Positions 1 through 64,000 of a DNA stretch of 64,000 nucleotides are shown here, one piece after another. The DNA comes from Clostridia bacterium (lineage in GTDB: Bacteria; Bacillota; Clostridia; UBA1212): positions 1,008 to 65,007 of the forward strand of contig JAFTXP010000017.1 in the NCBI GenBank assembly GCA_017461545.1. The letters are read 5' to 3'. The notes below the pieces were generated by a model. The model was not told the origin of the DNA and ran no database searches. It worked only from the letters and a program-made list of their open reading frames with translations. Both the position numbers and the translations under genes were made by a program. How positions within the stretch are numbered: the stretch's first letter is position 1; every line of letters begins with the position of its first letter.

Positions 1-1
1 C

Positions 2-820
2 AGAACAGCTGTATTGGGCGATACACTTGATATTGACTTCAAAGGACTTCTTGACGGAGAGTCTTTTGAGGGTGGTACTGCAGAAGGTCATTCACTTACA
101 CTCGGCTCTGGTCAATTTATTCCCGGATTTGAGGATCAGCTTGTAGGCGCAGGCGTAGGCGACGAGGTTAACGTAAACGTTACATTCCCAGAGGACTATC
201 ACGCAGAAGAACTCAAGGGTAAGCCGGTAGTATTCGAAGTAAAGGTTAACGGAATAAAGACAAGAGAGCTTCCCGAGATAAATGACGATTTTGCTTCAGA
301 CGTAAGTGAGTTTGAGACTCTTGACGAATACAAAGCTGATTTAAAGGCAAAAATGGCAGAAAAGAAAGCTACAGAGTCCAAACAGGCTATGGAAAACGAA
401 GTTATCGAAAAAGCTACAGCTAACGCAACTATCGACGTTCCCGAGTGCATGGTTGAGAGAAAAATCGACACTATGATAGAGAGATATAAGAACATGGTTG
501 CACAGCAGGTAGGTATTCCGTTTGATCAGTATGTTTCTATGTGCGGTCTCACAATTGAAGGCATGAGAAATGACCTCAGAGAAGGCGCAGAGAAGAATGT
601 ACGCGAGAGCCTTGTCCTCGAAGCTATTGCCAAAGCTGAAGATATCAAAGCGTCCGACGAGCAGATTGATGCTAAACTTGCAGAACTCGCAGAACAGTAC
701 AAGATGTCTTTGGACGAATTAAAAGAAAGAGTTACAGACACAGACCGCGCATACTTCGGTGATGAAATTGCAGTAGAACTCACTATTGCTTTCTTGCTTG
801 ACAGTGCCGTAAAGGCGTAA
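2..820 (+). CDS. tig: Trigger factor, C-terminal ~270 aa (5' end cut by window edge)
   Basis: Frame is open from position 2. FKBP-type PPIase segment [10 protein letters not shown]...[15 protein letters not shown] plus the C-terminal arm. Sits in the conserved tig-clpP-clpX order. Confidence 0.9.
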
Positions 821-851
821 TATCCTTTGTATTGAAAGGAGGCGTATTTAT

Positions 852-1436
852 ATGCCGTTAGTGCCATATGTTGTGGAACAGACAAGTCGCGGAGAGAGAT
901 CATATGATATCTATTCCAGACTTCTGAATGACCGTATAATTGTGCTCAGCGATCAGGTGGATGACGCCACTGCGAGCGTTGTTGTGGCTCAGCTTTTATT
1001 CCTTGAGTCGGAAAATCCGGATAAAGATATTCAGTTCTTTATCAACAGTCCCGGCGGAAGTGTATCGGCAGGTTTTGCTATATACGATACGATGAAGTTT
1101 ATAAAATGTGATATATCTACTATATGTGTAGGACGTGCGGCCAGCATGGGAGCTTTTCTTCTTGCGGCCGGTACAAAAGGAAAGCGTCTTGCGTTGCCTA
1201 ACAGTGAGATAATGATTCATCAGCCTCTCGGCGGAATGAACGGTCAGGCTACGGATGTTAAGATTGCCGCGGACCATATTGTTAACACAAAGAATAAAAT
1301 AAACCGTATACTGAGCGAAGTTACGGGACAGCCGTTTGATAAGATTGTGGCGGACACAGACCGTGACAATTATATGTCAGCGGAGGAAGCTATGAAATAC
1401 GGCCTTATTGACCGTGTCATAGAAAAAAGAGATTGA
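852..1436 (+). CDS. clpP: ATP-dependent Clp protease proteolytic subunit
   Basis: 194 aa. Motifs [24 protein letters not shown] (active-site Ser) and [11 protein letters not shown] aaggagg lies upstream. Confidence 0.97.
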
Positions 1437-1450
1437 TTTTTATGCTGCTG

Positions 1451-1488
1451 CAGCAATCTGCGTCCGAAATGATGCAGATTGCTGTTTA
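1451..1488 (+). terminator. Hairpin after clpP (possible attenuating terminator)
   Basis: cagcaatctgc / gcagattgctg 11-bp stem followed by ttt. Confidence 0.45.
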
Positions 1489-1594
1489 GTATGTATATGA
1501 GACTGTAGATTTTTGCAGAAATTTCTGTTAATCTATCTAAAAATGTTATAAATTCTGAAAGGAGAGACATGTGTTTTACATGTCATTTGTATAG

Positions 1595-2980
1595 ATGCCA
1601 AAAATGGAAGACAGCCAGATCAGATGTTCCTTTTGCGGGAAAAAAGAAGCGCAGGTAAAAAGACTCATCGCAGGTCCAGGTGTATGTATTTGTGATGAAT
1701 GTGTAGACCTCTGCTGCGATATTTTGTATGAAGAGTTCGGCGACGAAGATGAGTCCGGTATAAAAGAAAGAGGCGAAAGAGGTTCGATGAGGCTCTTAAA
1801 ACCTGCTGATATAAAGAAAGCATTGGATGAATACGTCATAGGTCAGGACAGTGCCAAAAAAGCTCTTGCTGTTGCTGTTTATAACCACTACAAGAGGATT
1901 GAAGACAGTGCTGAGCTGAGAGAAGTAAAAGACAAAAAGAAAAAGAAAACAGATGAGACAGATGAGAAGTTTGAAAATCCTCTTGCAGGCGTAGAACTGT
2001 CCAAAAGTAATGTTCTTCTTATAGGTCCCACAGGTGTAGGTAAAACTTATCTTGCTCAGACCCTGGCAAGAATATTGAATGTTCCTTTTGCCATTGCTGA
2101 TGCTACATCACTTACAGAAGCAGGTTATGTGGGTGAAGATGTAGAAAACATTTTACTAAGACTGATTCAGGCCGCAGACGGAGATATAGAACAGGCTGAA
2201 CGCGGAATTGTTTTTATAGACGAAATTGATAAAATTTCAAAGAAAAGCGACAATCCGTCTATCACAAGAGATGTAAGCGGTGAGGGAGTTCAGCAGGCGC
2301 TTCTTAAAATATTAGAAGGTACTATTGCATCTGTTCCGCCGCAAGGAGGAAGAAAGCATCCTCATCAGGAGTTTTTACAGATAGACACTACAAATATTTT
2401 GTTTATATGCTCAGGTGCATTTGACGGTATGCCGAAGATTATAGAAAGCCGTCTCGGAAAGAATACAATAGGTTTTTCCGGAAAGGTTCGCTCCGAAGAA
2501 AATACAGACACTGACGAGCTCTTGTCAAGGCTTGAGCCGCAGGATTTGCTGAAGTTCGGTCTGATTCCGGAGTTTATCGGTCGTGTACCGTCTATCGTGA
2601 CATTACAGTCACTTGATAAGGCTGCGCTCAAAAGAATTCTTACCGAACCTAGAAATGCACTTATTAAGCAATATCAAAAATTACTTGCATACGATGAAGT
2701 TATTCTCGAATTTGATGATGCGGCTATCGATGCCATAACAGAAGTGGCACTTTCAAGAAAGACAGGTGCAAGAGGTCTTCGAGCGATTATAGAGAGTGTC
2801 ATGACGGATGTTATGTTTAACGTTCCTTCTATTGACAATGTCGAAAAGTGTATAGTTACAAAGGAGACTGTCGAAAACGGTGCGCAACCTACATTGGTAT
2901 ATTCCGGCGCGAAGAAATCAAAGAAGAAAGAGAAGAAAAACACAGAAACGCCGGACGGTGCTGAGGGGGCAGGCGCATGA
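1595..2980 (+). CDS. clpX: ATP-dependent Clp protease ATP-binding subunit ClpX
   Basis: N-terminal zinc-binding CSFCGK...CICDEC, Walker A GPTGVGKT, Walker [10 protein letters not shown], and the GARGLR sensor motif. Confidence 0.97.
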
Positions 2981-3780
2981 AATTTATATATGCACTTATT
3001 TTGGGAATCGTACAGGGCGTAACGGAGTTCTTGCCGGTAAGCAGTTCAGGTCATATGATATTGTTCAAACATCTTTTTGATATTGACACGGAAATGTTCG
3101 GCTTGCCGTTTGATATAGCAGTTCATGTAGCGACACTTATAGCTGTGTTCGTTGCATTCAGAGAACAGATATTTGCTCTCATAAAAAAACCTTTCCAAAA
3201 ATATGTGTATCTGATTGTCATAGCAACGATTCCGGCCGTTATAGTAGGTTTGTTCTTCAATGATTTTATTGATGAAATTTCAGCCAGCGGCGGACTCTTG
3301 GGCATATCCTTTATCGTTACGTCGATAGTACTCATCATTGCCGAAAAAGTCGGAAAAAGAGTAAAAGATGACGATGAGATAAAGTACACAGATGCAGGTG
3401 TTATAGGAATTGCACAGGGCATTGCAGTAATGCCCGGCATATCCAGATCCGGAAGCACACTTGCAGCAGGTCTTATTATGGGTTTGAAAAAAGAGACTGC
3501 GCTTTCTTTTGCATTTATTATGTCAATTCCCGTAATTCTGGGTTCTGCTGTTTTAGGTGTTAAAGATGTAATTCAGGACCCTGCAAATTTTGATGTCATG
3601 GCGACATTGGTCGGAATGATTGCAGCTGGACTTTCCGGATATGCTTCCATAAAATTCATGCTGGATTTCTTCAAAAAAAGAAGCCTTATATGGTTCTCTG
3701 CTTACGTTGGCATATTGGGTGTGCTCGTAGTGTTTGACCAGCTTGTTACAAATATATTTTTTGAAGTGTTTATTGTGTGA
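2977..3780 (+). CDS. uppP: Undecaprenyl-diphosphate phosphatase
   Basis: N-terminus [17 protein letters not shown] and [10 protein letters not shown], the BacA/UppP signatures. Multi-pass membrane protein. ATGA overlap with the clpX stop. Confidence 0.93.
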
Positions 3781-3856
3781 GAAATTCATGATATAATTAA
3801 GCGTAAAATAATTTATTTAAGATATACAGCTTTTTTGCGAAAGGAGATTTTGAAAA

Positions 3857-4999
3857 ATGAGCAGAAGACTTTTTACTTCAGAATCAGTTACTGAGGGACA
3901 TCCCGATAAAATATGCGATCAGATTTCAGATAATATACTTGATGCATTGCTTGCAGAAGATCCGTATTCACGTGTTGCGTGTGAGGTTACTGCAGCTACC
4001 GGACAAATTCTTATTATGGGAGAGGTTACAACAAAGGCGAAAATCGATTATGCCGAGATTGCCCGTAATGTTGTAAGAAATATAGGATACACAAGCTCAG
4101 AGATGGGTTTTGACGCAGATACATGTTCAGTTCTCAACTGTCTGCATTCACAGTCACCTGATATTGCCATGGGTGTTGACGTAGACGGTGCAGGCGACCA
4201 GGGTATGATGTTCGGATATGCTTCGGACGAAACACCGGAATATATGCCTATGCCTATTGCTTTAGCGCACAAATTGAGCCGCAGACTTACAGAGGTCAGA
4301 AAAAACGGCACACTTCCGTATCTCAGAGCGGACGGAAAGAGCCAGGTTACTGTAGAGTACGATGAGAACGGCAAAGCTGTCAGGATTGATGCGGTAGTTA
4401 TTTCTTCACAGCATTCAGCAGATGTCACTATTGAGCAGATCAGAGAGGATATAAAAAAGCATGTTATCGAAGCTATAATCCCTGCCAATATGATAGATGA
4501 AGATACAAAGATTTATGTAAATCCCACAGGTAGATTTGTAATCGGCGGACCTTACGGAGATTCAGGTCTTACGGGACGTAAGATTATAGTTGATACATAC
4601 GGCGGCATGGGTCGTCACGGCGGCGGTGCTTTCTCCGGAAAGGATCCGACGAAAGTTGACAGAAGCGCAGCTTATATGGCTCGTTATATTGCTAAGAATA
4701 TTGTTGCCGCAGGTCTTGCAAAACGTTGCGAAGTACAGCTTGCATACGCAATCGGTGTTCCGTATCCTGTTTCTGTACGTGTTGATACATTTGACACGGA
4801 GAAGATTCCTGTTACAAAGATAGAGCAGATTGTATGTGATAACTTTGATATGACACCTAAGGGTATCATTAATCATTTCGAACTTCGCCGTCCGATTTAT
4901 GCACAGACTGCAGCATACGGACATTTCGGAAGAACGGATATTGAACTTCCGTGGGAGAAGCTTGATATGGTGGACAAGCTCAAATCTGCAGCTGTTTGA
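3857..4999 (+). CDS. metK: S-adenosylmethionine synthase
   Basis: [32 protein letters not shown] and [16 protein letters not shown] signatures. Confidence 0.98.
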
Positions 5000-5026
5000 T
5001 TAAAAAATAATATTTGATTATGTCCG

Positions 5027-5066
5027 GCGGCGGTTTGCATAGTTGTTTTGCGAACCGCCGCTGTTT
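5027..5066 (+). terminator. Rho-independent terminator after metK
   Basis: GC-rich stem gcggcggtt / aaccgccgc followed by tgttt. Confidence 0.6.
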
Positions 5067-5318
5067 AGAAATTTTTCAGTATAATATTATGGAGAGTTTT
5101 GATACAACATTTTATATATGTGAAAGGCTTTCTAAGAGGTTGCGGCGGAACTTTGACCGATACCGAGATTGAATTTTTGCCTGAAGGTGCGCGAATATGA
5201 TGACCATAATCCAGTGTGTTGCAACGCGTAATTTAAGCTTGTCGATGAGATTGAAGCGGCATGGGATAACATGAAGAAAATTGCAGAAAAATATAAATGA
5301 TTCGGGCGGTGAAAACGT

Positions 5319-6398
5319 TTGATTATTAAAAATGCGAAACTTGAAAAATCTGTTGCAGATATAAAAATTGAAAACGGTGTAATTACCGGAATCGGTGATT
5401 TCACAGGGGATGAGGAAATTGATGCGGCAGGCAGAAAGGTCATTCCCGGTCTTATTGATATACATGTTCACGGCTTTGGAGGCTACGATACCTCTGATAT
5501 AGGCAGACTCGGTGATATAAGCGTAAAACTTGCCGAAGCAGGTACTACGTCATGGCTTCCGACTACGATGACGGACAGCATTGAAAATCTGATAAAGGTG
5601 ACAAATCAACCTCTTGCGCCTGACGGAGCAAACATTATAGGCTTTCACCTCGAAGGTCCATATATTTCAAAGAAACGCAAAGGTGCGCAAAACGAAAAGT
5701 ATATAAAGAATCCGGATACGGAAGAGTTTAGAAAACTAAAAAACGTCAACATTGTGACGGTTGCACCGGAGCTTTGCGGAGCAGAGAAATTTATTAAAAA
5801 TTGTAATGCTGTTGTTTCGATAGGTCATACCGACTGCGATTACAGTACTGCGGTTAAGGCGATTGAAGCAGGTGCCATGTGCCTTACCCATACATTTGAC
5901 GCAATGCCGCCTATGCTTCACCGTGAGCCCGGACCGATAGGCGCCGCCTTTGAAAAGGGCATATATGCGGAAGTTATCTGTGACGGCAGACATGTCTCAA
6001 AGACTGTGTTTTTAGCTTTATACAAAATGTTTACAAGCGACAGGCTGATACTTATAAGTGATGCAATTCGTCCGGCAGGTCTTGAGGACGGCAAGTATTC
6101 TTCGGGAGGTCTTGATGTCCATATGAACGGAGGTGTTCTTACACTCAAAGACGGAACTCTTGCAGGCGGCTCTGGTTCGCTTCTTGACGGAGTAAAAAAG
6201 GCTGTCAGCTTCGGTGTTGATTTTTATGAGGCGGTAAAAATGGCGTCGCAGACTCCTGCGGATCTGTTAAAGCTTAACAAGGGAAGAATCGAAAAAGGAT
6301 ACGACGCGGATTTAGTTATACTTAATGATGATTTGAACGTTCGGGATGTGATTGTCGGCGGAAAAGTGTTCAAATCAAAAATTCTCCGAAATGTGTAA
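5319..6398 (+). CDS. nagA: N-acetylglucosamine-6-phosphate deacetylase
   Basis: TTG start. MIIKNAKL..., PGLIDIHVHGFGGYD metal-binding motif, HLEGPYIS, and HTFDAMP/HREPG. Confidence 0.9.
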   Translation: MIIKNAKLEKSVADIKIENGVITGIGDFTGDEEIDAAGRKVIPGLIDIHVHGFGGYDTSDIGRLGDISVKLAEAGTTSWLPTTMTDSIENLIKVTNQPLAPDGANIIGFHLEGPYISKKRKGAQNEKYIKNPDTEEFRKLKNVNIVTVAPELCGAEKFIKNCNAVVSIGHTDCDYSTAVKAIEAGAMCLTHTFDAMPPMLHREPGPIGAAFEKGIYAEVICDGRHVSKTVFLALYKMFTSDRLILISDAIRPAGLEDGKYSSGGLDVHMNGGVLTLKDGTLAGGSGSLLDGVKKAVSFGVDFYEAVKMASQTPADLLKLNKGRIEKGYDADLVILNDDLNVRDVIVGGKVFKSKILRNV

Positions 6399-6455
6399 AT
6401 TTGCTGTTGACATTGAAGCGATATTTGTTTATAATCAGCCTTGCTTTCAGCAAAA

Positions 6456-6529
6456 GGGCCATTAGCTCAGTTGGTTAGAGCAACCGGCTCATAACCGGTC
6501 GGTCCGGGGTTCGAGTCCCTGATGGCCCA
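6456..6529 (+). tRNA. tRNA with CAT anticodon (Met, or lysidine-dependent Ile2; not separable by eye)
   Basis: Cloverleaf readable: acceptor gggccat/atggccc, D-arm agctcagttggttagagc, anticodon loop ct-CAT-aa, T-arm ggggttcgagtccc. No encoded CCA. Confidence 0.9.
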
Positions 6530-6540
6530 TAAATCAGTAA

Positions 6541-6570
6541 CCAGTCCAAACGGACTGGTTTTTCTTTTTT
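6541..6570 (+). terminator. Rho-independent terminator after tRNA
   Basis: ccagtcc-aaac-ggactgg stem-loop followed by a T-run tttttctttttt. Confidence 0.8.
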
Positions 6571-6650
6571 CTGACAATGTGACATGATAAATATAGGTTT
6601 TAAATGAGATTTTATTTAAATTACAATAAGAAGTACATAGGAGGCTCTTA

Positions 6651-6995
6651 TTGGAAGCGGTTCAGCCGGATAAAAAGATCAAGTGCATCGGCTCTATAGA
6701 TGTTGTTAAAGGCGTCGCAATTTTTCTTATTTAGCTTTATTAGAAGCAAAATTATTTATGTCGGAACTTTAACTTTCAGTATCTTCATACTGCACGAGCC
6801 TTTACTGCAAGAGGTGTTCATGTGAATACTCGGCAAATTCGGAATTACGGCATATGATTTTGGACGGTATTCATCGCTTCGTTTGTAATCCTTATTATCT
6901 GCTATCTGATAATCCGTGTAATAAACCGATTTGCACCTTAGCTTCTCGGAAGATTTCATGATCTTGACGCTCCGAAGATGAAAGAGATTAAGTAA
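6651..6995 (+). pseudogene. Decayed acyltransferase-3 family gene remnant
   Basis: After SD aggagg, a TTG opens MEAVQPDKKIKCIGSIDVVKGVAIFLI then a stop; this is the typical acyltransferase_3 N-terminus. Downstream shifted frames read SIFILHEPLLQ and TVFIASFVILIICYLIIRVINRFAP*LLGRF...KEIK*, which look like the C-terminal TM and tail. The central ~250 aa are missing. Confidence 0.55.
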
Positions 6996-7070
6996 TAAAT
7001 CCTGTAAAACGGAGTTGATTTTTGTTGCGGTAATATAATGTATTGCAAATAAGGTTATAACAATTAAAAA

Positions 7071-7109
7071 GCAAAATCCAAAATACTGAAAATTTGGATT
7101 TTGCTTTTT
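7071..7109 (+). terminator. Rho-independent terminator
   Basis: gcaaaatccaaa / tttggattttgc 12-bp stem followed by ttttt. Confidence 0.65.
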
Positions 7110-7612
7110 ATGCACATAAAATATCTTATCGGTCAAAGTGATTTCTAAATGTTTCTATAGCGATATTTCATTAAATGTGCTATGCTTGAGGTACAATAGG
7201 GACAAAAACATGCTAATCTTACCTTATTTTATTAAAAAAAATAAGGTAAGGCAGGAATAGCCATCATACTTTTGGCAAGTTTACGGCTTAAAAACAAAGT
7301 TTTCAACTGCATTTTCTTTGGTATGATTTTCAATGTGCCAGTATGATTTTTGTCATACCTTAAATTTGTGAAATTTATTTTAAATAAAAAGCGTAAAACA
7401 GACCTTGAAACAGAATTTTTTCTGCTTCTGGGTTTGTTTTTTGTATTTAATAAATTTAAAAAATTTTAAAAAATATAATTTAACCCTGACACTAGTTTTC
7501 AGGGTTAAATTATAAAATATGCTTGCAACTGTAAGAAATCGGGACGCTGATTTCGTAAAAATAGTTACATTTTAATCAAAAACAAAAAATTAAAAATAAG
7601 GAGGAATATAAA

Positions 7613-7681
7613 ATGAAAACTATTTTCGGTGTTAGTTCAGCTACACCTATTAACAAAAAGCTGAAGAACGGTTATACATAA
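7613..7681 (+). CDS. Candidate 22-aa small ORF (MKTIFGVSSATPINKKLKNGYT)
   Basis: Canonical SD aaggagg 8 nt upstream of the ATG. Below the ORF-track cutoff. No recognisable family. Overlaps the 3' end of the convergent DUF1906 ORF. Confidence 0.25.
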   Translation: MKTIFGVSSATPINKKLKNGYT

Positions 7682-8099
7682 ATACAGCACCAAAGTAATC
7701 AACATCCTTTGTTGCCTGTACAAAGTGACTGCACTGACGGTCAAAGTTAAAGTTTTTAGAAGAATCGGTATTACCAATAAATGCGGGTACATAACCGTTT
7801 TCTGAAATTGTCTGTGCAAAGGAAATCATCCAGTTGTGGTTTATACTCCATTCAGGTTTAATTTCTGCAAATAAGGCAATACCCACGTTCTGAGGAACAC
7901 CTAACTCTTTTGCGGTTTCAACTGCTCTAAAAGCATCTAACGTACCATTTGCAGTAGAAACCTGTATTTCGGTAAGGTCACGAATAACCAAACCTATTTT
8001 GCAGTCCTTCGACTTTAAGAACTCAATTTCTTCTGCAGTGATTTTATCTTCACCGCAAAGAGTTCTCATACAAAACGTGGGAAAGCCTTTCTGTCTCAT
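7650..8099 (-). CDS. DUF1906 (Rv2525c-like glycoside-hydrolase fold) domain protein, probably N-terminally truncated
   Basis: GFPTFCMRTL...ITAEEIEFLKSKDCKIGLV...ANGTLDAFRAVETAKELGVPQNVGIALFAEI...ENGYVPAFIGN follows the DUF1906 pattern. About 30-40 N-terminal aa are missing. The upstream in-frame continuation is interrupted by a stop. Confidence 0.55.
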   Translation of the reverse strand: MRQKGFPTFCMRTLCGEDKITAEEIEFLKSKDCKIGLVIRDLTEIQVSTANGTLDAFRAVETAKELGVPQNVGIALFAEIKPEWSINHNWMISFAQTISENGYVPAFIGNTDSSKNFNFDRQCSHFVQATKDVDYFGAVFMYNRSSAFC

Positions 8100-8303
8100 T
8101 ATCCAATCATATTATGGCGACCGAGCCAAAATGTGACAGTATGCCTGAAGAGTGGGCACCCTATTGTCCTTCTGCATTACAGCCCGAGGATATGCACCTT
8201 TGGTGTTGCGGTACGACTACCTTTGATTTTATAGGGGTAGAAGATGTATACGCTAAGGACGATGAAGTCCTTGAAAAAATGTGGTAAAGGAGGTATAATA
8301 AAA

Positions 8304-9353
8304 ATGAACAAGAAACAGTATAATAATGTAATTGAAAATACTTTAAAGCACGAACTTTCTGCACAGACAGATGATTCCCTTAGCGTTGCAAGAGCCATAT
8401 TTGACAATATGGGCGTTGCTTTACCGCAGGGTGATATTAAGACTGTTTATGAAACCATAAAAACCAATAACTATATGGGTTGGAAGTCTTGCACTATGCA
8501 AGAAGCACAAGCTGCGGCTGACCGAGGTGTAGCTGCCATCGGTATAAGTGAAGACAAAATTGTAGTTCTTTCTGCAAACGATGAGGAACAGCCTGTAGCA
8601 CAAACCGCATCAGTTATGACGCTTTCTGAAAATACTTCTGCTTTTGCGGTTGAAGGTATGCAGTATTATTCGTATAGTTATGGCGGAACAACTTGCCAAG
8701 GTGGTAGTGGCACCTGTTCAAATAACAGATACAAAAGAGAAGATGCCGTTGCTTATGCAAGAGAATATGCTAATTCGACCGGACCTAACTATGTAAATTT
8801 TGGGGACCCTGTGTTTGCGGCAATATATCTTGCTCAATATGGAACATGGACCGGAATGGCAGACTGTGCAAACTTCGTTTCACAGTGTTTAGTTGCCGGA
8901 GGATTGAAAATGAACGATGATTGGTATTTTTATCAACATATAAATACTGCGGTTGCATTGCCAGGGATTACCGATATTTATTACCGTGATAAAGACGGTG
9001 TATTAGTTAGTTATCCTATCAGTTATTATTTTTCGGCACCATGGACTACTGCAAGTGCACAATATGAATATTTCTCAAATACAGCAAATGGATATACTTC
9101 CACGAATGTTATCAAAATCAGATCAATTTGCGATATTGAATATGCAGTTTCACATTAAAATATTCAACCAGGCGATTTAATGTATTTTTCCAGCGATGGC
9201 GGTCAAACTGTTTATCATGCAACAATAATCAGTGATGTAACAAACAATGATATTAAATTTTGTGCGCATACAACGGGACGTAAGGATAAAAAATTATCAG
9301 AAGTTCTCGGAAATGAGACAGTGGTAATTGTTAGACTTAATGATAGGATATAA
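8304..9353 (+). pseudogene. Amidase_6-type putative cell-wall amidase interrupted by an in-frame TAA (9156..9158)
   Basis: SD aaaggagg before the ATG at 8304. The domain reads YKREDAVAYAREYA...DCANFVSQCLVAGG...W...AVSH-TAA-NIQPGDLMYFSSDGGQTVYHATII...CAHTTGRKD. The same frame continues across the stop to a TAA at 9351..9353. Confidence 0.7.
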
Positions 9354-9421
9354 ATAGAAATATTCTAATTGATATAACTTATTGTTACAATTCCGGATAA
9401 TTTATAATAGGGGGCGATTTT

Positions 9422-9814
9422 TTGTTAAAGTTTTCTTTTAATTTTAAGAAAGTGTTTTTAATCGTTTTAATTGTATTTATTGCTTTATATACGATAATGG
9501 TTTTGAACACAAACTCTGTTATAAGATATGCAAAATCGGTTTTTCTCGGCGAAATTTCTTTAGAAGAAGTTGTTGATACGCCACTATACAGATATTATCC
9601 CAAAGACCTCGAAATAGCAACAACCGATTTAAGTATTAATAGGATATTTGTTGCTCATAATTTTAAGGAAGGATATATTTGGGTAAAATATGACGAAGAG
9701 CGAATGGATTCTTCTGGAAACATACTTAGTGGCTCGTGGGATGCTGTATCAAGATGGAAGATACATAAAGAAAACGGTGAATGGAAAGTTATTGAAATAA
9801 AAGAAGCCCCCTAA
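9422..9814 (+). CDS. Hypothetical N-terminally membrane-anchored protein
   Basis: 130-aa ORF with a TTG start and one N-terminal TM (VFLIVLIVFIALYTIMVL). No family recognised. A terminator follows. Confidence 0.55.
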   Translation: MLKFSFNFKKVFLIVLIVFIALYTIMVLNTNSVIRYAKSVFLGEISLEEVVDTPLYRYYPKDLEIATTDLSINRIFVAHNFKEGYIWVKYDEERMDSSGNILSGSWDAVSRWKIHKENGEWKVIEIKEAP

Positions 9815-9817
9815 GCA

Positions 9818-9855
9818 CTGAACAAGTCCGTTTTAACGGACTTGTTCAGTCTTTC
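9818..9855 (+). terminator. Rho-independent terminator
   Basis: ctgaacaagtccg / cggacttgttcag 13-bp perfect stem, then tctttcc. Confidence 0.7.
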
Positions 9856-9990
9856 CTTATCTTTCTTTATTTCAGAGAAACCTATTTTATTTCCATTTTG
9901 ATATATATATCAAAATATGCTGTAATTGTAAAAAACATAAATTTGTCTCTATTTTGACACAACCATAAATTTATGCAAGAGGTGAAGTTT

Positions 9991-10647
9991 ATGACAGATA
10001 TTTTGTTGTTGGGAACTTATCATTTCGACGGAGAAAAAATAAATTTTGGTCTAGAAGAAGTACAAGCACAGATTGATTCGTTTTGCCGTAGAATGGCAGG
10101 GTTTTCTCCGGATGCTGTGGCTGTTGAACTTGATAAAGCTAAATACGGCGACAAAGTGTATATTTCAAACGATAATTGGAGATGCAATATATCAAATGAA
10201 GCTTTTTCGGTCGGCGGTCGTATTGCATCTTTTTCAGGCTTGGAATATATATGTCCCGTTGATAAAGTACTTACATTAAATTCTGATATGCTAAGCGATG
10301 AGAGCATGAAACTTGTTATGCCGAGGATGAACTTTTTAAAGAAATTAGAAGAGATAAGCGATATCAGAAAAAAGCATTTGTTTATTAACAGTGCAGAGTA
10401 TAGGTTGCAAGACGCAAATATGTATCTGGATATAAATTCAATGAACCGGGATGGCGATTATTTTGAGTCCCGATGTCTTGCCGATTGGTATTTAAGAAAC
10501 TTATGTATTTTTTCAAACATCCAAAAACTTTCTGAAGAACACGATAGAATTCTTGTTCTTTACGGAGCAGGACATGTTCCGATTTTAAAGGATTTAATAG
10601 ATGCTTCTGACCGAATGAATTGGATTGATCCGAATTTATATTTATAA
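9991..10647 (+). CDS. Hypothetical protein, DUF5694-like (LLLGTYHF motif)
   Basis: SD gaggtg sits before the ATG at 9991. N-terminal ILLLGTYHF...PDAVAVE and C-terminal LVLYGAGHV resemble the DUF5694/ChaN-like pattern. Assignment is by memory only. Confidence 0.5.
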   Translation: MTDILLLGTYHFDGEKINFGLEEVQAQIDSFCRRMAGFSPDAVAVELDKAKYGDKVYISNDNWRCNISNEAFSVGGRIASFSGLEYICPVDKVLTLNSDMLSDESMKLVMPRMNFLKKLEEISDIRKKHLFINSAEYRLQDANMYLDINSMNRDGDYFESRCLADWYLRNLCIFSNIQKLSEEHDRILVLYGAGHVPILKDLIDASDRMNWIDPNLYL

Positions 10648-10738
10648 ATTTAATATATCTTTTTAAACATATAAGGAAACTACGAACTGCAAAAGTTAAG
10701 TGTTTGTTTTTATATGATATAAGATTGGAATTGATAAA

Positions 10739-12262
10739 ATGAAAAGAAATAAAATAAAGCGTATATTTGCTTCGATGCTGATGTTATTAGTTCTTGTGCA
10801 GACAGGTTGTAATAAGAACGATAATGATAAAACGGAAAATACTGCGACTGTCGCTGGGGAGAGTTCATCCGTAGTCACACCGGACTTATCGGCTGAGCCT
10901 GTAAATACAGCAGTGTCTACAGAAAACACAGAGAATCATATGTCAACGGATAGTGCTGCAATCGTGCAGACTGCAAAGCCTACAGAATCATTTGAAACTA
11001 ATTTGCCGACGTCTGCGCCAACTGCTTCTGCAACAGCTGTTACGCATAAAGCAACAGCTTCATCTTCCGTAACCGCAACTGCCGCACCTTCTAAGACGGC
11101 AACTGCCGTATCTTCTTCGACAATAACAGCCAAAAAGACTGCGACACCTACAGTTGAAACTCCAAAGGCTACGAGTACACCTGTAGTGACGGATACGCCT
11201 TACGTAGGCGAGGAGATTACAGTTCAGTCGATTATTGATGAAATGACACTTGAAGAGAAAGTTGCCCAGCTTTTTGTCGTAGTTCCTTACGCCCTTACCG
11301 ATATTTCAAATGCGAACGCCGCAAACGAAACGTACAAAAATGTTTTCGACAAATACCCCGTAGGCGGTTTCTGTTATATGGGAAATAGCATTGTTTCCGA
11401 GTCACAAGTTAAAAAAATGATTTCAAAGTCACAGCAGTACAGCTATGACAGAGTAGGTGTTCCTCTGTTTACTTGTATAGACGAAGAGGGCGGAACGGTT
11501 GCGAGAATAGGTAATTCAGGTATTGGTGTTCCGTCTGTGGGAAATATGTGTGATATCGGTGCTTCGGGCGATGTTTCCGCGGCAAAAAATGTCGGAAGTA
11601 CAATAGGCGATTACCTTTCCGAATTTGGTTTTAACGTGGATTTTGCTCCTGTTGCCGATGTTCTCAGCAATCCCGATAATACGGTTGTAAAAAAACGTTC
11701 TTTCGGAAGTGATTCTGAGATTGTTTCCGATATGGCACTTGCAGTAATGAGAGGTCTTGAAGAAAAAGGCGTCTACGGAACTCTTAAACATTTTCCGGGG
11801 CACGGCGCTACCGAGGGTGATACCCATGAGGGGTATGCATATACGTCAAAAACTTTGGAAGAACTTGAAAAATGTGAGCTTATTCCGTTTGCTGACGGTA
11901 TAGAAAGCGGTGCGGATTTTATAATGGTAGGACATATTTCCTTGCCGAACATAATCGGCGACAACACGCCTGCGTCACTGTCTCACAAAATGATTACGGA
12001 GATTTTGCGTGAGAAGATGGGTTATGACGGCATTATAATTACCGATGCGCTTAATATGGGCGCGATTACGAAGCAATATTCTTCTGCCGAGGCCGCTGTC
12101 GCGACGTTACTTGCAGGCTCTGACATGATTTTGATGCCTGATGATTTTGTGAGTGCATATGAGGGTGTACTGGAGGCTGTGTGTGATGGTACGGTCACCG
12201 AGAAACGAATCGACGAGTCTCTTGAAAGAATATTAAAAATCAAGCTCGAGATGATGAATTGA
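10739..12262 (+). CDS. Glycoside hydrolase family 3 lipoprotein (NagZ-like beta-N-acetylhexosaminidase)
   Basis: Lipobox LVLVQTGC, a ~150-aa T/S/A-rich linker, and a GH3 N-domain with EEKVAQLF and KHFPGHGATEGDTHEG. Confidence 0.85.
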   Translation: MKRNKIKRIFASMLMLLVLVQTGCNKNDNDKTENTATVAGESSSVVTPDLSAEPVNTAVSTENTENHMSTDSAAIVQTAKPTESFETNLPTSAPTASATAVTHKATASSSVTATAAPSKTATAVSSSTITAKKTATPTVETPKATSTPVVTDTPYVGEEITVQSIIDEMTLEEKVAQLFVVVPYALTDISNANAANETYKNVFDKYPVGGFCYMGNSIVSESQVKKMISKSQQYSYDRVGVPLFTCIDEEGGTVARIGNSGIGVPSVGNMCDIGASGDVSAAKNVGSTIGDYLSEFGFNVDFAPVADVLSNPDNTVVKKRSFGSDSEIVSDMALAVMRGLEEKGVYGTLKHFPGHGATEGDTHEGYAYTSKTLEELEKCELIPFADGIESGADFIMVGHISLPNIIGDNTPASLSHKMITEILREKMGYDGIIITDALNMGAITKQYSSAEAAVATLLAGSDMILMPDDFVSAYEGVLEAVCDGTVTEKRIDESLERILKIKLEMMN

Positions 12263-12275
12263 CAGCAAAAGTTTG

Positions 12276-12304
12276 TTGCAATGATTTCGACGATAAGGTA
12301 TAAT
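12276..12304 (+). promoter_or_regulatory. Sigma-70-type promoter TTGCAA-17-TATAAT
   Basis: Near-consensus hexamers with a 17-nt spacer, ~60 nt upstream of the NifU-like gene. Confidence 0.6.
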
Positions 12305-12365
12305 CGGAATGTTGTAATTTTTAGTTAAAGAAATTTATAAGATAACGAAAGGGGCTAATGGACAT

Positions 12366-13058
12366 ATGAATTATTCTCGCGAAGTAGAAGAAATGGTATG
12401 TGTAAAGCAGGGCGCAAATCACGGTCCGGCACCGATTCCTGAGGAAGGCAGATGGATAAAAGCTAAAGAAGTCGCTGACATTTCAGGTTATACACACGGT
12501 ATCGGTTGGTGTGCGCCGCAGCAGGGAGCTTGTAAGCTTTCTCTTAATGTTAAAAACGGTATTATCGAAGAGGCTCTTGTAGAGACAATCGGATGCTCGG
12601 GTATGACTCACTCAGCAGCTATGGCAGCTGAAATTCTTCCCGGAAAGACAGTTCTCGAAGCACTCAATACTGACCTCGTTTGCGACGCTATAAATACAGC
12701 TATGCGCGAACTCTTCCTCCAGATTGTTTACGGACGTACACAGTCTGCATTCTCAGAGGACGGTCTTGTAATCGGTGCAGGTATGGAGGATCTCGGTAAG
12801 GGTGCTCGTTCTATGGTTGGTACTATGTACGGTACAAAGGCTAAAGGTGTAAGATACCTCGAAATGACAGAGGGTTACTGCACAAGAATGGCTCTTGATG
12901 AGAACGACAACGTTATCGGTTACGAGTTCGTATCACTCGGAAAGATGACTGACTTTATTAAAAAAGGTATGGAGCCCAACGAAGCTTATGACAAGTCAAA
13001 GGGTACATACGGCAGATTTGCAGACGCGGTAAAATATATTGACCCGCGTAAGGAATAA
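12366..13058 (+). CDS. NifU/IscU-N-like domain protein (partner of GGGtGRT protein)
   Basis: 230 aa. GIGWCAPQQGACKLSLNVKNGIIEEALVETIGCSGMTHSAAMAAE resembles the IscU-type Cys scaffold. Strong C-ending/GGT-rich codon bias. Confidence 0.6.
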   Translation: MNYSREVEEMVCVKQGANHGPAPIPEEGRWIKAKEVADISGYTHGIGWCAPQQGACKLSLNVKNGIIEEALVETIGCSGMTHSAAMAAEILPGKTVLEALNTDLVCDAINTAMRELFLQIVYGRTQSAFSEDGLVIGAGMEDLGKGARSMVGTMYGTKAKGVRYLEMTEGYCTRMALDENDNVIGYEFVSLGKMTDFIKKGMEPNEAYDKSKGTYGRFADAVKYIDPRKE

Positions 13059-13072
13059 GGAGGTATAGTGTC

Positions 13073-14071
13073 ATGAGTTTATTTGAAGGTTATGAGAGAA
13101 GAGTAGACAAAATAAACGCTGTACTTGCCGAGTATGGAATAAAGTCTATTGAAGAATGTAAAGAAATCACTCTTGCTAAAGGTATCGACTGCGATACTAT
13201 CGTAAGAGAGACACAGCCTATCTGCTTTGAAAATGCTATTTGGGCATACACAGTAGGTTGTGCAATCGCTATAAAGAAAGGCGCTACAACAGCCGCAGAA
13301 GCTGCTGCCGCTATCGGTATCGGTCTTCAGGCATTCTGTATCCCCGGTTCTGTTGCTGAAAACCGTAAAGTAGGTCTCGGTCACGGTAACCTCGGCGCAA
13401 TGCTCCTTTCAGAGTCTACAGAGTGCTTCTGCTTCCTCGCAGGCCACGAGTCATTCGCTGCCGCTGAGGGTGCTATAAAAATCGCACTCAACGCAAACAA
13501 AGTAAGAAAACAGCCTCTCCGCGTTATCCTCAACGGTCTCGGAAAGGACGCTGCTCAGATTATTGCCAGAATCAACGGTTTCACATATTGCAAGACTGAA
13601 TTTGATCCGGCTACAGAGGAAGTTAAAGTTACAGAGAAGATTGCTTACTCAAACGGTCCCCGTGCAAACGTAAACTGTTATGGTTCGGACAACGTTCCCG
13701 AAGGTGTTGCTATCATGAAGCTCGAGAATGTAGGCGTATCTATCACAGGTAACTCCACAAACCCGACAAGATTCCAGCACCCCGTTGCAGGTACATATAA
13801 GAAATGGTGTGTAGAGAACGGTGTTAAATACTTCTCAGTTGCTTCAGGCGGCGGTACAGGTCGTACACTTCACCCTGACAACATGGCTGCAGGTCCTTCT
13901 TCATACGGTATGACAGATACTATGGGACGTATGCACTCTGACGCACAGTTTGCAGGTTCTTCATCAGTACCGGCTCACGTTGAGATGATGGGTCTCATCG
14001 GTGCAGGTAACAACCCGATGGTTGGTATGACAGTTGCTTGTGCAGTTGCAGTAGAAGAAGCTTTCAGATAA
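13073..14071 (+). CDS. GGGtGRT family protein (function unknown)
   Basis: Contains the family-defining string VASGGGTGRTLHPDNMAAGPSSYGMTD. 332 aa. Lies 14 nt after the preceding gene. Confidence 0.8.
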   Translation: MSLFEGYERRVDKINAVLAEYGIKSIEECKEITLAKGIDCDTIVRETQPICFENAIWAYTVGCAIAIKKGATTAAEAAAAIGIGLQAFCIPGSVAENRKVGLGHGNLGAMLLSESTECFCFLAGHESFAAAEGAIKIALNANKVRKQPLRVILNGLGKDAAQIIARINGFTYCKTEFDPATEEVKVTEKIAYSNGPRANVNCYGSDNVPEGVAIMKLENVGVSITGNSTNPTRFQHPVAGTYKKWCVENGVKYFSVASGGGTGRTLHPDNMAAGPSSYGMTDTMGRMHSDAQFAGSSSVPAHVEMMGLIGAGNNPMVGMTVACAVAVEEAFR

Positions 14072-14114
14072 TAAATATTATCTGCTCTGTTGATTTTATA
14101 AACGATATAGTAAA

Positions 14115-14150
14115 AGGCAGGATAGGATTAATTTCTATTCTGCCTTTTTT
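14115..14150 (+). terminator. Rho-independent terminator
   Basis: aggcaggatag / ctattctgcct stem (1 mismatch) followed by tttttt. Confidence 0.7.
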
Positions 14151-14294
14151 GTCGAAAAATGTCATAAAAAGTCTATAAGTGCAAGTGTGTAAAATGTTGT
14201 TAAATTAAGCAGAATGTAATATAATGAGAAAGGTTTAGTAATTTCATATAGTATTTTAAATAAATTGTTTTAACTTGAAAGGAGACTTTTAACT

Positions 14295-15644
14295 ATGGGA
14301 CTTATTAAAGCAGGCCTCGGAGCACTCGGGGGAACATTGGCGGATACGTGGAAAGAGTTTTTCTATTGCGATGCACTTCCGGTAGAAGTTCTTGTAAGAA
14401 AAGGACAGAAGCGCATCAGCGGACGCTCTTCAAATACAAAGGCGAGCGACAACATTATTTCAAACGGTTCGGGTATTGCTGTAGCGGACGGACAGTGTAT
14501 GATTATCGTTGAGCAGGGCAAAGTTGTAGATGTTTGTGCGGAGCCCGGTGAGTATACATACGATTCTTCCACAGAGCCAAGTATCTTTGCAGGCAGCCTC
14601 GGAAAGAGCATTATCGATACTTTCAAGACAATCGGTAAGCGTTTCACATACGGCGGCGACACGGGCAAGGATCAGAGAGTTTATTATTTCAATACTAAAG
14701 AGATTATCGGTAATAAATTCGGTACACCGAGCCCGATTATGTTCCTCGTAAAGAATATGGAAGTGGGCTTGACAAGAACGGTTCAGGTAAGATGTAACGG
14801 TATATATGCATATCAGATTACAAACCCGTTGTTGTTCTACACAAAGTATTGCGGAAATGTAGAGGACGAATACAGAAGAGAGGAAATTGACGAGACTCTC
14901 AAAATAGACTTCGTTGATGCTCTTCAGCCGGCACTGGGTGAGCTTTCTGCTATGGGTATTCGCCCTGACGAACTTTCTGCAAAAGCAAGAGAACTTAAGG
15001 CTGCTATGAACAACGCTCTCAGAGCTGAGTGGGTAGAAACACGCGGTATTTCTATAGGAAAGATTGCACTTAACCCGATTACTCTCACTCCTGAGGATAT
15101 GAAAAAGATCAATGAGATTGAAGAAGCCACTTCCTACGGCTCAAATCCTTTTAAGATGGCAGGTCGTATGACGACAGCTACAGCAGATGCGATGGAAACT
15201 GCTGCAGGAAATACTGCCGGCGCTATGACAGGCTTTATGGGCATGGGCATGGCAGGCGGAGCTATGGGCGGCGGATTTAATTCTGCTCAGCAGTTATACA
15301 ACATGGGTGTTCAGCAACAATCGGCACAGCAACCTCAGATTGCACAGCAGCCCGCGATAAATGAGCCTTCCGCACTTGGCAGTTGGAAGTGTTCATGCGG
15401 AGCTGTGGCAGGCGGAAAATTCTGTACAGAATGCGGTGCAAAGAAACCCGAAGCAGATGGCTGGACATGTGCCTGCGGAACTGTAAATAAAGGCAAATTC
15501 TGTGCAGAGTGCGGTGCTAAGAAACCTGCAGGAATACCTCTTTACAAGTGTGACAAGTGCGGCTGGGAGCCGGAGGATCCGAAGAATCCTCCGAAGTTCT
15601 GTCCCGAGTGCGGAGACCGTTTTGATGACGGAGATATAAAATAA
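14295..15644 (+). CDS. SPFH/band-7-like protein (YdjI/'virion core protein'-like) with three C-terminal zinc ribbons
   Basis: N-terminus MGLIKAGLGALGGTLADTWKEFF, typical of COG4260-type proteins. A Q/G/M-rich linker follows. Then CSCG..GKFCTECGAKKP, CACG..GKFCAECGAKKP and CDKCG..KFCPECG. Confidence 0.7.
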   Translation: MGLIKAGLGALGGTLADTWKEFFYCDALPVEVLVRKGQKRISGRSSNTKASDNIISNGSGIAVADGQCMIIVEQGKVVDVCAEPGEYTYDSSTEPSIFAGSLGKSIIDTFKTIGKRFTYGGDTGKDQRVYYFNTKEIIGNKFGTPSPIMFLVKNMEVGLTRTVQVRCNGIYAYQITNPLLFYTKYCGNVEDEYRREEIDETLKIDFVDALQPALGELSAMGIRPDELSAKARELKAAMNNALRAEWVETRGISIGKIALNPITLTPEDMKKINEIEEATSYGSNPFKMAGRMTTATADAMETAAGNTAGAMTGFMGMGMAGGAMGGGFNSAQQLYNMGVQQQSAQQPQIAQQPAINEPSALGSWKCSCGAVAGGKFCTECGAKKPEADGWTCACGTVNKGKFCAECGAKKPAGIPLYKCDKCGWEPEDPKNPPKFCPECGDRFDDGDIK

Positions 15645-15663
15645 TTTGAAATTTTTATGTGAT

Positions 15664-15695
15664 AACGCCGCCGTTTTTTGACGGCGGCGTTTGTT
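15664..15695 (+). terminator. Rho-independent terminator
   Basis: aacgccgccgt / acggcggcgtt stem followed by tgttg. Confidence 0.6.
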
Positions 15696-15723
15696 GAAAT
15701 TTATTTAATCGGAGAATGGTGGA

Positions 15724-16809
15724 ATGAGTGAAATTTTTGCATACAAATGTCCCTGTTGCAACGGAGCATTGGAGTTCAACAGCGATATTCAAAAAGTAAA
15801 ATGTCCGTACTGTGACACTGAGTTTGAAATGGAGACCTTAAAATCCTACGACGATGCTTTAAAAGGCGATGCAGAGGATGATGTGACATGGGAGAACAGT
15901 CCCGGAAAGGAGTGGGCGGAAAATGAGACCGACGGTCTTTGTTCTTTTGTTTGCGATTCGTGCGGCGGAGAGATAATCGGCGATGAAAATACAGCTGCAA
16001 CAAGCTGTCCGTATTGCGACAACCCGGTAATGATGTCGGGAAGATTGTCGGGAGTGTTGAAACCTGATTATGTCATTCCTTTCAAGCTTGACAAAGAAGC
16101 TGCCAAAGCTGCTCTTAAATCGCACCTTAAAGGCAAAAAACTTCTTCCCAAAGTATTTAAGGACGAGAATCACATTGATGAGGTAAAAGGTATCTATGTG
16201 CCTTTTTGGCTTTTTGATGCGGATACAGATGCGAGTATCCGTTACAAGGCAACACGTATAAGGCGATGGTCTGACAGCAATTATAATTATAAGGAGACAA
16301 GTTTTTTTTCAGTTCTGCGTGAGGGCAGTATAGGATTTGAGAGAGTCCCAGTAGACGGCTCCAAAAAGATGGCAGACGACCTTATGGAGTCCATTGAGCC
16401 ATACGATGCGGGCGGCATGGTTGATTTCCAGACTGCATATCTTGCAGGTTACCTTGCAGACAAATACGATGTTGACTCACAGATGTGTATTCCCCGCGCA
16501 AACGAGAGGATAAAACGCAGTACCGAGCAGGCATTTGCTTCTACGGTAAAGGGTTATACAAGCGTTGTTGCCGAACACAGCAGCATAAAAGTGTCAAACG
16601 GCCATGCCAAGTATGCTCTTTATCCGGTGTGGTTACTCAATACCACATGGCAGGGTAAAAAGTACACCTTTGCGATGAACGGTCAGACCGGCAAGTTTGT
16701 AGGCGATTTGCCTCTTGACAAGGCCGCATATCACAGGTGGCTTTGGGGGCTTACAGGTGTATGCTCCGCTGTCATATTTGCACTGTTTTTCCTGTTCTGG
16801 TTGATATAA
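15724..16809 (+). CDS. Double zinc-ribbon protein with C-terminal TM anchor (YdjG-like)
   Basis: CPCCNG...CPYCDTEF and CDSCGG...CPYCDNPV ribbons. C-terminal TM LWGLTGVCSAVIFALFFLFWLI. Confidence 0.6.
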   Translation: MSEIFAYKCPCCNGALEFNSDIQKVKCPYCDTEFEMETLKSYDDALKGDAEDDVTWENSPGKEWAENETDGLCSFVCDSCGGEIIGDENTAATSCPYCDNPVMMSGRLSGVLKPDYVIPFKLDKEAAKAALKSHLKGKKLLPKVFKDENHIDEVKGIYVPFWLFDADTDASIRYKATRIRRWSDSNYNYKETSFFSVLREGSIGFERVPVDGSKKMADDLMESIEPYDAGGMVDFQTAYLAGYLADKYDVDSQMCIPRANERIKRSTEQAFASTVKGYTSVVAEHSSIKVSNGHAKYALYPVWLLNTTWQGKKYTFAMNGQTGKFVGDLPLDKAAYHRWLWGLTGVCSAVIFALFFLFWLI

Positions 16810-16822
16810 AGGGGGCGATACC

Positions 16823-17617
16823 GTGAAGAAACATATAAAGCATATTTTATTATTTATTGTCTGTCTCAGTGTGTCACTGAGTTGCTTTGCGGGCATAGGC
16901 GCTTTTGCCGCTACGGACCCCAGATTGGTTGATGACGCGGATTTGCTTACCGACGAAGAAGAAATTACGTTGACTGCATTGCTTGACAGCGTGAGCGAAG
17001 AAGTCAAGTGTGATGTTGTCATAGTTACTGTAGAAGATATGGGGAACAAAACCGCAGAAGCTTTTGCCGACGATTACATGGATTACAACGGTTACGGATA
17101 TAACGGCGGTGATGATTGCGTACTTCTTGCCGTAGGCATGGCAGAGAGAGAGTATCATTTTTCTACGAGAGGCTTTGCCATTAAAGCTTTTACGGATGAT
17201 GCCATAGACAATGCAAAAGAGTGCCTTGAAGACAATTTGAGCGTAGACGATTATTACGACGCGTTTATTGAATTTACAGAGTTGTCGGAGGAGTATATAG
17301 GCGGTGCTAGGAACGGAAAATTGTACAAGAAACCTTTTTCTGTAATTTCAAGTATTCTTATTTCATCGATACTCGGTTTTATAGTTTCGATTACGTATGT
17401 AAGCATTTTAAAAGCTCAGCTTCAATCCGTAAGGCCTAAATACAACGCAAAAGACTACGAAAAACAGGGAAGTATGAGTATTACAAACAGCAATGATATA
17501 TTCCTGTACAGGACGGTAAGCAAAACCGCACGTCCGAAGGACAGCAGCTCAGGAGGCGGTCGTACGCATCGTTCTTCCTCAGGCAGAAGCCACGGCGGCG
17601 GAGGCGGAAGATTTTGA
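16823..17617 (+). CDS. TPM-domain protein with signal peptide, TM segment and Gly/Ser/Arg-rich tail (YdjH-like)
   Basis: GTG start. Signal-like N-terminus. VDDADLLTDEE...VVIVTVEDMG is the TPM pattern. TM ISSILISSILGFIVSITYV. Tail GGGRTHRSSSGRSHGGGGGRF. Confidence 0.65.
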   Translation: MKKHIKHILLFIVCLSVSLSCFAGIGAFAATDPRLVDDADLLTDEEEITLTALLDSVSEEVKCDVVIVTVEDMGNKTAEAFADDYMDYNGYGYNGGDDCVLLAVGMAEREYHFSTRGFAIKAFTDDAIDNAKECLEDNLSVDDYYDAFIEFTELSEEYIGGARNGKLYKKPFSVISSILISSILGFIVSITYVSILKAQLQSVRPKYNAKDYEKQGSMSITNSNDIFLYRTVSKTARPKDSSSGGGRTHRSSSGRSHGGGGGRF

Positions 17618-17754
17618 CTAAAAAATACCAAAGATAATGTAGGTAAAATATCATGTAGAGGTTGTATGCATATTTTAAAATGCAAAAGCATAGCTATTAA
17701 TGGTGACTGCGATATGGTTGAAATGCTTTTACCTTTGTCTAAGGCAAAAAAAGG

Positions 17755-17783
17755 TTGCATTTTGACATTGTCGTGGGTATAAT
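17755..17783 (+). promoter_or_regulatory. Sigma-70-type promoter TTGCAT-17-TATAAT
   Basis: Hexamers with a 17-nt spacer, 40 nt upstream of the SSB-like gene. Confidence 0.55.
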
Positions 17784-17823
17784 GGCGCAGGTATTTACTT
17801 GACATGCGAAAGGAGATTAGGAT

Positions 17824-18549
17824 ATGGTCAACAGTCAGTGCGAGAGCAACTACGCGACCATTTCGGGTACAATTGCATCAGTTCCGACTTTCAGTCATGA
17901 GGTGTACGGAGAGGGCTTTTATAGTTTATATGTAGATGTAAAACGTCTCAGTAACAGTTTTGACAGAATTCCGGTTATGGTTTCTGACAGATTGGCAGGT
18001 ATTGACGAATACGTAATAGGCGAGTACATAACAGTAGAAGGTCAGTTCCGTTCATATAATTCTGTAGGAGAGAACGGTTCAAAGCTTATGCTTATTGTTT
18101 TTGCTCGTGAAATAGAATTCGGCAGAGACAGTGCAATTGATTTTTCTGAAGATACATCGGATAAGGATATAAATCAGTTTACGGAAGAGCGCCCGGAGGC
18201 ACAGGACAAAAATACGGTAGTTCTAAATGGTTATATTTGCAAACCGCCGATATACAGAACAACGCCTTTTAACAGAGAAATTGCAGATATTCTTCTTGCG
18301 GTAAATAGGTCTTACAACAAATCAGACTATATTCCGTGTATTTCGTGGGGTAGAAATGCCAGATACTGCGGAAAACGAAAAGTCGGTGAAAATGTTAAAG
18401 TTACGGGAAGAATTCAGAGCCGTACATATCAGAAAAAATTCGAAGACGGTACAGTTATAGAAAAAGTTGCATATGAGGTTTCTGTTACAAGACTTGAACT
18501 TTTGAATGCCGAAGCTAAAGAACCTGTAAAAAGTCCCGATGTTCAGTAA
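17824..18549 (+). CDS. Tandem-OB-fold SSB-like protein
   Basis: Two SSB-like halves. Half 1: NYATISGTIAS...YITVEGQFRSYN...LMLIVFAREIEF. Half 2: NTVVLNGYICK...NVKVTGRIQSRTYQKK...AYEVSVTRLELL. An acidic linker joins them. Confidence 0.6.
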   Translation: MVNSQCESNYATISGTIASVPTFSHEVYGEGFYSLYVDVKRLSNSFDRIPVMVSDRLAGIDEYVIGEYITVEGQFRSYNSVGENGSKLMLIVFAREIEFGRDSAIDFSEDTSDKDINQFTEERPEAQDKNTVVLNGYICKPPIYRTTPFNREIADILLAVNRSYNKSDYIPCISWGRNARYCGKRKVGENVKVTGRIQSRTYQKKFEDGTVIEKVAYEVSVTRLELLNAEAKEPVKSPDVQ

Positions 18550-18698
18550 TTTTATTATAAATTTTTTGTGTGATTATCATTTTTTAGAATTATTGCAGAA
18601 AAAATTTTCTCATTGGTATTGTGAAAAATATAATTTTGTAGTATCATACGAGCATAAATAACGATTTAAATAATTTACTAAACAGAGGAGGAATTATC

Positions 18699-19121
18699 AT
18701 GATAAAGGTATTCTACGGAAAGAAAGGCATGGGCAAGACGAAGAATATGCTTGATTGTGCTAACGGTATTGCGAATGAGAGCAGAGGTAATGTTGTTTAT
18801 ATAGATGACAGTAACGAACTTCTTTCCAAGCTTTCGCACAAGATTAGATTTATCAATGTTCTTGATTATCCTAAATTTAACGAAGGTATTTTCGGCGCAG
18901 AAGCTTTCTTAGGTTTCATCTGCGGAGTTGCTTCACAGAACTATGATATTGAGACTTTATTTATAGACGGTCTTACATACATTATAGGTGATGACGCCGG
19001 TGCTCTCGAAAAATTCTTCGAAGGTATCGTAAAAATTACAGACGGTCACAATGTTGATTTTTACATCAGTATAAACGGTGATGAGAATAACATTCCTGCA
19101 TATATTAAAAAATATGTTTGA
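18699..19121 (+). CDS. Small P-loop-like hypothetical protein
   Basis: 140 aa with a Walker-A-like GKKGMGKT at the N-terminus and SD gaggagg upstream. No family recognised. Confidence 0.5.
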   Translation: MIKVFYGKKGMGKTKNMLDCANGIANESRGNVVYIDDSNELLSKLSHKIRFINVLDYPKFNEGIFGAEAFLGFICGVASQNYDIETLFIDGLTYIIGDDAGALEKFFEGIVKITDGHNVDFYISINGDENNIPAYIKKYV

Positions 19122-19265
19122 TAGTAGAAAATTTTTATATTGATTTTATTGACAGCTATGCATTACAAATGTGTAGCTGTTCTTTTTTGTACGAAACATA
19201 AAAATCTGCTATAATAAGTCGAATTATGTATAAATGCTGACAAGCTTTCAGAAAGGAACTTTTAA

Positions 19266-21518
19266 TTGACTGTCGATATATTCTTGTTGGAATCAAATAT
19301 TGATTTTGAGTTGAAGTATACTTACCGCGTTCCGGAAAATATTTCCGGGGAAATCGCCGTAGGTATGTTTGTTAATGTAAATTTCGGTGTACATAATTCG
19401 AAGCGAATCGGTATAGTCTGGTCGATAGACCGATCTGAAACTCCGGAAAATGCTCAAAAGAACGGATACAGATTAAAAAATATAAGCGGAATAAATTACG
19501 ATTATATGCCGCTGAGTGCCTCTCAGATGAGGCTTTGTGAAAAAATAAAGAAAAGATATCTATGTGTAACCGGAGATGCGGTTCGTTATTTTATGTCTCC
19601 AAAAATAAAGAATCCGAAAAAAGTAAAAACTGTCAGCTTAAATATTCCTCGCGCTCATGCCGAAGAAGTGTTAAGTACGAATACGCTTAGAAATATCGGT
19701 CAGATTAAGATAATCGAAACATTACTGAAAACAGGTGATATTTCTTGCTCTGATCTGATAAAGGATTATAATGTCAGCCAAAGCTCTTTAAATACTTTAT
19801 GTAAAAAAGGCTTCCTTAAGATTTATGAAAAAGAAGAAGCTAAAAAGTTTGAGGGTACGGCTTGTAAATATGAGTCCTATCCTGCACACACACTTAATGA
19901 CGAGCAGGAAAATGCCTTTTTACACATAAAAAAGCTGCTTGAAGCACATGCTTTTAAAGAACTTCTGTTGCATGGAGTTACCGCGAGCGGAAAAACCGAG
20001 GTTTATTTACAGTCTATTGCAGAAGTGATAAAAAACGGCGGAAAAGCCGTTATGCTTGTTCCTGAAATATCACTTACTCCGCAGATGGTAAAAAGGTTTT
20101 ACGGCCGGTTAGGTGATTGTGTGGCGGTTCTTCACAGCAGATTGACGGATAAGCAAAAGTATGAAGAATGGATGCGGATAAAGCGCGGAGAAGTTGCTGT
20201 GGTTATCGGAGCGCGTTCTGCCGTTTTTGCTCCGTTCAAAAAAATTGATCTGTTCATAATTGATGAGGAACAGGAGCCATCTTATAAGGCAGAAGATGAA
20301 TCTGTCAGATATCATGCTTCGGATATTGCGGTAATGCGAGCCGAAGAAAATAATTCCGTGGTTGTTTACGGTTCTGCGACACCGAGAATTTCTACATATT
20401 ACCGCGGCCGAACAGGCGAAATTGATTATGTAAAAATGGAAAAACGCGCAAGTCATAATGCGTTGCCTGATACAACTGTAATTGACATGAGAGAAAGTTC
20501 GGACAAGGCAGTCAGTGACGTTTTCAGTCCTCAATTGGTTAAGGAACTTGAGCAAAACTATATAAATAACGAGCAGTCTGTTCTTTTTGTTCAAAGAAGA
20601 GGGTTCTCAAAACAGCTGCTCTGCCGCGATTGCGGTAAAGTTATGAGGTGCGGAAAATGTAATATTGCTATGACATATCATTCGAAAGGCAACCGTCTTA
20701 TATGTCATTATTGCGGTAATACTGTAATTGCACCAAGTAACTGCCCGTCGTGCGGAACGGGCGGATTTGATACAAGGGGATTCGGAACGGAAAAAGTAGA
20801 AAAGGAATTACAAAGATTGTTCCCGGAATCCCGGACCGTAAGAATGGATACCGACACAACATCGGGACGAGATGCGCACGAAAAGCTGATTTCCGAATTT
20901 GTTGACCAAAATGCCGACTTCCTTGTAGGCACTCAGATGATTGCAAAAGGACATGATTTCCCGAATGTAACATTGGTCGGTATTGTATCCGCTGACAGTC
21001 TTATAAATATGCAGGAATATAATTCTTCAGAAAGAGCTTTTCAGCTGATAGCGCAGGTTGCAGGAAGGGCAGGGCGTGCAGAAAAGCCGGGCAGGGCATA
21101 TATTCAGGCGTATAATATTGATGATTATGCCGTTCAAAGTGCTGCGGAGCAGGACTATGAAAAGTTTTATAAAAATGAAATTATTTTGAGAGAGGTTTTG
21201 CATTATCCTCCTTTTTACAAAATGGCATTTATAAATTTCAGCAGCCTTGATGATCGTGCGGCATATGATTTCGGTATGGCGGTTTTCGATGCGGCAAAAG
21301 CTGTTTGTAATGAAAACAGTTTAGCTGATATAGAAATATTAAAGCCGGCGAGACAGCCTGCTCAGAAGGTGAATGGTTGGTATAAATGGCGTGTTGTGAT
21401 TAAATGTGAATCTTTCGAAAATATACTTAACCTTGCCGACAAATTAAGGTATAATATAAGCGCTCTAAAGAAAATGTCAAAAGCAGACATGAGGTCCAAT
21501 ATTGATATTATAAAATAA
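19266..21518 (+). CDS. priA: Primosomal protein N' (replication restart helicase PriA)
   Basis: TTG start. GVTASGKTEVY (Walker A), IIDEEQEPSYK (DExx), Cys-rich insertion CRDCGKVMRCGKCNIAMTYH...CHYCG...CPSCG, and GTQMIAKGHDFPNVTLV. Confidence 0.95.
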   Translation: MTVDIFLLESNIDFELKYTYRVPENISGEIAVGMFVNVNFGVHNSKRIGIVWSIDRSETPENAQKNGYRLKNISGINYDYMPLSASQMRLCEKIKKRYLCVTGDAVRYFMSPKIKNPKKVKTVSLNIPRAHAEEVLSTNTLRNIGQIKIIETLLKTGDISCSDLIKDYNVSQSSLNTLCKKGFLKIYEKEEAKKFEGTACKYESYPAHTLNDEQENAFLHIKKLLEAHAFKELLLHGVTASGKTEVYLQSIAEVIKNGGKAVMLVPEISLTPQMVKRFYGRLGDCVAVLHSRLTDKQKYEEWMRIKRGEVAVVIGARSAVFAPFKKIDLFIIDEEQEPSYKAEDESVRYHASDIAVMRAEENNSVVVYGSATPRISTYYRGRTGEIDYVKMEKRASHNALPDTTVIDMRESSDKAVSDVFSPQLVKELEQNYINNEQSVLFVQRRGFSKQLLCRDCGKVMRCGKCNIAMTYHSKGNRLICHYCGNTVIAPSNCPSCGTGGFDTRGFGTEKVEKELQRLFPESRTVRMDTDTTSGRDAHEKLISEFVDQNADFLVGTQMIAKGHDFPNVTLVGIVSADSLINMQEYNSSERAFQLIAQVAGRAGRAEKPGRAYIQAYNIDDYAVQSAAEQDYEKFYKNEIILREVLHYPPFYKMAFINFSSLDDRAAYDFGMAVFDAAKAVCNENSLADIEILKPARQPAQKVNGWYKWRVVIKCESFENILNLADKLRYNISALKKMSKADMRSNIDIIK

Positions 21519-21630
21519 ATGTAATCAGGCTTATTTCATAAGTCTTGCGTATTAAATGTAAATTATGCTTTGTCACAGGCGTTATTGTCTGATTCACAAG
21601 AATGTCCTTGCAAGCAAATGTTTTGATTTA

Positions 21631-21639
21631 TGGTATAAT
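21631..21639 (+). promoter_or_regulatory. Extended -10 element TGgTATAAT upstream of def
   Basis: tggtataat lies ~55 nt upstream of the def start. No good -35 is seen. Confidence 0.35.
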
Positions 21640-21694
21640 ATCAGAGTTCGAAATAACATTAATAGTATATTTTTTAGTATAAAGGAGTTTTTTT

Positions 21695-22156
21695 ATGGCA
21701 CTCAGAAATATAAAAACAGACGGGAATCCGGCGCTCAGAACAGTATGCAAAAATGTTCCTGAGGTTACAGACAGTTTAAGAAGACTCATCGACGATATGT
21801 TTGATACTATGTATGAGTCTGACGGCGTAGGTCTTGCAGCCCCGCAGATCGGTATTGTAAAAAGAATTGTAGTAATAGATGACGGAGATGGTGGAAAATT
21901 TGCCATGGTAAATCCGGTCATAACAGAGATGTCGGGAGAGCAGATTTCACAGGAGGGGTGTCTCAGTTTGCCGGGATTCGCAGGCAAAGTAAAACGTCCT
22001 CAGAAAGTGACCGTTACTGCGCTTGACCGTGATGGAAAAGAGTTTACAGTACACGCAGAGGGTTTCCTTGCGATTATTATGTGTCATGAGATAGACCATC
22101 TTGACGGAATTTTATATAAGGATAAGGCGTTTGAATATGGAGCAGCACAAAAATAA
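21695..22156 (+). CDS. def: Peptide deformylase
   Basis: GVGLAAPQIG, EGCLSLPG and HEIDHLDG motifs. Confidence 0.97.
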   Translation: MALRNIKTDGNPALRTVCKNVPEVTDSLRRLIDDMFDTMYESDGVGLAAPQIGIVKRIVVIDDGDGGKFAMVNPVITEMSGEQISQEGCLSLPGFAGKVKRPQKVTVTALDRDGKEFTVHAEGFLAIIMCHEIDHLDGILYKDKAFEYGAAQK

Positions 22157-23111
22157 AAACTTAAAAGTATTATTCATGGGGACACCCGATTTTGCTGTTC
22201 CTGTATTAAAGACTCTTGCATCTCATTATACTGTTGTGGCTGTTGTTACAAAAGTTGACAAGCCCAAAGGACGAGGAAATAAACTCACTCCGACGCCTGT
22301 AAAAGAGCTTGCAGAGGAGCTCGGTATTGATGTTCTTCAGCCTGAAAATGTCCGTACAGACGAGTTTTACGAGGAACTGTGCAAATATGGTGCAGATGTA
22401 TTTGTGACTGCAGCGTACGGTAAGATTCTTCCTGTCAGAGTGATTGATATTCCGAGATACGGATGTATAAATGTTCATGCCAGCCTTCTTCCTTACTACA
22501 GAGGCGCGGCTCCTATATGGAGAGTCATAATGAACGGAGAAAAAGAAACCGGTGTTACGACGATGTTTACCGATGCAGGGATGGATACAGGAGACATTCT
22601 TCTTGCCGAAAAGTGCGGAATTGACGAAAATATTACAGTAGGAGAGCTTTATGATAAGCTTTCCGTTATGGGCTCCGAACTTATAATAAAAACCATAGAC
22701 GGACTTCTTGAGGGAAGTGTGATTCGTACTCCTCAGGACCATGACAAAGCTACTTATGCGCCTATGGTTGAAAAAGAAGACGGAAATATAAATTGGACCG
22801 ATACGGCGAGAAACATTCATAATCTTGTCAGAGGCACAAACCCGTTTCCGACGGCCTTTTCTTATCTGGACGGCGAGCGTATAAAAATCTGGAAGACAAG
22901 CGTCATAGATAACGCAGACTGTAATAACTCTGATTTTTGTCCGGGTACGGTAATTGATGTCTCGAAAAACGGAATTGATGTTGCAGCAGGAGTCGGTGCG
23001 GTAAGAATTCTTGAACTTCAGGGAGTTTCCTCAAAAAGAATGGCTGTCAGGGATTATCTTAACGGACATAAAATTGATTGCGGAAAACTATTCAGAAATT
23101 GCATTGATTGA
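22137..23111 (+). CDS. fmt: Methionyl-tRNA formyltransferase
   Basis: LKVLFMGTPDFAVPVL, INVHASLLPYYRGAAPI. Start taken at the ATG at 22137; the ORF-track start at 22101 overlaps def further. Confidence 0.93.
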   Translation: MEQHKNKNLKVLFMGTPDFAVPVLKTLASHYTVVAVVTKVDKPKGRGNKLTPTPVKELAEELGIDVLQPENVRTDEFYEELCKYGADVFVTAAYGKILPVRVIDIPRYGCINVHASLLPYYRGAAPIWRVIMNGEKETGVTTMFTDAGMDTGDILLAEKCGIDENITVGELYDKLSVMGSELIIKTIDGLLEGSVIRTPQDHDKATYAPMVEKEDGNINWTDTARNIHNLVRGTNPFPTAFSYLDGERIKIWKTSVIDNADCNNSDFCPGTVIDVSKNGIDVAAGVGAVRILELQGVSSKRMAVRDYLNGHKIDCGKLFRNCID

Positions 23112-23123
23112 TAGGATTATGAT

Positions 23124-24155
23124 ATGAAATTAAACTTACTTGATTTAAACCCGACAGAGCTGAAAGAATATATTACGGGACTTGGTTTTCCGGGATTTCG
23201 TGCAAAGCAGGTTCACGAGTGGCTTATGCGAGGTGTAGAGTCATTTGATGAGATGACAAATATTCCTGCCGCGATGCGTAGCATACTTGATGAGAGTGCA
23301 ACTACGGGACTTCTGAAAATAAGACAAAAGTTACAGTCTCAGATAGATGAAACATGTAAATATCTTTTTTGCCTGAATGACGGATATATAATCGAAAGTG
23401 TTCTGATGAAATATAAATACGGTTATTCCATCTGCATTTCATCGCAGGCAGGTTGCCGCATGGGCTGCAAATTCTGCGCATCTTCAGATATCCCTTTTTC
23501 AAGAGATCTGACCGCAGGTGAAATGTTGTCTCAGATACTTACGGTAAACCGTGACAAAAATATAAAAATCGGTCATATCGTAATAATGGGTATAGGAGAA
23601 CCTCTTGACAATTATGAAAATGTTATGAAGTTTCTCAGAAATGTTCAGGACCCTGCCGGTGTAAATATAAGTTACAGAAAAATTTCTTTATCTACATGCG
23701 GCGTTGTCCCAGGTATTTACAGACTTGCCGAAGAGGATATTCCGATTACGTTATCTATATCGTTACATAATCCTTTTGACGAGCAAAGAACGCTTATAAT
23801 GCCTATAAATAGGAAATATAACCTTGACAAATTGATTGAAGCGTGCAATAGTTATATAGTTAAATCGGGGCGTAGAATTACCTTTGAATATGCTATGATT
23901 TCAGGGGTAAATGACTCTCCTGAACATGCCGAAAAACTGTGTAGCAGACTTAAAGGAATGCTTTGCCATGTAAATCTTATTCCTATGAATAGGGTTTCCG
24001 GAAAAAGCTTCGAAAGAAGTCATCGTAAGAGTATCGAACAGTTTTCTGACATATTAAGCCGTAATGGCATTTCAGTGACAGTCAGACGCGAATTAGGCCG
24101 GGATATAAATGCTGCATGCGGACAGCTTCGCAAGCAGCAGATGGATTCTGATTGA
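23124..24155 (+). CDS. rlmN: 23S rRNA/tRNA m2A methyltransferase RlmN (radical SAM)
   Basis: FRAKQVHEWL, CISSQAGCRMGCKFCAS cluster motif, and MGIGEPLDNY. Confidence 0.95.
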   Translation: MKLNLLDLNPTELKEYITGLGFPGFRAKQVHEWLMRGVESFDEMTNIPAAMRSILDESATTGLLKIRQKLQSQIDETCKYLFCLNDGYIIESVLMKYKYGYSICISSQAGCRMGCKFCASSDIPFSRDLTAGEMLSQILTVNRDKNIKIGHIVIMGIGEPLDNYENVMKFLRNVQDPAGVNISYRKISLSTCGVVPGIYRLAEEDIPITLSISLHNPFDEQRTLIMPINRKYNLDKLIEACNSYIVKSGRRITFEYAMISGVNDSPEHAEKLCSRLKGMLCHVNLIPMNRVSGKSFERSHRKSIEQFSDILSRNGISVTVRRELGRDINAACGQLRKQQMDSD

Positions 24156-24185
24156 GTTATAGTATTAGGGTGCGGTGATTAATCA

Positions 24186-24938
24186 GTGATATTTTTTCAT
24201 TTCGAAAGTGATATCGGAAAAAAACGAACACTGAACGAGGACAGCTACGGGTATTGTGTATCTGCTGACGGTTCGGTTCGGTTTTTTATTGTCGCTGACG
24301 GTATGGGCGGCCATAATGCCGGGGAGATTGCAAGTAAAATGGCTGTTGATACATTTGTAGAAGCTGCTTCCGCTTTTGATGCAACACATATCAGATCTTC
24401 CAGTATGCCGGACAGATTGAGTAAATTTATAAAAGATACTGTTTTTAAAATTGACAGAAAGATTATAAAGAAATCCCGTGGAGGAGACAATTGCTTTGGC
24501 ATGGGTACTACCGCTGTTATTTGTGCAGTTTTCGGAAGAACCGTTGTTATAGGTAATGTTGGAGATAGCAGAGCCTATATCGCCAACAAATACACAGGGA
24601 TAAAGCAGATTACAGTAGATCATTCTTATGTTGAAGAATTGAAAAAAAGCGGTTATCTTACTCAGGAAGAGGTTGATAACCACCCTAAAAAGAATGCTAT
24701 CACGAGGGCTCTCGGTTTTCTTGAAGAAGAGGGTGCTGATGTATTTATAAAGGAACTGTCTCGCGGCGAGAGAATAATTCTCTGCACAGACGGTTTGACA
24801 TCCATGGTTTCAGATGAAAAGATATCAGAGATAGTAAACGGTAATTTATTTTTGACTCTTGCATGTAAGAAACTTGTTAAGTGTGCAAATGAAAACGGTG
24901 GCACAGATAATATTACTGTTGCTGTCATACAACCGTAA
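24186..24938 (+). CDS. stp: PP2C-family Ser/Thr protein phosphatase (Stp/PrpC)
   Basis: GTG start. SDIGKKRTLNEDS, VADGMGGHNAGE and GGTDNITV motifs. Precedes the kinase as in the stp-prkC pair. Confidence 0.93.
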   Translation: MIFFHFESDIGKKRTLNEDSYGYCVSADGSVRFFIVADGMGGHNAGEIASKMAVDTFVEAASAFDATHIRSSSMPDRLSKFIKDTVFKIDRKIIKKSRGGDNCFGMGTTAVICAVFGRTVVIGNVGDSRAYIANKYTGIKQITVDHSYVEELKKSGYLTQEEVDNHPKKNAITRALGFLEEEGADVFIKELSRGERIILCTDGLTSMVSDEKISEIVNGNLFLTLACKKLVKCANENGGTDNITVAVIQP

Positions 24939-24963
24939 AATTTAACGGAGGGATTGCTGATAT

Positions 24964-27462
24964 ATGGAAAGTATCGCTGCCGGAACAATATTAAACCAAA
25001 GATTTGAAATAATAGAATGTGTCGGTATCGGAGGTATGTCCGAGGTATATAAAGCTTTGGATATCGAAAACGGCGATTATTATGCATTGAAGGTTTTAAA
25101 ACCTGAATACTCGACAGAAGCTGAATTTATAAAACGTTTTAAAAATGAAGCTGAGGCTGCTTCGAAGCTTGATCATGCCAATATTGTTTCTATATACGGT
25201 ATAGGTCAGGACGGAAATATTCATTACATAATAATGGAATATGTAGAGGGAGTTACCTTAAAAGACTATATTGAGGCATATCAGTCTATTTCATGGCAGG
25301 ATGCCCTGAAAATTTCTGCGCAGATTCTTTTGGCGATGGATCATGCTCATTCTAAACATATTATTCACAGAGATATAAAACCTCATAACGTTATGATGGG
25401 TAAGGACGGATCAGTAAAGTTAGCTGATTTCGGTATTGCCAGAGCCGCAACCGGTTCGACCATAACGGCAAGTGATGACGCAGGTTCTGTTCACTATCTT
25501 TCTCCCGAACAGGCACGAGGCGGATATGTTGACGAAAGATCTGATATTTATTCTTTAGGTATTTCTCTGTTTGAAATGCTTATCGGAGTAGTTCCGTTTG
25601 ACGGAGATTCCAATGTATCTGTAGCGCTAAAACATATAGACGGAAAGATAGTGCCGCCTCACGAGATTGATATTGATATTCCGGTTGGTGTAAGCGATCT
25701 TGTTGTTATTGCTACACGAAAAGATCCCGGGATGAGGTTTCAGTCTGCCAGAGATATGATCTCAAAAATAAGAAAAGTGATAGAAAATCCCAATGAAAGT
25801 CTTATAGAAAGCTATATAGATGATCCGGAAGCAGTTGTTGCCGAAGTTCTTTCCGAGTCTAGTGCAGTAATAAAGAATAAAGAGAATCTAAACAAGGATA
25901 TATCAACATCTCATCTTTCTGAAGAAGAAAATCATGAAGCCGATATGTTTGATGATTCTTTTGATGAAGACGAAGAAGATGAAAAAAACGGAGAGAATGA
26001 TGATTCGGAAAGAAAATCTGTGCGTGTCAGAAGAGCTATTGCTCTGGTTTTGACATATATTGCCGCTTCTCTGTGTACGGTTCTTGTAATATTGTGGGTT
26101 ATATCCTGTTATAATAAATCAACTTCATCACTGAATAACATGTTTGATCAGAAGCCATATATCATGATGGATTTTACAGGTCATGATTACGATTTGGTTG
26201 TTGCGACTCTGCAAGAAAAAGGAATAATCCCGGTCGAAAAAACCGAATATACAGATGAGCTGCCTCCGGGAGTTGTAATATCTCAGAGTGTTGATTCAGG
26301 CGCAGAGGTTTTTTCAGGGAAAGAGATAACATTTACCGTGTCATGTCCGACAGATTCTTTTGAACTCACTTCTGAGCTTATAAATCAAACAAAATCATTT
26401 GAAGAAGTTCAGCAAAAATTGATAGAAAACGGTGCAGTTGTAGAGTCTTATAACGTATTGAGCACAACGGTACAGCCCGGGTGTGTTGTCAGAACAGAAC
26501 CGGATATTGGCTCATATATAAAGAAAGGTCAGACTGTTTATTTGTATGTATGTGCCGAAAAAATGAATAATCAGATTGTCGTTCCTGATTTTACCGGACT
26601 GTCTACAAGTGAAGTTTATGAAAAAGCAGGGGCTGCAGGTATTGAAAATATTACTATACATATTAAAGAAGGTGCAGATGTTACAGATATAGTTGAGAAG
26701 ATAAAAGATGCTAAAGAAGCTCTTAATCCTCCGTCTGCTACACCCACATTAAGTCCGTCATCTGATCCGGCAGTTGTGCCGACTTCAGATCCTGATATAG
26801 GTGATGATTCTTATGCTGACCCGTCGGAATCAGCGTCTTTGGAAACTGCTCCTACGGAGAATGATCTTTTGGAAACTGCGCCTTCGGAAAGTGTATCCTC
26901 GGAAACACCTTCTTCAGAGGAAGAAACGGCAGAGTCTTTTATTCCCGGAGATAATTCAGCGGTACAAGAGACTGAAAGTAATTCTTTGTCATCAAATGAT
27001 GTACCGTATGACGCTGCATTGCTTACCGAGTCAGCAACAGATGAAATAATAGAGCCGGTAAAAGCTTCCGATACCGTTGTAAGCCAATTTCCTCCGGCGA
27101 ATACGTATATATACGAAGGGGAGTCTATTGACTTGTATTTTTATGATATGAACGAATTAATATATCTTGAAAATATTGATATCGATTCGCACGGTGTGCT
27201 CACAGCGGAGATCCGAGAGTCAAAAACAGTTGAGCTGAAATATCCTACAGATATAGTAAATTCGGGAAATGTTGACTATATATATATAAAGTATACTCTT
27301 GAGACAGGCGTTGAAATTGAAGAAGAATTAATTAATCAGAGTTACAGCGATTTCCCTAAAAAGATCAATGTGCCTTTTGCATACGGTTCGAGTGTGACAA
27401 TGATTGATGTCTATATACTGAACAAGAATGATCTTTATAAGAGAATATATGTATATGATTAA
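24964..27462 (+). CDS. prkC: PASTA-domain Ser/Thr protein kinase (PrkC/PknB-like)
   Basis: Kinase motifs GIGGMSEVYKA, HRDIKPHN, DFGIAR and SPEQ. TM at ~aa 355-380. Two to three PASTA-like units, then an S/P/E-rich linker and a C-terminal domain. Confidence 0.93.
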   Translation: MESIAAGTILNQRFEIIECVGIGGMSEVYKALDIENGDYYALKVLKPEYSTEAEFIKRFKNEAEAASKLDHANIVSIYGIGQDGNIHYIIMEYVEGVTLKDYIEAYQSISWQDALKISAQILLAMDHAHSKHIIHRDIKPHNVMMGKDGSVKLADFGIARAATGSTITASDDAGSVHYLSPEQARGGYVDERSDIYSLGISLFEMLIGVVPFDGDSNVSVALKHIDGKIVPPHEIDIDIPVGVSDLVVIATRKDPGMRFQSARDMISKIRKVIENPNESLIESYIDDPEAVVAEVLSESSAVIKNKENLNKDISTSHLSEEENHEADMFDDSFDEDEEDEKNGENDDSERKSVRVRRAIALVLTYIAASLCTVLVILWVISCYNKSTSSLNNMFDQKPYIMMDFTGHDYDLVVATLQEKGIIPVEKTEYTDELPPGVVISQSVDSGAEVFSGKEITFTVSCPTDSFELTSELINQTKSFEEVQQKLIENGAVVESYNVLSTTVQPGCVVRTEPDIGSYIKKGQTVYLYVCAEKMNNQIVVPDFTGLSTSEVYEKAGAAGIENITIHIKEGADVTDIVEKIKDAKEALNPPSATPTLSPSSDPAVVPTSDPDIGDDSYADPSESASLETAPTENDLLETAPSESVSSETPSSEEETAESFIPGDNSAVQETESNSLSSNDVPYDAALLTESATDEIIEPVKASDTVVSQFPPANTYIYEGESIDLYFYDMNELIYLENIDIDSHGVLTAEIRESKTVELKYPTDIVNSGNVDYIYIKYTLETGVEIEEELINQSYSDFPKKINVPFAYGSSVTMIDVYILNKNDLYKRIYVYD

Positions 27463-28345
27463 TGGCGTTATCATAAAAGGAATAGGCGGATTGTACAGTG
27501 TAAAGACTGCTGAGGGTATATATTCATGCAATGCGCGAGGTATTTTCAGGAAAGATTCTTTTAAACCTATGATAGGTGATTTTGTTAAATTGGGTGAACT
27601 TAATCGCAGCGAAATGTCTGCTGTGATTGATGAAATTCTGCCGAGAAAGAATTCGCTTATAAGACCTGCTGTTTCAAATGTTGACAGAATAGTTCTTGTG
27701 ATTGCATCCACTGCACCTGCTCCGGATTTGTTACTTGTTGATAAGTTGCTTGTATCGGCAAATATAAAAGAAATACCTGTCGTTTTAGTTGTAAATAAAT
27801 CAGATCAGGATAATGCGGTTGCAGAAAATATATATCGTGTATATTCAAAATGTGTAGAAAAATGTATAATGACTTCTGCAATAGAAAAAAAAGGTATTGA
27901 TTCACTGTTTGAGTGTATCGGCAGCGGTATATCTGTGTTGGTCGGTCAGTCAGGTGCCGGCAAAACAACTTTGTCCGGAATTATTTTAGGTGATTCGGAG
28001 CTTAAAACAGGAACATTAAGTAAAAAAACAGAAAGAGGAAAGCATACAACACGTCATTCTGAAATATTTCCGATCCCCGGATATGATGATGCATATATCA
28101 TCGATTCGCCCGGGTTTAGTTTATTTGATTTAACAGATACTGAGTCAGGCGAATTGCATTGTTTTTATCCTGAATTTTCAAATTGCAGCGATTTATGTCG
28201 TTTTATAGATTGCAGCCATACCGGTGAACCCGGCTGTGTCGTTGACGGTCTTTTGTCATCGGGAAAGTTTGATAAAGACAGATACGCGAGATATGTTTTT
28301 CTGTATAAAGAATTAAAAGAAAAAGAAAAGAATAAGTACAAATAG
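27455..28345 (+). CDS. rsgA: Ribosome small-subunit-dependent GTPase A
   Basis: GVIIKGIGGLYSV (OB), circularly permuted GTPase NKSD...GQSGAGKTTL, and zinc knuckle CRFIDCSHTGEPGC. Confidence 0.93.
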   Translation: MINGVIIKGIGGLYSVKTAEGIYSCNARGIFRKDSFKPMIGDFVKLGELNRSEMSAVIDEILPRKNSLIRPAVSNVDRIVLVIASTAPAPDLLLVDKLLVSANIKEIPVVLVVNKSDQDNAVAENIYRVYSKCVEKCIMTSAIEKKGIDSLFECIGSGISVLVGQSGAGKTTLSGIILGDSELKTGTLSKKTERGKHTTRHSEIFPIPGYDDAYIIDSPGFSLFDLTDTESGELHCFYPEFSNCSDLCRFIDCSHTGEPGCVVDGLLSSGKFDKDRYARYVFLYKELKEKEKNKYK

Positions 28346-28360
28346 TTTTAGAGGTGTATT

Positions 28361-29008
28361 GTGAATAAAGTTGCTCCTTCGATTTTATCAGCAGATTTTT
28401 CTGTATTAGAGCAGGAAATAAAAAAAGTTGCCGATGCCGGCGCTGATTTAATACATATAGATGTTATGGATGGTCATTTTGTTCCGAACTTAACATTCGG
28501 AGCTCCGATTGTAAAATGCATCAGAAAAGTAACTGATTTGCCGTTTGATGTTCACCTTATGATAGAGAATCCGGAGAGATATCTGGAAGATTTTAAAAAT
28601 GCCGGTGCTGATATAATCACTGTTCATGCAGAAGCGTGCATTCATTTGAATGTTGTCATTCAAAAAATAAAATCTATGGGAGTAAAAGCCGGTGTTGCGA
28701 TCAATCCTGCCACTCCCTTGTGTGCTATAGAAAATGTATTAAACGATGTGGATATGGTATTACTTATGAGTGTCAATCCCGGATTCGGAGGGCAGTCATA
28801 TATAAATTCGGTTACGGATAAAATCCGTGAGCTGCGAAAAATTTGTGACGAAAAGGGCATAGAAATCGATATCGAAGTTGACGGAGGAATTGATAAAATT
28901 ACCGCATCCCGTGCTTCTGAGGCCGGCGCAAATATACTTGTGGCGGGTTCTGCGATATACGGAGCGGAAAATATATCCGAAATGATTTCTGTTATAAAGA
29001 ATGCCTGA
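28361..29008 (+). CDS. rpe: Ribulose-phosphate 3-epimerase
   Basis: GTG start. APSILSADF, HIDVMDGHFVPN, MSVNPGFGGQ and VDGGI. Confidence 0.96.
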   Translation: MNKVAPSILSADFSVLEQEIKKVADAGADLIHIDVMDGHFVPNLTFGAPIVKCIRKVTDLPFDVHLMIENPERYLEDFKNAGADIITVHAEACIHLNVVIQKIKSMGVKAGVAINPATPLCAIENVLNDVDMVLLMSVNPGFGGQSYINSVTDKIRELRKICDEKGIEIDIEVDGGIDKITASRASEAGANILVAGSAIYGAENISEMISVIKNA

Positions 29009-29043
29009 AAAATGAATAATGTCTGCGGAGGATTCGGGAGGAA

Positions 29044-29760
29044 ATGAAGCGTTTACATAAATATAAAATTGCAGATTTGACTGTAGATGTCAGACATAAT
29101 TCTTCAGTATTGCTTCGGAACGGTATGAAATATGCAGACGATTCATCGGATAAGGCGGATATCACAATTGAAGTAAGCGAAGATAGAATATTAAAGGCGC
29201 TCGAATACAATAAATCATTTGACAGGGATTATGCAGAGTATTTTGTATCGGGAATGGACTTTTATCGAAAACTGATTCCTCATTACGGATTTATGCTTCA
29301 TTCATCCTGTGTAGCAGTGGATGGAAAAGGTTATTTATTTACTGCTGACAGCGGAGTCGGAAAGTCTACCCATACATCTCTTTGGAGGGAATATTTGGGG
29401 GACAGGGCAGTTATGATAAATGATGACAAGCCTGCCATCAGATATATTGACAATAAGTTTATGGTATACGGAACTCCGTGGAGCGGAAAATCTGATGAGA
29501 GCAGTAACGAAAGTGCTGTTGTATCCGCTTTGGTTTTTCTGGAACGCGGCTCTTGTTTTGAGATAGAGGCAATTCCATGCGACAGAGCAGTTGAGAGAAT
29601 TATACCGCAGATGTTGCGTTACATCCGTCCTGAAAATGCCGCAATTCAATTTGATTTACTTGACAGGTTTTTAAAAACAGTTCCGTCATATGTGATGAAA
29701 TGTACGCAGGATATTGAAAGTGCAAAGTCTGCATGGGAGTTTTTAAGTAAAAACTTTTGA
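29044..29760 (+). CDS. HPr-kinase-C-terminal-like P-loop protein (HprK-related putative peptide/protein kinase)
   Basis: 238 aa. HSSCVAVDGKGYLFTADSGVGKSTHT is the HprK-type P-loop context. Starts 35 nt after rpe. Confidence 0.65.
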   Translation: MKRLHKYKIADLTVDVRHNSSVLLRNGMKYADDSSDKADITIEVSEDRILKALEYNKSFDRDYAEYFVSGMDFYRKLIPHYGFMLHSSCVAVDGKGYLFTADSGVGKSTHTSLWREYLGDRAVMINDDKPAIRYIDNKFMVYGTPWSGKSDESSNESAVVSALVFLERGSCFEIEAIPCDRAVERIIPQMLRYIRPENAAIQFDLLDRFLKTVPSYVMKCTQDIESAKSAWEFLSKNF

Positions 29761-29785
29761 TATGGTTTGAAGGGACGTTTTTTAT

Positions 29786-30055
29786 ATGAAAATTAATGAG
29801 AGTTTTTTATTGAAGAATATTGCAGGAAAGAATGTTGTCGTACCGGTCGGCGAAGCAGGCAAGAAACTTAACGGTATGATTACTCTGAAAAATGATTCAT
29901 CTGTATATATTTGGAAATGTTTCAAAGAAGATGTTTCAATAGAAGAAGTTGCTGATAAAATTGTCAAAGAATTTAATATAGACAGAGAAAAGGCTGTTGC
30001 ATATGTGAACAGTTTTATTGAAAAGCTTTCTCCGTACGGTGTTTTTTGCAAATGA
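29786..30055 (+). CDS. PqqD-family protein (RiPP recognition element-like), copy A
   Basis: 89 aa. Pattern LLKNIAGKNVVVP...MITLKNDSSVYIWKCFKEDVSIEEVADKIVKEFNIDREKAVAYVNSFIEKL matches the PqqD fold length and layout. Confidence 0.65.
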   Translation: MKINESFLLKNIAGKNVVVPVGEAGKKLNGMITLKNDSSVYIWKCFKEDVSIEEVADKIVKEFNIDREKAVAYVNSFIEKLSPYGVFCK

Positions 30056-30537
30056 TGGATATTAAGGGTAAAGACAGCGGAAAATTTATAAAAGAGAATA
30101 TTGGTTTATACATTTCCGACGTCAAATCTGTTGTTGATGACGGCGGAAAGTTTTTTTTACGCATCACCGGGACAAGTATGCTCCCTTTTTTGAAAAACGG
30201 ACGGGATGTTGCCGTGTTGTCAAAGCCTTCAGGACTGAAAAAATATGAAACAGCATTTTATGTCAGGTCAAACGGTCATGTTGTGCTGCATAGAATTGTT
30301 GCGGAACACGGTGGTTTTTATGATTTCTGCGGAGACCACCAAACTGAGATTGAAAAGAATATTCCCAAAGAGAATGTGATTGCTGTAATGCGTGAATATG
30401 AGAAAGATGGTAAATTGTATTCATGTAATAAAATGTCATATAAAATTAAAGCCGTGCTCTGGGTAAAGTCACGGCTTGTCAGAAAATATTCTAGAAAAAT
30501 AAAAATAAAAATTAAGCATTTGGTGAAACAACAATAG
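30052..30537 (+). CDS. S24/S26-family serine peptidase-like protein, copy A
   Basis: ATGA overlap with the PqqD stop. ITGTSMLPFLKNGRDV (GxSMxP Ser motif), VLHRIV and CGDHQ. Basic C-terminal tail. Confidence 0.65.
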   Translation: MMDIKGKDSGKFIKENIGLYISDVKSVVDDGGKFFLRITGTSMLPFLKNGRDVAVLSKPSGLKKYETAFYVRSNGHVVLHRIVAEHGGFYDFCGDHQTEIEKNIPKENVIAVMREYEKDGKLYSCNKMSYKIKAVLWVKSRLVRKYSRKIKIKIKHLVKQQ

Positions 30538-32281
30538 TTTTTTGATTAGTATAAATAACCCTTCCGGGCTTTGCTCCGCCCGGTTTTTTTACATATTTGA
30601 CACGGGTATAATCAACTTCGACTTTTGAAGAAGTTTTCAGACTGCTGTGGCGCGCTGCGCAGACAGCTGCTTCTGTTACGGCACTATTTGTAATTATGCC
30701 GCCGTTTTGTGAGATACGTAAAATGACATGCGACCCGGGAGCGTCCTTTACATGAAACCATAGATCGTTGGGATTTGCTGTTTTGAGTGTAAGCGTATCA
30801 TTTTGTTTGTTGTTTTTTCCTATAAGGATTTCATAGTTGTCAGATGTGTATAAAGATATCGGAGCGCTTTCTGAGACTTTAAATTTTTGTTTTCCGTTAC
30901 GTTTATTCTTTTCAGAAATTACACCTAAGTATCCCTGTTCGGCAAGCTCTTCGCGAATATCTGCAATATCGGCACTTTCAGTACAACTCTCAAGATGTTC
31001 TTCCACACTCTTTAAATATTCAAGTTCTTCGATACATTTCTCCAATGACTGAATTGCATTTTCATAAGTGCTTTTTTTCTTTTTATACTTTTTATAATAG
31101 CTTTGAGCATTAAATGCGGCGGATTTATTTTTGTCCAAATCAATAACTATAGTTTCACCGTTTTCAGAATAGTAGTTTACAACTTCGATGTTTTCTTCGC
31201 CGCCTTTCAGCATATACATATTTGATGTGATAAGTTCACCTTTAATCCTGTATATATCGTAATTTTCAGATTCGCGAATAGCGGTGTCGTGAATTTGTAT
31301 CTTTTTTTCAGCACGGGCAACCGCATTGGAAAGACTTTTCTTTATGGAGGCCTTTTTCTGTCTGCTTCGCTCGATTGTATCTTTAGAAGTGAAATATTCA
31401 TCAAGCATAAGATTTATCGAACTGAAATATTTTACTTTTGACTCACAGAAGACGGTGTCGATACAGTGAAAATCAACCGGAACATCTTTTTCCGTTGGAG
31501 TATCGCCTATAATAACAGCAGGCTTATATGAGTGCATTGAGATATCATTGCATACTTTTTTGAGCTCTGAAAAAACACGTTTTAAAGATTCGTAAGGCAA
31601 TGAAAGAGCGGCGGACTGCGGCGATACTCCTGCCTTTAAACAAATTGTTTTGCAGAGAAGAGGACTGAAGCCGCTTAAATTATTTAAAATATATGACGAA
31701 ATGTTTCCGTTAAAGTTATCGGGAATCCGGCTCCTGACAAATTTGTCTACTTCTGCATCACAGTTTGGCTCTGTTTTATTCTGTTGCGGAGGTAATACAT
31801 ATGGATGTGCCGGTAAAACTTCTCTCAGACTGCTCATAGAGCTGTCGATATGTTTAATGGAGTCATATATAACACCGGTAGGGCTAAGGAGCATGATATT
31901 ACTGTGCCTGCCCATTATTTCTATTACAAGTTTTTTCTCAACCGGATCGCCGAGCTCATTGTATGTGTCAATCTTTATACTGATGACACGGTCAAAACCT
32001 GCCTGTCTTATCTCCGATATTTTTCCGCCCTGGATATGTTTTCTCAAAACCATACAGAAAGGCGGAGCAAACGCAGGATTTTCCTTTTTTTGTTTGGTGA
32101 GATGAATACGGGGATTCGCCGGACTTGCACTGAGTAAAAGACGGTACTTTTCGTGCATGGAATGGCATAACAAGATTATTTCATCCTGTTCTGTCTGATA
32201 TATTTTTTCTATTCGTCCGCCTGTAAGCAGTCCGGAAAGTTCCCACACAACTCCGGATGCAATGATACCGTCATATGGCAT
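30512..32281 (-). CDS. rqcH: Ribosome quality control protein RqcH (NFACT / FbpA family)
   Basis: 589 aa. N-terminus MPYDGIIASGVVWEL...GGRIEKIYQ, a coiled-coil middle, and the NFACT-R motif DLWFHVKDAPGSHVIL. Confidence 0.9.
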   Translation of the reverse strand: MPYDGIIASGVVWELSGLLTGGRIEKIYQTEQDEIILLCHSMHEKYRLLLSASPANPRIHLTKQKKENPAFAPPFCMVLRKHIQGGKISEIRQAGFDRVISIKIDTYNELGDPVEKKLVIEIMGRHSNIMLLSPTGVIYDSIKHIDSSMSSLREVLPAHPYVLPPQQNKTEPNCDAEVDKFVRSRIPDNFNGNISSYILNNLSGFSPLLCKTICLKAGVSPQSAALSLPYESLKRVFSELKKVCNDISMHSYKPAVIIGDTPTEKDVPVDFHCIDTVFCESKVKYFSSINLMLDEYFTSKDTIERSRQKKASIKKSLSNAVARAEKKIQIHDTAIRESENYDIYRIKGELITSNMYMLKGGEENIEVVNYYSENGETIVIDLDKNKSAAFNAQSYYKKYKKKKSTYENAIQSLEKCIEELEYLKSVEEHLESCTESADIADIREELAEQGYLGVISEKNKRNGKQKFKVSESAPISLYTSDNYEILIGKNNKQNDTLTLKTANPNDLWFHVKDAPGSHVILRISQNGGIITNSAVTEAAVCAARHSSLKTSSKVEVDYTRVKYVKKPGGAKPGRVIYTNQKTIVVSPNA

Positions 32282-32444
32282 TTTTAATATGCTCCTTTAA
32301 TAATTATTCTGTGAATATAATACCTTGACAGATTTTTATTAGCAATAGAAAATTCAAAATATTTCATCTTGCGATATGCATTTTTTATGTTACAATTGTT
32401 TGTAGACTTACAGAGAAAGTGTAAGTTTGTTTAGGAGAAATATT

Positions 32445-33443
32445 ATGGGATTATTTAAATCTGAAAAATATACGAAACCCGGAAAAGGTGTAGAAAAAAA
32501 CGAAAAACAAAAACGCCCCTTTTTCAGATTTTTTGAGTTGCTTTGGAGAAAAAAATATAAATTGATAGGGATAAATCTTATATATGTCCTTATGAATTGT
32601 GTTTCCGTAATTTTTGTGTGCGGAATATTCGCGGCTGCTGTAGGTCTGTACGGAATGTTTTTAGGCGGTTCAGATTGGGTAAGCAACTTTTTTGCTTCAA
32701 GCAGTTCGGATTTGTATTTCAAGTTTATGATGTTTTTTGCAATATTCTTAACGTCTGTTCCTATATATGCGATTGGTCCGTTGCAGGCCGGTTTTACATA
32801 TATAATGAAGTCGTTTGTGAAAGAAGAACCTTGTTTTTTGTGGCACGATTATATAAGCAAGGCACGTTCCAACAGAAAACTTGCGTGGCAGGTCAGTCTG
32901 ATAAACGGTATTGCTGCGACTCTTCTGATTTTAAATTTTGCTGCATATCTGATTATAAGTGATCCTGAGGGTCCTTTCGCAGGTGCCATACCAGGGTTTA
33001 TACTGTTTATTGTTGCGCTTGTAATCATAGCACTTTTCATGATACTGGTGATGATTAATCTGTATACGTATCACATGATGGTTACATTTCGTGTCACATT
33101 GAAGCAGCTGTATAAAAACTCATTTATTCTTGTTCTTATGAAGTGGCTGCCGAATTTGCTGATGCTGATTCTTGAGGGAGTCATAATAGGTATTCCTATT
33201 TTCCTGATAGTTACGGAATATTTTGATTTTATCGTAAGTCTGTTATTATACATTTTTATAACTCCGGCATTTATAGGATTTTTAAATAATTTCTATATTT
33301 ATCCGACTATAAAAAAGTATTTAATAGACAATCCGAATGCAGATAAGTCTAAAAGTGTGCAGGAGGAAATCGAAGAGAGTAAAGAGATCGAAGAACCGGC
33401 GACAAACGGTAGGTTTGAAAACGGAATGTGGATAGAAGATTAA
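32445..33443 (+). CDS. DUF624/YesL-like multi-pass membrane protein
   Basis: SD aggag before the ATG at 32445. FFRFFELLWRKKYKLIGINLIYVLMN and about 6 TM segments. Acidic C-terminal tail. Confidence 0.5.
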   Translation: MGLFKSEKYTKPGKGVEKNEKQKRPFFRFFELLWRKKYKLIGINLIYVLMNCVSVIFVCGIFAAAVGLYGMFLGGSDWVSNFFASSSSDLYFKFMMFFAIFLTSVPIYAIGPLQAGFTYIMKSFVKEEPCFLWHDYISKARSNRKLAWQVSLINGIAATLLILNFAAYLIISDPEGPFAGAIPGFILFIVALVIIALFMILVMINLYTYHMMVTFRVTLKQLYKNSFILVLMKWLPNLLMLILEGVIIGIPIFLIVTEYFDFIVSLLLYIFITPAFIGFLNNFYIYPTIKKYLIDNPNADKSKSVQEEIEESKEIEEPATNGRFENGMWIED

Positions 33444-33541
33444 AGGTTGTTTCATCGAAAAATGATTTGAATAGTTTTTATTTATTCGGTACAACATAAC
33501 AAAAGTTTAGATTAAGTAACAGAAGGGATAGTGTGTGGTTT

Positions 33542-34615
33542 ATGAGTAATTCATACATAAAGACAAAAAAGTCGGGCAGCAAAGCCGTAATTATTATATT
33601 GTCGTCTGTATTGGCTGTTGTTTTGATTGTGGCAATAGTTTTAGCTGTTATTCTGATAAATAAGTCAGATGATAAGGACAAAGGTTCGGATAATAGTTTG
33701 AGTAATAGTTCAATCGACAGTTCCGGTGACGGTAATGTAGATCCTAATAGCAGTTCAGGTGACAGCTCAAATGATGGAAGTACGCAGGAATCTCCTGCTG
33801 AAACCGATGAAAATACTATTGCAACAAGATTCAGTGTTCCTGAAGGATATATAAGAGTAGATGTAGAAGCGGGCAGCTTTGCCGAATATATAAGAAATTA
33901 TACACTGAAGCCAAAAGGTTCGATTGCATACTATTATGATGATGAAACCGGCTCTTATTTTGAAAATAAAGAGGCTTCGACAGTAGGTGTATTTGAGTTG
34001 CCTAACCAGCTTAATAGATGGATGCAGTGTGCTGATTCAGTAATAATGTTGTATGCCGAGTACCTTTATTCACAACAGAAGTACAGTGAAATTTCATTTA
34101 CTTTTGCAAATGGATTTGAGTGTGATTGGCTTACGTATTCACAAGGAAACCGATTTAATTCTTCCAACAGCACATGGGAGTTAAAGGCAGATCCGGATGA
34201 TTCATATGAATCTTTTCAGAAGTATCTTGATCTTGTATATCAGTATGCAAATACCGATTCACTTGCGAGAGATATGAGTTCCAGTCCTGCTATGCAGGAT
34301 ATAAGCATCGGTGATGCATTTGTCGTAGGCGTTTCCCAATTACAGGCAGTAGCCGCTGCTGTCGCACCCGGCATAGACATAAAATACGGACATGCGATAT
34401 TTGTTGCAGATGTTGCTGTAAATCCCACTACAGGTGAGTGTATTTTTATGCTTGCAGAGGGTAATACGCCTGCTACCGATATTACAATCATTGAAAATCC
34501 GGATACTTCAATGGGTGTTTGGTTTAAATTCAACGAAGTAGGATCATTTGTAAAGAACGAAAACCCCGGAATTCCGTGGTCTGCAGCATGGCTTAAGAGA
34601 TTTCCCGGACAGTGA
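33542..34615 (+). CDS. DUF4846-like membrane-anchored protein
   Basis: N-terminal TM and an S/D/G-rich linker. The C-terminal region ...YGHAIFVADVAVNPTTGECIFMLAEGNTPATDITIIENP...W matches the DUF4846 pattern as remembered. An alternative GTG start lies at 33533. Confidence 0.55.
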   Translation: MSNSYIKTKKSGSKAVIIILSSVLAVVLIVAIVLAVILINKSDDKDKGSDNSLSNSSIDSSGDGNVDPNSSSGDSSNDGSTQESPAETDENTIATRFSVPEGYIRVDVEAGSFAEYIRNYTLKPKGSIAYYYDDETGSYFENKEASTVGVFELPNQLNRWMQCADSVIMLYAEYLYSQQKYSEISFTFANGFECDWLTYSQGNRFNSSNSTWELKADPDDSYESFQKYLDLVYQYANTDSLARDMSSSPAMQDISIGDAFVVGVSQLQAVAAAVAPGIDIKYGHAIFVADVAVNPTTGECIFMLAEGNTPATDITIIENPDTSMGVWFKFNEVGSFVKNENPGIPWSAAWLKRFPGQ

Positions 34616-34648
34616 CAAATTGTGTAATAAAAACTAAAAAATAGGACA

Positions 34649-34688
34649 AAATAACCACCTAAGATAATAATCAAAGGTGGTTATTTTT
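34649..34688 (+). promoter_or_regulatory. 12-bp perfect hairpin that contains the sleB Shine-Dalgarno (terminator and/or translational block)
   Basis: aaataaccacct (34649..34660) pairs with aggtggttattt (34675..34686). The SD aaaggtgg lies in the 3' arm. tt then the ATG at 34689 follow. Confidence 0.5.
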
Positions 34689-35435
34689 ATGAACAGAAAA
34701 AAACTGTATGAGGTCATATGTGTATTAACTGTTATAGCAATCTTTGCTTCGTCATTAATTATTGGTGAATCATACTTTTACGGCAGTAATGATTTTATCG
34801 GTATCAGCGAAAATGATGAGGTTATAGCAGAGGCGCAGGATGCGTTGTCAAAAAGAGGTTCATACGGAAGCGAAGTCCGCCAGATTCAGACGAAACTGAA
34901 AAACTGGGGATATTATAACGGTGATATTGACGGGATATACGGCAGCAGGACAGAAAGTGCGGTAAAAAGTTTTCAGCGTAAAAACGGTCTGACCGTTGAC
35001 GGTATAGCAGGACCTGCCACTCTTGCTGCAATGGGGATATCTTCGGGATCGTCGGGTTCAACATCCGTATCGGCTTCTTCAGCAAATGTAGAGCTTCTGG
35101 CAAGAATCATATACGGAGAGGCAAGAGGCGAACCTTACGCAGGACAAGTTGCAATAGCGGCAGTTGTTCTTAACCGAGTGGAAGATAGCAGATTTCCAAA
35201 GACGATTTCCGGGGTAATTTATCAGTCCGGTGCTTTTGATGCGGTTTCAGACGGACAGATAAATTATACGCCTAACTCAACTGCGTATCAGGCGGCAAGA
35301 GATGCGTTAAACGGATGGGATCCGACCTACGGCAGTATATACTATTATAATCCTGTAACTGCAACAAACAGATGGATAAAGACTCTGCCTATAACTGTAA
35401 CAATAGGAAAGCATGTTTTTTCTGTAGGAAAGTAG
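34689..35435 (+). CDS. sleB: Spore cortex-lytic enzyme SleB-like (PG_binding_1 + Hydrolase_2)
   Basis: GSEVRQIQTKLKNWGYYNGDIDGIYGSRTESAVKSFQRKNGLTVDGIAGPATL (PG-binding) and IIYGEARGEPYAGQVAIAAVVLNRV...FPKTISGVIYQSGAFDAV (SleB hydrolase). Confidence 0.88.
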   Translation: MNRKKLYEVICVLTVIAIFASSLIIGESYFYGSNDFIGISENDEVIAEAQDALSKRGSYGSEVRQIQTKLKNWGYYNGDIDGIYGSRTESAVKSFQRKNGLTVDGIAGPATLAAMGISSGSSGSTSVSASSANVELLARIIYGEARGEPYAGQVAIAAVVLNRVEDSRFPKTISGVIYQSGAFDAVSDGQINYTPNSTAYQAARDALNGWDPTYGSIYYYNPVTATNRWIKTLPITVTIGKHVFSVGK

Positions 35436-35538
35436 TTTAATTTTGTAAAAAATCAACAGATATGTATTTACTTTGAATAACAGATTACATTATTATATTT
35501 TTTTAAAGTATGAGATAAAAGGAGTGGAGATGTAACAA

Positions 35539-35808
35539 ATGCAGTATAAGATATGTGACAATATTGAAGTAACTGAAGTTTCCGGAGAAGAATTTATAAT
35601 ATGTTTTGATGTCGAAAGCGGAGAATCTCATGTGCTTGATGTTGCGGCAACGGCTGTTTTAAATACCGTCGGAAAAGGTATGTCTTTAGAGGCTGCCGTT
35701 AATGCGATTGCGGCGGAGTTCGAGGCAGAACCGGGTGAGATAGCAGGAGATGTAGCCGCATTTACACAGACTTTGATTGAAAAGAAAATCATTGAAAAGG
35801 CTGTGTAA
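35539..35808 (+). CDS. PqqD-family protein, copy B
   Basis: 89 aa. EVSGEEFIICFDVESGESHVLDVAATAVLNTVGKGMSLEAAVNAIAAEFEAEPGEIAGDVAAFTQTLIEKKII is the PqqD layout. Confidence 0.65.
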   Translation: MQYKICDNIEVTEVSGEEFIICFDVESGESHVLDVAATAVLNTVGKGMSLEAAVNAIAAEFEAEPGEIAGDVAAFTQTLIEKKIIEKAV

Positions 35809-35815
35809 TACATAA

Positions 35816-36178
35816 ATGGGTATTGAAAGTATTAACGAGAAAAATTTGCTCAGAACAATTTTTTTGCGGCAGATAAAAATTGACAATTTAATTGAAATAC
35901 GCGGTTTCAGCATGGAGCCGACATATTATGCCGGCGATAAGGTCAAGGTAGAAACCGCACCCTGCTATAAAGTGGGTGATGTTGTTATCGCAATAGATGA
36001 CCCTTGCAGACTTCTGATACACAGAGTAGTAGAGGTTATACACGGAGCAGGCGATGAAGGTATAGTTTATAAAATTAAAGGCGATAATGCAGAAGCCTGT
36101 GAAATGATTCCTGCGAAGTATTGTCTTGCAAAAGTCACGGAAGATAAGCAGAATCTTAAGTCAGAGAGGCGGAAATAA
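35816..36178 (+). CDS. S24/S26-family serine peptidase-like protein, copy B
   Basis: 120 aa. IRGFSMEPTYYAGDKV (GxSMxPT), LIHRVV and KIKGDN (box-E-like). Confidence 0.65.
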   Translation: MGIESINEKNLLRTIFLRQIKIDNLIEIRGFSMEPTYYAGDKVKVETAPCYKVGDVVIAIDDPCRLLIHRVVEVIHGAGDEGIVYKIKGDNAEACEMIPAKYCLAKVTEDKQNLKSERRK

Positions 36179-36180
36179 AT

Positions 36181-37218
36181 ATGACAGAAGGCGCAATGAT
36201 AAGCGGTGCATACATAGAGATAACAAACAGATGTAATCTTAATTGCAGGGATTGCTACAATGCTTCGGGTTTAAATCGTACAACCTGCGAGATTTCGCCG
36301 GAGGATTTGGAAAAGTTTATAACGATGCTCTATGAAGGATGCGATGCAAAAGCTTTTTCTATTTCAGGCGGAGAGCCGACCATGCATACGAGATGGAACG
36401 AAGTGTGTGACATGATTGAACGAATGAAGCATATAAAGTTTACCGTTATTACAAACGGTACTACGGGAAATAAAAGGCTTAAAGAGCTTTTAGAAAATAA
36501 TGACCATGTGACGGTTCAGTACAGTATCGACGGTACCTGTGCCGAAATACACGACCAGATGAGGGGCAAAGGTAAATTCGATATTACCATGAAAAATATT
36601 TCTGAGATGAATCCTAAAATTAAACCGTATTTCCACATGGTTGTAGCTCCTTTCAACCGTGACAATGTTAAAGACTATTTTGAATTTGCGGAAGAGCACA
36701 ACGCGACCCCGACATTTTCTTTTACCTCAAAACACGGCAATGCGAGTGATAATTGGGATGAGATTTCAATGAATGACTCACAGCGTCTTGAGTCGCTGAC
36801 GGTGATTATTGACGAGTATAAAAAGAGAAAAATAGAGAATATTCCGGCTCCTTTTTGTACGGTCAAGTGTGCACTTACGGATCCTGCAAACAAGTTTAAT
36901 TTGTGTGTAACACCTTACGGCGATATCTATCCGTGTCAAGGTCTTTATGATAAAAAATTTTCGCTCGGTATATTGCATGATTTTAATTTAAGTGCGATAA
37001 TAAAAAAAGCGGAGAAGATGAGACAAACGCTGATTGAGCGCACCGAAAAAGATTACGGTTGTAAACGCTGTTTGGTTCGTTCCGTTTGCGGAAAAGGCTG
37101 TGCGGCATCCGCTTATACGCTGTGCGGCGACATAATGGGCTTTGACGGCGATTGCGGTTACAGGCGAAAAGTTTTGATAAAATACTATCTTATGCCATCT
37201 GCTAGGGGTATTTCCTGA
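36181..37218 (+). CDS. Radical SAM enzyme with C-terminal SPASM domain
   Basis: ITNRCNLNCRDCYN (CxxxCxxC), SGGEPTM, and the C-terminal auxiliary-cluster motif YPCQG...CKRCLVRSVCGKGCAASAY (Cx2Cx5Cx3C). Confidence 0.85.
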   Translation: MTEGAMISGAYIEITNRCNLNCRDCYNASGLNRTTCEISPEDLEKFITMLYEGCDAKAFSISGGEPTMHTRWNEVCDMIERMKHIKFTVITNGTTGNKRLKELLENNDHVTVQYSIDGTCAEIHDQMRGKGKFDITMKNISEMNPKIKPYFHMVVAPFNRDNVKDYFEFAEEHNATPTFSFTSKHGNASDNWDEISMNDSQRLESLTVIIDEYKKRKIENIPAPFCTVKCALTDPANKFNLCVTPYGDIYPCQGLYDKKFSLGILHDFNLSAIIKKAEKMRQTLIERTEKDYGCKRCLVRSVCGKGCAASAYTLCGDIMGFDGDCGYRRKVLIKYYLMPSARGIS

Positions 37219-37328
37219 CTTTCTTCATAATTACAAATGCTTTGAGAAGTTACTGTTCTGAACTTTTTAGTTTCATCGTCATATTATTTATTATGTATTT
37301 TTAATTTTATTTCGGAAGGTGACTTTTT

Positions 37329-38681
37329 ATGGCAAGAATGTTTGGAACTGACGGTGTTCGCGGTGTAGCTAACAAAGAACTTACTCCGCTTCTGGCATTT
37401 AAACTCGGTCGTGCAGGCGCGTACGTGCTCGCAATGGCTAAACATCATAAGCCCACAATTATCGTTGGATGTGATACAAGACTTTCATGCAGTATGCTTG
37501 AAAATGCTCTTGTTGCCGGTATCTGTTCTACAGGTGCCACTGCTATGTGTGCAGGCGTTATTCCTACACCGGCTATTGCATATCTCACAAGAAAATATGA
37601 GGCTGATGCGGGCGTTATGATTTCTGCGTCACATAATTCATTCGAATTCAACGGTATAAAATTCTTCAGTGACCAGGGATATAAACTCCTTGATGAGACA
37701 GAAGACCAGATAGAAAGTTATGTAACAGCAGAGGAGGACACTCTTCCGAATCCTGTAGGTGAAAATCTCGGAAAGCGCATTGAGTGCACTACAGCATTTG
37801 ATGACTATCTTAGCTATCTTGTGGAGACAGCAGGATGCAGCCTCAAAGGTCTTAAAATTGTTCTTGACTGTGCAAACGGCGCATCGTACAGAGTTGCTCC
37901 TGCGTTGTTCGAAAAACTCGGTGCTGATATTACTGTTATTCATAACGAACCTACCGGTGTAAATATTAATAAAAAGTGCGGATCTACACATATGGAGTCA
38001 CTTTGTGAAAAAGTTAAAGAAATCGGTGCAGATATCGGATTTGCTTTTGACGGTGATGCAGACAGACTTTTGGCAGTTGATGAGAACGGAGAGATGGTTG
38101 ACGGTGACGCAATCATGTCTATCCTTGCTATCGCGCTTAAGAAAAAAGGTTTGCTCGTAAGAAATACACTTGTTATAACAATCATGAGTAATATGGGTGT
38201 TGATATCATGGCCAAAGCAAACGGCATTGATATTGTAAAGACAAAAGTAGGCGACAGATATGTTCTCGAAGAAATGCTCAAGAGCGGTTATGTCTTGGGC
38301 GGAGAGCAGTCTGGTCACGTTATTGCGCTTCAGCACAATACTACAGGTGACGGTTTGCTCACAGCTCTCAAGGTTGCCGAAATAGTTGCTTCGGAGAAGA
38401 AGAAGCTTTCAGAACTTGCTTCTGTATATACTGCGCTTCCCCAGGTTCTTATAAATGCCAAAGTCAGAAATGACCTTAAGTACTCATTTATGGAGAATGA
38501 GGATATAAAAGCTATGTGCGAGGAACTCGAAAACGAGTTCAACGGCGAGGGCAGAGTTGTTATCCGTCCGTCCGGTACAGAGCCGATTGTAAGAGTTATG
38601 ATTGAGGGCAAGGACTACGAGTATATCAAGCGCCGTGCGGAGCTTCTTGCAGCTCTTATCGAGAGTAAACTCGGTATTTGA
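37329..38681 (+). CDS. glmM: Phosphoglucosamine mutase
   Basis: MFGTDGVRGVAN, active-site SASHNSFEFNGIKFF, FDGDADR, and GEQSGH. Confidence 0.97.
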   Translation: MARMFGTDGVRGVANKELTPLLAFKLGRAGAYVLAMAKHHKPTIIVGCDTRLSCSMLENALVAGICSTGATAMCAGVIPTPAIAYLTRKYEADAGVMISASHNSFEFNGIKFFSDQGYKLLDETEDQIESYVTAEEDTLPNPVGENLGKRIECTTAFDDYLSYLVETAGCSLKGLKIVLDCANGASYRVAPALFEKLGADITVIHNEPTGVNINKKCGSTHMESLCEKVKEIGADIGFAFDGDADRLLAVDENGEMVDGDAIMSILAIALKKKGLLVRNTLVITIMSNMGVDIMAKANGIDIVKTKVGDRYVLEEMLKSGYVLGGEQSGHVIALQHNTTGDGLLTALKVAEIVASEKKKLSELASVYTALPQVLINAKVRNDLKYSFMENEDIKAMCEELENEFNGEGRVVIRPSGTEPIVRVMIEGKDYEYIKRRAELLAALIESKLGI

Positions 38682-38701
38682 TAATTAATAAAAGCATATT
38701 A

Positions 38702-38750
38702 CCCGATGAGGTAACTTTACATTCAGTGCAAAGCACCTCGTCGGGTTTTT
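38702..38750 (+). terminator. Rho-independent terminator after glmM
   Basis: cccgatgaggt / cacctcgtcggg stem (one G-U pair) with a long loop, then ttttt. Confidence 0.6.
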
Positions 38751-38793
38751 CTATGTGAAAGATAAATAATATATTAAATTTGGGTGAATTGAA

Positions 38794-41199
38794 ATGGCTG
38801 ATAAGTTTTTTGTAAATGCAAAACCGATATTTGTTCAGGCGGATAATAAAGAGCCTGTTGTTTCGTGCGGGTACAGAGCCGATTTTGAGGTTTCTTCTTG
38901 CAGTGAGAAATACAAACTGAATATCACAGGCAGGAGTTTTTACCGTTTGTATGTTAACGGTACTTTCGTGATGCACGGCCCTGCGCGAACTGCGAGAGGA
39001 TATCTCCGCGTAGACGAGATTGATTTGAGCGATTACATAAAGGTGGGAAAGAACATTATTGCGATAGAACAGATAAGCTTTGCAAATCCGTATAACGGTT
39101 ATTCGAATAATCAGACATTGGAGCCCGGTATAATTATTTTTGAAATATTTGACTCAAACGGTAAAAGCGTAGTCGCATCATCAAAAGATATATTCGCAGT
39201 GAGACTTAACAACCGTCATCAGAATGTCGAGAGAAGATCCCACTGCAGAGAAGCCGTGGAGATTTACGATATCGATAACACATATTTTGCGTGGAGAGAT
39301 ACAGACGATTTCAGCGGATTTGTAAAAGCGACAGAGATTGAATGTGATTTTAAACTTCTCCCGAGACGAATGTTCTATCCTGATATGACAAAAAGAAAAG
39401 GTGCAAAACTTGTTGAATTCGGTTCGTTTTCATATGAAGGAGAATATTCACTTAACTTTTATGAGTCGTGGAATGCTTCATTTTACGAAAATCCGGATGA
39501 CCACCTTCTTCGCGATTTAGTATTGACACGTGAACACGCAGGTAATGCAAAGGTTTTATACATAAAAGACGGTGTGAATCTTGTATCGAAGGGTAATTCG
39601 TATCTGAGCTACGACCTCGGCGAAAGTTTTGTAGGATTTGTCGGATTCACTGTTAAGACCGATAAAGATATAGTTATAGACCTTGTATGTACCGAGCTCA
39701 CAAAGCCTGACGGCACTATTATGTATGACTTTAACACAGGAACAAGACTTTACATAAAAGCAGGCGAGTATTCGTTCACACGTTTTGATCCGTGCATCGC
39801 AAGATATTTCAGATTCTATATCAAAGGCGAAGCTACGGTGTCAATAACCGATATTCACATTATTTCATATTCGTATCCTGATCTGAATGAGGGTAGTTTT
39901 ACATGCAGCGACGAAGATGTAAATAGGCTTTACAATGCTGCAAGAAAAACATTGATTTTAAATACTCTTGACATATTTATGGACTGTCCCGACAGAGAGC
40001 GCGGCGGCTGGCTTTGCGACTCCTTCTGGACTGCAAGAGCGGCGTCCGTGATGCTCGGTGACACAAGAGTTGAAAAAGCTTTTATCGAAAACTTTCTTCT
40101 GACTGACCCGGCGAATTACAACTACGGAATGTTCCCGTCGGTATATCCGAATTCAGTCGGCGCTTATCCGACTGATGAGATTTCAACATGGAGCTTCTGG
40201 CTTTTGGCGGAAATCGTTGAGTATGTAAAGCGTTCCGGTGATATCGATTTGGTAAAGGAGCACAGCGCGCGTATAGATGCGTTCATCGATGGAACTCTTA
40301 AGCTTCGAGGTGAGTCGGGACTCCTGGAAAATATTCCGATAGTATTTATCGACTGGTCACAGTCTAACTCTCCGGCAAATACTAAGCCGATAAATGTACC
40401 TGCAAACGCTCTGTTTGCTTACGCCGTCCGTGAATACGGAAAGCTTATGGGAGATTTAGCAAGAATTTCTGTTGCCGATGAAATGACTGCAATTCTCAGA
40501 AACGCAGTTCTCTCCGTATGCAACGAAAAGGAACGAATTCCGGACAGCCTGACATACAGTGACGGCAATTTTGCTGACAACGGCGTATATACCGAAGCGG
40601 CTCATTTTACGGCACTTTGGGCGGAACTTCTCGGAACCGATCTGTGCGGCGACATGAGAAAGCGCACAAATATGATAAAGCTGAATGTTGTTGATAAAAT
40701 GGGTCCGATGCCGAAATTTAAGGCGCATCCGAATATCGGAAAGAGCGGTCTTTTTATAGGAGACTGCGTGCGCTTTGACATGCTTGTTAAGCTCGGACGA
40801 ATTGAGACAATGTTTGATGAAATCAAATATCTGTTTTATCAGCAACTCAAGGAAGGTCCAGGTACTCTCTGGGAGAACGAAGTCATCGAAGCAACCAGCC
40901 GCTGCCACGGTTTCAATGCTCATATCGGCGTACATCTGACACGCGATATTTTGGGCATCAAGGAAGTTTCCGAAGCTGATAAGAAAATCACTATTGCGCC
41001 TCATCCTGCTGACCTCAGATGGGCGAGGGGAGTTATCAAGACAAACGAGGGTTGTGTGTCCGTTTCTTTCTCTTTCGACAACGGTCAGTTCGAGCTCAAA
41101 GTCACTGCTCCCGAATGCTACAGGTGTGAAGTAGAGCTTCCATCGTATGTAAAGGGCCTCGGAGAGGAAAATATAACAATTGATGTTTGTTATGTGTGA
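38794..41199 (+). CDS. GH78-like (alpha-L-rhamnosidase-related) six-hairpin glycoside hydrolase
   Basis: 801 aa. LDIFMDCPDRERGGWLCDSFW corresponds to the DCPxRER-GW-GD motif of the Bac_rhamnosid6H domain. No signal peptide. Confidence 0.65.
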   Translation: MADKFFVNAKPIFVQADNKEPVVSCGYRADFEVSSCSEKYKLNITGRSFYRLYVNGTFVMHGPARTARGYLRVDEIDLSDYIKVGKNIIAIEQISFANPYNGYSNNQTLEPGIIIFEIFDSNGKSVVASSKDIFAVRLNNRHQNVERRSHCREAVEIYDIDNTYFAWRDTDDFSGFVKATEIECDFKLLPRRMFYPDMTKRKGAKLVEFGSFSYEGEYSLNFYESWNASFYENPDDHLLRDLVLTREHAGNAKVLYIKDGVNLVSKGNSYLSYDLGESFVGFVGFTVKTDKDIVIDLVCTELTKPDGTIMYDFNTGTRLYIKAGEYSFTRFDPCIARYFRFYIKGEATVSITDIHIISYSYPDLNEGSFTCSDEDVNRLYNAARKTLILNTLDIFMDCPDRERGGWLCDSFWTARAASVMLGDTRVEKAFIENFLLTDPANYNYGMFPSVYPNSVGAYPTDEISTWSFWLLAEIVEYVKRSGDIDLVKEHSARIDAFIDGTLKLRGESGLLENIPIVFIDWSQSNSPANTKPINVPANALFAYAVREYGKLMGDLARISVADEMTAILRNAVLSVCNEKERIPDSLTYSDGNFADNGVYTEAAHFTALWAELLGTDLCGDMRKRTNMIKLNVVDKMGPMPKFKAHPNIGKSGLFIGDCVRFDMLVKLGRIETMFDEIKYLFYQQLKEGPGTLWENEVIEATSRCHGFNAHIGVHLTRDILGIKEVSEADKKITIAPHPADLRWARGVIKTNEGCVSVSFSFDNGQFELKVTAPECYRCEVELPSYVKGLGEENITIDVCYV

Positions 41200-41225
41200 T
41201 TGGGATTTATGCGAAAATTTGCAGT

Positions 41226-41254
41226 TTGACACAATTTTCTCAAAAGTGTAATAT
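41226..41254 (+). promoter_or_regulatory. Strong sigma-70-type promoter TTGACA-17-TAATAT (copy A)
   Basis: Consensus -35 with a 17-nt spacer. No ORF follows. An intrinsic terminator lies ~55-100 nt downstream. A near-identical copy is at 43408..43436. Confidence 0.6.
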
Positions 41255-41307
41255 AAATATACAAAGAAATGCTCAGCGAAAGCAGTCGTTTTCTTTGTGC
41301 TATTGGA

Positions 41308-41352
41308 CAATAATCGTCAACAGCTTTCAGAGGGTGTGTTGGCGATTATTTT
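41308..41352. terminator. Hairpin terminator shared by convergent transcripts
   Basis: aataatcgtcaaca / tgttggcgattatt 14-bp stem (one G-U pair) followed on the + strand by tttgcg. The 3' arm overlaps the stop of the minus-strand 26-aa ORF. Confidence 0.65.
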
Positions 41353-41426
41353 GCGTTATGTATGAGAAGAATCAGTAATAATTCTATTACAGTCAAAAGT
41401 ATCATGATTATTTCAAATTCTGTCAT
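41346..41426 (-). CDS. 26-aa hydrophobic peptide MTEFEIIMILLTVIELLLILLIHNAK (type I toxin / Hol-Tox-like candidate)
   Basis: Not in the ORF track because it is too short. SD ggaggtga is 8 nt upstream of the ATG. Single TM helix with a polar/basic C-terminus. Confidence 0.55.
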   Translation of the reverse strand: MTEFEIIMILLTVIELLLILLIHNAK

Positions 41427-41682
41427 GAACATCACCTCCCCGCGCATTTATGAAAATGCACAAAGGAAACAACCGCTGTATCTTTTCTGAAATAAAACTT
41501 CAATCTTTTTTATACTCAAAAAATTGGTAGCGACAGTAAACCGTTGTGAAGGCGTTTACAACTGAGCAGGTTTACGGAGCGTGATTTTTTTGCGAAAAGG
41601 ATGCGTGACGGAATGAATGAGTGATGATTTTTAATCATTACGAATGGTATCAAGTCCACTCCGACGCGGTAGCAGATTTCCA

Positions 41683-41887
41683 TAAATCTACACTCTTACC
41701 TCGGCTGTTTTTGCCATGATAGACAGTTGTTTTACAGTTTTATTGCAAACTGTAAAATCGATAGTGTATACTGTAAGACACAGTAAGATATTTTTCACAG
41801 TACATATTTTCTATAACTTTTATATTTCATACAGCTATAGATATCTTAACTTAAAAAGAGGGATATTTATGGTTGTTTTTCATGGCA
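41683..41887 (+). repeat. ~205-bp direct repeat, copy 1 (promoter/leader and first 6 codons of the DUF3990 gene)
   Basis: Near-identical to 43437..43642, with a few substitutions and a 1-nt indel. Contains the palindrome ttttacagttt-N6-aaactgtaaaa overlapping TTGCAA. Confidence 0.9.
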
Positions 41888-42348
41888 GCGATGTTGCTGT
41901 TGCATGTCCTGTTATTCTTACTCCGAAGCGACCGCTTGATTTCGGTGCGGGTTTTTATGTGACGGAGAGCAGGGAGCAGTCAGAGAGTTGGGCGAAGAAA
42001 GTTGCGATACGAAATTTTACGACAAAAAGAATAGTCAGCATTTATGACTTTGATGTTGAAGCTGCAGAGAAAAGTGTACATATTATTCGGTTTGATAATG
42101 TGGATAGTACTTGGTTAAACTTTATATGTAATAACAGAAAAGGTTTGACGGATTTTGAGTATGATATTGCGATAGGGCCGGTTGCCGATGATAAGGTGTA
42201 CAAGGTCGTAATAGAGTACGAAATCGGTATTATTGACGAGGCGCGTGCGATTAAAAGATTAAAGGCGGAAAAACTGTATAATCAGATTGTATTTCACACG
42301 GAAGATGCATTAAAATATGTAGAGTATATAACATCGGAGGTTTTATAA
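41869..42348 (+). CDS. DUF3990 domain protein
   Basis: MVVFHGSDV...PLDFGAGFYVTESREQSESWAKK...IGPVADDKVY is the DUF3990 pattern. SD aagaggga. The ORF-track start at 41716 is an upstream read-through of repeat DNA. Confidence 0.7.
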   Translation: MVVFHGSDVAVACPVILTPKRPLDFGAGFYVTESREQSESWAKKVAIRNFTTKRIVSIYDFDVEAAEKSVHIIRFDNVDSTWLNFICNNRKGLTDFEYDIAIGPVADDKVYKVVIEYEIGIIDEARAIKRLKAEKLYNQIVFHTEDALKYVEYITSEVL

Positions 42349-42353
42349 CAGCT

Positions 42354-42566
42354 ATGGAAGATATCCGTTTCGAAGTTCTTATGTATGACAAAACAGCAAA
42401 TGTGATAGATTTATTGATAGAAAAATACGGGTGGACTGAAAATGTTGCTATCGAACGGTTTACACAGTCGGAAGTCTATTCACTTTTAGAACGTCAAGAG
42501 ACCGGATTTTGGAAGCTTTCAGATACAGAGATTGCCGAGAAGTTCTTTGATGATTTTGATATTTGA
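42354..42566 (+). CDS. Small helical protein, DUF3791-like (uncertain)
   Basis: 70 aa, immediately after DUF3990. Layout is similar to the following DUF3791 protein. Confidence 0.45.
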   Translation: MEDIRFEVLMYDKTANVIDLLIEKYGWTENVAIERFTQSEVYSLLERQETGFWKLSDTEIAEKFFDDFDI

Positions 42567-42587
42567 TGTGTTTTTAGGGGGTAGATT

Positions 42588-42788
42588 ATGACTGATACAT
42601 TAGAATTTAAAGTGTTTTGTTTTGAAGCTTACCGCAACGAGAAAAAGATGACCGGCAGTGATGTTATGGAGTTGTTTAAAAAATACGGTGTGCTTGATTA
42701 TATAGACAAGTGCTTTGATGTGCTACACACGCAGGGTAGAGCATATTTGATTTATGATATTGATATGTATATTGAGGCGAGAAAATGA
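42588..42788 (+). CDS. DUF3791 domain protein
   Basis: FKVFCFEAYRNEKKMTGSDVMELFKKYGVLDYIDKCFDVLHTQGRAYLIYDIDMYI matches the DUF3791 consensus as remembered. Confidence 0.65.
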   Translation: MTDTLEFKVFCFEAYRNEKKMTGSDVMELFKKYGVLDYIDKCFDVLHTQGRAYLIYDIDMYIEARK

Positions 42789-43267
42789 ATTTGTCAAAGA
42801 AAACAATACTATTAACAGCTTTTAAACATACATCTGCGGATAAACTGATAAAAGATATATTGGACTTTGATACTTTATTTTTGCCAAATGACAAGATATT
42901 AGATTCACAAAAGACGATTGATTATATCTCAAAGAGAAAAGTTGACTACATCATAAGTATCGGTCAAAAGCCAAATATTAAAGATAAAGTTCATATTGAA
43001 ACTCTTGCTTCAAAAAAGACGTGCAATCTTTATACATCGTTTGATTATGAAAATCTTAAAATTCTATTTGAAAAGAATGGTCTAATGGCAAAACTTTCGA
43101 ATAATGCGGGAACATCCTATTGCAATGAGTTGTACTTTAATGGGTTATCTTATATTCAGAACATAAAAACGATGCAAATGATTTTCATTCACATTCCATA
43201 TGTGAAAAACATCAGCGATTTTACCGAATTCAAAAAACGGTTTATAAATACGATTCATGAACTGTAA
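42785..43267 (+). CDS. Peptidase C15 (pyroglutamyl-peptidase I)-like protein, divergent
   Basis: ILLTAFKH, VHIETLA (Glu), SNNAGTSYCNELYF (Cys) and MIFIHIPY (His) align with the C15 catalytic triad contexts. ATGA overlap with the previous gene. Confidence 0.55.
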   Translation: MNLSKKTILLTAFKHTSADKLIKDILDFDTLFLPNDKILDSQKTIDYISKRKVDYIISIGQKPNIKDKVHIETLASKKTCNLYTSFDYENLKILFEKNGLMAKLSNNAGTSYCNELYFNGLSYIQNIKTMQMIFIHIPYVKNISDFTEFKKRFINTIHEL

Positions 43268-43300
43268 GACTCGGTTTCGGTGTGAGTTTTCTTGAACATA

Positions 43301-43350
43301 AAATGATTATGAGTTGGTTATGAGGTGTAATCGACTCATAATCATTTTTT
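43301..43350 (+). terminator. Rho-independent terminator
   Basis: aaatgattatgagt / actcataatcattt 14-bp perfect stem followed by ttt. Confidence 0.75.
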
Positions 43351-43407
43351 ATGTTTTAGAAGTGCTTATTTGTTTTCTCACTTCTTTTCCCACTAACACA
43401 AAACGGA

Positions 43408-43436
43408 TTGACACAATTTTCTCGAAAGTGTAATAG
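43408..43436 (+). promoter_or_regulatory. Promoter TTGACA-17-TAATAG (copy B of 41226..41254)
   Basis: ttgacacaattttctcgaaagtgtaatag differs from copy A at 2-3 positions. It directly abuts repeat copy 2. Confidence 0.5.
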
Positions 43437-43642
43437 TAAATCTACACTCTTACCTCGGCTGTTTTTGCCATGATAGACAGTTGTTTTACAGTTTTGTTGC
43501 AAACTGTAAAATCGATAGTGTATACTGTAAGTCGCAGTAAGATATTTTTCACAGTACATATTTTCTATAACTTTTATATTTCATACAGCCATAGATATCT
43601 TAACTTAAAAGGGGGGGATATTTATGGTTGTTTTTCATGGCA
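43437..43642 (+). repeat. ~205-bp direct repeat, copy 2 (ends in a truncated DUF3990 start: MVVFHGKISFFNF*)
   Basis: Aligns with 41683..41887. Homology stops after catggca. Confidence 0.9.
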
Positions 43643-43737
43643 AAATAAGTTTTTTTAATTTTTAGAAAATAATTACGTGGAATTGTGTAAATTGTTCCTT
43701 TAAAAAGGTCTTGCATTGTATCAATAAGATATTGATA

Positions 43738-43770
43738 TTCTATGCATATTTTGATAAAATATGCATAGAA
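43738..43770. promoter_or_regulatory. Perfect 15-bp inverted repeat (putative TA autoregulatory operator)
   Basis: ttctatgcatatttt-gat-aaaatatgcatagaa sits between a TTGCAT-17-GATATT promoter and the antitoxin SD. Confidence 0.6.
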
Positions 43771-43790
43771 TAATTAAGGGAGGTAATTTT

Positions 43791-44063
43791 ATGGCAACTA
43801 TAAGACCGAGTTCTGATTTGAGAAACAAATATAATGAGATATCTGACTTTTGTAATCGTTATAATGAGCCTGTTTTTATAACTAAAAACGGCACGGGAGA
43901 TTTAGTTGTTCTATCAAATGCAGAATATGAACGACTTTGCGGTAAAGCAGAGTTGCACAGGCTTTTGGATGAGGGACTTTTTGATGTTAAAAACGCCGCC
44001 GGTCGTGAGGCGTCCGACGTTTTTTCTGACGTAGAGAGGAAGTTCGGCTTTGACGAAATATAA
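43791..44063 (+). CDS. Type II antitoxin (Phd/YefM-RelB-like)
   Basis: MATIRPSSDLRNKYNEISDFCNRYNEPVFITKNGTGDLVVLSNAEYERL is the classic antitoxin N-domain. SD gggagg. Confidence 0.8.
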   Translation: MATIRPSSDLRNKYNEISDFCNRYNEPVFITKNGTGDLVVLSNAEYERLCGKAELHRLLDEGLFDVKNAAGREASDVFSDVERKFGFDEI

Positions 44064-44364
44064 AATAATTATAGAAAAAAGTGCTGAGAAGGATTTGAAT
44101 GATATTATTGTGTATATCGGAGAGATACTTCATGAACCTGATATCGCTATGAAAATTTATTTTTCAATAAAAATAAAGATTTTATCTTTAAAAGAGTTGC
44201 CGCTCAGATATGCTTTGATAAAAGATGAACCGTATTGTTCTATGGGAGTAAGACGAATTCCTGCTGAAAACTATACTGTTTTTTATGTTGTTGATGAAGC
44301 CGGCCGTACAGTACATATTTTTCGAATATTGCATATTCGCAGAGAGTGGAAAAGTTTGCTGTAA
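44050..44364 (+). CDS. Type II toxin, RelE/ParE family
   Basis: TTG start overlapping the antitoxin by 14 nt. IIIEKSAEKDLNDII...YTVFYVVDEAGRTVHIFRILHIRR is the ParE/RelE layout. Confidence 0.75.
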   Translation: MTKYKIIIEKSAEKDLNDIIVYIGEILHEPDIAMKIYFSIKIKILSLKELPLRYALIKDEPYCSMGVRRIPAENYTVFYVVDEAGRTVHIFRILHIRREWKSLL

Positions 44365-44423
44365 TGCATAAATTGGTTTTGTTGATTTATGAGTTTTGAA
44401 GATTTAATATGATATGTAATTTT

Positions 44424-44471
44424 AACCGCGAAACTTTTTGTTTTTTTGATGTTTCGCGGTTCTTTTTTTTT
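44424..44471 (+). terminator. Rho-independent terminator
   Basis: aaccgcgaaac / gtttcgcggtt stem followed by a 10-nt T-run. Confidence 0.8.
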
Positions 44472-44485
44472 CGTCACAAAACCGA

Positions 44486-44513
44486 TTGACACATCCCCGT
44501 TATCTGTTATAAT
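44486..44513 (+). promoter_or_regulatory. Promoter TTGACA-16-(TGt)TATAAT of the zur-znu operon
   Basis: Consensus -35, extended -10 tgttataat. Confidence 0.7.
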
Positions 44514-44514
44514 G

Positions 44515-44535
44515 ATTTGCGAATCGTTCGCAAAT
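44515..44535. promoter_or_regulatory. 21-bp palindrome ATTTGCGAA-TCG-TTCGCAAAT (candidate Fur-family/Zur operator)
   Basis: Perfect 9-3-9 inverted repeat starting 2 nt after the -10 hexamer, so it covers the likely TSS. Confidence 0.5.
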
Positions 44536-44630
44536 TGGAACGTGCATATTTGCAAATTGGGGCGGTCTCATATGCAAATTCGGCACAGGCCATTCGCAAA
44601 TTTTGTTTGCGATTTGCAAATGACCGCTTA
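44521..44630 (+). repeat. Five phased GCAAAT-containing direct repeats (period 22, 22, 22, 20 bp)
   Basis: GCAAAT starts at 44530, 44552, 44574, 44596 and 44616, in contexts ttcGCAAATTgg, tttGCAAATTgg, tatGCAAATTcgg, ttcGCAAATTtt and tttGCAAATga. Confidence 0.8.
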
Positions 44631-44690
44631 CTTAATTCTTTCAAACCGGCACATTCGGTTCAGTCATTAATTCATTCGGGGTTTTCTTTT

Positions 44691-45098
44691 ATGCGAGAAT
44701 ACATGACGGAGCAGCGTAAGGTGTTGCTTTCCTTTTTAAAAGAGAATACGGACAGGCAGTTTTCCATAGAGGAGATTTGCGAAGGCGTAAATCAAGGCGG
44801 CGGTCACGATATAAGTCTCAGCGCCGTTTACAGAAATATTGCAAAGCTTGTGGAGGACGGTCATGTCAGACGGTTTATGCGTGACGGCAGCAGGACGGCG
44901 GTGTATCAGTACATTCATTGCCGCAATTGCGAAAAGCATTTGCATATGAAGTGTGTTAAATGCAGCAAGATTCTGCACATGGACGATGAGGCGACGGAGA
45001 CGATGCTCGTTGCCGCTATGAAGAAGAACAACTTTAAGATTGACGAGAGAAAAACAATGCTGTACGGCGTGTGCGACAGTTGCAGTGAGGATATTTAA
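44691..45098 (+). CDS. zur: Fur-family metalloregulator (probably Zur)
   Basis: RQFSIEEI...LSAVYRNIAKLVEDGHV (wHTH) and HCRNCEKHLHMKC..C...CDSC (structural Zn sites). Directly precedes znuACB-like genes. The start at 44691 is uncertain. Confidence 0.75.
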   Translation: MREYMTEQRKVLLSFLKENTDRQFSIEEICEGVNQGGGHDISLSAVYRNIAKLVEDGHVRRFMRDGSRTAVYQYIHCRNCEKHLHMKCVKCSKILHMDDEATETMLVAAMKKNNFKIDERKTMLYGVCDSCSEDI

Positions 45099-46088
45099 AT
45101 GTTAAAGGCTATGAAAAATAAATTGAAAAAGATTGTTGCATTGGTAGTTGTGATTGTCACGGTGCTTTCGGTGTTTGCAGGGTGCGGCTCCCAAAACGAA
45201 GATGACGGCGTGTTGAATATTCTTTGCAGTTTTTTTCCGGCGTATGATTGGGTGCGGGAGATTACAGCAGGCGCACAAAATGTGAAAGTTGAACTTTTGG
45301 TTGAAAGCGGTGCTGATATGCACAGCTATCAGGCGACCGCGGCAGATCTTGTTAAGATTGCTTCGTGTGATGTTTTCGTATATGTTGGCGGCGTTTCGGA
45401 CGGTTGGGTAGAAGATGCTCTCGAAAGTGCGCCATCTGATCATAGGACAGTACTTAATTTTATGGCGCTTTTGCCGGAGGATAGAAAACTCTGCGCGAGC
45501 GAGGATGAGTTGCATGAACACGATCATGAACACGACCACGCGGAGAAAGATGCTTATGACGAGCACCTGTGGCTTTCACTTAAAAATGCAGAGATACTAT
45601 GTGAAAAGATTTCCGGAAAGCTTGCGGAAATTGATCCGGCAAATTCAGAAAAGTATGTTGCAAATACGAGTGAGTATTGCGAAAAACTGAAAACACTTGA
45701 CGGAGAATACGAAAAAACTGTTGCAGCGGCAGAAAACAATACGCTCATATTCGGCGGCAGATTTCCTTTTACATATTTATTGAATGATTACGGACTCGAG
45801 CATTATTCGGCGTTCGGCGGATGCTCGGCAGAGAGCGAAGCGAGCTTTGAAACGATAATATTCCTTGCGGGAAAAGTTGATGAGCTTGGTGTTTCGGCTG
45901 TTATGTCGGTAAAAGGTGACACGGATTCGATTGCGAAAACCGTTGTTGAGAACACGAAAAATAAGAATCAGCAGATAATAGAGCTTGATTCGATGCAGTC
46001 GGTGACAAAGAAAGATATTGACGGCGGCGCAACATATTTAAAAAATATGCAGGAAAATCTGACTGCCTTGGAAAAGGCACTCGGTTAA
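45099..46088 (+). CDS. znuA: Zinc ABC transporter substrate-binding lipoprotein (ZnuA/AdcA-like)
   Basis: Lipobox VFAGCGS. ZinT/TroA-type fold motifs. His/Asp/Glu-rich loop ELHEHDHEHDHAEKDAYDEHLW, typical of Zn-specific SBPs. Confidence 0.85.
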   Translation: MLKAMKNKLKKIVALVVVIVTVLSVFAGCGSQNEDDGVLNILCSFFPAYDWVREITAGAQNVKVELLVESGADMHSYQATAADLVKIASCDVFVYVGGVSDGWVEDALESAPSDHRTVLNFMALLPEDRKLCASEDELHEHDHEHDHAEKDAYDEHLWLSLKNAEILCEKISGKLAEIDPANSEKYVANTSEYCEKLKTLDGEYEKTVAAAENNTLIFGGRFPFTYLLNDYGLEHYSAFGGCSAESEASFETIIFLAGKVDELGVSAVMSVKGDTDSIAKTVVENTKNKNQQIIELDSMQSVTKKDIDGGATYLKNMQENLTALEKALG

Positions 46089-46106
46089 TGATATACGGAG
46101 GTTTTA

Positions 46107-46820
46107 ATGGCACTTCTGACTTGTAAAGACGTTACACTCGGATATGAAGGAATGGTTGTAACGGAAAATGTGAACTTTTCAATCAAGCACGGAGATTACC
46201 TGTGCATAGTGGGCGAGAACGGTTCGGGAAAAAGTACACTTATGAAAACGATACTTAAGCTTGTCAATCCGCTCAAAGGCGAGATAATTACGGGCGACGG
46301 TTTAAAACAAAAAGAAATAGGTTATCTGCCGCAGCAGACAATGGTGCAGAGGGATTTTCCGGCGTCGGTAAGTGAAATAGTCTTATCGGGATACCTTAAT
46401 CGGTGCGGTCTGAGACCTTTTTATACAAAAGGGGAAAAAAGACTTGCCGAAGATAATATGCGAAAAATGGATATTCTCGATTTGAAGGATCAATGTTACA
46501 GAGAGCTTTCCGGCGGTCAGCAGCAGCGTGTACTGCTTGCAAGGGCTCTTTGCGCGGCAAAAAAAATGATACTTTTGGATGAGCCTGTTTCAGGACTTGA
46601 TCCGAAAGTTGCCCGGGAAATGTATGAACTTATATACAAGCTTAACAAAGAAGACGGTATTACGGTTGTAATGATCTCTCATGATATAAACGAAGCGGTG
46701 CGATATGCAGATAAAATTCTTCACATAGGAAGCAATAGCCCTCTGTTTTTCGGTGATACACGGGATTATGTGAAGAGCGGTATCGCGGATTCCTTTATTC
46801 GTACAAAGGAGGCGGAGTGA
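46107..46820 (+). CDS. znuC: Zinc ABC transporter ATP-binding protein
   Basis: GENGSGKST (Walker A), LSGGQQQRVLLARAL (signature) and ILLDEP (Walker B). Confidence 0.88.
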   Translation: MALLTCKDVTLGYEGMVVTENVNFSIKHGDYLCIVGENGSGKSTLMKTILKLVNPLKGEIITGDGLKQKEIGYLPQQTMVQRDFPASVSEIVLSGYLNRCGLRPFYTKGEKRLAEDNMRKMDILDLKDQCYRELSGGQQQRVLLARALCAAKKMILLDEPVSGLDPKVAREMYELIYKLNKEDGITVVMISHDINEAVRYADKILHIGSNSPLFFGDTRDYVKSGIADSFIRTKEAE

Positions 46821-46821
46821 T

Positions 46822-47673
46822 ATGGCAGAGCTTTTTGATAAATTGTATACGTATTTCCAGTTTCCTTTTGTCAGATATGCAGTAATCGTAGCGGTGCTTG
46901 TATCTCTTTGTGCCTCGATGCTGGGAGTAATACTTGTACTTAAAAGATTTTCATTCATCGGTGACGGATTGTCTCACGTAGCCTTTGGTGCTATGGCGAT
47001 AGCCGCCGTGACAGGACTTACAAACAATATGCTCATAGTCATGCCGGTTACGGTTATTTGTGCAATACTGATACTTTGTACAGGACAGAACTCAAAGATC
47101 AAAGGAGATGCGTCCATTGCAATAATATCCGTAAGTTCACTTGCGCTCGGATATCTTTTGTACAATGTCTTTTCAACCTCGTCGAATGTCAGCGGCGATG
47201 TATGCAGTACGCTGTTCGGAGCTTCGTCGATTCTGACTTTGAAACAATCGGACGTGTGGATAAGTATCGTAATGTCTGTAGTTGTTATTGTACTTTTTAT
47301 ATTTTTCTACAACAAAATATTCAGCGTTACATTTGATGAGAATTTTGCGTGCGCGACAGGTACATCTGCGAAGCTCTACAATCTGATAGTTGCGGTAATT
47401 ACTGCGGTCATAATCGTTCTTGCAATGAATCTTGTCGGTTCGCTTCTCATATCGGCGCTGATAATATTTCCGTCGCTTTCTGCAATGCGTGTTTTCAATA
47501 CGTTCAAGTCGGTTACCGTATGTGCGGTCATAAATTCCGTGGTATGTACAAGTGTAGGAATGATAATTTCAATTCTTGCCGAGACTCCTGTAGGTGCGAC
47601 GATAGTTGCTGTCGATGCCGTTGTATTCATAATATATACGGCAGTAGGCCGGATTGCCGGTCATAAAAAATAA
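46822..47673 (+). CDS. znuB: Zinc ABC transporter permease
   Basis: 283-aa ABC-3 family multi-pass membrane protein. Starts 1 nt after the znuC stop. Confidence 0.85.
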   Translation: MAELFDKLYTYFQFPFVRYAVIVAVLVSLCASMLGVILVLKRFSFIGDGLSHVAFGAMAIAAVTGLTNNMLIVMPVTVICAILILCTGQNSKIKGDASIAIISVSSLALGYLLYNVFSTSSNVSGDVCSTLFGASSILTLKQSDVWISIVMSVVVIVLFIFFYNKIFSVTFDENFACATGTSAKLYNLIVAVITAVIIVLAMNLVGSLLISALIIFPSLSAMRVFNTFKSVTVCAVINSVVCTSVGMIISILAETPVGATIVAVDAVVFIIYTAVGRIAGHKK

Positions 47674-47769
47674 TTATTTACCGATTTAATATTTTACTTG
47701 ACTAAAGTGGTAAAGTGTGAGATACTGTCCGAGTCATGAAATATTACTATGAATTTTGAGGTGCATTTG

Positions 47770-48897
47770 ATGGAATCAGAAATCAGCATATTGAAAAAAT
47801 CCGAGCTTGCAGAGCTTAAACTCAGAAGGCTCTATGAGCAGTACGGATACCAAAAATACAGAATGAATCAGTTCGAAGAATACGCTTTTTACATAGAGAA
47901 CAAGAACTTTTTAGGTTCGGACAGTTTTATCACTTTTAACGATAAAGACGGAAAGCTCATGGCGCTCAAGCCGGACGTGACTCTCAGCATGGTAAAAAAT
48001 ACCGCTGCGGACATGGCAGGTTCCAAGAAGCTTTATTATTCGGAAAATATCTTCCGTTTTATAAAAAACGCTGGGGAGTACCGCGAGCTTAATCAGACGG
48101 GTCTTGAGCTTATAGGAAAAGTTGACTTGCTCAGCACTGCGGAGATTGTGACTTTGGCGGCAAAGAGCCTTGAAATAATCGATGCATCTTACGTGCTGAC
48201 CGTTTCTCACATGGGAATCATTTCGGGACTGCTTGAGGAGATCGATGCGGACTATACTGTTAAAGAACGAATTATGGAGTGTATTTCCGAAAAGAATCCT
48301 CACGATCTGAGAAAACTCGGAGAGAGTGCGGGCATAGACATCGATATTATAGAGCGTATCGAAAAGCTTATTTCGATAAATTGCCTGTTAAATGCCGCAT
48401 CTGAGGCACTTGACTCAATTGTATGCAATTTCACTACTTTCGAAGCAGTAAAGGAAATAAAGGCTATTTCAGAGATTATGACAGGCAGTAAATACGCTGA
48501 TAGAATACGCGTTGACTTTTCGTCGGTAAGTGATATGCAGTATTACAACGGAATCCTTTTCAGCGGATACATAGAAGGCGTTGCATCGGCTGTGGTAGTC
48601 GGAGGAAGATATGACAATCTTCTCAGAAAGATGAACAAGGGTAATCTTCAGGCAATCGGTTTTGCCGTAAACTTCTATGAGCTTGACAGATTCTTAAAAG
48701 AAAAGTCAAATTCATCGGGATTGCAGACGGTTGCAATAAAATATTCCGAAAAGGCTGATCTGAAAAAAGTATATGAAATTGCCGAGAAGTACATCGCAGA
48801 AGGCAAGAAAGTCGTTTGCGAAACAGATATTCCGGAAAATGCGGAATACGAAAAAATCATTGAAATTGACGAAAACGGGGAGGTGTCCTGTAAATGA
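47770..48897 (+). CDS. hisZ: ATP phosphoribosyltransferase regulatory subunit
   Basis: HisRS-like paralog without an anticodon-binding role, sitting before a short-form hisG. SD gaggtg before the ATG at 47770 (the track ORF starts at 47749). Confidence 0.85.
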   Translation: MESEISILKKSELAELKLRRLYEQYGYQKYRMNQFEEYAFYIENKNFLGSDSFITFNDKDGKLMALKPDVTLSMVKNTAADMAGSKKLYYSENIFRFIKNAGEYRELNQTGLELIGKVDLLSTAEIVTLAAKSLEIIDASYVLTVSHMGIISGLLEEIDADYTVKERIMECISEKNPHDLRKLGESAGIDIDIIERIEKLISINCLLNAASEALDSIVCNFTTFEAVKEIKAISEIMTGSKYADRIRVDFSSVSDMQYYNGILFSGYIEGVASAVVVGGRYDNLLRKMNKGNLQAIGFAVNFYELDRFLKEKSNSSGLQTVAIKYSEKADLKKVYEIAEKYIAEGKKVVCETDIPENAEYEKIIEIDENGEVSCK

Positions 48898-49517
48898 TAA
48901 ATGTAGCTTTGCCTAAAGGCAGAATCGGTGACAAAGTAAGAAAAATCTTTGCTCAGATAGGATATGAGTGCGAAGAACCCGATAAGGACGACAGACGCCT
49001 TGTTATAGAGAATGCAGACGGAACAATAAGATATCTTTTGATAAAGCCTTCAGATGTAGGTGTATATGTCGAAAGAGGCGCGGCAGACATCGGCGTTTTG
49101 GGAAAAGATACAATAACCGAAACTAATCCCGATATATTCGAACTTGCAGACTTAAATATAGGAAAATGTAAAATGTGCGTATGCGCGCCGAACGACTGGG
49201 AGGATGACCCCGACTCGGTACTTCGTGTCGCTACAAAATATCCTAACATTGCAAAAAATTATTACAACAGCGTAAACAGACAGATCGAAATTATAAAATT
49301 AAACGGCTCAATAGAGCTCGCTCCGATTTTAGGTCTTTCGGATGTCATCGTCGATATCGTTGAGACAGGTACAACCTTGAAGGAAAACAACCTGCATCCC
49401 GTTCTTCCGATTTTAGATATCAGCGCAAGACTCATAGCAAACAAGAGCAGTTACAGATTCAAATCAGAGGAAATAGAAAATATCACTCGTAAGATAAAGG
49501 AGTTAAACGGAATATGA
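48894..49517 (+). CDS. hisG: ATP phosphoribosyltransferase (short form)
   Basis: 207 aa. INVALPKGR, and ETGTTLKENNL. Confidence 0.93.
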   Translation: MINVALPKGRIGDKVRKIFAQIGYECEEPDKDDRRLVIENADGTIRYLLIKPSDVGVYVERGAADIGVLGKDTITETNPDIFELADLNIGKCKMCVCAPNDWEDDPDSVLRVATKYPNIAKNYYNSVNRQIEIIKLNGSIELAPILGLSDVIVDIVETGTTLKENNLHPVLPILDISARLIANKSSYRFKSEEIENITRKIKELNGI

Positions 49518-50791
49518 TACGCATTTTAGATACGGAAGATGTTGCAATAGAAGATATATTAAAACGTGAAAGCACATCGTTTGACGAGGCTGACAAGATT
49601 GCCGCAGACGTAATTGCAAATGTTACTGCAAACGGAGATAAGGCGCTTTTTGAATACTGTGAGAGATTTGACAAAGTTACTCTTACATCTCTCGAAGTGA
49701 CGGCGGAAGAGATAGAAGAGGCATACAAAGCTGTAGATGCAGAACTTCTCGAAACCATGAAAAAGGCTGCAGAAAATATCAGAGCTTTCCACGAGAAACA
49801 GGTGAGAAACGGTTTTGCTATTACGGAAAAAGACGGTATTGTTCTCGGTCAGAAAATAACTCCGATAGAGAAGGCAGGACTTTATGTGCCGGGCGGTACG
49901 GCAAGTTACCCGAGCACTGTTCTCATGAATGCGATTCCGGCAAAGATCGCAGGCGTAAGCGAGATTGTTATAACAACTCCGCCGCAGAAGGACGGAAAGA
50001 TAGCGCCGCCGATACTTGCTGCGGCAAAGATTGCGGGCGTTGACAGAATATTTAAGGTGGGCGGCGCGCAGGCGATAGCCGCACTTGCATACGGTACGGA
50101 ATCAATCCCGAAAGTAGATAAGATCGTAGGCCCCGGAAATGTATTTGTTGCCGCTGCAAAGAGAAGAGTTTACGGTATTGTAAATATTGATATGATAGCA
50201 GGCCCTAGTGAGATACTTGTAATTGCGGACGGAAAATGCGACCCTGCGGTTGTTGCGGCTGATTTGCTTTCACAGGCAGAACATGATAAAAATGCAAGCA
50301 GTGTGCTTATTACGGACAGCAGAGCTCTTGCGGTACAGGTTATGAACGAACTCGAACGACAGATTCCGCTTCTTCCGAGAAATGAGATATGCAGAGCTTC
50401 TATCGATAACAACGGAAAAATCATCATCGTAAACGACCTCAGAGAGGCTGTTAAAATTTCAAATATGATTGCTCCCGAACACCTTGAGGTATGTGTGGAA
50501 GAGCCTTTTGCGCTTCTCAGCGAAATAAAAAATGCCGGAAGTATATTCCTTGGCAGAAACTGTCCCGAGGCACTCGGTGACTATTTTGCAGGTCCTAACC
50601 ACACACTTCCGACAAACGGCACTGCGAGATTTTCTTCGCCGCTTTCGGTTGATGACTTTATAAAGAAATCTTCATTCATTTACTACACAAAAGATGCTCT
50701 GTCAAAGGTATCTGACGGCATACAGAAGTTTGCTGAGAGCGAAGGCCTCAGCGCGCATGCGAGAAGTGTAGCACAGCGTTTTGAAAAATAA
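49514..50791 (+). CDS. hisD: Histidinol dehydrogenase
   Basis: GLYVPGGTASYPSTVLMNAIPAKIAGV, AGPSE and SQAEHD motifs. Confidence 0.96.
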   Translation: MIRILDTEDVAIEDILKRESTSFDEADKIAADVIANVTANGDKALFEYCERFDKVTLTSLEVTAEEIEEAYKAVDAELLETMKKAAENIRAFHEKQVRNGFAITEKDGIVLGQKITPIEKAGLYVPGGTASYPSTVLMNAIPAKIAGVSEIVITTPPQKDGKIAPPILAAAKIAGVDRIFKVGGAQAIAALAYGTESIPKVDKIVGPGNVFVAAAKRRVYGIVNIDMIAGPSEILVIADGKCDPAVVAADLLSQAEHDKNASSVLITDSRALAVQVMNELERQIPLLPRNEICRASIDNNGKIIIVNDLREAVKISNMIAPEHLEVCVEEPFALLSEIKNAGSIFLGRNCPEALGDYFAGPNHTLPTNGTARFSSPLSVDDFIKKSSFIYYTKDALSKVSDGIQKFAESEGLSAHARSVAQRFEK

Positions 50792-50810
50792 AATCCGGAG
50801 GATTGATTTT

Positions 50811-51866
50811 ATGGGCAGATTTTTTTCAAAGAGACTTTCAGGTCTTTTGCCTTATGTCCCCGGCGAACAGCCGCAGGACATGCAGTATATAAAACTTAAT
50901 ACGAATGAGAGCCCTTTTCCTCCGTCCCCGAAAGTTATGGAAGCGGTCAGTGCAGAGTCCGGCAAACTAAATCTTTATTCCGATCCGGAGTGTAAAGTTT
51001 TAAATAATGCCATTGCAAAGGCGCTCGGAGTTGAAAGCGATATGGTTATTTCCGGAAACGGCTCCGATGAAATTCTTGCATTTTGCTATATGGCTTTTTG
51101 CGACGATGACACGGGTGTTTGTTATCCTGATATTTCTTACGGATTTTATCCTGTATTTAAGGATGTGTTTTTCCTTGACGGCAAGGCGATTCCGCTCACA
51201 GATGATTTCAGAGTTGACCCGGACGATTACATAGCAAGCGGAAGAACTGCTTTTATTGCAAATCCGAATGCTCCGACGGGAATATCACTCTGCCTTGATG
51301 ACGTTGAGCGGATTGTAAAGTGCAATCCTGACAACATTGTTGTTATAGACGAGGCGTATGTAGACTTCGGCGGAGACACCGCTGTTCCTCTTACATACAA
51401 ATACGACAACCTTATTGTCGTAAGAACTTTCTCAAAGTCAAGGAATCTTGCAGGCGGACGAATAGGTTTTGCTGTTGCTCAGAAGTCTTTGATCGACGAG
51501 CTTAATAAAATTAAATTTTCTTTCAATCCGTACAATGAAGACCGCTTGGCAATCGTTGCAGGCGCTGCTGCGATGGAGGATGATGAATATTTTAAAAAGT
51601 GTACCGGAGAGATAATAAGAGTCAGGGAAATGACGGCAGCGGAGCTTAAAAACATAGGTTTTGACGTACTTCCGTCCAAGACAAACTTCCTGTTTGCAAA
51701 AAAAGAAGGTTTTTCGGGAGAAAAACTCTACACAGAACTCAAAAAACGCGGTATACTAGTCAGACATTTTAAAACCGAACGAATCAAAGACTTTGTAAGA
51801 ATTACGATCGGTACGGAGGAGCAGATGAATGTTCTGCTTCGCGAAGTTAAAGAAATTATTAAATAA
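50811..51866 (+). CDS. hisC: Histidinol-phosphate aminotransferase
   Basis: IKLNTNESPFPPSP and TFSKSRNLAGGRIG (PLP Lys). SD ggagg before the ATG at 50811. Confidence 0.93.
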   Translation: MGRFFSKRLSGLLPYVPGEQPQDMQYIKLNTNESPFPPSPKVMEAVSAESGKLNLYSDPECKVLNNAIAKALGVESDMVISGNGSDEILAFCYMAFCDDDTGVCYPDISYGFYPVFKDVFFLDGKAIPLTDDFRVDPDDYIASGRTAFIANPNAPTGISLCLDDVERIVKCNPDNIVVIDEAYVDFGGDTAVPLTYKYDNLIVVRTFSKSRNLAGGRIGFAVAQKSLIDELNKIKFSFNPYNEDRLAIVAGAAAMEDDEYFKKCTGEIIRVREMTAAELKNIGFDVLPSKTNFLFAKKEGFSGEKLYTELKKRGILVRHFKTERIKDFVRITIGTEEQMNVLLREVKEIIK

Positions 51867-51920
51867 TAACGGATGATATACTGTGCCTTATTTTAAAGGC
51901 AGAAAGAAAAGGTGTCAAAA

Positions 51921-52508
51921 ATGAGAAAAGCGGAGATTGCGAGAAAAACTGCGGAAACTGATATTTCACTTAAACTGAACATTGACGGAACGGGAAAGAG
52001 TACAATCGATACAGGCTGCGGTTTTCTGAATCACATGCTTACACTTTTTGCAAAGCACGGAGGATTCGACCTCGATGTAAAATGTACAGGTGACGTTGAC
52101 GTTGACTTTCACCACACCGCGGAGGATATCGGTATAGTTCTCGGAAATGCTTTTGCGGAAGCTTTAGGTGACAAAAAAGGCATAAAAAGATACGGCAGCT
52201 TTTTGCTTCCGATGGATGAGTCTTTGGTAATGGTCGCACTTGATATAAGCGGAAGGTCGATGCTTTGCTTTGATGCAGACATGCCTACTGCCAAGGTTGG
52301 AAGCTTTGATACGGAGCTTTGCGAGGAATTTATGCAGGCTTTTGCACGCTCAATGAATATCACTTTGCACATAAAAAAACTTGCAGGCTCTAACTCTCAC
52401 CATATCATCGAAGCTATTTACAAGGGATTGGCTCACGCTCTCAAAGAGGCCGTGGAAATTGATGAAAAACTTAAAGGACAGGTATTATCTACAAAGGGTG
52501 TAATCTGA
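51921..52508 (+). CDS. hisB: Imidazoleglycerol-phosphate dehydratase
   Basis: RKTAETDISLKLNIDG, DFHHTAEDIGI, and SNSHHIIEA. Confidence 0.95.
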   Translation: MRKAEIARKTAETDISLKLNIDGTGKSTIDTGCGFLNHMLTLFAKHGGFDLDVKCTGDVDVDFHHTAEDIGIVLGNAFAEALGDKKGIKRYGSFLLPMDESLVMVALDISGRSMLCFDADMPTAKVGSFDTELCEEFMQAFARSMNITLHIKKLAGSNSHHIIEAIYKGLAHALKEAVEIDEKLKGQVLSTKGVI

Positions 52509-53119
52509 TGATAGCAATAATAAACTACGGTGTCGGCAACCTGTTTTCGCTGTCGGGCTCTCTTAAAAGACTCGGTATAGAAAGCGTAATAACCGCCGAC
52601 GAAAACATCATAAGAAATGCAGACAGAATTATTCTTCCGGGAGTAGGTGCTTTCGGCGATGCTGCTGAAAAACTGAGAAAAACGGGACTTGACCGTGTGA
52701 TAATCGATGAGGCGAAAAAAGGTAAGCCGCTTATGGGAATTTGCCTTGGTATGCAGATGCTTTTTGAAAAAAGCTATGAGTACGGCGATCACGAAGGCCT
52801 CGGACTCATTCCGGGAAATGTAAAACCGATGAAACCTCTTTTGGACGGAAAGCTCAAAGTTCCTCATATCGGTTGGAATTCTCTGCAGATAAAAGACAAA
52901 AACGATCCGCTTCTTAAATACATAGAAGACGGCGACTATGTGTACTACGTTCACTCTTTTTATGCGACGGACTGTGATAATTGGACTTCGTCTGTTTCGG
53001 AGTACGGTATAACCGTTACAGGTTCTGTGAGAAACGGAAACGTCTGGGGAACTCAGTTTCATCCTGAAAAGAGCGGCGAAAAAGGTCTTTTGATACTTAA
53101 AGCATTTTCTGAAATTTGA
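52508..53119 (+). CDS. hisH: Imidazole glycerol phosphate synthase, glutamine amidotransferase subunit
   Basis: IAIINYGVGNL, PLMGICLGMQ (catalytic Cys), and GTQFHPEKS. Confidence 0.96.
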   Translation: MIAIINYGVGNLFSLSGSLKRLGIESVITADENIIRNADRIILPGVGAFGDAAEKLRKTGLDRVIIDEAKKGKPLMGICLGMQMLFEKSYEYGDHEGLGLIPGNVKPMKPLLDGKLKVPHIGWNSLQIKDKNDPLLKYIEDGDYVYYVHSFYATDCDNWTSSVSEYGITVTGSVRNGNVWGTQFHPEKSGEKGLLILKAFSEI

Positions 53120-53162
53120 TTTTTGAAAAAATGTGTAAAAACATAATACGAGAGGACAATTT

Positions 53163-53879
53163 ATGTATATTCTTCCTGCTATTGATATAAGTGAAAAAAA
53201 GGTTGTCAGGCTTACGGAGGGCGATTATAACCGCGTTAAGGTTTACTCCGATAACCCTGTTGACATGATAAAAGAGTTTAAGTCAAAAGGTGCTTCATAT
53301 TTGCACGTGGTTGACCTTGACGGAGCAAAATACGGCTCGCTTGTAAATCTCGATGCAATATCCGCAATAGCTGCTGAGGGCGGTATTTTTATCGAAGTCG
53401 GCGGCGGAATACGCGACGAGGAAAAGATAAAGACTTACCTTGAAAAAGGCGCAAACCGTGTGATTTTGGGCACTGTGGCGATAAAGAATTTCGAATTCAC
53501 AAAAGAGATGGCAAAAAAGTACGGCGACAAGATTGCCGTAGGTGTTGACGCAAAAAACGGCAAAGTAGCTGTAAACGGCTGGCTCGAAGACAGCGGAATT
53601 GATTCTGTAGAATTCTGCAAAAAGCTTGCGTCTGCCGGTGTTAAGACCATTATTTATACAGACATCTCGAAAGACGGTATGCTTTCCGGTTGCAATCTCG
53701 ATATTTATAAAGAACTTTGTAAAATCGAAGGCATAGATATTGTCGCATCGGGCGGTGTAACTTCTGTTTCCGAGGTAAAGGCCCTTAAAGAATACGGATG
53801 TGCAGGTGTCATCATAGGTAAAGCGATTTACGAGGGCAAAATAACTCTCGAAGATGCTTTGGAATGTGTAAAAGAATAA
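53163..53879 (+). CDS. hisA: ProFAR isomerase
   Basis: ILPAIDI...VVRL, HVVDLDGA, EVGGGIR, and ASGGV. Confidence 0.95.
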   Translation: MYILPAIDISEKKVVRLTEGDYNRVKVYSDNPVDMIKEFKSKGASYLHVVDLDGAKYGSLVNLDAISAIAAEGGIFIEVGGGIRDEEKIKTYLEKGANRVILGTVAIKNFEFTKEMAKKYGDKIAVGVDAKNGKVAVNGWLEDSGIDSVEFCKKLASAGVKTIIYTDISKDGMLSGCNLDIYKELCKIEGIDIVASGGVTSVSEVKALKEYGCAGVIIGKAIYEGKITLEDALECVKE

Positions 53880-53897
53880 CAGACGGAGTTTTGTGAT

Positions 53898-54659
53898 ATG
53901 GTAGCTAAAAGAATCATTCCGTGCCTTGACATAAGACACGGCAGAGTTGTTAAGGGAGTAAATTTTGAGGGAATACAGGACGTTGACGATCCGGTGGCAC
54001 TTGCACGTTTCTACAACGAATCAGGTGCAGACGAGCTTGTCTTCTACGACATAACGGCAAGCGTTGAGGGCAGAGGACTTTTTACGGATGTTCTTGAAAG
54101 AGTTGCAAGTGAGGTATTCATACCGCTCACGGTGGGCGGCAGTATAAATACTCTTGATGATTTTGACAGAGTATTAAAGTGCGGTGCAGACAAGGTCAGC
54201 GTAAATTCCGGTGCAATAAAGAATCCTGCGCTTATAGGCGAAGCGGCGAAACGTTACGGTGACCAATGCGTAGTACTTTCAATGGATGTTAAGCGTGTTG
54301 ACGGAAAGTTCACTGTATTTACAGCCGGCGGCAGAGTAAATACCGGCATTGACGCTCTTGATTGGGCTGTGCGCGGCGAAGCGGCAGGCGCGGGCGAGCT
54401 TGTTCTCAACAGCATTGATACAGACGGAGTAAAGAAAGGTTTTGACATTGAAATGCTTTCTGCATTTGCCGAGAGACTTTCAATTCCGATAATCGCAAGC
54501 GGCGGAGCGGGTTGTATGGAGGATTTCAAGACTTTGTTTGAAACAGTACCGAAAGTCGATGCAGGTCTTGCGGCTTCGATATTCCATTTTAAAACCGTAA
54601 ACATAAAAGATTTAAAGAATTATTTAATAGATAACAACATTGAAATGAGGAAGATATAA
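53898..54659 (+). CDS. hisF: Imidazole glycerol phosphate synthase, cyclase subunit
   Basis: KRIIPCLDI, GADELVFYDITAS, GADKVSVNS, and ASGGAG. Confidence 0.96.
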   Translation: MVAKRIIPCLDIRHGRVVKGVNFEGIQDVDDPVALARFYNESGADELVFYDITASVEGRGLFTDVLERVASEVFIPLTVGGSINTLDDFDRVLKCGADKVSVNSGAIKNPALIGEAAKRYGDQCVVLSMDVKRVDGKFTVFTAGGRVNTGIDALDWAVRGEAAGAGELVLNSIDTDGVKKGFDIEMLSAFAERLSIPIIASGGAGCMEDFKTLFETVPKVDAGLAASIFHFKTVNIKDLKNYLIDNNIEMRKI

Positions 54660-54660
54660 A

Positions 54661-55317
54661 ATGATTAACGAAAATGTCATAGCAAAACTTAAATTTGATG
54701 ATAAAGGCTTGATTCCGGCTGTAGTTCAGGATTTCTACACAGGAGAAGTTCTGACAGTAGCCTACATGAACAGCGAAAGCCTTAAAATTACACTCGATGA
54801 AAAAATGACTTGCTTCTTCTCTCGCTCAAGACAGGAGCTCTGGAGAAAGGGCGAGACAAGCGGCAACCGCCAGCACGTTGTAAGCATTACCGCAGACTGC
54901 GACTGCGACGCGCTTGTTGTAAAAGTTATAAAAGACGGCCCTGCATGCCACACCGGCAAAAACAGCTGTTTCTTTGAGGCACTTTATGCAGACGAAGACA
55001 AATCAGAGTTTTCTATGGACGGCCTGTACGAACTCATTTTAGGCAGAAAACAGGAGATGCCGGAAGGCTCCTACACAACATATCTTTTTGCAAAAGGTAT
55101 TGAGAAGATTCTGAAAAAAGTAGGCGAGGAGTCCTCGGAAGTTCTTATCGGTGCAATGAAAAACAGCAAAGAGGAGACTATCTACGAAATTTCCGACCTT
55201 GCATACCATGTGCTTGTATTGATGGTTGAAATGGGTATCTCCGTTGACGACATCAGAAAGGAACTTGCCTCAAGGCATGTCATCGATAAAAAAGTTAAGC
55301 AGGAAACGATGAAGTAA
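54661..55317 (+). CDS. hisIE: Bifunctional phosphoribosyl-AMP cyclohydrolase / phosphoribosyl-ATP pyrophosphatase
   Basis: LIPAVVQD...VLTVAYMN, DCDCDAL and CHTG (HisI), then the HisE helical part YTTYLFAKG...EESSE. Confidence 0.95.
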   Translation: MINENVIAKLKFDDKGLIPAVVQDFYTGEVLTVAYMNSESLKITLDEKMTCFFSRSRQELWRKGETSGNRQHVVSITADCDCDALVVKVIKDGPACHTGKNSCFFEALYADEDKSEFSMDGLYELILGRKQEMPEGSYTTYLFAKGIEKILKKVGEESSEVLIGAMKNSKEETIYEISDLAYHVLVLMVEMGISVDDIRKELASRHVIDKKVKQETMK

Positions 55318-55338
55318 TTGAATTTTACGGTAAAGGAA

Positions 55339-55378
55339 GCAACGGCGTGTCAGTTTTGCAAAACTGACACGCCGTTGC
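55339..55378 (+). terminator. Long hairpin terminator after the his operon
   Basis: gcaacggcgtgtcagtttt / aaaactgacacgccgttgc arms of up to 19 bp. Confidence 0.7.
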
Positions 55379-55388
55379 TCTTATGCAG

Positions 55389-55415
55389 TCACACTCGCAA
55401 ATTTTGCGAGTGTGA
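55389..55415. promoter_or_regulatory. 27-bp perfect palindrome TCACACTCGCAAA-T-TTTGCGAGTGTGA
   Basis: Core TCGCAAA-T-TTTGCGA has a 7-1-7 layout, like Fur-family boxes. Same half-site as in the zur leader. Confidence 0.45.
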
Positions 55416-55583
55416 TATTGAATAATAGTTTGTTGCATATTTATATAACGACGGGTCAAAATAGATGTGAATTAAATGTAGAACAAATCTTGAATATTTT
55501 AGCTATTTTAGAGTGTTGAAAATTTAGCTAAAATATCATATGCTGATATTAGCAATGAAATATGCAAAAAGGAGGCGTAATCG

Positions 55584-55817
55584 ATGACTACCGCAACAGC
55601 AACAGAGGTTCAGAACAATTTCGGAAGATTTCTGAAAATGGTTCAGGACGGTCATGAAATCGTTATCATAAAAAACGGTTCGGAAGTTGCACGGCTGATT
55701 TCCCGGGAAAAGACCGTGTCGTTTCTTTCTGACAGCCTTGTGGGCGTTCTTTCCTCAGACGTGGACGAGAAGCAAGCCCGCGCAGAAAGGATGAAACGTT
55801 ATGAAAATACTGATTGA
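55584..55817 (+). CDS. Type II antitoxin (Phd/YefM family)
   Basis: TATEVQNNFGRFLKMVQDGHEIVIIKNGSEVARLIS is the Phd/YefM N-domain. SD aaggagg. Confidence 0.8.
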   Translation: MTTATATEVQNNFGRFLKMVQDGHEIVIIKNGSEVARLISREKTVSFLSDSLVGVLSSDVDEKQARAERMKRYENTD

Positions 55818-56208
55818 TACAAACATTATTTTAGATGTTTTATGTAACCGTAAGGACTTTGTCGAAGATTCGCTTAAAGTATTCAAACTTTGTGAGGCAG
55901 AACATATTACAGGATGTATATCTGCGCTGACTGTTCCGAATATTATGTACATAATGCGGAAAGAGTTGGATGCGGAACATGCTAAAAAAATATTGACCGC
56001 ACTGACCGCGATTTTCAGTGTTGTGGATTTGCGTGCGAGTGATTTGACTAAAGCTGCTGATTTGAATTTCTTCGACTATGAAAATGCTTTGCAATCTGTA
56101 AGTGCGACACGAATAAAAGCTGATTATATAGTAACAAGAAACATCAAGGCTTTTAAGAAAAGTATTGTGCCTGCGATATCTCCGGCGGAGCTGTTTGAAA
56201 GATTTTAG
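55801..56208 (+). CDS. vapC: PIN-domain toxin (VapC family)
   Basis: MKILIDTNIILDVL (first acidic residue), and later ...FFDYENAL...IVTRN. 17-nt overlap with the antitoxin. Confidence 0.8.
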   Translation: MKILIDTNIILDVLCNRKDFVEDSLKVFKLCEAEHITGCISALTVPNIMYIMRKELDAEHAKKILTALTAIFSVVDLRASDLTKAADLNFFDYENALQSVSATRIKADYIVTRNIKAFKKSIVPAISPAELFERF

Positions 56209-56353
56209 GTACAGAGAGATCTCCATTAGCCTTATGGTTTAGAGCCATAGAAGAGATGAACATTAAAGCGTGGGAAGATTCGTCTTCCCATTTTTTTAGG
56301 TCTCAATACATACTTTCGCAAATTTTGCGTATTTACGCAAAATTTGCGAAAGT
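56202..56353 (+). repeat. ~150-bp direct repeat, copy 1 (contains a terminator hairpin and a large palindrome)
   Basis: Aligns with 57741..57891 at roughly 90% identity by eye. Includes gggaagattcgtcttccc+ttttttt. Confidence 0.85.
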
Positions 56354-56360
56354 ATGTATT
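56305..56360. repeat. 56-bp near-perfect palindrome built from TTCGCAAATTTTGCGTA units
   Basis: aatacatactttcgcaaattttgcgta-tt-tacgcaaaatttgcgaaagtatgtatt. Confidence 0.85.
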
Positions 56361-56410
56361 GATTTAATTTAATGGATATAATATAATCAAAATCGATGAA
56401 AGTGTAGAAA

Positions 56411-56429
56411 TACGCAAAATTTGCGAAAG
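56411..56429. promoter_or_regulatory. Half-copy of the palindrome (TACGCAAAATTTGCGAAAG) abutting the ATPase SD
   Basis: Identical to the right arm of the 56305 and 57849 palindromes. Followed by aggag and the ATG at 56441. Confidence 0.5.
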
Positions 56430-56440
56430 AGGAGTGCAAT

Positions 56441-57739
56441 ATGATTGAACGAAATCGGTATCTTCAAAAACTGATAAATAAAAAAAATAACGGTCTTGTA
56501 AAGGTAATAACCGGTATACGTCGATGCGGTAAGTCGTATCTTTTGTTTAACCTGTATGGAGATTATCTTAAATCCGTAGGAGTAGAGGATGATTGCATAA
56601 TAGCTCTTGCGCTTGACGATGATGAAAACATGAGATATCGTAATCCGATCGAATTGGGAAAATACCTCAGAAGTATGACCGAAGATAAAAGCAAAAATTA
56701 TTATGTCTTTCTTGATGAAATCCAAAAGGTTGTTTCTGTTCAGAATCCGTATATTGATGGCGTGGATGACAAAATCGGATTTGTCGATGTCGTGTTAGGT
56801 CTGATGCGCCATGAAAACATAGATGTATATGTTACAGGAAGCAATTCTAAAATGCTTTCATCCGATATACTTACAGAATTTCGCGGAAGAGGTGACGAGA
56901 TTCGTGTTCATCCGCTTTCTTTCAGTGAATTTTACAGTGCTTATTCGGGGAATAAGAGTAATGCTTGGCAGGAGTATTATACGTACGGAGGACTTCCACT
57001 CGTGATGAATATGCATGGACACGAAGAAAAAACTAAATACCTGCAAACTCTGTTCGATAAAATATATCTCAGTGATATTATGGAGAGAAATAAAATACTT
57101 CACGAAAAGTCGGTGCTTGACGATATTCTGAACATCATATCTTCTTCTGTAGGGTCTCTCACAAATGCCGGGAAAATAGCAAATACTTTTAAAAGTGCAA
57201 GACAAATGAATATTGATGATGAAACTGTCAGTAGATATATTGATTTATTTATAGATGCTTTTATGGTATATAAGGCTGAACGATATGATGTTAAGGGGCG
57301 AAAGTATATCGGGTCTCCTTTGAAATATTATTTCAGCGATGTAGGACTTCGCAATGCACGACTTAATTTTAGACAGCAGGAAGAAAATCATATAATGGAA
57401 AACGTAATTTACAATGAATTGTGTGTACGTGAATTCAATATTGATGTGGGGGTAGTAGAATATTGCTATAAAGACGAAGAAAAAAAGAGTAGAAGGTCAC
57501 AGCTTGAAATTGATTTTGTTGTAAACAAGGGTAGCAAAAAATACTACATCCAATCAGCACTGACTGTAAGTGACGAATTGAAAAGGCAGCAAGAGGTTCG
57601 TTCGCTGAACCGTGTCGGTGATTCATTTAAGAAAATTGTTGTTGTGAAAGACAACATAATTCCTTGGCATGATGAAGACGGTATTCTATATATAGGTATC
57701 GAAAGATTCCTACTGGATGAAAATTCAATGGATATCTAA
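56441..57739 (+). CDS. AAA_14 / DUF4143 ATP-binding protein
   Basis: MIERNRYLQKLI...VITGIRRCGKSYLL (Walker A), YVFLDEIQ (Walker B), and the DUF4143-type C-terminal half. Confidence 0.8.
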   Translation: MIERNRYLQKLINKKNNGLVKVITGIRRCGKSYLLFNLYGDYLKSVGVEDDCIIALALDDDENMRYRNPIELGKYLRSMTEDKSKNYYVFLDEIQKVVSVQNPYIDGVDDKIGFVDVVLGLMRHENIDVYVTGSNSKMLSSDILTEFRGRGDEIRVHPLSFSEFYSAYSGNKSNAWQEYYTYGGLPLVMNMHGHEEKTKYLQTLFDKIYLSDIMERNKILHEKSVLDDILNIISSSVGSLTNAGKIANTFKSARQMNIDDETVSRYIDLFIDAFMVYKAERYDVKGRKYIGSPLKYYFSDVGLRNARLNFRQQEENHIMENVIYNELCVREFNIDVGVVEYCYKDEEKKSRRSQLEIDFVVNKGSKKYYIQSALTVSDELKRQQEVRSLNRVGDSFKKIVVVKDNIIPWHDEDGILYIGIERFLLDENSMDI

Positions 57740-57740
57740 A

Positions 57741-57891
57741 ATTTTGATTACAGAGAGGTCTCCATTAACCTTATGGTTTCGAGCCATCGAAGAGATGAAC
57801 ATTAGAGAGTGGGAAGATTCGTCTTCCCATTTTTTTAGGTCTCAATGCCACTTTCGCAAATTTTGCGTATTTACGCAAAATTTGCGAAAGT
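57741..57891 (+). repeat. ~150-bp direct repeat, copy 2
   Basis: Aligns with 56202..56353. Confidence 0.85.
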
Positions 57892-57892
57892 G
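57849..57892. repeat. 44-bp palindrome cactttcgcaaattttgcgta-tt-tacgcaaaatttgcgaaagtg
   Basis: Same core as 56305..56360. Confidence 0.85.
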
Positions 57893-57932
57893 AGGCTGTG
57901 CTTGGTATAAGCACCAGCAGAAATCCCCGTAA

Positions 57933-58007
57933 AGAGCGAAAAAAGCACCTGCAAATTTCTTTTTAGCGTAAGCTAAATCAGAAATTTGCAGGTGCTTTTT
58001 TCGCTCT
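57933..58007. terminator. 28-bp-stem hairpin, bidirectional terminator
   Basis: agagcgaaaaaagcacctgcaaatttct / agaaatttgcaggtgcttttttcgctct. Abuts the stop of the minus-strand GTPase gene. Confidence 0.75.
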
Positions 58008-58009
58008 AA

Positions 58010-58954
58010 TTAATAAAACGTCACAACGTCTTCCGTCGGCGGATTTGCAAGTTCGACTTTAATTGCCTTGAGCACAGGGCCTTTGCGGCCGTAAACGCTG
58101 CAATCTTCAATGTCGATCTTTGCGGTGAGATTTATCCATTCCTTGTTTTTAATACAAGAACTGCTGTCCCACATGCAGAGCAGACCGCCGAAAGCAATAT
58201 CGTCAGCACAGCAAGTCATAATATGTCTGCCGACAATAAAACTGTTTTTGGGAAGGTGGTCGCCCTTTGCAGTCATAACTTTGAATCTGACTGTCTTGCC
58301 GGCGTATTTATCCATTTCCTCGGTAATATCTCTGTACCATAGAGCATAGTCGGTGTCTGCGATTTCAATAATCGGGGCTTCGATGTCAAAGGGCAGAGGA
58401 TCTTCGATTTCGTCCATTTCAACACGTCCGTCAACATTGTCGTAAATGATTGCGGCGCCGCGGCTTATACCTCTTACTATCTTGTGGAGCTCCATTTTAT
58501 CGATTGCATCTGAAACTCTGTTGAAAATAATCGCGTCACAGTTGTTGAGTTTATCAACAACAAGACTTCTCATGTTTGCGTTGTAGGTGAGGTATGTGTT
58601 GCTGTCCGCAAAAGACATCTCCTGATAGATGAGCCAGCTGCTCGGCATCGCTTCAAAAAACTTGTCCAGAGTCCACATGCCGTTGTATTCGACAACAATT
58701 TTTTTTGCCTTATGCTTTTTCTGCAAAGCGGCAAGCTCGAATTTATTCAGATGTTCTTCATCTTCGATAACTTCTATTGCAACTTTCGGATGAACGAATT
58801 TTGAAGGATTAAGTTCTTCTTCGCCTTCCTCGCAAAGGAGTACAAGGATGTTTCCCTTGCCGTCATTGAAACGCTCGTCCGCCAATGTCTCCTGAATGAA
58901 TTTTGTTTTTCCGGAATCTAAAAATCCTGTGAATAAATATACCGGTATCTCCAT
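58010..58954 (-). CDS. G3E-family (CobW-like) P-loop protein with C-terminal DUF1980-like CC-motif domain
   Basis: VYLFTGFLDSGKTKFI (P-loop). C-terminal FIVGRHIMTCCADDIAFGGLLC resembles the TIGR03943/DUF1980 motif. Confidence 0.6.
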   Translation of the reverse strand: MEIPVYLFTGFLDSGKTKFIQETLADERFNDGKGNILVLLCEEGEEELNPSKFVHPKVAIEVIEDEEHLNKFELAALQKKHKAKKIVVEYNGMWTLDKFFEAMPSSWLIYQEMSFADSNTYLTYNANMRSLVVDKLNNCDAIIFNRVSDAIDKMELHKIVRGISRGAAIIYDNVDGRVEMDEIEDPLPFDIEAPIIEIADTDYALWYRDITEEMDKYAGKTVRFKVMTAKGDHLPKNSFIVGRHIMTCCADDIAFGGLLCMWDSSSCIKNKEWINLTAKIDIEDCSVYGRKGPVLKAIKVELANPPTEDVVTFY

Positions 58955-58973
58955 TATTTATTACCTCCGTAAA

Positions 58974-60278
58974 TTAAATTCCGAAAAGCTCGGCAATTTT
59001 TTCTTCGTTTATATTTGAACCGATGACGCAAAGTCTGCCTGTGATATCTGCGGCACCTGTTCTTATGTCTGGCTCGCCGGGAACATAGTCAAAGTGAATC
59101 CACTTGCCGTCTTTGCCGGCAACAATTCCTTTTGCTCTGAGAATTATTCCGTATTTTGATTCTTCGGTGAAGCTTTCGAGAATATCATTTATTTCATCTG
59201 CCGTGAAAGCTTTTGTCGTCTCTCTTCCCCAGCTTGTAAATACATCGTCTGCATGATGATGTCCGTGTTCATGGTCGTGGTCGTGGCAGCCGCAAGAGCA
59301 ATGCTCACCGTGCTCGTGGTGATGATTTTCATGCTCGTGTTCATGATGGTGCTCATGATGGTGCTCATGGTCGTGGCAGCCGCAAGTACAGTGTTCGTCA
59401 TGGTCATGGTGATGCTCATGTTCGTGCTCATGCTCATGATCGTGGCAGCCGCAAGTGCAGTGCTCGTCATGTTCGTGGTGGTGCTCGTGTTCGTGTTCGT
59501 GATGGTGCTCATGGTCGTGGTGATGTTCATGTTCGTGATGATGCTCATGTTCGTGTTCGTGTTCGTGGCAGCCGCATGTACAATGCTCGCCGTGCTCGTG
59601 GTGATGTTCATGGTCATGGTGATGGTGATGCTCATGGTGGTGTTTGTGTTCTTCCATGAGCTTTTCCAAATCGCCGGAGAGAGTGTTTGTCTTTTCGACA
59701 GCGGCAAGAATCTGATCACCTGTAATATCTTTCCACGGAGTAGTAATGATAACAGCTTCTGCGTTAAGTTCTTTTACTATGCCGACACAGACATTCAATT
59801 TATTTTCGTCAATGTCATCTGTATGGCTGAGGATAACTGCGGAAGCGCTCTTAATCTGGTCGTTAAAAAATTCGCCGAAATTCTTGTGGTAAATTTTACA
59901 TTTTTTAGCATCGACAACGGTGGTGTAGCTGTTCAAAACAACATCGTCGGAAAGAACTTCCTTAGTAGCCTTTATAACATCGGTGAGCTTGCCGACGCCC
60001 GAGGGCTCAATTAATATTCTGTCGGGGGAGAATTCGTCGATAACTTTTTTTAACGCTTTCCCGAAATCTCCTACAAGGCTGCAGCAAATACAGCCTGAAT
60101 TCATCTCGGTAATTTCGATACCTGCTTCTTTGAGAAATCCGCCGTCAATGCCGATTTCGCCGAATTCGTTTTCTATAAGAACGAGTTTTTCGCCTTTATA
60201 AGCTTCTGAAATGAGTTTCTTTATGAGAGTGGTTTTTCCCGCTCCGAGAAAACCTGAAAAAATGTCAATCTTTGTCAT
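58974..60278 (-). CDS. CobW/ZigA-type G3E GTPase metallochaperone with giant His/Cys-rich insert
   Basis: FSGFLGAGKTTL (P-loop), GCICCS (CobW metal motif), IEPSGVG, and a CobW_C-like end RAKGIV...RLCVIG. aa 211-345 are a His-rich insert. Confidence 0.85.
   Translation of the reverse strand: MTKIDIFSGFLGAGKTTLIKKLISEAYKGEKLVLIENEFGEIGIDGGFLKEAGIEITEMNSGCICCSLVGDFGKALKKVIDEFSPDRILIEPSGVGKLTDVIKATKEVLSDDVVLNSYTTVVDAKKCKIYHKNFGEFFNDQIKSASAVILSHTDDIDENKLNVCVGIVKELNAEAVIITTPWKDITGDQILAAVEKTNTLSGDLEKLMEEHKHHHEHHHHHDHEHHHEHGEHCTCGCHEHEHEHEHHHEHEHHHDHEHHHEHEHEHHHEHDEHCTCGCHDHEHEHEHEHHHDHDEHCTCGCHDHEHHHEHHHEHEHENHHHEHGEHCSCGCHDHDHEHGHHHADDVFTSWGRETTKAFTADEINDILESFTEESKYGIILRAKGIVAGKDGKWIHFDYVPGEPDIRTGAADITGRLCVIGSNINEEKIAELFGI
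59244..59648 (-). repeat. Coding tandem-repeat region: (H/E/D)n blocks with 4 x EHC(T/S)CGCH(D/E)H
   Basis: Protein reads ...HGEHCTCGCHEHEHEH...HDEHCTCGCHDHEHEH...HDEHCTCGCHDHEHHH...HGEHCSCGCHDHDHEH... Confidence 0.9.
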
Positions 60279-60356
60279 GTAAAAAGCACCTCTTAATTTA
60301 TTTTACTGCATACGTAAAGGTAACACCAAAAGCGTATTTTTTCAAGGATTTTTATA

Positions 60357-60385
60357 TTGAAAATGACGTAAAAAAAGAATACAAT
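60357..60385 (+). promoter_or_regulatory. Promoter TTGAAA-17-TACAAT
   Basis: Hexamers with a 17-nt spacer, ~20 nt upstream of the SGNH hydrolase start. Confidence 0.45.
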
Positions 60386-60403
60386 ATCGAAAAAAACAGT
60401 GAG

Positions 60404-61528
60404 ATGGCTCAGATGGACTTTTTTAAAACGTACAGTTCGAATACATTCGCAGGCACTTTAAATCAATGCTTTTTTATATCCGACGGGACGGCGCGGACAG
60501 GAAGGGTGTTTTACAGGATTTCATCAGGCGGGACATACAATTATTCGTTGCTGTATTCAAATACGGTTGACAGCACGTATCCTCCCGTCGAAGGAAGTTA
60601 CAGGAATATGCCGTGTGAAGACTGGCAGATAAATTTGATGCGCCTTGCCGTTTGTACGAAAGAAGCTTTTGATAAGTTTGAAAGAGACGGCTTTATGCCG
60701 GAAATGGATTTTAAGGAAGTAACATTTGCCGGAGAAACAGTAAAGTCTGTATCTTCCGGAGAAGTTTTTTCGACTGACCCGATAGAAATGACTTTTGAAA
60801 AGAATGATTATCTGTGTGTGGAGATATCATTTACGGGAACAAAAATTCCGAATATGTGCGATTTGAATATCCCGGGATTTTCCTATGAGAACGGCAAATG
60901 GATTGAATCGAATCGATTGCCTGTTCCGGATATGATCGGCTGTGACAGAAAAGTTGCGCTTAAAATAGGGTACTTCGGGGATTCTATTACTCAGGGAATA
61001 GGCACCGATAAAAATTCGTATGAGCATTGGAATGCAAAGTTATCCGAGAGACTGGGGGAAGAAAATTCTTATTGGAACATGGGCATTGCAGCGGCAAGCG
61101 GAAATGATGCTGCAAGCTTTGGTGCGTGGTTTGATAAAGCAATTCAAAACGATCTTGTCGTAATGTGTTTCGGTGTGAATGATATAATGGGGGGCGGCAG
61201 CTGCGAACAGCTGACATCTGACATTGCAAGTGTAGTTGAGCGATTTTATGAAAATGGCTGTAAAGTGATTCTTCAGACCGTTCCGCCGTTTGTATACAAC
61301 AAGCCGATGGCAGATATCTGGCGCAAAGTTAACGAATACATAAAAAATGTGCTTTCACAAAAGGTTGAAGCGGTGTTCGACAATGTACCGTACCTTCAGG
61401 ACGAGGGCGAGAACAGCCACATGGACAAATACGGCGACCATCCGAATGCCGGAGGGTGCAGTGTATGGGCAGAGGCAATATATCCCTGTGTAAAAGGTGT
61501 TGCCGAAAAAATGAAGAAAAAGTTGTAA
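60404..61528 (+). CDS. SGNH/GDSL-family hydrolase with N-terminal accessory domain
   Basis: IGYFGDSITQGIG (block I Ser), MCFGVNDI (block III), and GDHPNAGG (block V DxxH). The start at 60404 is uncertain; the track ORF starts at 60272. Confidence 0.75.
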   Translation: MAQMDFFKTYSSNTFAGTLNQCFFISDGTARTGRVFYRISSGGTYNYSLLYSNTVDSTYPPVEGSYRNMPCEDWQINLMRLAVCTKEAFDKFERDGFMPEMDFKEVTFAGETVKSVSSGEVFSTDPIEMTFEKNDYLCVEISFTGTKIPNMCDLNIPGFSYENGKWIESNRLPVPDMIGCDRKVALKIGYFGDSITQGIGTDKNSYEHWNAKLSERLGEENSYWNMGIAAASGNDAASFGAWFDKAIQNDLVVMCFGVNDIMGGGSCEQLTSDIASVVERFYENGCKVILQTVPPFVYNKPMADIWRKVNEYIKNVLSQKVEAVFDNVPYLQDEGENSHMDKYGDHPNAGGCSVWAEAIYPCVKGVAEKMKKKL

Positions 61529-61560
61529 GAATATTAAACGATAATATAGTGACAAAAGAG

Positions 61561-61590
61561 GCTGCGGCAGAATTTCTTGCCGCAGCTTTT
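61561..61590 (+). terminator. Rho-independent terminator
   Basis: gctgcggca / tgccgcagc stem followed by tttt. Confidence 0.7.
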
Positions 61591-61712
61591 GCATGCGGAA
61601 ACTGTGTAGCAGCCGCGTAATTATGAGATGTTATGCTGTGAGAAAAAGACAAATATTTCGTTGTGATATGGCCATAATATCAAATGAATAAAATGCACGG
61701 AGGTTTAAGCTT

Positions 61713-62555
61713 ATGAAAAAAAGAACCTTAAATGATGCTTTAATAGAAGCATTTGAATCTGATTTGCAGAATGAAGAAAAAAGTGACAATACAATAGGAA
61801 AGTATATGCGAGATGTTCGGCATTTTGCAGAATTTTTGCATGGGAGAACAGTAGATAAAACACTGACTCTTGAGTACAAAGAAGAACTCGGTCGAAACTA
61901 TGCCCCTGCAAGCGCAAACTCAATGATTGCGTCGTTAAATTCTTTTTTGCGTTTTGCGAAATGGCATGATTGCTGTGTAAAACAGTTCAAGGTCCAAAAG
62001 AAAACATACTGCTCCGAGGATACTGAGATTTCAAAATCGGAGTATATTGCTCTTGTAAATGCGGCAGAAGATAAAAGGAACGAACGCCTGTCTTTGTTAA
62101 TTCAAACGATTTGCGGTACGGGTATACGTGTAAGCGAGGTATCATATATCACGGTAGAAGCTGTGCAGAAAGGCGAAGCGACTGTTTCCTGCAAGGGGAA
62201 AACAAGAAAAGTTTTCATTGTTTCGGCTTTGCGTAAAAAATTACTGAATTACGTAAAGAAACACGGTATCAAACACGGTATTGTATTTATTACAAAGAAT
62301 GGCAAGCCGATGGATAGAAGTAATATCTGGCGTGAGATGAAGACTCTCTGTAAAACGACAGGAATATTGCCTGATAAAGTGTTTCCGCATAATCTGCGTC
62401 ACCTGTTTGCACGAACATTCTATCGGATAGAGAAAGATATTGCAAAATTGGCAGAAATTTTGGGTCACTCCAATATCAATACCACACGGATTTATATTAT
62501 ATCTACGGGTGCGGAGCACAGGAGGCGTATGGAGAGTATGAGACTGATAATATAA
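61713..62555 (+). CDS. Tyrosine site-specific recombinase (phage-integrase family, ~280 aa invertase-sized)
   Basis: N-terminal SAM-like core-binding domain. Catalytic residues in GTGIRVSE (Arg), HNLRHLFA (H-x-x-R) and GHSNINTTRIY (His...Tyr). Confidence 0.88.
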   Translation: MKKRTLNDALIEAFESDLQNEEKSDNTIGKYMRDVRHFAEFLHGRTVDKTLTLEYKEELGRNYAPASANSMIASLNSFLRFAKWHDCCVKQFKVQKKTYCSEDTEISKSEYIALVNAAEDKRNERLSLLIQTICGTGIRVSEVSYITVEAVQKGEATVSCKGKTRKVFIVSALRKKLLNYVKKHGIKHGIVFITKNGKPMDRSNIWREMKTLCKTTGILPDKVFPHNLRHLFARTFYRIEKDIAKLAEILGHSNINTTRIYIISTGAEHRRRMESMRLII

Positions 62556-62583
62556 AATCCGATGTCCGGAGAACATCGGATGT

Positions 62584-62608
62584 CACATAATCAACATTAT
62601 GTTGTATA
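62584..62608. repeat. Inverted repeat, left arm (cacataatcaacattatgttgtata)
   Basis: Perfect reverse complement of 62803..62827. Starts 29 nt after the recombinase stop. Confidence 0.95.
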
Positions 62609-62802
62609 TACAGTCAGCAAGACAGATAAATAAGTATAATAAAATAATCCTTTTGAACTTCATGAAAGAAAATAAAATCCAAAAGACTCAGTTGTTATAC
62701 AAAAATTCAGTTCATTAAATGAAAAAAAACTATTGCTTTTACAGCAAAAAAAGTGTATTCTGAAATAAAAATATTGGGTTTATGTATATATAACAATACA
62801 CT

Positions 62803-62827
62803 TATACAACATAATGTTGATTATGTG
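62803..62827. repeat. Inverted repeat, right arm (tatacaacataatgttgattatgtg)
   Basis: Perfect 25/25 match to the reverse complement of the left arm. Lies 102 nt upstream of the adhesin ATG. Confidence 0.95.
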
Positions 62828-62929
62828 GTAAAAAGTGAAGATATCTGTATTTTACGTTTATAAGCTTTCACATTTTTTAAAGAATGTTTGAGGCTTAGCA
62901 ATAAATATAAAAGAGAAAGGAAAAGGTTT

Positions 62930-64000
62930 ATGAAAAACTTAAAACGCATAGTATCATTTTTTCTTTCGCTAGTAATGATGCTTTCTATGATGAGTATTAC
63001 TGCATTTGCAGAAGAAACAGGCGAAGATACTCTGTATCAGGAGACAGATCCATATGTTTATGTTTTTATGGATTCATCTGTGGTGCCGGATGAATGGAAG
63101 GGTAAAATGGCATGGTATTTATCTTCGCATCGTCCGGAGTTCGTGTTAAAAGATAGTTATGATATCAGAGAAGGTGTTCCAACCGTAATTGCTCTGTACA
63201 ATTCCTCTGAAAATGAGATGATGAAGACATACTGTCTTGACTTGCAGGTTGAGACAGTTAGCAATACACGATATCGCCGCTTGAATCTCGAGGACAGTAC
63301 TTATTTCTCTGATGAAAATGCGGAGTTGCTGCGTGCTATCTTTCTGAACGGTTTTATCGATCCCGCAGATACTTCGGATCTTCAGAATGCTGCAAATGAA
63401 TGGCTTGCAGATCAGGGCATGGAGCAGATTACTGATTTGACAAGTGCTCAGGCACTGTCTGCTACCCAGTATGCGATTTGGCTTATTTCCGCTGAAGATG
63501 AATTTGCAGATTCCACAATATATAATGCTACTGTCCCTTCTAAAGATCGTTGGCTCGGCATGATCAAATATACAGACGACCCTAATCCAAAAGAGACAGC
63601 TGTAATCGATGATGACGGCAATAACATAACCGAAAAGAATATTACTTTATTTGCTGAATATCTTCTTAATCTGGATGGAGTTGCTCCGAGCACAGTTCTT
63701 GTAAGTGATGCAACACTTGCTGATGCGGATGCAGGCGATGCTGTACTCGAAGATGATGATACTTACAGTGTTACCGTAACTGTTAACATTGACGGTGTTA
63801 AAGATGGCGATGAGCTATACCTGACTGTGGGAAGCGGCGAAAAAACCGACGCAGGTTACGAAAAAAGCAATACAGTTGCAGTAACTGCTTCAGGCGAGCA
63901 GGCTGTTACTCTTACAGGCCTTACTGAAGAAGAAGCTAACGGAGCGCTGTCAGTAGAAATAAACGGTCAGCAGACAGGCTCTGATGTTTATATGTTTGAT
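62930..64000 (+). CDS. Secreted thioester-domain (TQXA) surface protein, N-terminal 357 aa (3' end beyond window)
   Basis: Not in the ORF track because no stop falls in the window. Signal peptide MKNLKRIVSFFLSLVMMLSMMSITAFA. Cys context KTYCLDLQ and Gln context SATQYAIWLIS match the Cys-Gln thioester domain. The frame is open to 64000. Confidence 0.75.
   Translation, partial: MKNLKRIVSFFLSLVMMLSMMSITAFAEETGEDTLYQETDPYVYVFMDSSVVPDEWKGKMAWYLSSHRPEFVLKDSYDIREGVPTVIALYNSSENEMMKTYCLDLQVETVSNTRYRRLNLEDSTYFSDENAELLRAIFLNGFIDPADTSDLQNAANEWLADQGMEQITDLTSAQALSATQYAIWLISAEDEFADSTIYNATVPSKDRWLGMIKYTDDPNPKETAVIDDDGNNITEKNITLFAEYLLNLDGVAPSTVLVSDATLADADAGDAVLEDDDTYSVTVTVNIDGVKDGDELYLTVGSGEKTDAGYEKSNTVAVTASGEQAVTLTGLTEEEANGALSVEINGQQTGSDVYMFD

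Follow-up and report, generated by a model that had tools for sequence, protein, structure and literature searches.

Gene clusters for the phosphorylated and phosphoglycosylated lasso peptides of Firmicutes, such as paeninodin and pseudomycoidin, contain an HPr-kinase homologue, a PqqD protein (B1) and a PF14907-type nucleotidyltransferase (PMC8498205). They share these components with the cassettes described here, as well as an ABC exporter, the occasional fusion of the nucleotidyltransferase to the leader protease, and the precursor leader motif aromatic-x-x-P-x-(I/L) (PMC8498205). The SynChlorMet cassette (ScmC, ScmD and ScmE/F) has a parts list that also resembles ours, namely an HprK-like P-loop protein, a PqqD protein and radical SAM (rSAM)/SPASM enzymes. 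Sactipeptide and ranthipeptide maturation (AlbA, StsB, PapB and the SCIFF maturase) likewise combines an rSAM/SPASM enzyme and an RRE with a small Cys-bearing precursor. We know of no described RiPP pathway with a cytoplasmic ER-type signal peptidase homologue. The literature searched yielded neither a pathway that uses an ER-type homologue nor a description of either cassette analyzed below, only the kinase and nucleotidyltransferase precedents from lasso peptides.

Here, we analyze a 64,000-nt stretch of DNA from a Clostridia bacterium (the window), where an initial annotation had noted two PqqD-peptidase pairs and had left open whether they form one interrupted system or two independent ones. 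We conclude that they are probably two distinct, paralogous RiPP-type modules, each at its own conserved position, that flank a housekeeping block.

Results

Two different gene pairs flank a conserved backbone

The window does contain two pairs of a PqqD protein and a signal-peptidase-like protease, one accompanied by an HprK-fold P-loop protein (module A) and the other by an rSAM/SPASM enzyme (module B), with 5.75 kb between the starts of the two PqqD genes (Table 1). The pairs are non-identical, as had been proposed: the PqqD proteins have no significant similarity to one another (E 0.057) and the peptidases are 25% identical (E 9e-4). Both PqqD proteins score above the Pfam threshold, and PF05402 has no further significant match in the 1.37-Mb assembly (69% complete); that the only two should start so close together exceeds chance. 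Curated cut-offs are not reached by the peptidases or the kinase-like protein, whose identities were confirmed by profile and fold comparisons. A small-ORF scan of the window found no precursor ORF in or adjoining either module, where the gaps are 35, 103 and 110 nt.

Table 1. Features of the two modules and the block between them, by position in the window
Feature	Position	Strand	Description
A_HprK	29044-29760	+	HprK/PEPCK-fold P-loop protein, Pfam PF27840 'ScmC'; putative peptide Ser/Thr kinase
A_PqqD	29786-30055	+	PqqD-family leader-binding protein (RRE); PF05402 37.5 bits vs cut-off 23.4
A_S24	30046-30537	+	cytoplasmic Sec11/SipW-type signal-peptidase-like protease, 163 aa; putative leader peptidase
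rqcH	30512-32281	-	Pfam/NCBIfam
terminator-like hairpin	30564-30583	+	6 G-C pairs then T7; just past module A, within 3' end of convergent rqcH
338-aa membrane protein	32427-33443		weak NCBIfam MusI_fam match only
DUF4846	33533-34615		Pfam/NCBIfam
sleB (SleB)	34677-35435		Pfam/NCBIfam
B_PqqD	35539-35808	+	PqqD-family leader-binding protein (RRE); PF05402 40.4 bits
B_S24	35816-36178	+	cytoplasmic Sec11/SipW-type signal-peptidase-like protease, 120 aa; motifs GFSMEP, IHRV, GDN
B_rSAM	36181-37218	+	radical SAM/SPASM peptide maturase, uncatalogued subfamily

The block from rqcH to sleB (30512-35435) is conserved backbone and part of neither system. It follows module A in the sister genus, it occurs in a genome of another family (G015) with neither module beside it, and dozens of loci carry modules A or B without its genes. 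Adjacency of the rSAM gene to glmM recurs in another genome (G027). The DUF624 label once given to the 338-aa membrane protein was not reproduced, as no Pfam match was found even at E 10. Backbone synteny thus accounts for the proximity of the modules, which are separate transcription units because the convergent rqcH and the terminator-like hairpin lie between them. Judged by sequence, the hairpin is likely the end of a stp-prkC-rsgA-rpe-module A transcript; no terminator-like site was found in the 35 nt between rpe and A_HprK. The four sequencing runs that contain this stretch are all DNA metagenomes.

The kinase-like protein and its nearest cassettes

The P-loop of A_HprK (FTADSGVGKST) aligns with that of HprK/P. 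In a Foldseek search with its AF2 model (pLDDT 95), the best fold match is HprK/P (1e-6, TMt about 0.5), and PEPCK is next. Its scores against the HPr kinase/phosphorylase models are low (20.3 vs a cut-off of 240 for TIGR00679 and 18.6 vs 33.3 bits for PF07475), while precomputed annotation places it in PF27840, a family assigned to nearly all of its listed homologues (>7,800) as well; thousands of homologues occur in other Clostridia. A profile of the HprK-like proteins returned mainly generic P-loop matches from PDB sequences, and the fold search was needed instead. By analogy with the HPr-kinase homologues and nucleotidyltransferases of lasso-peptide clusters (PMC8498205), from which we infer both roles, the module A protein would be a peptide Ser/Thr kinase.

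The resemblance to SynChlorMet noted in the initial annotation holds at the Pfam level, where A_HprK belongs to the 'ScmC' family, and fails for the cassette. All four equivalog models (TIGR04248-04251) remain far below cut-off, with 24.4/125 for A_HprK, 22.4 and 19.3/100 for the PqqD proteins, and 91.4/400 (ScmE) and 71.6/400 (ScmF) for the rSAM enzyme. SynChlorMet differs from this locus in that it has two rSAM enzymes and lacks a signal-peptidase-like protease, and its kinase and rSAM counterparts here belong to different modules. The HPr-rel-A system (TIGR04352, TIGR04353) fits no better, as A_HprK has no match, the HprK of the rSAM cassettes reaches 50.9/200 and B_PqqD 26.2/35.

Nor is either module a lasso pathway: neither a cyclase (Asn-synthetase-like C) nor a B2 protease was found in the window or in the Pfam-annotated Acetivibrio cellulolyticus and Desulfosporosinus contexts, and the lasso PqqD models give 27/80 and 32/70. 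Unlike the lasso clusters, a Sec11/SipW-type homologue takes the place of the B2 transglutaminase-type protease, module B adds an rSAM/SPASM enzyme, and the precursors have no conserved terminal Ser.

Both peptidases resemble ER-type signal peptidases without a membrane anchor

The signal-peptidase motifs G-x-S-M-x-P, H-R and G-D are invariant in 31 peptidase sequences, and the GTSMLP, LHRIV and GDH motifs of A_S24 fall on invariant columns of this alignment. The family profile matches SEC11A/C at 6e-9, and the top Foldseek folds for the AF2 model of B_S24 (pLDDT 86) are SpsB, SEC11 and LexA. The peptidases share with SipW and Sec11 (ER-type signal peptidase I, MEROPS S26B) the catalytic Ser (SM box), the catalytic His (HR box), the GDN box and the S24/S26 fold, together with a putative cut after a small-x-small site. 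Their curated scores are lower than required (TIGR02228 38.3/51.85; PF00717 21.7/23.3). Unlike SipW and Sec11, the module peptidases are only 109-173 aa long and anchor-less: no hydrophobic N-terminal anchor occurs in the A_S24 sequence, and in the B_S24 model residues 3-23 form a charged helix with no hydrophobic segment. Also unlike them, their genes belong to peptide-maturation cassettes, some of them as fusions to PqqD or NTP_transf_5. B_S24 is homologous to the N-terminal domain of its relatives' peptidase::NTP_transf_5 fusions (1e-17 to 1e-21) and would act as a leader peptidase that cuts after a small-x-small site. These data point to leader removal by a cytoplasmic ER-type signal peptidase homologue, possibly a new leader peptidase.

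Module B corresponds to a rare rSAM cassette in reduced form

B_rSAM exceeds the cut-offs of PF04055 (70.6/29.5 bits) and the SPASM family PF13186 (22.2/21.5 bits), and its CxxxCxxC cysteines (C18, C22 and C25) and C-terminal SPASM cysteines are invariant across 10 orthologues. Its orthologues, which are 34-42% identical, are limited to about 25 species. Its best NCBIfam similarities are to StsB, MftC, ScmE and PapB, and it reaches none of the named maturase equivalogs (StsB, MftC, PapB, AlbA, SCIFF maturase and others); the best score is 100.5/625 for StsB, and none of the 25 listed models comes near its cut-off. Module B differs from sactipeptide and ranthipeptide systems in having its RRE on a PqqD protein of its own, a core with one or two Cys only and a signal-peptidase-type leader peptidase; in full cassettes a kinase and a nucleotidyltransferase are present as well. 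The module B precursor, described below, has a faint SCIFF-like match.

In relatives, the full cassette is contiguous and comprises PqqD, HprK, a peptidase::NTP_transf_5 fusion, an ArsR-like protein, rSAM and precursors. B_PqqD is related to the PqqD proteins of these rSAM cassettes (6e-8 to 4e-11), not to A_PqqD, and A_HprK matches their HprK kinases only at about 1e-4. Among about 22 adequately covered cassettes, the module B of this genus is the sole one without an HprK gene, and no other genus lacks the cassette-type NTP_transf_5. Module B here is consequently a reduced copy of the rare rSAM cassette.

The modules have separate distributions and separate precursor families

Of the order's 46 genomes, about 27 have the module A trio. 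Its loci (about 20, across five families of the order) have varied contexts and no rSAM enzyme, and in about 20 loci the A_PqqD orthologue follows A_HprK. In Acetivibrio cellulolyticus and Desulfosporosinus, the same gene order is joined by an ABC exporter, an NTP_transf_5 gene and a small upstream ORF. In the window's genome, the corresponding nucleotidyltransferase (A-type NTP_transf_5) is on another contig. Gene-family clustering of the module A contexts suggested links to PrkC-like and DUF4846-like proteins, which were rejected as low-complexity or signal-anchor artefacts.

We found no shared phyletic distribution of module A and the rSAM enzyme (odds ratio 0.8, p = 1, kinship ignored). 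In all four other genomes with both modules they are on different contigs, and they are adjacent only in this genus. Each module also tracks its own precursor family. Module A precursors, which are acidic peptides of 33-56 aa with the leader MKKxYExPEIEIVxFxxEDIITxSG, occur in 20 of 27 module-A genomes vs 0 of 19 without module A (p = 2.5e-7, kinship ignored), though many of the matches are weak when taken singly (E 1e-5 to 1e-2). Module B precursors read MKKWxxP…(A/S)(A/G)-C-(S/T)xY…C and occur in 10 of 11 rSAM-positive vs 0 of 30 rSAM-negative genomes (p = 1e-8, kinship ignored). Both leader families start MKK-aromatic-x-x-P-x-hydrophobic. The data thus favor the second of the two readings first offered, independent systems, over a single split one.

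In the window's genome, the module B profile finds one significant ORF (E 9e-9), which has a GGAGGTG ribosome-binding site and a terminator hairpin. This candidate precursor, the 41-aa C23 peptide (MKKWTAPSMVTVSAEKLGEVMVASACTLYNGECVLVRSLGG), is encoded on another contig, directly after the gene of a 357-aa ArsR-HTH protein. Regex and refined-profile searches of this genome found no second precursor. Searches for a module A precursor came up empty in both G000 and the 95%-complete G001, two species of this genus with an intact module A, while the sister genus has such precursors. Failed detection is common, since at least four further module-A, rSAM-less genomes lack a clear precursor (no match in G002, G013 and G037; one marginal match in G024, E 0.03). 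Small ORFs near 20 module A loci formed no clusters in a BLAST comparison. Another genus has, in two of its genomes, a gene for a small lipoprotein ending GG(I/V)xLPPDYL just upstream of module A.

Discussion

The cassettes suggest a maturation route in which the PqqD protein would bind the (W/Y)xxPx-hydrophobic part of the leader, the rSAM enzyme would cross-link the invariant core Cys, and the signal-peptidase-like protease would cut off the leader after an Ala-x-Ala-type site (ASA|CT here). Where a cassette is complete, its kinase may phosphorylate the conserved junction Ser, which the nucleotidyltransferase would then decorate. The entire chemistry, from cleavage site to cross-link and phosphorylation, is a prediction from sequence. 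Module A would be the core of a very widespread cassette, a lasso-peptide-like toolkit minus the cyclase that elsewhere includes the ABC exporter and NTP_transf_5.

Independent descent does not prove functional independence in this genus, because it lacks the module B HprK and a detectable module A precursor. The modules might work as one here, with module A, the unlinked A-type NTP_transf_5 and the rSAM enzyme acting on the single module B precursor; we consider this unlikely, though several observations fit it. Only this genus has lost both the HprK and the NTP_transf_5 of module B, and only here are the modules neighbors. Moreover, G000 and G001 show the module B precursor alone, the module A ORFs have stayed intact despite saturated synonymous sites, which suggests continued selection, and the two leader families begin alike. 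Yet the leader of the genome's own precursor is no nearer to module A leaders than module B leaders from elsewhere (-0.5 bits, in the middle of their range), the missing module A precursor has its parallels in genomes that have no rSAM enzyme, and separate transcription together with backbone synteny argues against reading the proximity as a functional link. A specific route to such a state, in which complementary losses (kinase and nucleotidyltransferase from module B, precursor from module A) made two pathways interdependent on one unlinked precursor, seems doubtful to us. If it were true, the kinase-like protein of module A, possibly joined by its peptidase and the unlinked nucleotidyltransferase, would work with the module B rSAM enzyme on that precursor, and the biosynthetic system would be scattered over at least four loci.

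It is highly improbable that module A is a decaying, functionless remnant in this genus. Besides the undetected cognate precursor, such decay would be consistent with its dN between G000 and G001, the highest of the region (0.26-0.29 for the kinase-like protein and peptidase vs 0.06-0.22 for neighbors); synonymous sites are saturated in this comparison, so that dN and ORF integrity were used. However, all three ORFs are intact in both species, the P-loop and Ser/His/Asp motifs are conserved, and both species retain the A-type NTP_transf_5. Still more remote is the proposal that the membrane protein, DUF4846 and SleB are substrates or partners of both PqqD-peptidase pairs. Position is its sole support in the window, and the lipoprotein upstream of module A elsewhere makes protein-sized module A substrates conceivable. 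The block nevertheless occurs without the modules and the modules without the block, neither peptidase is membrane-anchored, and each module co-occurs with a small-peptide family of its own, leaving the substrate role unsupported.

Two distinct modules at a shared stretch of backbone, the reading that we favor, carry a caution for genome mining: neighboring, look-alike RiPP modules are not necessarily one cluster. The genes for precursor, tailoring enzyme and regulator can be dispersed over a genome, and tools that look for clusters will overlook them. Each of the two uncharacterised cassette types now has a candidate substrate family. The module A type is very common in Clostridia, while the module B type is confined to about 25 uncultured species of the gut. 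Should the chemistry be borne out, these cassettes would yield new classes of modified peptides from gut bacteria.

The paired modules and their surroundings

The initial annotation had reported two non-identical pairs of a PqqD protein and an S24/S26-like peptidase in the window, and both pairs were found by ORF listing and profile searches. A_PqqD and B_PqqD have no detectable similarity to each other, A_S24 and B_S24 are 25% identical, and the assembly (1.37 Mb, 69% complete) has no significant PqqD match besides A_PqqD and B_PqqD, which confirms the paired-module observation. Module A (A_HprK, A_PqqD and A_S24) starts 35 nt after rpe, behind a + strand run of rlmN, stp, prkC, rsgA and rpe, and module B (B_PqqD, B_S24 and B_rSAM) has glmM directly 3′. 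Besides rqcH, the genes between the modules encode a 338-aa membrane protein, whose earlier 'DUF624' label is without Pfam support, a DUF4846 protein and SleB. A_S24 overlaps rqcH by 26 nt (window 30512-30583). A strong terminator-like + strand hairpin (30564-30583) falls within the coding sequence of rqcH, at its 3′ end; with the convergent rqcH and this hairpin between them, modules A and B are, on sequence grounds, separate transcription units. A small-ORF search found no precursor-like ORF near either module in the window.

Features of the two modules and unlinked genes of the same genome (G000)
Feature	Position	Strand	Basis or remark
rpe	28361-29008	+	ORF listing and profile searches
A_HprK, 238-aa P-loop protein	29044-29760	+	weak HprK-C and ScmC matches
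A_PqqD, 89 aa	29786-30055	+	profile search
A_S24, 163-aa S24/S26-like peptidase	30046-30537	+	profile search
rqcH	30512-32281	-	convergent to module A; between modules
B_PqqD, 89 aa	35539-35808	+	profile search
B_S24, 120-aa S24/S26-like peptidase	35816-36178	+	profile search
B_rSAM, 345-aa rSAM/SPASM enzyme	36181-37218	+	profile search
Module B precursor	G000:C23:31949-32074		MKKWTAPSMVTVSAEKLGEVMVASACTLYNGECVLVRSLGG; profile match, E 9e-9
NTP_transf_5 nucleotidyltransferase	G000:C11:17684-18889 (L137:6684-7889)		PF14907, 5e-35

The motifs G-x-S-M-x-P, H-R and G-D(N) are invariant in 31 aligned peptidases of both module types, the alignment profile matches human SEC11A/C (6e-9) and bacterial signal peptidase I (3e-6), and the top folds for an AF2 peptidase model (pLDDT 86) are signal peptidases and LexA. 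Therefore, the peptidases are homologues of ER/SipW-type (Ser-His) signal peptidases; because those of modules A and B have no membrane anchor, they are expected to be cytoplasmic. The AF2 model of A_HprK (pLDDT 95) structurally matches HprK/P first (1e-6) and PEPCK next, its P-loop can be aligned to the HprK P-loop, and its homologues carry PF27840 'ScmC', a newer Pfam family. B_rSAM has the CxxxCxxC and SPASM cysteines, and reached no cut-off among curated equivalog models.

Module B as part of a rare cassette

B_rSAM has orthologues at 34-42% identity in 11 of 41 related genomes, one truncated by a contig end, and in ~25 of 185,579 GTDB species, all uncultured gut Clostridia, beyond which the best match in the species search falls to 26% identity. 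The rSAM gene in these ~25 species is part of a contiguous cassette of one of two types. Type I runs PqqD, HprK-like protein (~300 aa), peptidase::NTP_transf_5 fusion (~710 aa), ArsR-HTH protein (~385 aa), rSAM, 277-aa protein, precursor, HTH protein and second precursor; type II consists of HprK, peptidase::PqqD fusion, rSAM and NTP_transf_5, with an ArsR-like gene and a precursor nearby. As judged from these sequences, module B is a member of a rare cassette type that comes with a kinase and precursors of its own. The rSAM cassette of G027 (L021/L077), from a different family, abuts glmM, as in the window (36181-38681); this adjacency, common to two families of the order, suggests that the module B cassette originally lay next to glmM. 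A third arrangement occurs in G015:C12 (L042, ~7487-12885, - strand), where a module-A-like HprK and peptidase are contiguous with two PqqD genes, NTP_transf_5 and another rSAM (388 aa), different and distant from B_rSAM (7e-7).

The module B precursor family has the pattern MKKWxxPx(I/M)xT…, a small-x-small site, (C/x)-S-x-(Y/F) and an invariant Cys, and its profile yields a single significant ORF in the window's genome, on contig C23. This precursor gene lies immediately 3′ of a gene for a 357-aa ArsR-HTH protein, a homologue of the cassette HTH proteins; carA and feoAB flank the pair, and the precursor gene is preceded by a GGAGGTG ribosome-binding site and followed by a G+C-rich hairpin and T-run. 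ArsR-HTH and precursor are likewise unlinked from module B in G001, a 95%-complete sister species. In G018, four different contigs (L047-L050) each carry one module B precursor gene, all away from the only PqqD-rSAM-HprK-peptidase cassette of that genome. Such scattering of precursors seems to be common in this order.

Module A is a commoner unit

A_HprK orthologues (32-41% identity) are present in ~27 of 46 genomes of the order, nearly always in HprK-PqqD-peptidase order and often with NTP_transf_5 next or fused to the peptidase; cassette-type kinases match A_HprK only at ~1e-4, and the A_HprK family has >7,800 homologues. Judged by its orthologues, module A is a different, much commoner unit than the module B cassette. 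The gene order in Acetivibrio cellulolyticus and Desulfosporosinus sp. FKA is small ORF, ScmC, PqqD, peptidase, ABC exporter and NTP_transf_5, and these small ORFs, together with similar ones next to module A in G017, form a second precursor family (MKKxYExPEIEIVxFxxEDIITxSG, then a core that is acidic and in many cases contains GG(I/V)xLP(D/P)D).

G017 has two module A copies with precursors adjoining each; one copy carries, between PqqD and peptidase, a 184-aa membrane-anchored protein with a low-complexity linker and a ~60-aa C-terminal domain (L032:9113-9667). Immediately upstream of module A in genus g15 (L031:6173-6640, -; L035:7594-8022, +) is a 142-155-aa lipoprotein with a signal peptide, lipobox and Pro/Thr-rich linker, and its C-terminal end, GG(I/V)(M/L)LPPDYL, is the motif that many module A precursors have in their core.

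The stand-alone NTP_transf_5 on contig C11 of the window's genome is closest to module-A-linked enzymes (4e-28 to 1e-15, versus ~1e-5 for cassette ones), and that of G001 is unlinked too. An upstream 252-aa ORF (L137:5929-6687) overlaps it by 4 nt, and ddl and murI adjoin the pair; this ORF had no family match and no homologue among the fetched loci. Sister-genus orthologues of the nucleotidyltransferase (G005:C13:1211-2227 and G003:C31:4779-5825) have one in-frame TGA each in the match and may be pseudogenes or alignments across a gene boundary.

Two probably independent systems

Whether the modules are one split system or two had been left as a question. Counted without regard to kinship, module B precursors occur in 10 of 11 rSAM-positive and 0 of 30 rSAM-negative genomes (p = 1e-8), module A precursors in 20 of 27 genomes with module A and 0 of 19 without it (p = 2.5e-7), and module A and rSAM are unassociated (both 6, module A only 18, rSAM only 5, neither 12; odds ratio 0.8, p = 1). 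Both modules are also present in G025, G030, G031 and G040, on different contigs in all four. A single split cassette fails on this odds ratio and these separate contigs, grounds that the initial annotation had itself proposed; the data support two independent systems, each with its own precursor family. G015, from a different family, has the rqcH / membrane protein / DUF4846 / sleB … glmM block with neither module alongside, and the sister genus has module A at the same site, after rpe. By gene order, the proximity of the modules is best read as backbone synteny.

Within this genus, module A might nevertheless act on the module B peptide, because its ORFs are intact in G000 and G001 at saturated synonymous divergence, yet a 16-sequence profile detects no module A precursor in either genome, while the sister genus has one. 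Moreover, among ~22 adequately covered cassettes, this genus's module B alone is without its own HprK and NTP_transf_5. We consider such cross-talk unlikely, however: the leader of the genome's own precursor resembles module A leaders no more closely than the remaining module B leaders do, at least four other module-A genomes are likewise without a clear module A precursor (no match in G002, G013 and G037; one marginal match, E 0.03, in G024), and the modules are predicted to be transcribed separately.

Proposed mechanism

PqqD-family domains are established leader-binding elements (RREs) in RiPP pathways, and the PqqD proteins here would bind the precursor leader in this way. Enzymes of the B_rSAM kind, rSAM/SPASM, would make Cys-derived cross-links, with the invariant core Cys as the likely site. 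Leader removal would fall to the signal-peptidase-like protease, with cleavage after the small-x-small site ahead of the core, ASA↓CT here (AAG↓CS, LSA↓CS and AAA↓CS in other precursors), in agreement with the -3/-1 rule known for type I signal peptidases. By analogy, the kinase and nucleotidyltransferase may act as in lasso-peptide clusters, where HPr-kinase homologues phosphorylate a precursor Ser and a nucleotidyltransferase, sometimes fused to the leader protease, glycosylates the phosphate (PMC8498205). Phosphorylation may target the conserved junction Ser, whose position is Thr in this kinase-less genus.

A literature search found no published description of either cassette or precursor family, and there are no NCBIfam models for the peptides. 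The modules vary a known RiPP logic in a new way, and the question of one system or two is clearly answered.

Follow-up and report, generated by a model that had tools for sequence, protein, structure and literature searches.

What do a PqqD-family protein, a small serine peptidase, and a radical SAM enzyme act on when their genes stand back to back and no precursor gene is visible beside them? This question is raised by a locus (module B) in a 64,000-nucleotide stretch of clostridial DNA, the whole of which was analyzed here and is referred to as the window. An earlier note on this DNA had proposed an RRE-dependent radical SAM (rSAM)/SPASM maturase with an S26-like leader peptidase. Its three ORFs on the + strand (89, 120, and 345 aa), the gaps of 7 nt (35809-35815) and 2 nt (36179-36180) between them, and the motifs that it had read (GFSMEPT and KGDN in the 120-aa protein; CNLNCRDC and Cx2Cx5Cx3C in the 345-aa protein) were all reproduced exactly. 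The features of the locus are as follows.

35467..35496, + strand: promoter-like site (TTTACT, 18-nt spacer, TATTAT); consensus scan, weak evidence only
35539..35808, + strand: PqqD_B, PqqD-family stand-alone RRE, 89 aa; Pfam, structural relatives, identity to relatives' cassettes, locus L092
35816..36178, + strand: S24_B, small soluble S24/S26-type serine peptidase of the Sec11/SipW kind, putative leader peptidase, 120 aa; profiles, SEC11A/C alignment
36181..37218, + strand: radical SAM enzyme with a full C-terminal SPASM domain and no fused RRE, 345 aa; Pfam, invariant Cys, AF2 fold

The trio is neighbored by a SleB-like hydrolase gene and glmM. The promoter-like site, in the 103-nt gap behind the cell-wall hydrolase gene, probably marks where the operon promoter lies, on weak evidence: the consensus scan returned 7 such sites in the region versus a shuffle mean of 6.5 (no excess), and the promoter and terminator scan of the region was uninformative. 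An Rfam search of the region and the whole window yielded one tRNA-Met and nothing else.

The PqqD assignment, for which the earlier note had named a profile search as the test, was borne out by Pfam PqqD (PF05402) with an E-value of 3.8e-10 and 40.4 bits (cut-off: 23.4). The best solved relatives of PqqD_B were the lasso leader-binding protein TbiB1 and PqqD, and its identity to the PqqD genes or domains in the cassettes of relatives (see below) was 26-34%. The gene is located two genes 5' of that for rSAM, with the peptidase gene alone between them.

When scored alone, S24_B was under every curated cut-off of Pfam and NCBIfam: 21.7 bits for Peptidase_S24 (PF00717), narrowly below the cut-off of 23.3; 38.3 bits (1.1e-9) for sigpep_I_arch (cut-off: 51.85); and 33.7 bits (2.6e-8) for SipW (cut-off: 190). 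The peptidase assignment was rescued by the sigpep_I_arch match, by alignment with human SEC11A/C, and by orthology to the S24 domains of relatives (33-43% identical), which themselves pass the Pfam cut-off. The catalytic boxes aligned with SEC11A/C contain Ser32 (GFSMEPT), His69 (LIHRV), and Asp90 (KGDN), and these Ser/His/Asp motifs were invariant in 22 family peptidases. The GxSMxP, HR, and GDN boxes are thereby aligned with those of S26B signal peptidases (Sec11, SipW). On the other hand, S24_B differs from the S26B enzymes in its size (just 120 aa), in its scores under curated cut-offs, and in having no hydrophobic N-terminal anchor, as read from residues 1-30 (MGIESINEKNLLRTIFLRQIKIDNLIEIRG), which contain no hydrophobic span. 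It is, furthermore, genetically coupled to an RRE (fused in relatives), and would cut a RiPP leader in the cytoplasm, unlike the S26B enzymes acting on Sec signal peptides.

The 345-aa protein matched Radical_SAM (PF04055; 70.6 bits), Fer4_12 (36.6 bits), and SPASM (PF13186; 22.2 bits, with a cut-off of 21.5). The CX3CX2C motif corresponds to Cys18, Cys22, and Cys25 in CNLNCRDC (residues 18-25), and the Cx2Cx5Cx3C segment, CKRCLVRSVCGKGC, to residues 294-307; the three former Cys residues and seven of the SPASM domain (Cys230, Cys252, Cys294, Cys297, Cys303, Cys307, and Cys325) were invariant in 41 family members. The window copy has kept each of the 35 residues that do not vary across the family. 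The AF2 model (pLDDT 94) gave CteB, SuiB, SkfB, and anSME as top folds (TM about 0.7), confirming the SPASM maturase fold; this fold search does not distinguish between thioether, C-C, and oxidative enzymes, and by NCBIfam, sequence, and fold alike rSAM was approximately equally far from all three. These results establish the domain identities of the trio.

No curated NCBIfam cut-off was reached by rSAM, including those of anSME, MftC, and PqqE. Clustering with anSME, which the earlier note had named as a test of its reading, was not seen (71.1 bits versus a cut-off of 349.45), no sulfatase was found among the annotated neighbors, and, to our knowledge, anSME systems have no dedicated PqqD RRE among their parts. 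Membership in the PQQ system was also rejected (PqqE, 59.3 versus 381; PqqD TIGR03859, 25.2 versus 46), the neighbors being the SleB-like hydrolase gene and glmM, as was membership in the mycofactocin system (MftC, 96.3 versus 265; no MftA-like ORF). Scores were also under the cut-offs for the sactipeptide synthase models (StsB, 100.5 versus 625; AlbA, 78.7 versus 850; SkfB, 56.8 versus 300), the ranthipeptide/SCIFF models (PapB, 84.8 versus 340; SCIFF maturase, 61.4 versus 425), and the SynChlorMet models (ScmE, 91.4 versus 400; ScmF, 71.6 versus 400; ScmD, 19.3 versus 100; ScmC with the module A protein, 24.4 versus 125). An N-terminally fused RRE is absent: the motif begins at residue 18, and matches start at approximately residues 94-111 of StsB/AlbA. 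PADLOC returned nothing but a generic viperin-core match to the radical SAM domain, and a defense assignment was not retained.

The rSAM family comprised approximately 70 protein clusters (sharing 33-44% identity across 94-98% of their length, E-values of 1e-59 to 1e-92, ~335-358 aa), all from Clostridia (MAGs, gut/rumen), and 22 genome loci were fetched for comparison. In these relatives, the cassette consists of an ArsR-type HTH protein, a precursor, an HprK/ScmC-like protein, an S24 peptidase (often fused with PqqD), rSAM, and NTP_transf_5; some also include an ACP-FkbH protein. S24 and PqqD were fused in at least 12 loci, and S24 and NTP_transf_5 in 4. The full cassette is present in at least one bacterium in culture, Fumia xinanensis NSJ-33 (locus L011), and a second reduced form, PqqD and rSAM only, was found in Bianqueaceae. 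In two of the loci (L003 and L004), a full cassette occupies the chromosomal place of module B, behind DUF4846 and Hydrolase_2 genes. This synteny, together with all invariant columns of rSAM and the identities of PqqD_B and S24_B, establishes that module B is orthologous to the cassette of the relatives. Module B is, therefore, a reduced form of a RiPP-type cassette of gut and rumen Clostridia; in the literature searched, we found no account of the cassette, of its precursors as a family, or of S24-PqqD as a leader peptidase.

The precursor of the relatives was found by an all-against-all comparison of their small ORFs, in which one top family appeared in 10 loci. The HMM constructed from it matched 17 peptides at 15 distinct loci (1e-12 to 1e-18), and gave an N-terminally truncated match at L011 (5e-6). 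These peptides (35-55 aa) have a leader with invariant Trp and Pro, an A-x-A-like site, and a core of 10-16 residues with invariant Ser and Cys. The core is otherwise highly variable, as is the spacing between its Ser and Cys; 1-2 Cys residues are present in the peptide, and the C-terminal residue is Arg, Lys, or aromatic. In 17 of 17 aligned precursors and in the L011 fragment, position -1 is occupied by Ala or Gly and position -3 by a residue that is small or aliphatic; these presumed cleavage sites follow the -3/-1 small-residue rule, as do the substrates of signal peptidase I. Every precursor gene is located directly 3' of the HTH-family gene, and at a distance of 0.2-6.7 kb from rSAM in 13 of 14 relatives (those with at least 5 kb on both sides); overall, the orthologs of PqqD, S24, and rSAM are 0.2-8.4 kb from this conserved small gene.

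In the window, by contrast with this fixed position in the relatives, the precursor is absent. The flanks (35436-35538 and 37219-37328), in which the earlier note had seen no precursor, indeed lack any plausibly initiated ORF of at least 20 aa. Two precursor HMMs had no match in the 64 kb (best E-values of 7 to 17), and nothing convincing was obtained in the window with a W-x-K/R-P motif, leader- and core-like regular expressions, or RBS-filtered intergenic small ORFs. Two small Cys-containing ORFs (17666-17782 and 55318-55425) were rejected as precursors, having neither the leader motif nor a link to the module. HMMs for HTH and NTP_transf_5 did not match the window, and that for ScmC matched module A alone (1.5e-5). 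Beyond the upstream end of the window, only rho, rpmE, and tig were present, with no precursor, and of the 47 proteins recovered in a search with the ArsR-HTH family, none could be assigned to this organism. Since the adjacent precursor appears to have been lost, the substrate of module B must presumably be encoded elsewhere in the genome. Against this, rSAM of the window is an outlier of its family, sharing no more than 44% identity with those members for which a precursor is known, such that the substrate could have changed.

With four ancestral components (the ScmC, NTP_transf_5, HTH, and precursor genes) gone at a place syntenic with the full cassettes of L003 and L004, and with no visible substrate, the trio might be regarded as a decaying, functionless remnant. 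We consider this extremely improbable. The three ORFs are intact, 35 of 35 invariant residues of rSAM and the catalytic Ser/His/Asp of the peptidase are kept, and the trio is retained in another locus, L092, which has the same two-module gene order as the window. rSAM was 89% identical to the L092 copy, versus 60-81% for ten neighboring genes compared, and PqqD_B was 75% identical to its counterpart. Synonymous sites were saturated between the two; the dN value of rSAM (0.068) was the lowest of 11 genes, showing that the module is under constraint, and those of PqqD_B and S24_B were 0.157 and 0.152, respectively (rpe, 0.20; rsgA, 0.17). These values establish purifying selection on module B and bring the remnant reading close to refutation. 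The identical protein was found on 15 contigs from several samples.

The window also contains a second set of related genes, earlier termed 'module A', which proved to exist (29044-29760, 29786-30055, and 30046-30537):

29044..29760, + strand: HprK/ScmC-like P-loop protein (ScmC_A), 238 aa; NCBIfam and Pfam, below cut-off
29786..30055, + strand: second PqqD-family RRE (PqqD_A), 89 aa; Pfam PqqD, 3.1e-9
30046..30537, + strand: second S24/S26-type peptidase, 163 aa; Pfam Peptidase_S24, 1.1e-3, below cut-off

ScmC_A matched ScmC (1.7e-5) and HPr kinase (2.7e-4) of NCBIfam, both under the cut-off, and Hpr_kinase_C of Pfam (1.4e-3); the GTSMLP, VLHRIV, and CGDHQ motifs of the peptidase align with the catalytic Ser/His/Asp motifs of its family. 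ScmC_A may supply the ScmC-like function missing from module B, although it belongs to a different and much larger family (at least 7833 homologs, with a precomputed PF27840 (ScmC) assignment) and is itself only distant kin of the ScmC-like genes of the cassette. It is conceivable from this that modules A and B are halves of one pathway, in which ScmC_A replaces the lost gene and a shared peptide encoded in trans receives kinase-like tailoring and an rSAM cross-link, each module having its own RRE and peptidase. In full cassettes the ScmC-like gene is always beside S24, PqqD, and rSAM, and the only one in the window is that of module A, 5.8 kb upstream; the two modules are kept together in unchanged order in L092, and both lack the precursor, transporter, and NTP_transf_5 that are present in the canonical forms of both families. 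We nevertheless regard a single pathway as unlikely, because the module A proteins are barely similar to those of the cassette: PqqD_A (70% identical in L092) had no BLASTP match to the PqqD proteins of the rSAM cassettes, and ScmC_A matched over the P-loop stretch only. In Acetivibrio and Desulfosporosinus, genes for an ABC transporter and NTP_transf_5 come after a module A-type trio, and the precursors of this family are of a separate kind, with a Y-E-x-P-x-I-E leader. An ScmC-like protein was also found alone in other Clostridia, and the presence of two RREs and two peptidases suggests that the leaders differ between the modules.

Several of the same observations bear on a recruitment of rSAM to another substrate, either an unrelated peptide or part of a larger protein, with an intracellular, cofactor-like product, as with PQQ and mycofactocin, instead of a secreted one. 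The trio is in the core genome, unusually conserved, and with rSAM at a dN below those of rpe and rsgA; genes for a transporter, immunity, an HTH protein, or a precursor are not found nearby; and Bianqueaceae have the second reduced form, with PqqD and rSAM only. The resemblance to the mycofactocin core (MftB/MftC/MftE) extends to a discrete PqqD-family RRE, a ~340-aa rSAM/SPASM without a fused RRE, and a peptidase in one operon, and MftC was the second-best NCBIfam match of rSAM (96 bits). However, the cut-offs of MftC (265), PqqE, and anSME were missed widely, mftD/F genes, or downstream genes for tailoring of a cofactor in general, were absent, and the peptidase is a Ser-His S26-type enzyme, whereas MftE belongs to the creatininase family. 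The precursors of the relatives lack a C-terminal Val-Tyr and instead have Ser and Cys as invariant residues, and their variable cores and Ser-Cys spacing are unlike a cofactor precursor, while a PqqD-type RRE implies a leader peptide. Such recruitment seems to us quite improbable.

Among known RiPP systems, the synthases of sacti- and ranthipeptides (SkfB, AlbA, StsB, CteB, and PapB) were the best neighbors (StsB, 100 bits; SkfB, 106 bits; CteB, TM 0.70), and an invariant core Cys is a further likeness. Their RRE is fused N-terminally, whereas that of the cassette is a separate gene or fused with the peptidase, and the scores were 6- to 8-fold under the family cut-offs. Only one core Cys is invariant, the relatives' precursors contain 1-2 Cys and not six as in ranthipeptides/SCIFF, and the leader, the coupling to ArsR-HTH, and the S26-type peptidase have no counterpart there. 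The lasso peptide systems share a PqqD-type RRE and a leader protease, split or fused (B1/B2), and TbiB1 was the best solved match of PqqD_B. Lasso leaders carry a YxxP motif, which the aromatic-x-x-Pro of the relatives' leader resembles. The protease here, however, is Ser-His and signal peptidase-like versus a transglutaminase-fold Cys protease, and rSAM/SPASM is found in place of the lasso cyclase (Asn-synthetase homolog). Tailoring enzymes known from lasso pathways include HprK-like kinases and PF14907 nucleotidyltransferases (reviewed in PMC8498205). SynChlorMet (ScmC, ScmD, and ScmE/F) and the 'HPr-rel-A system' of NCBIfam/TIGRFAMs also combine an HprK-like ScmC, a PqqD homolog, and a PqqE-like rSAM/SPASM, and weak matches were obtained to ScmC, ScmD, ScmE, and HprK_rel_A, all far under the cut-offs. 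These systems occur in other taxa, and the cassette differs from them in its single rSAM, its S24 peptidase and ArsR-HTH genes, and the precursor family that could be identified for it.

The proposal of an RRE-dependent rSAM/SPASM maturase with an S26-like leader peptidase is, thus, supported by the precursors near the orthologs and by the frequent S24-PqqD fusions, such a fusion being as expected of a leader peptidase. We consider it fairly probable that module B still functions as a RiPP maturation module in reduced form, with its peptide encoded elsewhere in the genome; the lack of a transporter or immunity gene beside it, unlike a typical secreted RiPP, counts against this. The stand-alone PqqD would bind the leader of a ribosomal peptide (a leader with an invariant Trp-x-x-Pro in the relatives), and then hand the peptide to the radical SAM/SPASM enzyme. 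The latter would take an H atom from the core and install a modification, most probably at the invariant Cys, for example, a thioether cross-link (the thioether is a guess). The small cytosolic serine peptidase of the Sec11/SipW type would last remove the leader at a putative Ala-x-Ala-like site. The lineage appears to have lost the ScmC-like, NTP_transf_5, and ArsR-HTH genes together with the adjacent precursor, leaving the trio in the core genome between the SleB-like hydrolase gene and glmM.

More tentatively, the family of the trio may represent a new RiPP class with three features: a cytosolic serine leader peptidase coupled to an RRE, one rSAM/SPASM acting on a Ser- and Cys-containing core, and HTH-paired precursors. 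In the present organism its enzymes would be uncoupled from the precursor, fixed in the core genome, more constrained than neighboring housekeeping genes, and acting in trans or on a new substrate; this is possible, and we would not put it higher. The ArsR-type HTH paired with every precursor could mean that the product is a modified signaling peptide with its own receptor or regulator.

If this is true, a family of radical SAM-modified peptides would be added from uncultured gut and rumen Clostridia, with an unusual mode of leader removal, namely by a signal peptidase-like Ser-His protease coupled or fused to an RRE. The regulator beside every precursor hints at signaling, not antibiosis. Precursor-centered genome mining would miss or discard this locus, even though its enzyme is the best-conserved gene nearby, and the precursor profile would provide a direct handle on the missing substrate in a complete genome.

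Module B comprised three genes on the forward strand with intergenic gaps of 7 and then 2 nt, and their positions and lengths were as claimed in the earlier note:

35539-35808, + strand: PqqD_B (RiPP recognition element, RRE), 89 aa; Pfam PqqD, E = 3.8e-10, 40.4 bits (cut-off 23.4)
35816-36178, + strand: S24_B peptidase, 120 aa; Pfam Peptidase_S24, 21.7 bits, just below the cut-off of 23.3
36181-37218, + strand: radical SAM (rSAM)/SPASM enzyme, 345 aa; Pfam Radical_SAM, 70.6 bits, above the cut-off

The domain identities proposed in that note were also confirmed, with the PqqD score clearing its Pfam cut-off. In the rSAM enzyme, Fer4_12 (36.6 bits) and SPASM (22.2 bits; cut-off 21.5) exceeded the Pfam cut-offs, and the CX3CX2C motif (C18/C22/C25) was found together with seven further Cys residues, invariant among 41 homologs. 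The AlphaFold model of this enzyme was confident (pLDDT 94), and was best superposed on CteB, SuiB, SkfB, and anSME (TM ~0.7). S24_B, which just missed the Pfam cut-off, was assigned as a peptidase by NCBIfam matches (archaeal-type signal peptidase I, 1.1e-9; SipW, 2.6e-8) and by alignment with human SEC11A/C through three catalytic boxes, invariant in 22 related peptidase domains: GFSMEPT (Ser32), LIHRV (His69), and KGDN (Asp90). No hydrophobic N-terminus was found in S24_B, which makes it a minimal Ser-His-Asp peptidase of the Sec11/SipW type that is soluble.

No NCBIfam model reached its cut-off with the rSAM enzyme: StsB, 100 bits (cut-off 625); MftC, 96 bits (265); ScmE, 91 bits (400); PapB, 85 bits (340); AlbA, 79 bits (850); and PqqE, 59 bits (381). 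Firm clustering with anSME (71 bits; cut-off 349) or another protein-modifying clade, which the earlier note had named as an outcome speaking against its reading, was not observed. Among solved structures, SkfB was the nearest to the rSAM family profile (106 bits), followed by anSME, PqqE, and CteB (73-76 bits). The enzyme belongs to no curated family.

Homologs of the rSAM enzyme consisted of one relative at 89% identity and then ~70 protein clusters at 33-44%, each of 335-358 aa; metagenome-assembled genomes of Clostridia were the source of all of these clusters. We recovered 22 genome loci, including those of Oscillospiraceae, Acutalibacteraceae, Bianqueaceae, and the cultured Fumia xinanensis NSJ-33; gene contexts came in part from our own annotation of 26 loci. 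A cassette recurred in these relatives: an ArsR-type HTH protein (~350 aa), an HprK/ScmC-like P-loop protein, S24, PqqD, rSAM, and NTP_transf_5, with an ACP-FkbH protein as a further member in many loci. At least 12 loci had a peptidase-PqqD fusion and 4 had a peptidase-NTP_transf_5 fusion; the former arrangement is also that of the lasso B protein (a protease fused to an RRE), and argues that the peptidase acts on an RRE-bound peptide. Two loci (L003 and L004) contained the full cassette at the chromosomal place of module B, directly 3' of the DUF4846 and Hydrolase_2 genes, and PqqD_B and S24_B were orthologous to their cassette counterparts (26-34% and 33-43% identity, respectively). Because of this shared site and orthology, module B is regarded as a reduced derivative of the cassette.

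The ACP (PP-binding) domain in locus L005 (9714-10898) formed a fusion with an HAD domain that resembled FkbH and exceeded the cut-off of the NCBIfam FkbH model (188 bits), and equivalent genes were found in L008, L009, L011-L015, L017, L018, L024, L026, and L069. NTP_transf_5 was also present in these loci, suggesting glyceryl or phospho-type peptide tailoring, of which the reduced module in the window is incapable. Two Bianqueaceae loci (L020, 9102-11017, and L022) retained PqqD and rSAM alone: S24, ScmC, HTH, and precursor genes were all missing within 10 kb, and in L020 the pair adjoined luxS on the opposite strand. These loci are a second, independent reduced form.

An all-versus-all comparison of unassigned small ORFs in the loci of relatives revealed, as the biggest cross-locus family, peptides of 35-50 aa in 10 loci (for example, MKTWKKPAVTTLKAGELSAYVRAAARSIMCDCMEYR), presumed to be the rSAM substrate. 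An HMM of this precursor family retrieved 17 peptides from 15 distinct loci (E = 1e-12 to 1e-18). In the alignment, the leader contained invariant Trp and Pro (W-x-x-P), followed by alternating hydrophobic residues with an E-L/I motif and then an A-A, G-A, or S-A stretch, while the core contained an invariant Ser and, 1-5 residues downstream, an invariant Cys; most members had exactly six residues after this Cys, the last being Arg. Before the variable residue preceding the invariant Ser, position -1 was Ala/Gly and position -3 was Ala/Val/Gly/Ile/Leu/Ser in all 17 aligned peptides and a fragment from L011. These residues fit signal-peptidase-type specificity, and we infer a leader cleavage site in the precursors. 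The L011 match (5e-6; 4880-4969, ANVLTLTAKELKVQIKAAARSWGCTTAQSR), from F. xinanensis NSJ-33 as the sole cultured carrier of the full cassette, was N-terminally truncated, starting mid-leader with the W-x-x-P part out of frame; the gene may be disrupted, or this may be an assembly error.

Each precursor gene was located immediately 3' of an HTH-family gene, without exception, a strict pairing that resembles receptor-plus-signalling-peptide loci. Fourteen distinct relatives had 5 kb or more of flank on both sides of rSAM, and in 13 of these a precursor was located 0.2-6.7 kb from it, the exception being L020 with PqqD and rSAM alone; in L026, with little upstream flank, the precursor was 8.4 kb downstream. 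Two tandem HTH-like plus precursor units followed one rSAM gene in L007 (11385-13798) and L010 (12204-13780), and the HTH-like protein of the first unit (277 aa) had no C-terminal wHTH. No NCBIfam model matched the precursors, and no paper on these peptides or the cassette was found in the literature searched.

This precursor family was absent from the window. There was no plausible small ORF in the intergenic DNA flanking the trio, the precursor HMMs gave at best E = 7 when the 64 kb were searched in all six translated frames, and motif- and RBS-based scans were negative; the earlier note was therefore right that no precursor is visible, and this extends over no less than 36 kb on the upstream side and 26 kb on the downstream side. 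Besides the precursor, three cassette genes were missing: HMMs of the HTH family and NTP_transf_5 had no match in the window, and the ScmC HMM hit module A alone (1.5e-5). The window is nearly the entire 64,394-bp metagenome scaffold, short extensions past its ends containing only rho, rpmE, and tig. An ORF of 35 aa (55318-55425, + strand; MNFTVKEATACQFCKTDTPLLLCSHTRKFCECDIE), starting with TTG and encoding six Cys, abutted the end of the preceding gene at the start of a 483-nt intergenic region; it had no leader motif or link to the module, and may be due to chance. Downstream of the rhamnosidase gene, a small accessory patch (41716-44364) encoded a DUF3990 protein, whose partner ORF was 70 aa in length, and a Phd/YefM antitoxin, whose gene overlapped the following ORF of 104 aa; a truncated ORF similar to pyroglutamyl-peptidase was also present in this patch. 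A tyrosine recombinase (Phage_integrase) gene was located near the window end (61713-62555).

In a related organism, L092, the stretch running from priA through glmM, with both modules, had the same gene order as in the window, and synonymous sites were saturated between the two organisms. The rSAM enzyme (89% amino acid identity) had the lowest dN, 0.068, among the 11 genes compared; the ten others (eight neighbours, PqqD_B, and S24_B) showed 60-81% identity with a higher dN each, including PqqD_B (75%, 0.157), S24_B (68%, 0.152), rpe (73%, 0.20), and rsgA (75%, 0.17). An identical rSAM was found on 15 contigs from several samples. The trio is under purifying selection, and a relic is very unlikely, indeed nearly excluded, because of the lowest dN and these identical copies. 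In the comparison with 27428-35435, the rSAM gene was more conserved than the housekeeping genes rpe and rsgA and the adjacent SleB-like hydrolase gene, which is unusual for a secondary-metabolite enzyme. Recruitment of rSAM to some other substrate, or to an intracellular product akin to a cofactor, is somewhat favored by the core-genome position, high conservation, and missing transporter, and is nevertheless considered improbable.

Module A (ScmC-like, PqqD, and S24 genes; 29044-30537) showed only remote similarity to the cassette genes, and is a different system in the same style as module B; a joint pathway of the two modules is doubtful, if slightly less so than such a recruitment. Its family is very large (at least 7833 homologs of the ScmC-like protein), and was ordered in Acetivibrio cellulolyticus and Desulfosporosinus as small ORF, ScmC, PqqD, S24, ABC transporter, and NTP_transf_5. 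The small ORFs (MKNKKHYEAPEIEIQQFEVEDIIASSGLIPDSDEITM and MKKAYEKPLIEIEEFEAEDICTLSCKHSPSDDSGWGGINS, the latter with a GTG start read as Met) had an aromatic-x-x-Pro leader, as in the rSAM-cassette precursors. These ORFs, candidate precursors of 37-40 aa with a K-x-Y-E-x-P-x-I-E-I leader, were located directly upstream of ScmC in L090 (5707-5820; A. cellulolyticus) and L091 (4562-4684; Desulfosporosinus sp. FKA). The family has the appearance of an undescribed RiPP-like cassette, very widespread and with neither rSAM nor cyclase. In the window, module A lacked a precursor, transporter, and NTP_transf_5, and an ScmC-like gene of this kind was stand-alone in other Clostridia. In a further variant, locus L093 (6633-12137), the genes were, in order, an rSAM of 450 aa, an ScmC-like protein, an AMP-binding enzyme, an ACP-like ORF of 83 aa, an ORF of 369 aa, a Cys-rich ORF of 55 aa (MKMEYESPVLEVFFFTVKDTVMDSGQCSSFECPDGICAVDGICVTDGGIPNISSL, also with the aromatic-x-x-Pro leader motif), and PqqD.

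In the pathway that we propose for module B, PqqD_B would bind a W-x-x-P-type leader, the rSAM/SPASM enzyme would modify the core peptide, most plausibly at the invariant Cys, and the soluble Sec11/SipW-like peptidase would cut off the leader at a site resembling A-x-A; this genome probably encodes the substrate elsewhere. Since rSAM has its nearest neighbours in SkfB, StsB, and CteB, a thioether would be the simplest guess for the modification. Genome mining commonly turns up uncharacterised rSAM-RiPP families, and the system is of a known kind, RRE-dependent rSAM/SPASM RiPP maturation, in an unnamed family. Its unusual features are the type of leader peptidase and its fusion with the RRE, the obligatory pairing of HTH gene and precursor, and, in the window, a form that has no precursor and is part of the core genome. 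The finding is real, and supplies a testable handle.

What the first reader, a model, noticed from the sequence alone, without database searches (positions are those of the whole stretch)
41226..41440. Type I toxin-antitoxin-like unit: 26-aa hydrophobic peptide convergent with an ORF-less promoter+terminator transcript
On the minus strand, a strong SD (ggaggtga, 8-nt spacing) precedes MTEFEIIMILLTVIELLLILLIHNAK. This is one TM helix with a polar/basic end, similar in size and shape to Hol-Tox/Fst/TxpA-type toxins. It is too short for the ORF track.

On the plus strand, a near-consensus promoter (TTGACA-17-TAATAT, 41226..41254) has no ORF behind it and runs into a 14-bp-stem terminator (41308..41352). 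That terminator overlaps the peptide's stop codon and 3' end. This would give an antisense RNA of about 95 nt pairing with the 3' region of the peptide mRNA, the arrangement of txpA/RatA and bsrG/SR4 in B. subtilis.

The peptide's 5' UTR also contains a small hairpin (tgcattt/aaatgc) just upstream of the SD.
Basis: partly seen in the sequence, partly recalled or inferred. Interest (0 to 1): 0.6.

Follow-up and report, generated by a model that had tools for sequence, protein, structure and literature searches.

The report
Small toxin gene with antisense RNA
This is very probably a new family of type I toxin-antitoxin module, in which a 26-residue membrane peptide is held in check by an overlapping antisense RNA. 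It comes from an uncultured gut Clostridia bacterium, is built like bsrG/SR4 of Bacillus subtilis, and no experiment has yet tested it.

Summary
These are the minus-strand ORF (41346-41426, 26 aa, GGAGG 8 nt upstream), the plus-strand promoter TTGACA-17-TAATAT (41226-41254), the 14-bp hairpin over the stop codon, and the small hairpin before the SD.

Comparative data lift this above chance. Three full homologous loci in unrelated genomic contexts (L036, L037, L038), plus about ten partial variants in gut-metagenome contigs, keep these features:
- the peptide at protein level (MTEFEII..LTVIE..ILL..K; changes fall mostly on third codon positions);
- the SD spacing;
- a convergent antisense promoter whose spacer sequence varies;
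- an antisense-strand terminator whose U-tract is the complement of the toxin's Lys-Lys-stop codons.

The toxin mRNA also has a conserved 19-25-bp helix between its 5' and 3' ends, like helix P1 of bsrG RNA.

The peptide shares the N-terminal motif of TxpA/BsrG but does not reach Pfam PF16935 or Rfam BsrG thresholds. I file it as a new family of a known kind.

No transcript or toxicity data exist, and the toxin promoter is not identified. The module sits in a small defence/TA island next to a PDC-M13 (DUF3990/DUF3791) cassette and a Phd/ParE pair.

The parts
41226..41254 (+). Promoter P1 of the antisense (antitoxin) RNA, TTGACA-17-TAATAT. Predicted TSS is about 41261.
   Evidence: 10/12. The same -35/17 nt/-10 layout occurs with a different spacer in L037, in L038 (TTGACA-17-TATTAT, 11/12) and in loose ends of paralogous Logan contigs (TTGACA, TTGATA or TTCACA at 17 nt).
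41261..41358 (+). Predicted antitoxin sRNA of about 95-98 nt. SL1 is 41261-41298, SL2/terminator is 41309-41351, and the U-rich tail is 41352-41358. It is fully complementary to the toxin 3' UTR and last codons.
   Evidence: Fold. Consensus structure of three homologues: 34 pairs, nearly all kept; SL2 has a G.U in all three that would be C.A on the other strand. Its only ORF (14 aa, no SD) is not conserved; variants at 41279, 41300 and 41305/6 are non-conservative or introduce a stop.
41346..41426 (-). Toxin ORF, 26 aa: MTEFEIIMILLTVIELLLILLIHNAK plus stop. One TM helix, acidic N-terminus, polar/basic C-terminus.
   Evidence: Homologues are P0121, P0122 (27 aa) and P0123 (30 aa). Codon-position differences against L036 are 8/4/14. 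Variants read from Logan contigs.
41432..41441 (-). Shine-Dalgarno GGGGAGGUGA, with 8 nt between GGAGG and the AUG.
   Evidence: GGAGG lies 8-9 nt before the same ATG in L036 and L037, and AAAGGAGGG lies 7 nt before it in L038. The upstream in-frame ATG is lost in the X8/X17 variant.
41442..41461 (-). 5'-UTR hairpin GUGCAUUU-UCAU-AAAUGCGC directly 5' of the SD. Extended by CUUU:GGGG, it can cover part of the SD.
   Evidence: Kept with different loops (UCAU, UUAU, UUAC, UCGA, UUUAU) and a GCGC-to-GCAC stem change in variants.
41458..41489 (-). 5' arm of the long-range 5'-3' helix of the toxin mRNA (core 41458-41476, extension 41486-41489).
   Evidence: RNAalifold. Duplexfold, (window -30.8 kcal/mol, z -3.5; L036 -47.3, z -7.3; L037 -42.1, z -5.6).
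41271..41300 (-). 3' arm of the long-range helix (core 41282-41300, extension 41271-41274). It lies inside the region bound by the sRNA.
   Evidence: The frequent variant 41292 T>C turns the window's C.A mismatch into C-G on the mRNA strand. 41284 A>G turns G.U into G-C.
41250..41298 (-). Only candidate terminator of the toxin mRNA: the complement of SL1 followed by AUAUUUAUAUU, which is antisense to the -10 box of P1.
   Evidence: inference. It competes with the long-range helix, so the mRNA 3' end is not settled.
41491..41519 (-). Weak candidate toxin promoter, TTGAGT-17-TTTATT (8/12). Uncertain.
   Evidence: Read from the sequence. TTGnnT is kept in X10 and X13 variants. Below the scan threshold. 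No convincing toxin promoter in L036 or L037. L038 has TTTACA-16-CATAAT.
41517..41669 (+). Element e: a multi-copy leader of about 150 nt that in other copies precedes an SD and paralogous toxin ORFs (MSDYELLM.., MSDYEIL.., GTG-SDF.., MTE..). Here it is solo, with no ORF behind it, and divergent from the toxin.
   Evidence: read laying: 3-4-fold depth, -10-like boxes before 41517, and toxin starts after 41666-41670. No Rfam match.
43408..43435 (+). Second copy of P1 (96%), fused directly to the second copy of the 180-nt DUF3990 leader.

Best explanation
The segment 41226-41520 is a self-contained type I toxin-antitoxin module of the 3'-overlap (bsrG/SR4, txpA/RatA) type.

The minus strand gives a toxin mRNA of about 235-250 nt. 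It encodes a 26-aa single-helix membrane peptide.

The plus strand gives an sRNA of about 95 nt from a strong promoter (P1). The sRNA has two stem-loops. The second is its terminator, and the terminator's U-tract is the complement of the toxin's last codons and stop. The sRNA is therefore fully complementary to the toxin 3' UTR.

Inferred mechanism. In free toxin mRNA, the 5' UTR (41458-41476) pairs with the 3' UTR (41282-41300) in a long helix that closes the ORF, like helix P1 of bsrG RNA. The sRNA carries a near-copy of that 5'-UTR segment. When it binds, three things would follow:
- It makes a duplex of about 95 bp, a substrate for RNase III, which leads to mRNA decay.
- It displaces the 5' UTR from the long helix.
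- The freed UUUCCUUU stretch can then extend the hairpin next to the SD and cover it, blocking translation, as SR4 does.

If the sRNA is lost, the peptide would be made, insert into the membrane and arrest growth or lyse the cell.

Shown by sequence and comparison: the ORF, SD, promoter, terminator, long-range helix, their conservation, and the multi-copy distribution in several contexts.

Inferred only: transcription, toxicity, RNase III involvement and the SD switch.
For: - Anatomy.
- Rarity of such an ORF in the window.
- Real homologues in unrelated contexts: L036, L037 (between unrelated genes, next to thiI) and L038. All have an SD 7-9 nt before the same ATG. L037 and L038 have a convergent consensus-like antisense promoter (in L036 the contig ends at the -10 region). 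All have an antisense-strand terminator whose U-tract is the complement of AAA-AAA/G-stop.
- Protein-level selection: differences at codon positions 1/2/3 are 8/4/14 against L036. L036 against L037 has 4 synonymous and 2 non-synonymous changes. TM substitutions are hydrophobic swaps. T12 is invariant across the homologues; E15 is kept in all close variants but is Ile in the distant 30-aa P0123. Further variants from metagenome contigs.
- Non-coding flanks are more conserved than the ORF.
- Strand asymmetry: hairpin 2 carries a G.U on the sRNA strand (C.A on the mRNA strand) in all three. The long-range helix carries G.U pairs on the mRNA strand.
- 5'-3' helix: (includes one pair changed on both sides, G-C to A-U); z -3.5, -7.3 and -5.6.
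- Parallel with bsrG RNA helix P1, the SR4-induced SD sequestration, and an antitoxin promoter stronger than the toxin promoter: PMC3834814 and PMC6562991.
- Rfam BsrG full-length hit, 23 bits, E 0.003. BLASTP to BsrG 42% identity, E 0.003.
- Multi-copy and dispensable: a paralogue in the same sample, a strain variant lacking exactly hairpin 2 + ORF + SD, and absence from orthologous GH78 loci.
- Setting: a TA/defence island.
Against: - No RNA data.
- Toxicity is untested.
- The toxin promoter is weak or unidentified in the window, L036 and L037.
- The mRNA terminator candidate competes with the long-range helix.
- The window copy departs from the family consensus at three functional spots, so it could be a weakened copy. 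It has a C.A mismatch in the long helix, a short U-tract (UUUUGCGUU against U7), and one terminal Lys instead of two.
- The distant homologue L038 shows no 5'-3' helix.
- Only three full-length homologues exist. The other variants are read from 30-nt loose ends.
- Pfam, NCBIfam and Rfam thresholds are not reached.
Confidence: 0.7

Rival explanations
1. It is a conserved small membrane protein under antisense-RNA control, but not a toxin. It could be a stress-related or regulatory small membrane protein, with the sRNA simply tuning its level.
For: Everything that shows the ORF and antisense RNA are conserved fits this as well. No toxicity data exist. The peptide is shorter (26-30 aa) than the 28-60-aa range quoted for B. 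subtilis toxins (PMC6563280). It keeps a Glu and a Thr inside the helix, which could mean specific protein partners.
Against: - Multi-copy, context-hopping distribution, absence from orthologous loci, and a clean natural deletion of the ORF and SD are typical of addiction-type modules rather than housekeeping small proteins.
- The mRNA architecture (closing 5'-3' helix, strong antisense promoter against weak sense promoter) is the one used to keep toxic peptides silent.
- The N-terminal motif is shared with proven toxins BsrG and TxpA.
Confidence: 0.15
2. It is a decaying or inactive relic of a type I TA module. The family is real, but this copy no longer makes active toxin or efficient antitoxin.
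For: - The window copy has a mismatch in the long helix, a shortened terminator U-tract and a single C-terminal Lys relative to L036 and L037.
- The adjacent element e has lost its toxin ORF.
- A related strain has deleted the ORF.
- P1 has been duplicated and rearranged nearby.
Against: - The ORF, SD, start and stop are intact.
- The X8/X17 variant of the same allele shows 3 synonymous and 3 conservative changes, so selection on the peptide continues.
- P1 is a 10/12 promoter.
- The hairpins are intact.
Confidence: 0.1
3. There is no gene pair. The hairpin is just the terminator of the upstream GH78 gene or an attenuator of a P1-driven leader reading into the DUF3990 cassette, and the ORF is fortuitous.
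For: - The hairpin lies 110 nt after the GH78 stop.
- P1 occurs a second time directly in front of the DUF3990 leader.
- In the X4 variant, P1 and SL1 read straight into the downstream elements.
Against: - The same promoter-hairpin-ORF-SD unit occurs next to thiI and other unrelated genes and is absent after GH78 orthologues.
- The ORF shows coding-type substitution patterns.
- The DUF3990 leader has its own promoter and palindromic operator at 41730-41758, about 500 nt beyond the terminator.
Confidence: 0.04

Closest known systems
bsrG/SR4 of Bacillus subtilis prophage SPbeta (type I TA; Rfam RF01412; toxin in Pfam PF16935)
   Same: - Convergent genes, with the antisense RNA complementary to the toxin 3' UTR and ending at the Lys codons and stop of the ORF.
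- Toxin mRNA closed by a long 5'-3' helix (P1), with the SD next to a small 5' stem that can be extended.
- Strong antitoxin promoter against a weak toxin promoter.
- Peptide N-terminus: MT.(F/Y)E..MI (42% identity).
- Full-length sub-threshold Rfam hit.
   Different: - The peptide is 26 aa against 38 aa.
- The sRNA is about 95 nt with 2 stem-loops, against 180 nt with 4.
- The mRNA is about 240 nt against 294 nt.
- No PF16935 hit, and Rfam gives 23 bits against a gathering score of 55.
- The host is an uncultured gut Clostridia bacterium, and the module is not in a recognisable prophage.
- The 3' arm of the long helix overlaps the candidate terminator.
txpA/RatA and bsrE/SR5, bsrH/as-bsrH (B. 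subtilis TxpA/BsrG and BsrH/BsrE families)
   Same: 3'-overlapping antisense with about 100-140 bp of complementarity (PMC6562991). Small single-TM toxins start with M-S/T-x-F/Y-E/Q-x-L-M. The paralogues behind element e start with MSDYELLM, which is closer still to TxpA's MSTYESLM.
   Different: TxpA and BsrE hit PF16935 at 31-48 bits, and no member of this family does. hhalign aligns only 11 N-terminal columns, probability 13%.
Clostridioides difficile type I TA modules (CD2517.1/RCd8 etc.)
   Same: Class Clostridia; small hydrophobic toxins with charged C-termini; multi-copy; located in accessory, prophage or defence regions (PMC6563280).
   Different: C. difficile toxins are 34-59 aa and share no sequence similarity. 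Many of their promoters are SigB-type. This was not compared at sequence level here.
hok/Sok and other toxin mRNAs with a 5'-3' fold-back (own knowledge)
   Same: A long-distance 5'-3' helix keeps the full-length toxin mRNA compact.
   Different: Sok pairs at the 5' leader, not the 3' UTR. Activation there is by 3' trimming. It is a Gram-negative system with an unrelated peptide.
Plasmid counter-transcript RNAs (Rfam RF00242 ctRNA_pT181)
   Same: A short antisense RNA with two stem-loops and a terminator. The L037 sRNA region scores 34 bits (E 0.024).
   Different: Below the gathering score (56). There is no replication gene opposite it. The resemblance is structural only.

Membership tests
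Type I toxin-antitoxin system (generic) | Small hydrophobic peptide ORF with its own ribosome-binding site | tested here: met
   26 aa, one TM stretch, GGAGG 8 nt upstream. Conserved in P0121, P0122 and P0123.
Type I toxin-antitoxin system (generic) | Antisense RNA gene overlapping the toxin mRNA (promoter, no ORF, terminator) | tested here: met
   P1 and the terminator are conserved in L037 and L038, and P1 in the Logan paralogues. Met by sequence only; transcripts have not been observed.
Type I toxin-antitoxin system (generic) | Both RNAs are actually transcribed | not testable with these tools
   No RNA run holds the stretch.
Type I toxin-antitoxin system (generic) | Peptide is toxic on overexpression and is neutralised by the RNA | not testable with these tools
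   Needs an experiment.
Pfam PF16935 Hol_Tox (TxpA/BsrG/BsrE/BsrH toxins) | HMM score at or above the gathering score of 23.3 bits | tested here: not met
   No hit at E<=10 for the window peptide or for P0121/P0122/P0123-type peptides. In the same scan BsrG scored 34.5, TxpA 31.3 and BsrE 47.9 bits.
Pfam PF16935 Hol_Tox (TxpA/BsrG/BsrE/BsrH toxins) | N-terminal motif M-S/T-x-F/Y-E/Q-x-L/I-M followed by a TM helix and a basic tail | tested here: inconclusive
   MTEFEIIM against MTVYESLM. BLASTP 42% identity, E 0.003 for a single pair. hhalign aligned 11 columns, probability 13%.
Rfam RF01412 BsrG RNA | Covariance-model score at or above the gathering score of 55 bits | tested here: not met
   23 bits, E 0.003, model positions 1-259, minus strand 41230-41484.
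bsrG/SR4-type architecture | Antitoxin complementary to the toxin 3' end; toxin mRNA 5' and 3' parts pair in a long helix; SD in or next to a short stem | tested here: met
   compared with the probed bsrG structure in PMC3834814. These are predicted structures, not probed ones.
NCBIfam type I toxin models (Fst, PepG1, ComI etc.) | HMM hit | tested here: not met
   No hit at E<=10.

The most novel reading that the evidence does not exclude
The module represents an undescribed, widespread family of 26-30-aa TxpA/BsrG-like toxins in uncultured ruminant and gut Clostridia. The family would exist with two interchangeable leaders: the short leader here, and the 150-nt element e. It would move as a self-contained cassette of about 280-430 bp. 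Here the cassette is bounded by the near-identical decamers TAAATATACA (41252-41261) and TAAATCTACA (41683-41692). Its strong promoter and terminators could be co-opted to rewire neighbouring defence genes, since P1 is found fused to a DUF3990/PDC-M13 leader at 43408. The solo e RNA kept beside the toxin could itself be a regulator.
Probability: 0.15. Interest if true: 0.6.

Novelty: new member of a known kind. Interest (0 to 1): 0.42.

Why it matters
- Type I TA systems are hard to find because the peptides escape gene callers and do not match across families. Clostridia outside C. difficile are almost unexplored.
- This gives a concrete new family from uncultured gut bacteria: a peptide motif, an sRNA and an mRNA fold. 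It is absent from Pfam, NCBIfam and Rfam.
- It appears to use the same two-way control as bsrG/SR4. That suggests the 5'-3' helix plus SD-switch design is older and more widespread than the Bacillus examples.
- It flags an unannotated gene pair inside a defence/TA island.
- It supplies seeds for an HMM or covariance model to annotate rumen and gut metagenomes.

Tried and rejected
- The peptide is too short for the search for homologous proteins and the search for related loci.
- phmmer of the 33-aa ORF against 1.84 billion representatives found 0 hits.
- tblastn of the peptide against phages found nothing. blastn of the module against phages and plasmids found nothing.
- Exact or degenerate DNA patterns gave either no hit or only chance hits:
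  - Genome contigs. Hits were checked by BLAST.
  - Metagenome contigs. L008 is a chance match.
  - Viral contigs. One search shows that none of the 13 viral hits is a short TM peptide.
- What worked was a composite query made from the window peptide plus fragments read off Logan contigs, followed by a profile.
- The idea that element e is a T-box or another riboswitch was rejected. It has no Rfam hit, and the GGGTGTGGTACC after it is an SD region followed by a toxin start.
- The idea that P1 is simply the DUF3990 promoter interrupted by an insertion was rejected. P1 travels with the module in L037 and in paralogues.
- The 14-aa plus-strand ORF in the sRNA was rejected as coding (no SD; non-conservative and stop variants).
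- GH78 orthologue loci were fetched hoping for orthologous modules. They lack it.

Full report
**Observation**

The minus strand carries GGGGAGGUGA (41441-41432), 8 nt, then ATG at 41426. A 26-codon ORF follows, ending in TAA at 41348-41346, and encodes MTEFEIIMILLTVIELLLILLIHNAK.

The plus strand carries TTGACA-17-TAATAT at 41226-41254.

A hairpin has arms at 41309-41322 and 41338-41351. It has 14 bp with one G.U, and inner pairs extend it. It spans the stop codon.

An 8-bp hairpin, GUGCAUUU-UCAU-AAAUGCGC, abuts the SD.

I scanned both strands of the 64-kb window for ORFs of 15-60 aa with an SD and a strongly hydrophobic stretch. Two candidates came back. This ORF ranked first, and the other lies out of frame inside a gene.

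**First leads**

- A permissive Rfam scan gave a full-length but sub-threshold match of the minus strand 41230-41484 to BsrG RNA: 23 bits, E 0.003, against a gathering score of 55. The alignment puts the SD, the start codon, the first codons and the A-rich end of the ORF in register.
- Pfam and NCBIfam gave nothing for the peptide.
- The BsrG sequence was verified at 100% in SPbeta phages. It aligns to the peptide at 42% identity, E 0.003 for the single pair.
- In the same Pfam scan BsrG, TxpA and BsrE hit PF16935, and the window peptide did not.
- Profile-profile comparison aligns only the 11 N-terminal columns.

**Local rearrangement**

P1 (41226-41253) recurs at 43408-43435 (96%). The 180-nt leader in front of DUF3990 (41683-41862) recurs at 43437-43616 (97%). 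In the second copy the two are contiguous. In the first they are 429 nt apart. The decamers TAAATATACA and TAAATCTACA lie at the two edges of that 429-nt segment.

I first considered that the toxin unit was an insertion into a DUF3990 promoter. Later data show that P1 belongs to the toxin module. The second copy is best read as a local duplication with a deletion. The DUF3990 leader has its own promoter (41731-41758) inside a palindrome.

**Relatives**

The source is a gut-metagenome MAG. No RNA run holds the stretch. Pattern scans of the public collections failed.

Laying Logan contigs from other gut and bovine metagenomes on the window gave the first relatives.

1. One allele (X8/X17) has three synonymous changes (L11, V13, L20) and three conservative changes (I14L, N24K, A25T). 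It has also lost the upstream in-frame ATG, which supports the 26-aa start.
2. Diverged copies, read from loose ends, give MTEFEIMVIVLTVIE.., MTEFEIIALLLTVIEI.., ..IVILLTNSIKK*, ..IVILLIDSIKK*, MTDFE.. and MTDFK...
3. In paralogous contexts P1 keeps TTGACA, TTGATA or TTCACA, a 17-nt spacing and TAATAT, with a different spacer sequence.
4. The 5' hairpin is kept with different loops.
5. A contig from the same sample has the flanks with a different middle, so it is a paralogue.
6. One strain variant (X4) joins 41298 to 44444's counterpart at 41444. It lacks exactly hairpin 2, the ORF and the SD.

A composite protein query built from these fragments found real database entries.

- P0121 and P0122 are over-extended gene calls ending in MTEFEIIAIVLTVIEIIVILLTNYIKK and MTEFEIIAILLTVIEIIVILLTNSIKK.
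- P0123 is MSDFEIIMILLTVLIIVVTLILAMFSATKK (30 aa).
- Their loci are L036, L037 and L038. They lie in unrelated contexts; in L037 the module sits 15 nt from the end of thiI.
- None of these peptides hits Pfam.

**Comparative anatomy**

- All loci have an SD 7-9 nt before the same ATG.
- L037 has TTGACA-17-TAATAT on the opposite strand.
- L038 has TTGACA-17-TATTAT (11/12, with TG).
- On that opposite strand a hairpin is followed by U7 (L036, L037) or UCACUUUUUU (L038). This tail is the complement of the toxin's AAA-AAA/G-stop.
- The basic C-terminus of the peptide and the terminator tail of the sRNA are therefore the same DNA.
- The toxin's distal 3' tail is likewise the complement of the -10 box of P1.
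- Codon-position differences between the window and L036 are 8/4/14. L036 against L037 has 4 synonymous and 2 non-synonymous changes.
- The non-coding flanks are more conserved than the ORF.
- Hairpin 2 contains a G.U on the antisense strand in all three sequences, which is a C.A mismatch on the mRNA strand. This is as expected if it is selected as the sRNA terminator.

**mRNA fold**

RNAalifold on the three toxin-sense sequences predicts that the 5' UTR (window 41458-41476, GCGGUUGUUUCCUUUGUGC) pairs with the 3' UTR (41282-41300). An outer extension changes from UUGG/CCGA to UCAG/CUGA in the window, including one pair changed on both sides.

| Locus | Duplex energy (kcal/mol) | z | Shuffles as good (of 500) |
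|---|---|---|---|
| Window | -30.8 | -3.5 | 1 |
| L036 | -47.3 | -7.3 | 0 |
| L037 | -42.1 | -5.6 | 0 |
| L038 | -10.7 | +1.3 (no better than shuffles) | 464 |

(All.)

The mismatches at DNA level are G.U on the mRNA strand. The common variants 41292 T>C and 41284 A>G improve this helix.

This mirrors the probed bsrG RNA. There nt 1-35 pair with nt 232-262 (helix P1) and the SD sits in a 4-bp stem. SR4 binding frees the 5' part and extends SD pairing to 8 bp. The antitoxin promoter is the stronger of the two (PMC3834814; PMC6562991).

In the window, the freed UUUCCUUU can extend the 5' hairpin over GGGG of the SD. This step is inference.

**Element e**

The segment 41517-41669 is present at 3-4-fold depth in many contexts. 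It is preceded there by -10-like boxes.

In other copies it is followed by an SD and a toxin start: GTG-TCA-GAT-T....GTG TCA GAT TAT GAA CTA CTT ATG (MSDYELLM), ATG TCT GAT TAT GAA ATC TTA (MSDYEIL), or MTE... It is therefore the long leader of paralogous toxins, whose N-termini are even closer to TxpA.

In the window and in several variants it stands alone, divergent from the toxin. It has no Rfam match.

**Setting**

Orthologous GlmM-GH78 loci (85%, 82% and 69% identity) lack the module and carry other genes before fur-znuA.

In the window the island holds, in order:
- the toxin module;
- a DUF3990 / 70-aa / DUF3791 cassette that matches the PADLOC candidate defence system PDC-M13;
- a peptidase_C15-like gene;
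- a Phd/ParE pair.

**Verdict**

The unit works like bsrG/SR4 but fails the membership thresholds of PF16935 and RF01412. It is best called a new family of a known kind.

Still open:
- transcription;
- toxicity;
- the toxin promoter;
- the mRNA 3' end;
- the role of solo element e;
- whether this particular copy is fully active.

Noticed in passing
window 41517-41669 (+): Multi-copy element of about 150 nt (element e), preceded elsewhere by -10-like boxes. In other copies it is followed by an SD and toxin starts (MSDYELLM.., MSDYEIL.., GTG-SDF). Here and in several variants it stands alone beside the toxin, and its role is unknown. It has no Rfam match.
   Followed up: partly
window 41683-41862 and 43437-43616: A 180-nt leader is duplicated at 97%. 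It contains a promoter (41731-41758) inside the palindrome TTTTACAGTTT..AAACTGTAAAA, which looks like an operator. The second copy is followed only by a truncated DUF3990 start (MVVFHGK*, ATG at 43625) and is preceded by a copy of P1 (43408-43435).
   Followed up: partly
window 41869-42788 (+): The three-gene cassette DUF3990 (159 aa), a 70-aa protein and DUF3791 (66 aa) matches the PADLOC candidate anti-phage system PDC-M13 (A/B/C) at E 1e-55, 8e-12 and 2e-29.
   Followed up: partly
window 43761-44364 (+): Phd/YefM antitoxin and ParE toxin pair (type II TA), with a perfect 17-bp palindrome at 43736-43772 over its promoter.
   Followed up: no
window 41299-41443: A related strain (run X4, 217-nt contig) joins 41298 to 41444. 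It lacks exactly hairpin 2, the peptide ORF and the SD, and the deletion is flanked by 2-nt microhomology.
   Followed up: partly
window 41200-44500; L023, L024, L025: The stretch between the GH78 rhamnosidase-like gene and fur-znuA is a variable island. Orthologous loci carry an acyltransferase and UPF0236 transposase fragments, a zinc-ribbon protein, or a TetR/ABC exporter instead.
   Followed up: partly
L037 928-1040 (-): The predicted antitoxin RNA of the L037 homologue gives a sub-threshold Rfam hit to plasmid counter-transcript ctRNA_pT181 (34.4 bits, gathering score 56, E 0.024).
   Followed up: no
window 44527-44578: Overlapping 30-nt palindromes (TTTGCAAAT-type) lie just upstream of or within the start of the Fur-family gene that precedes znuA. 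This may be a Fur/Zur box.
   Followed up: no
window 43300-43348 (+): A strong 20-bp hairpin with a U-tract, a terminator after the 160-aa peptidase_C15-like gene, lies immediately upstream of the second P1 copy.
   Followed up: no
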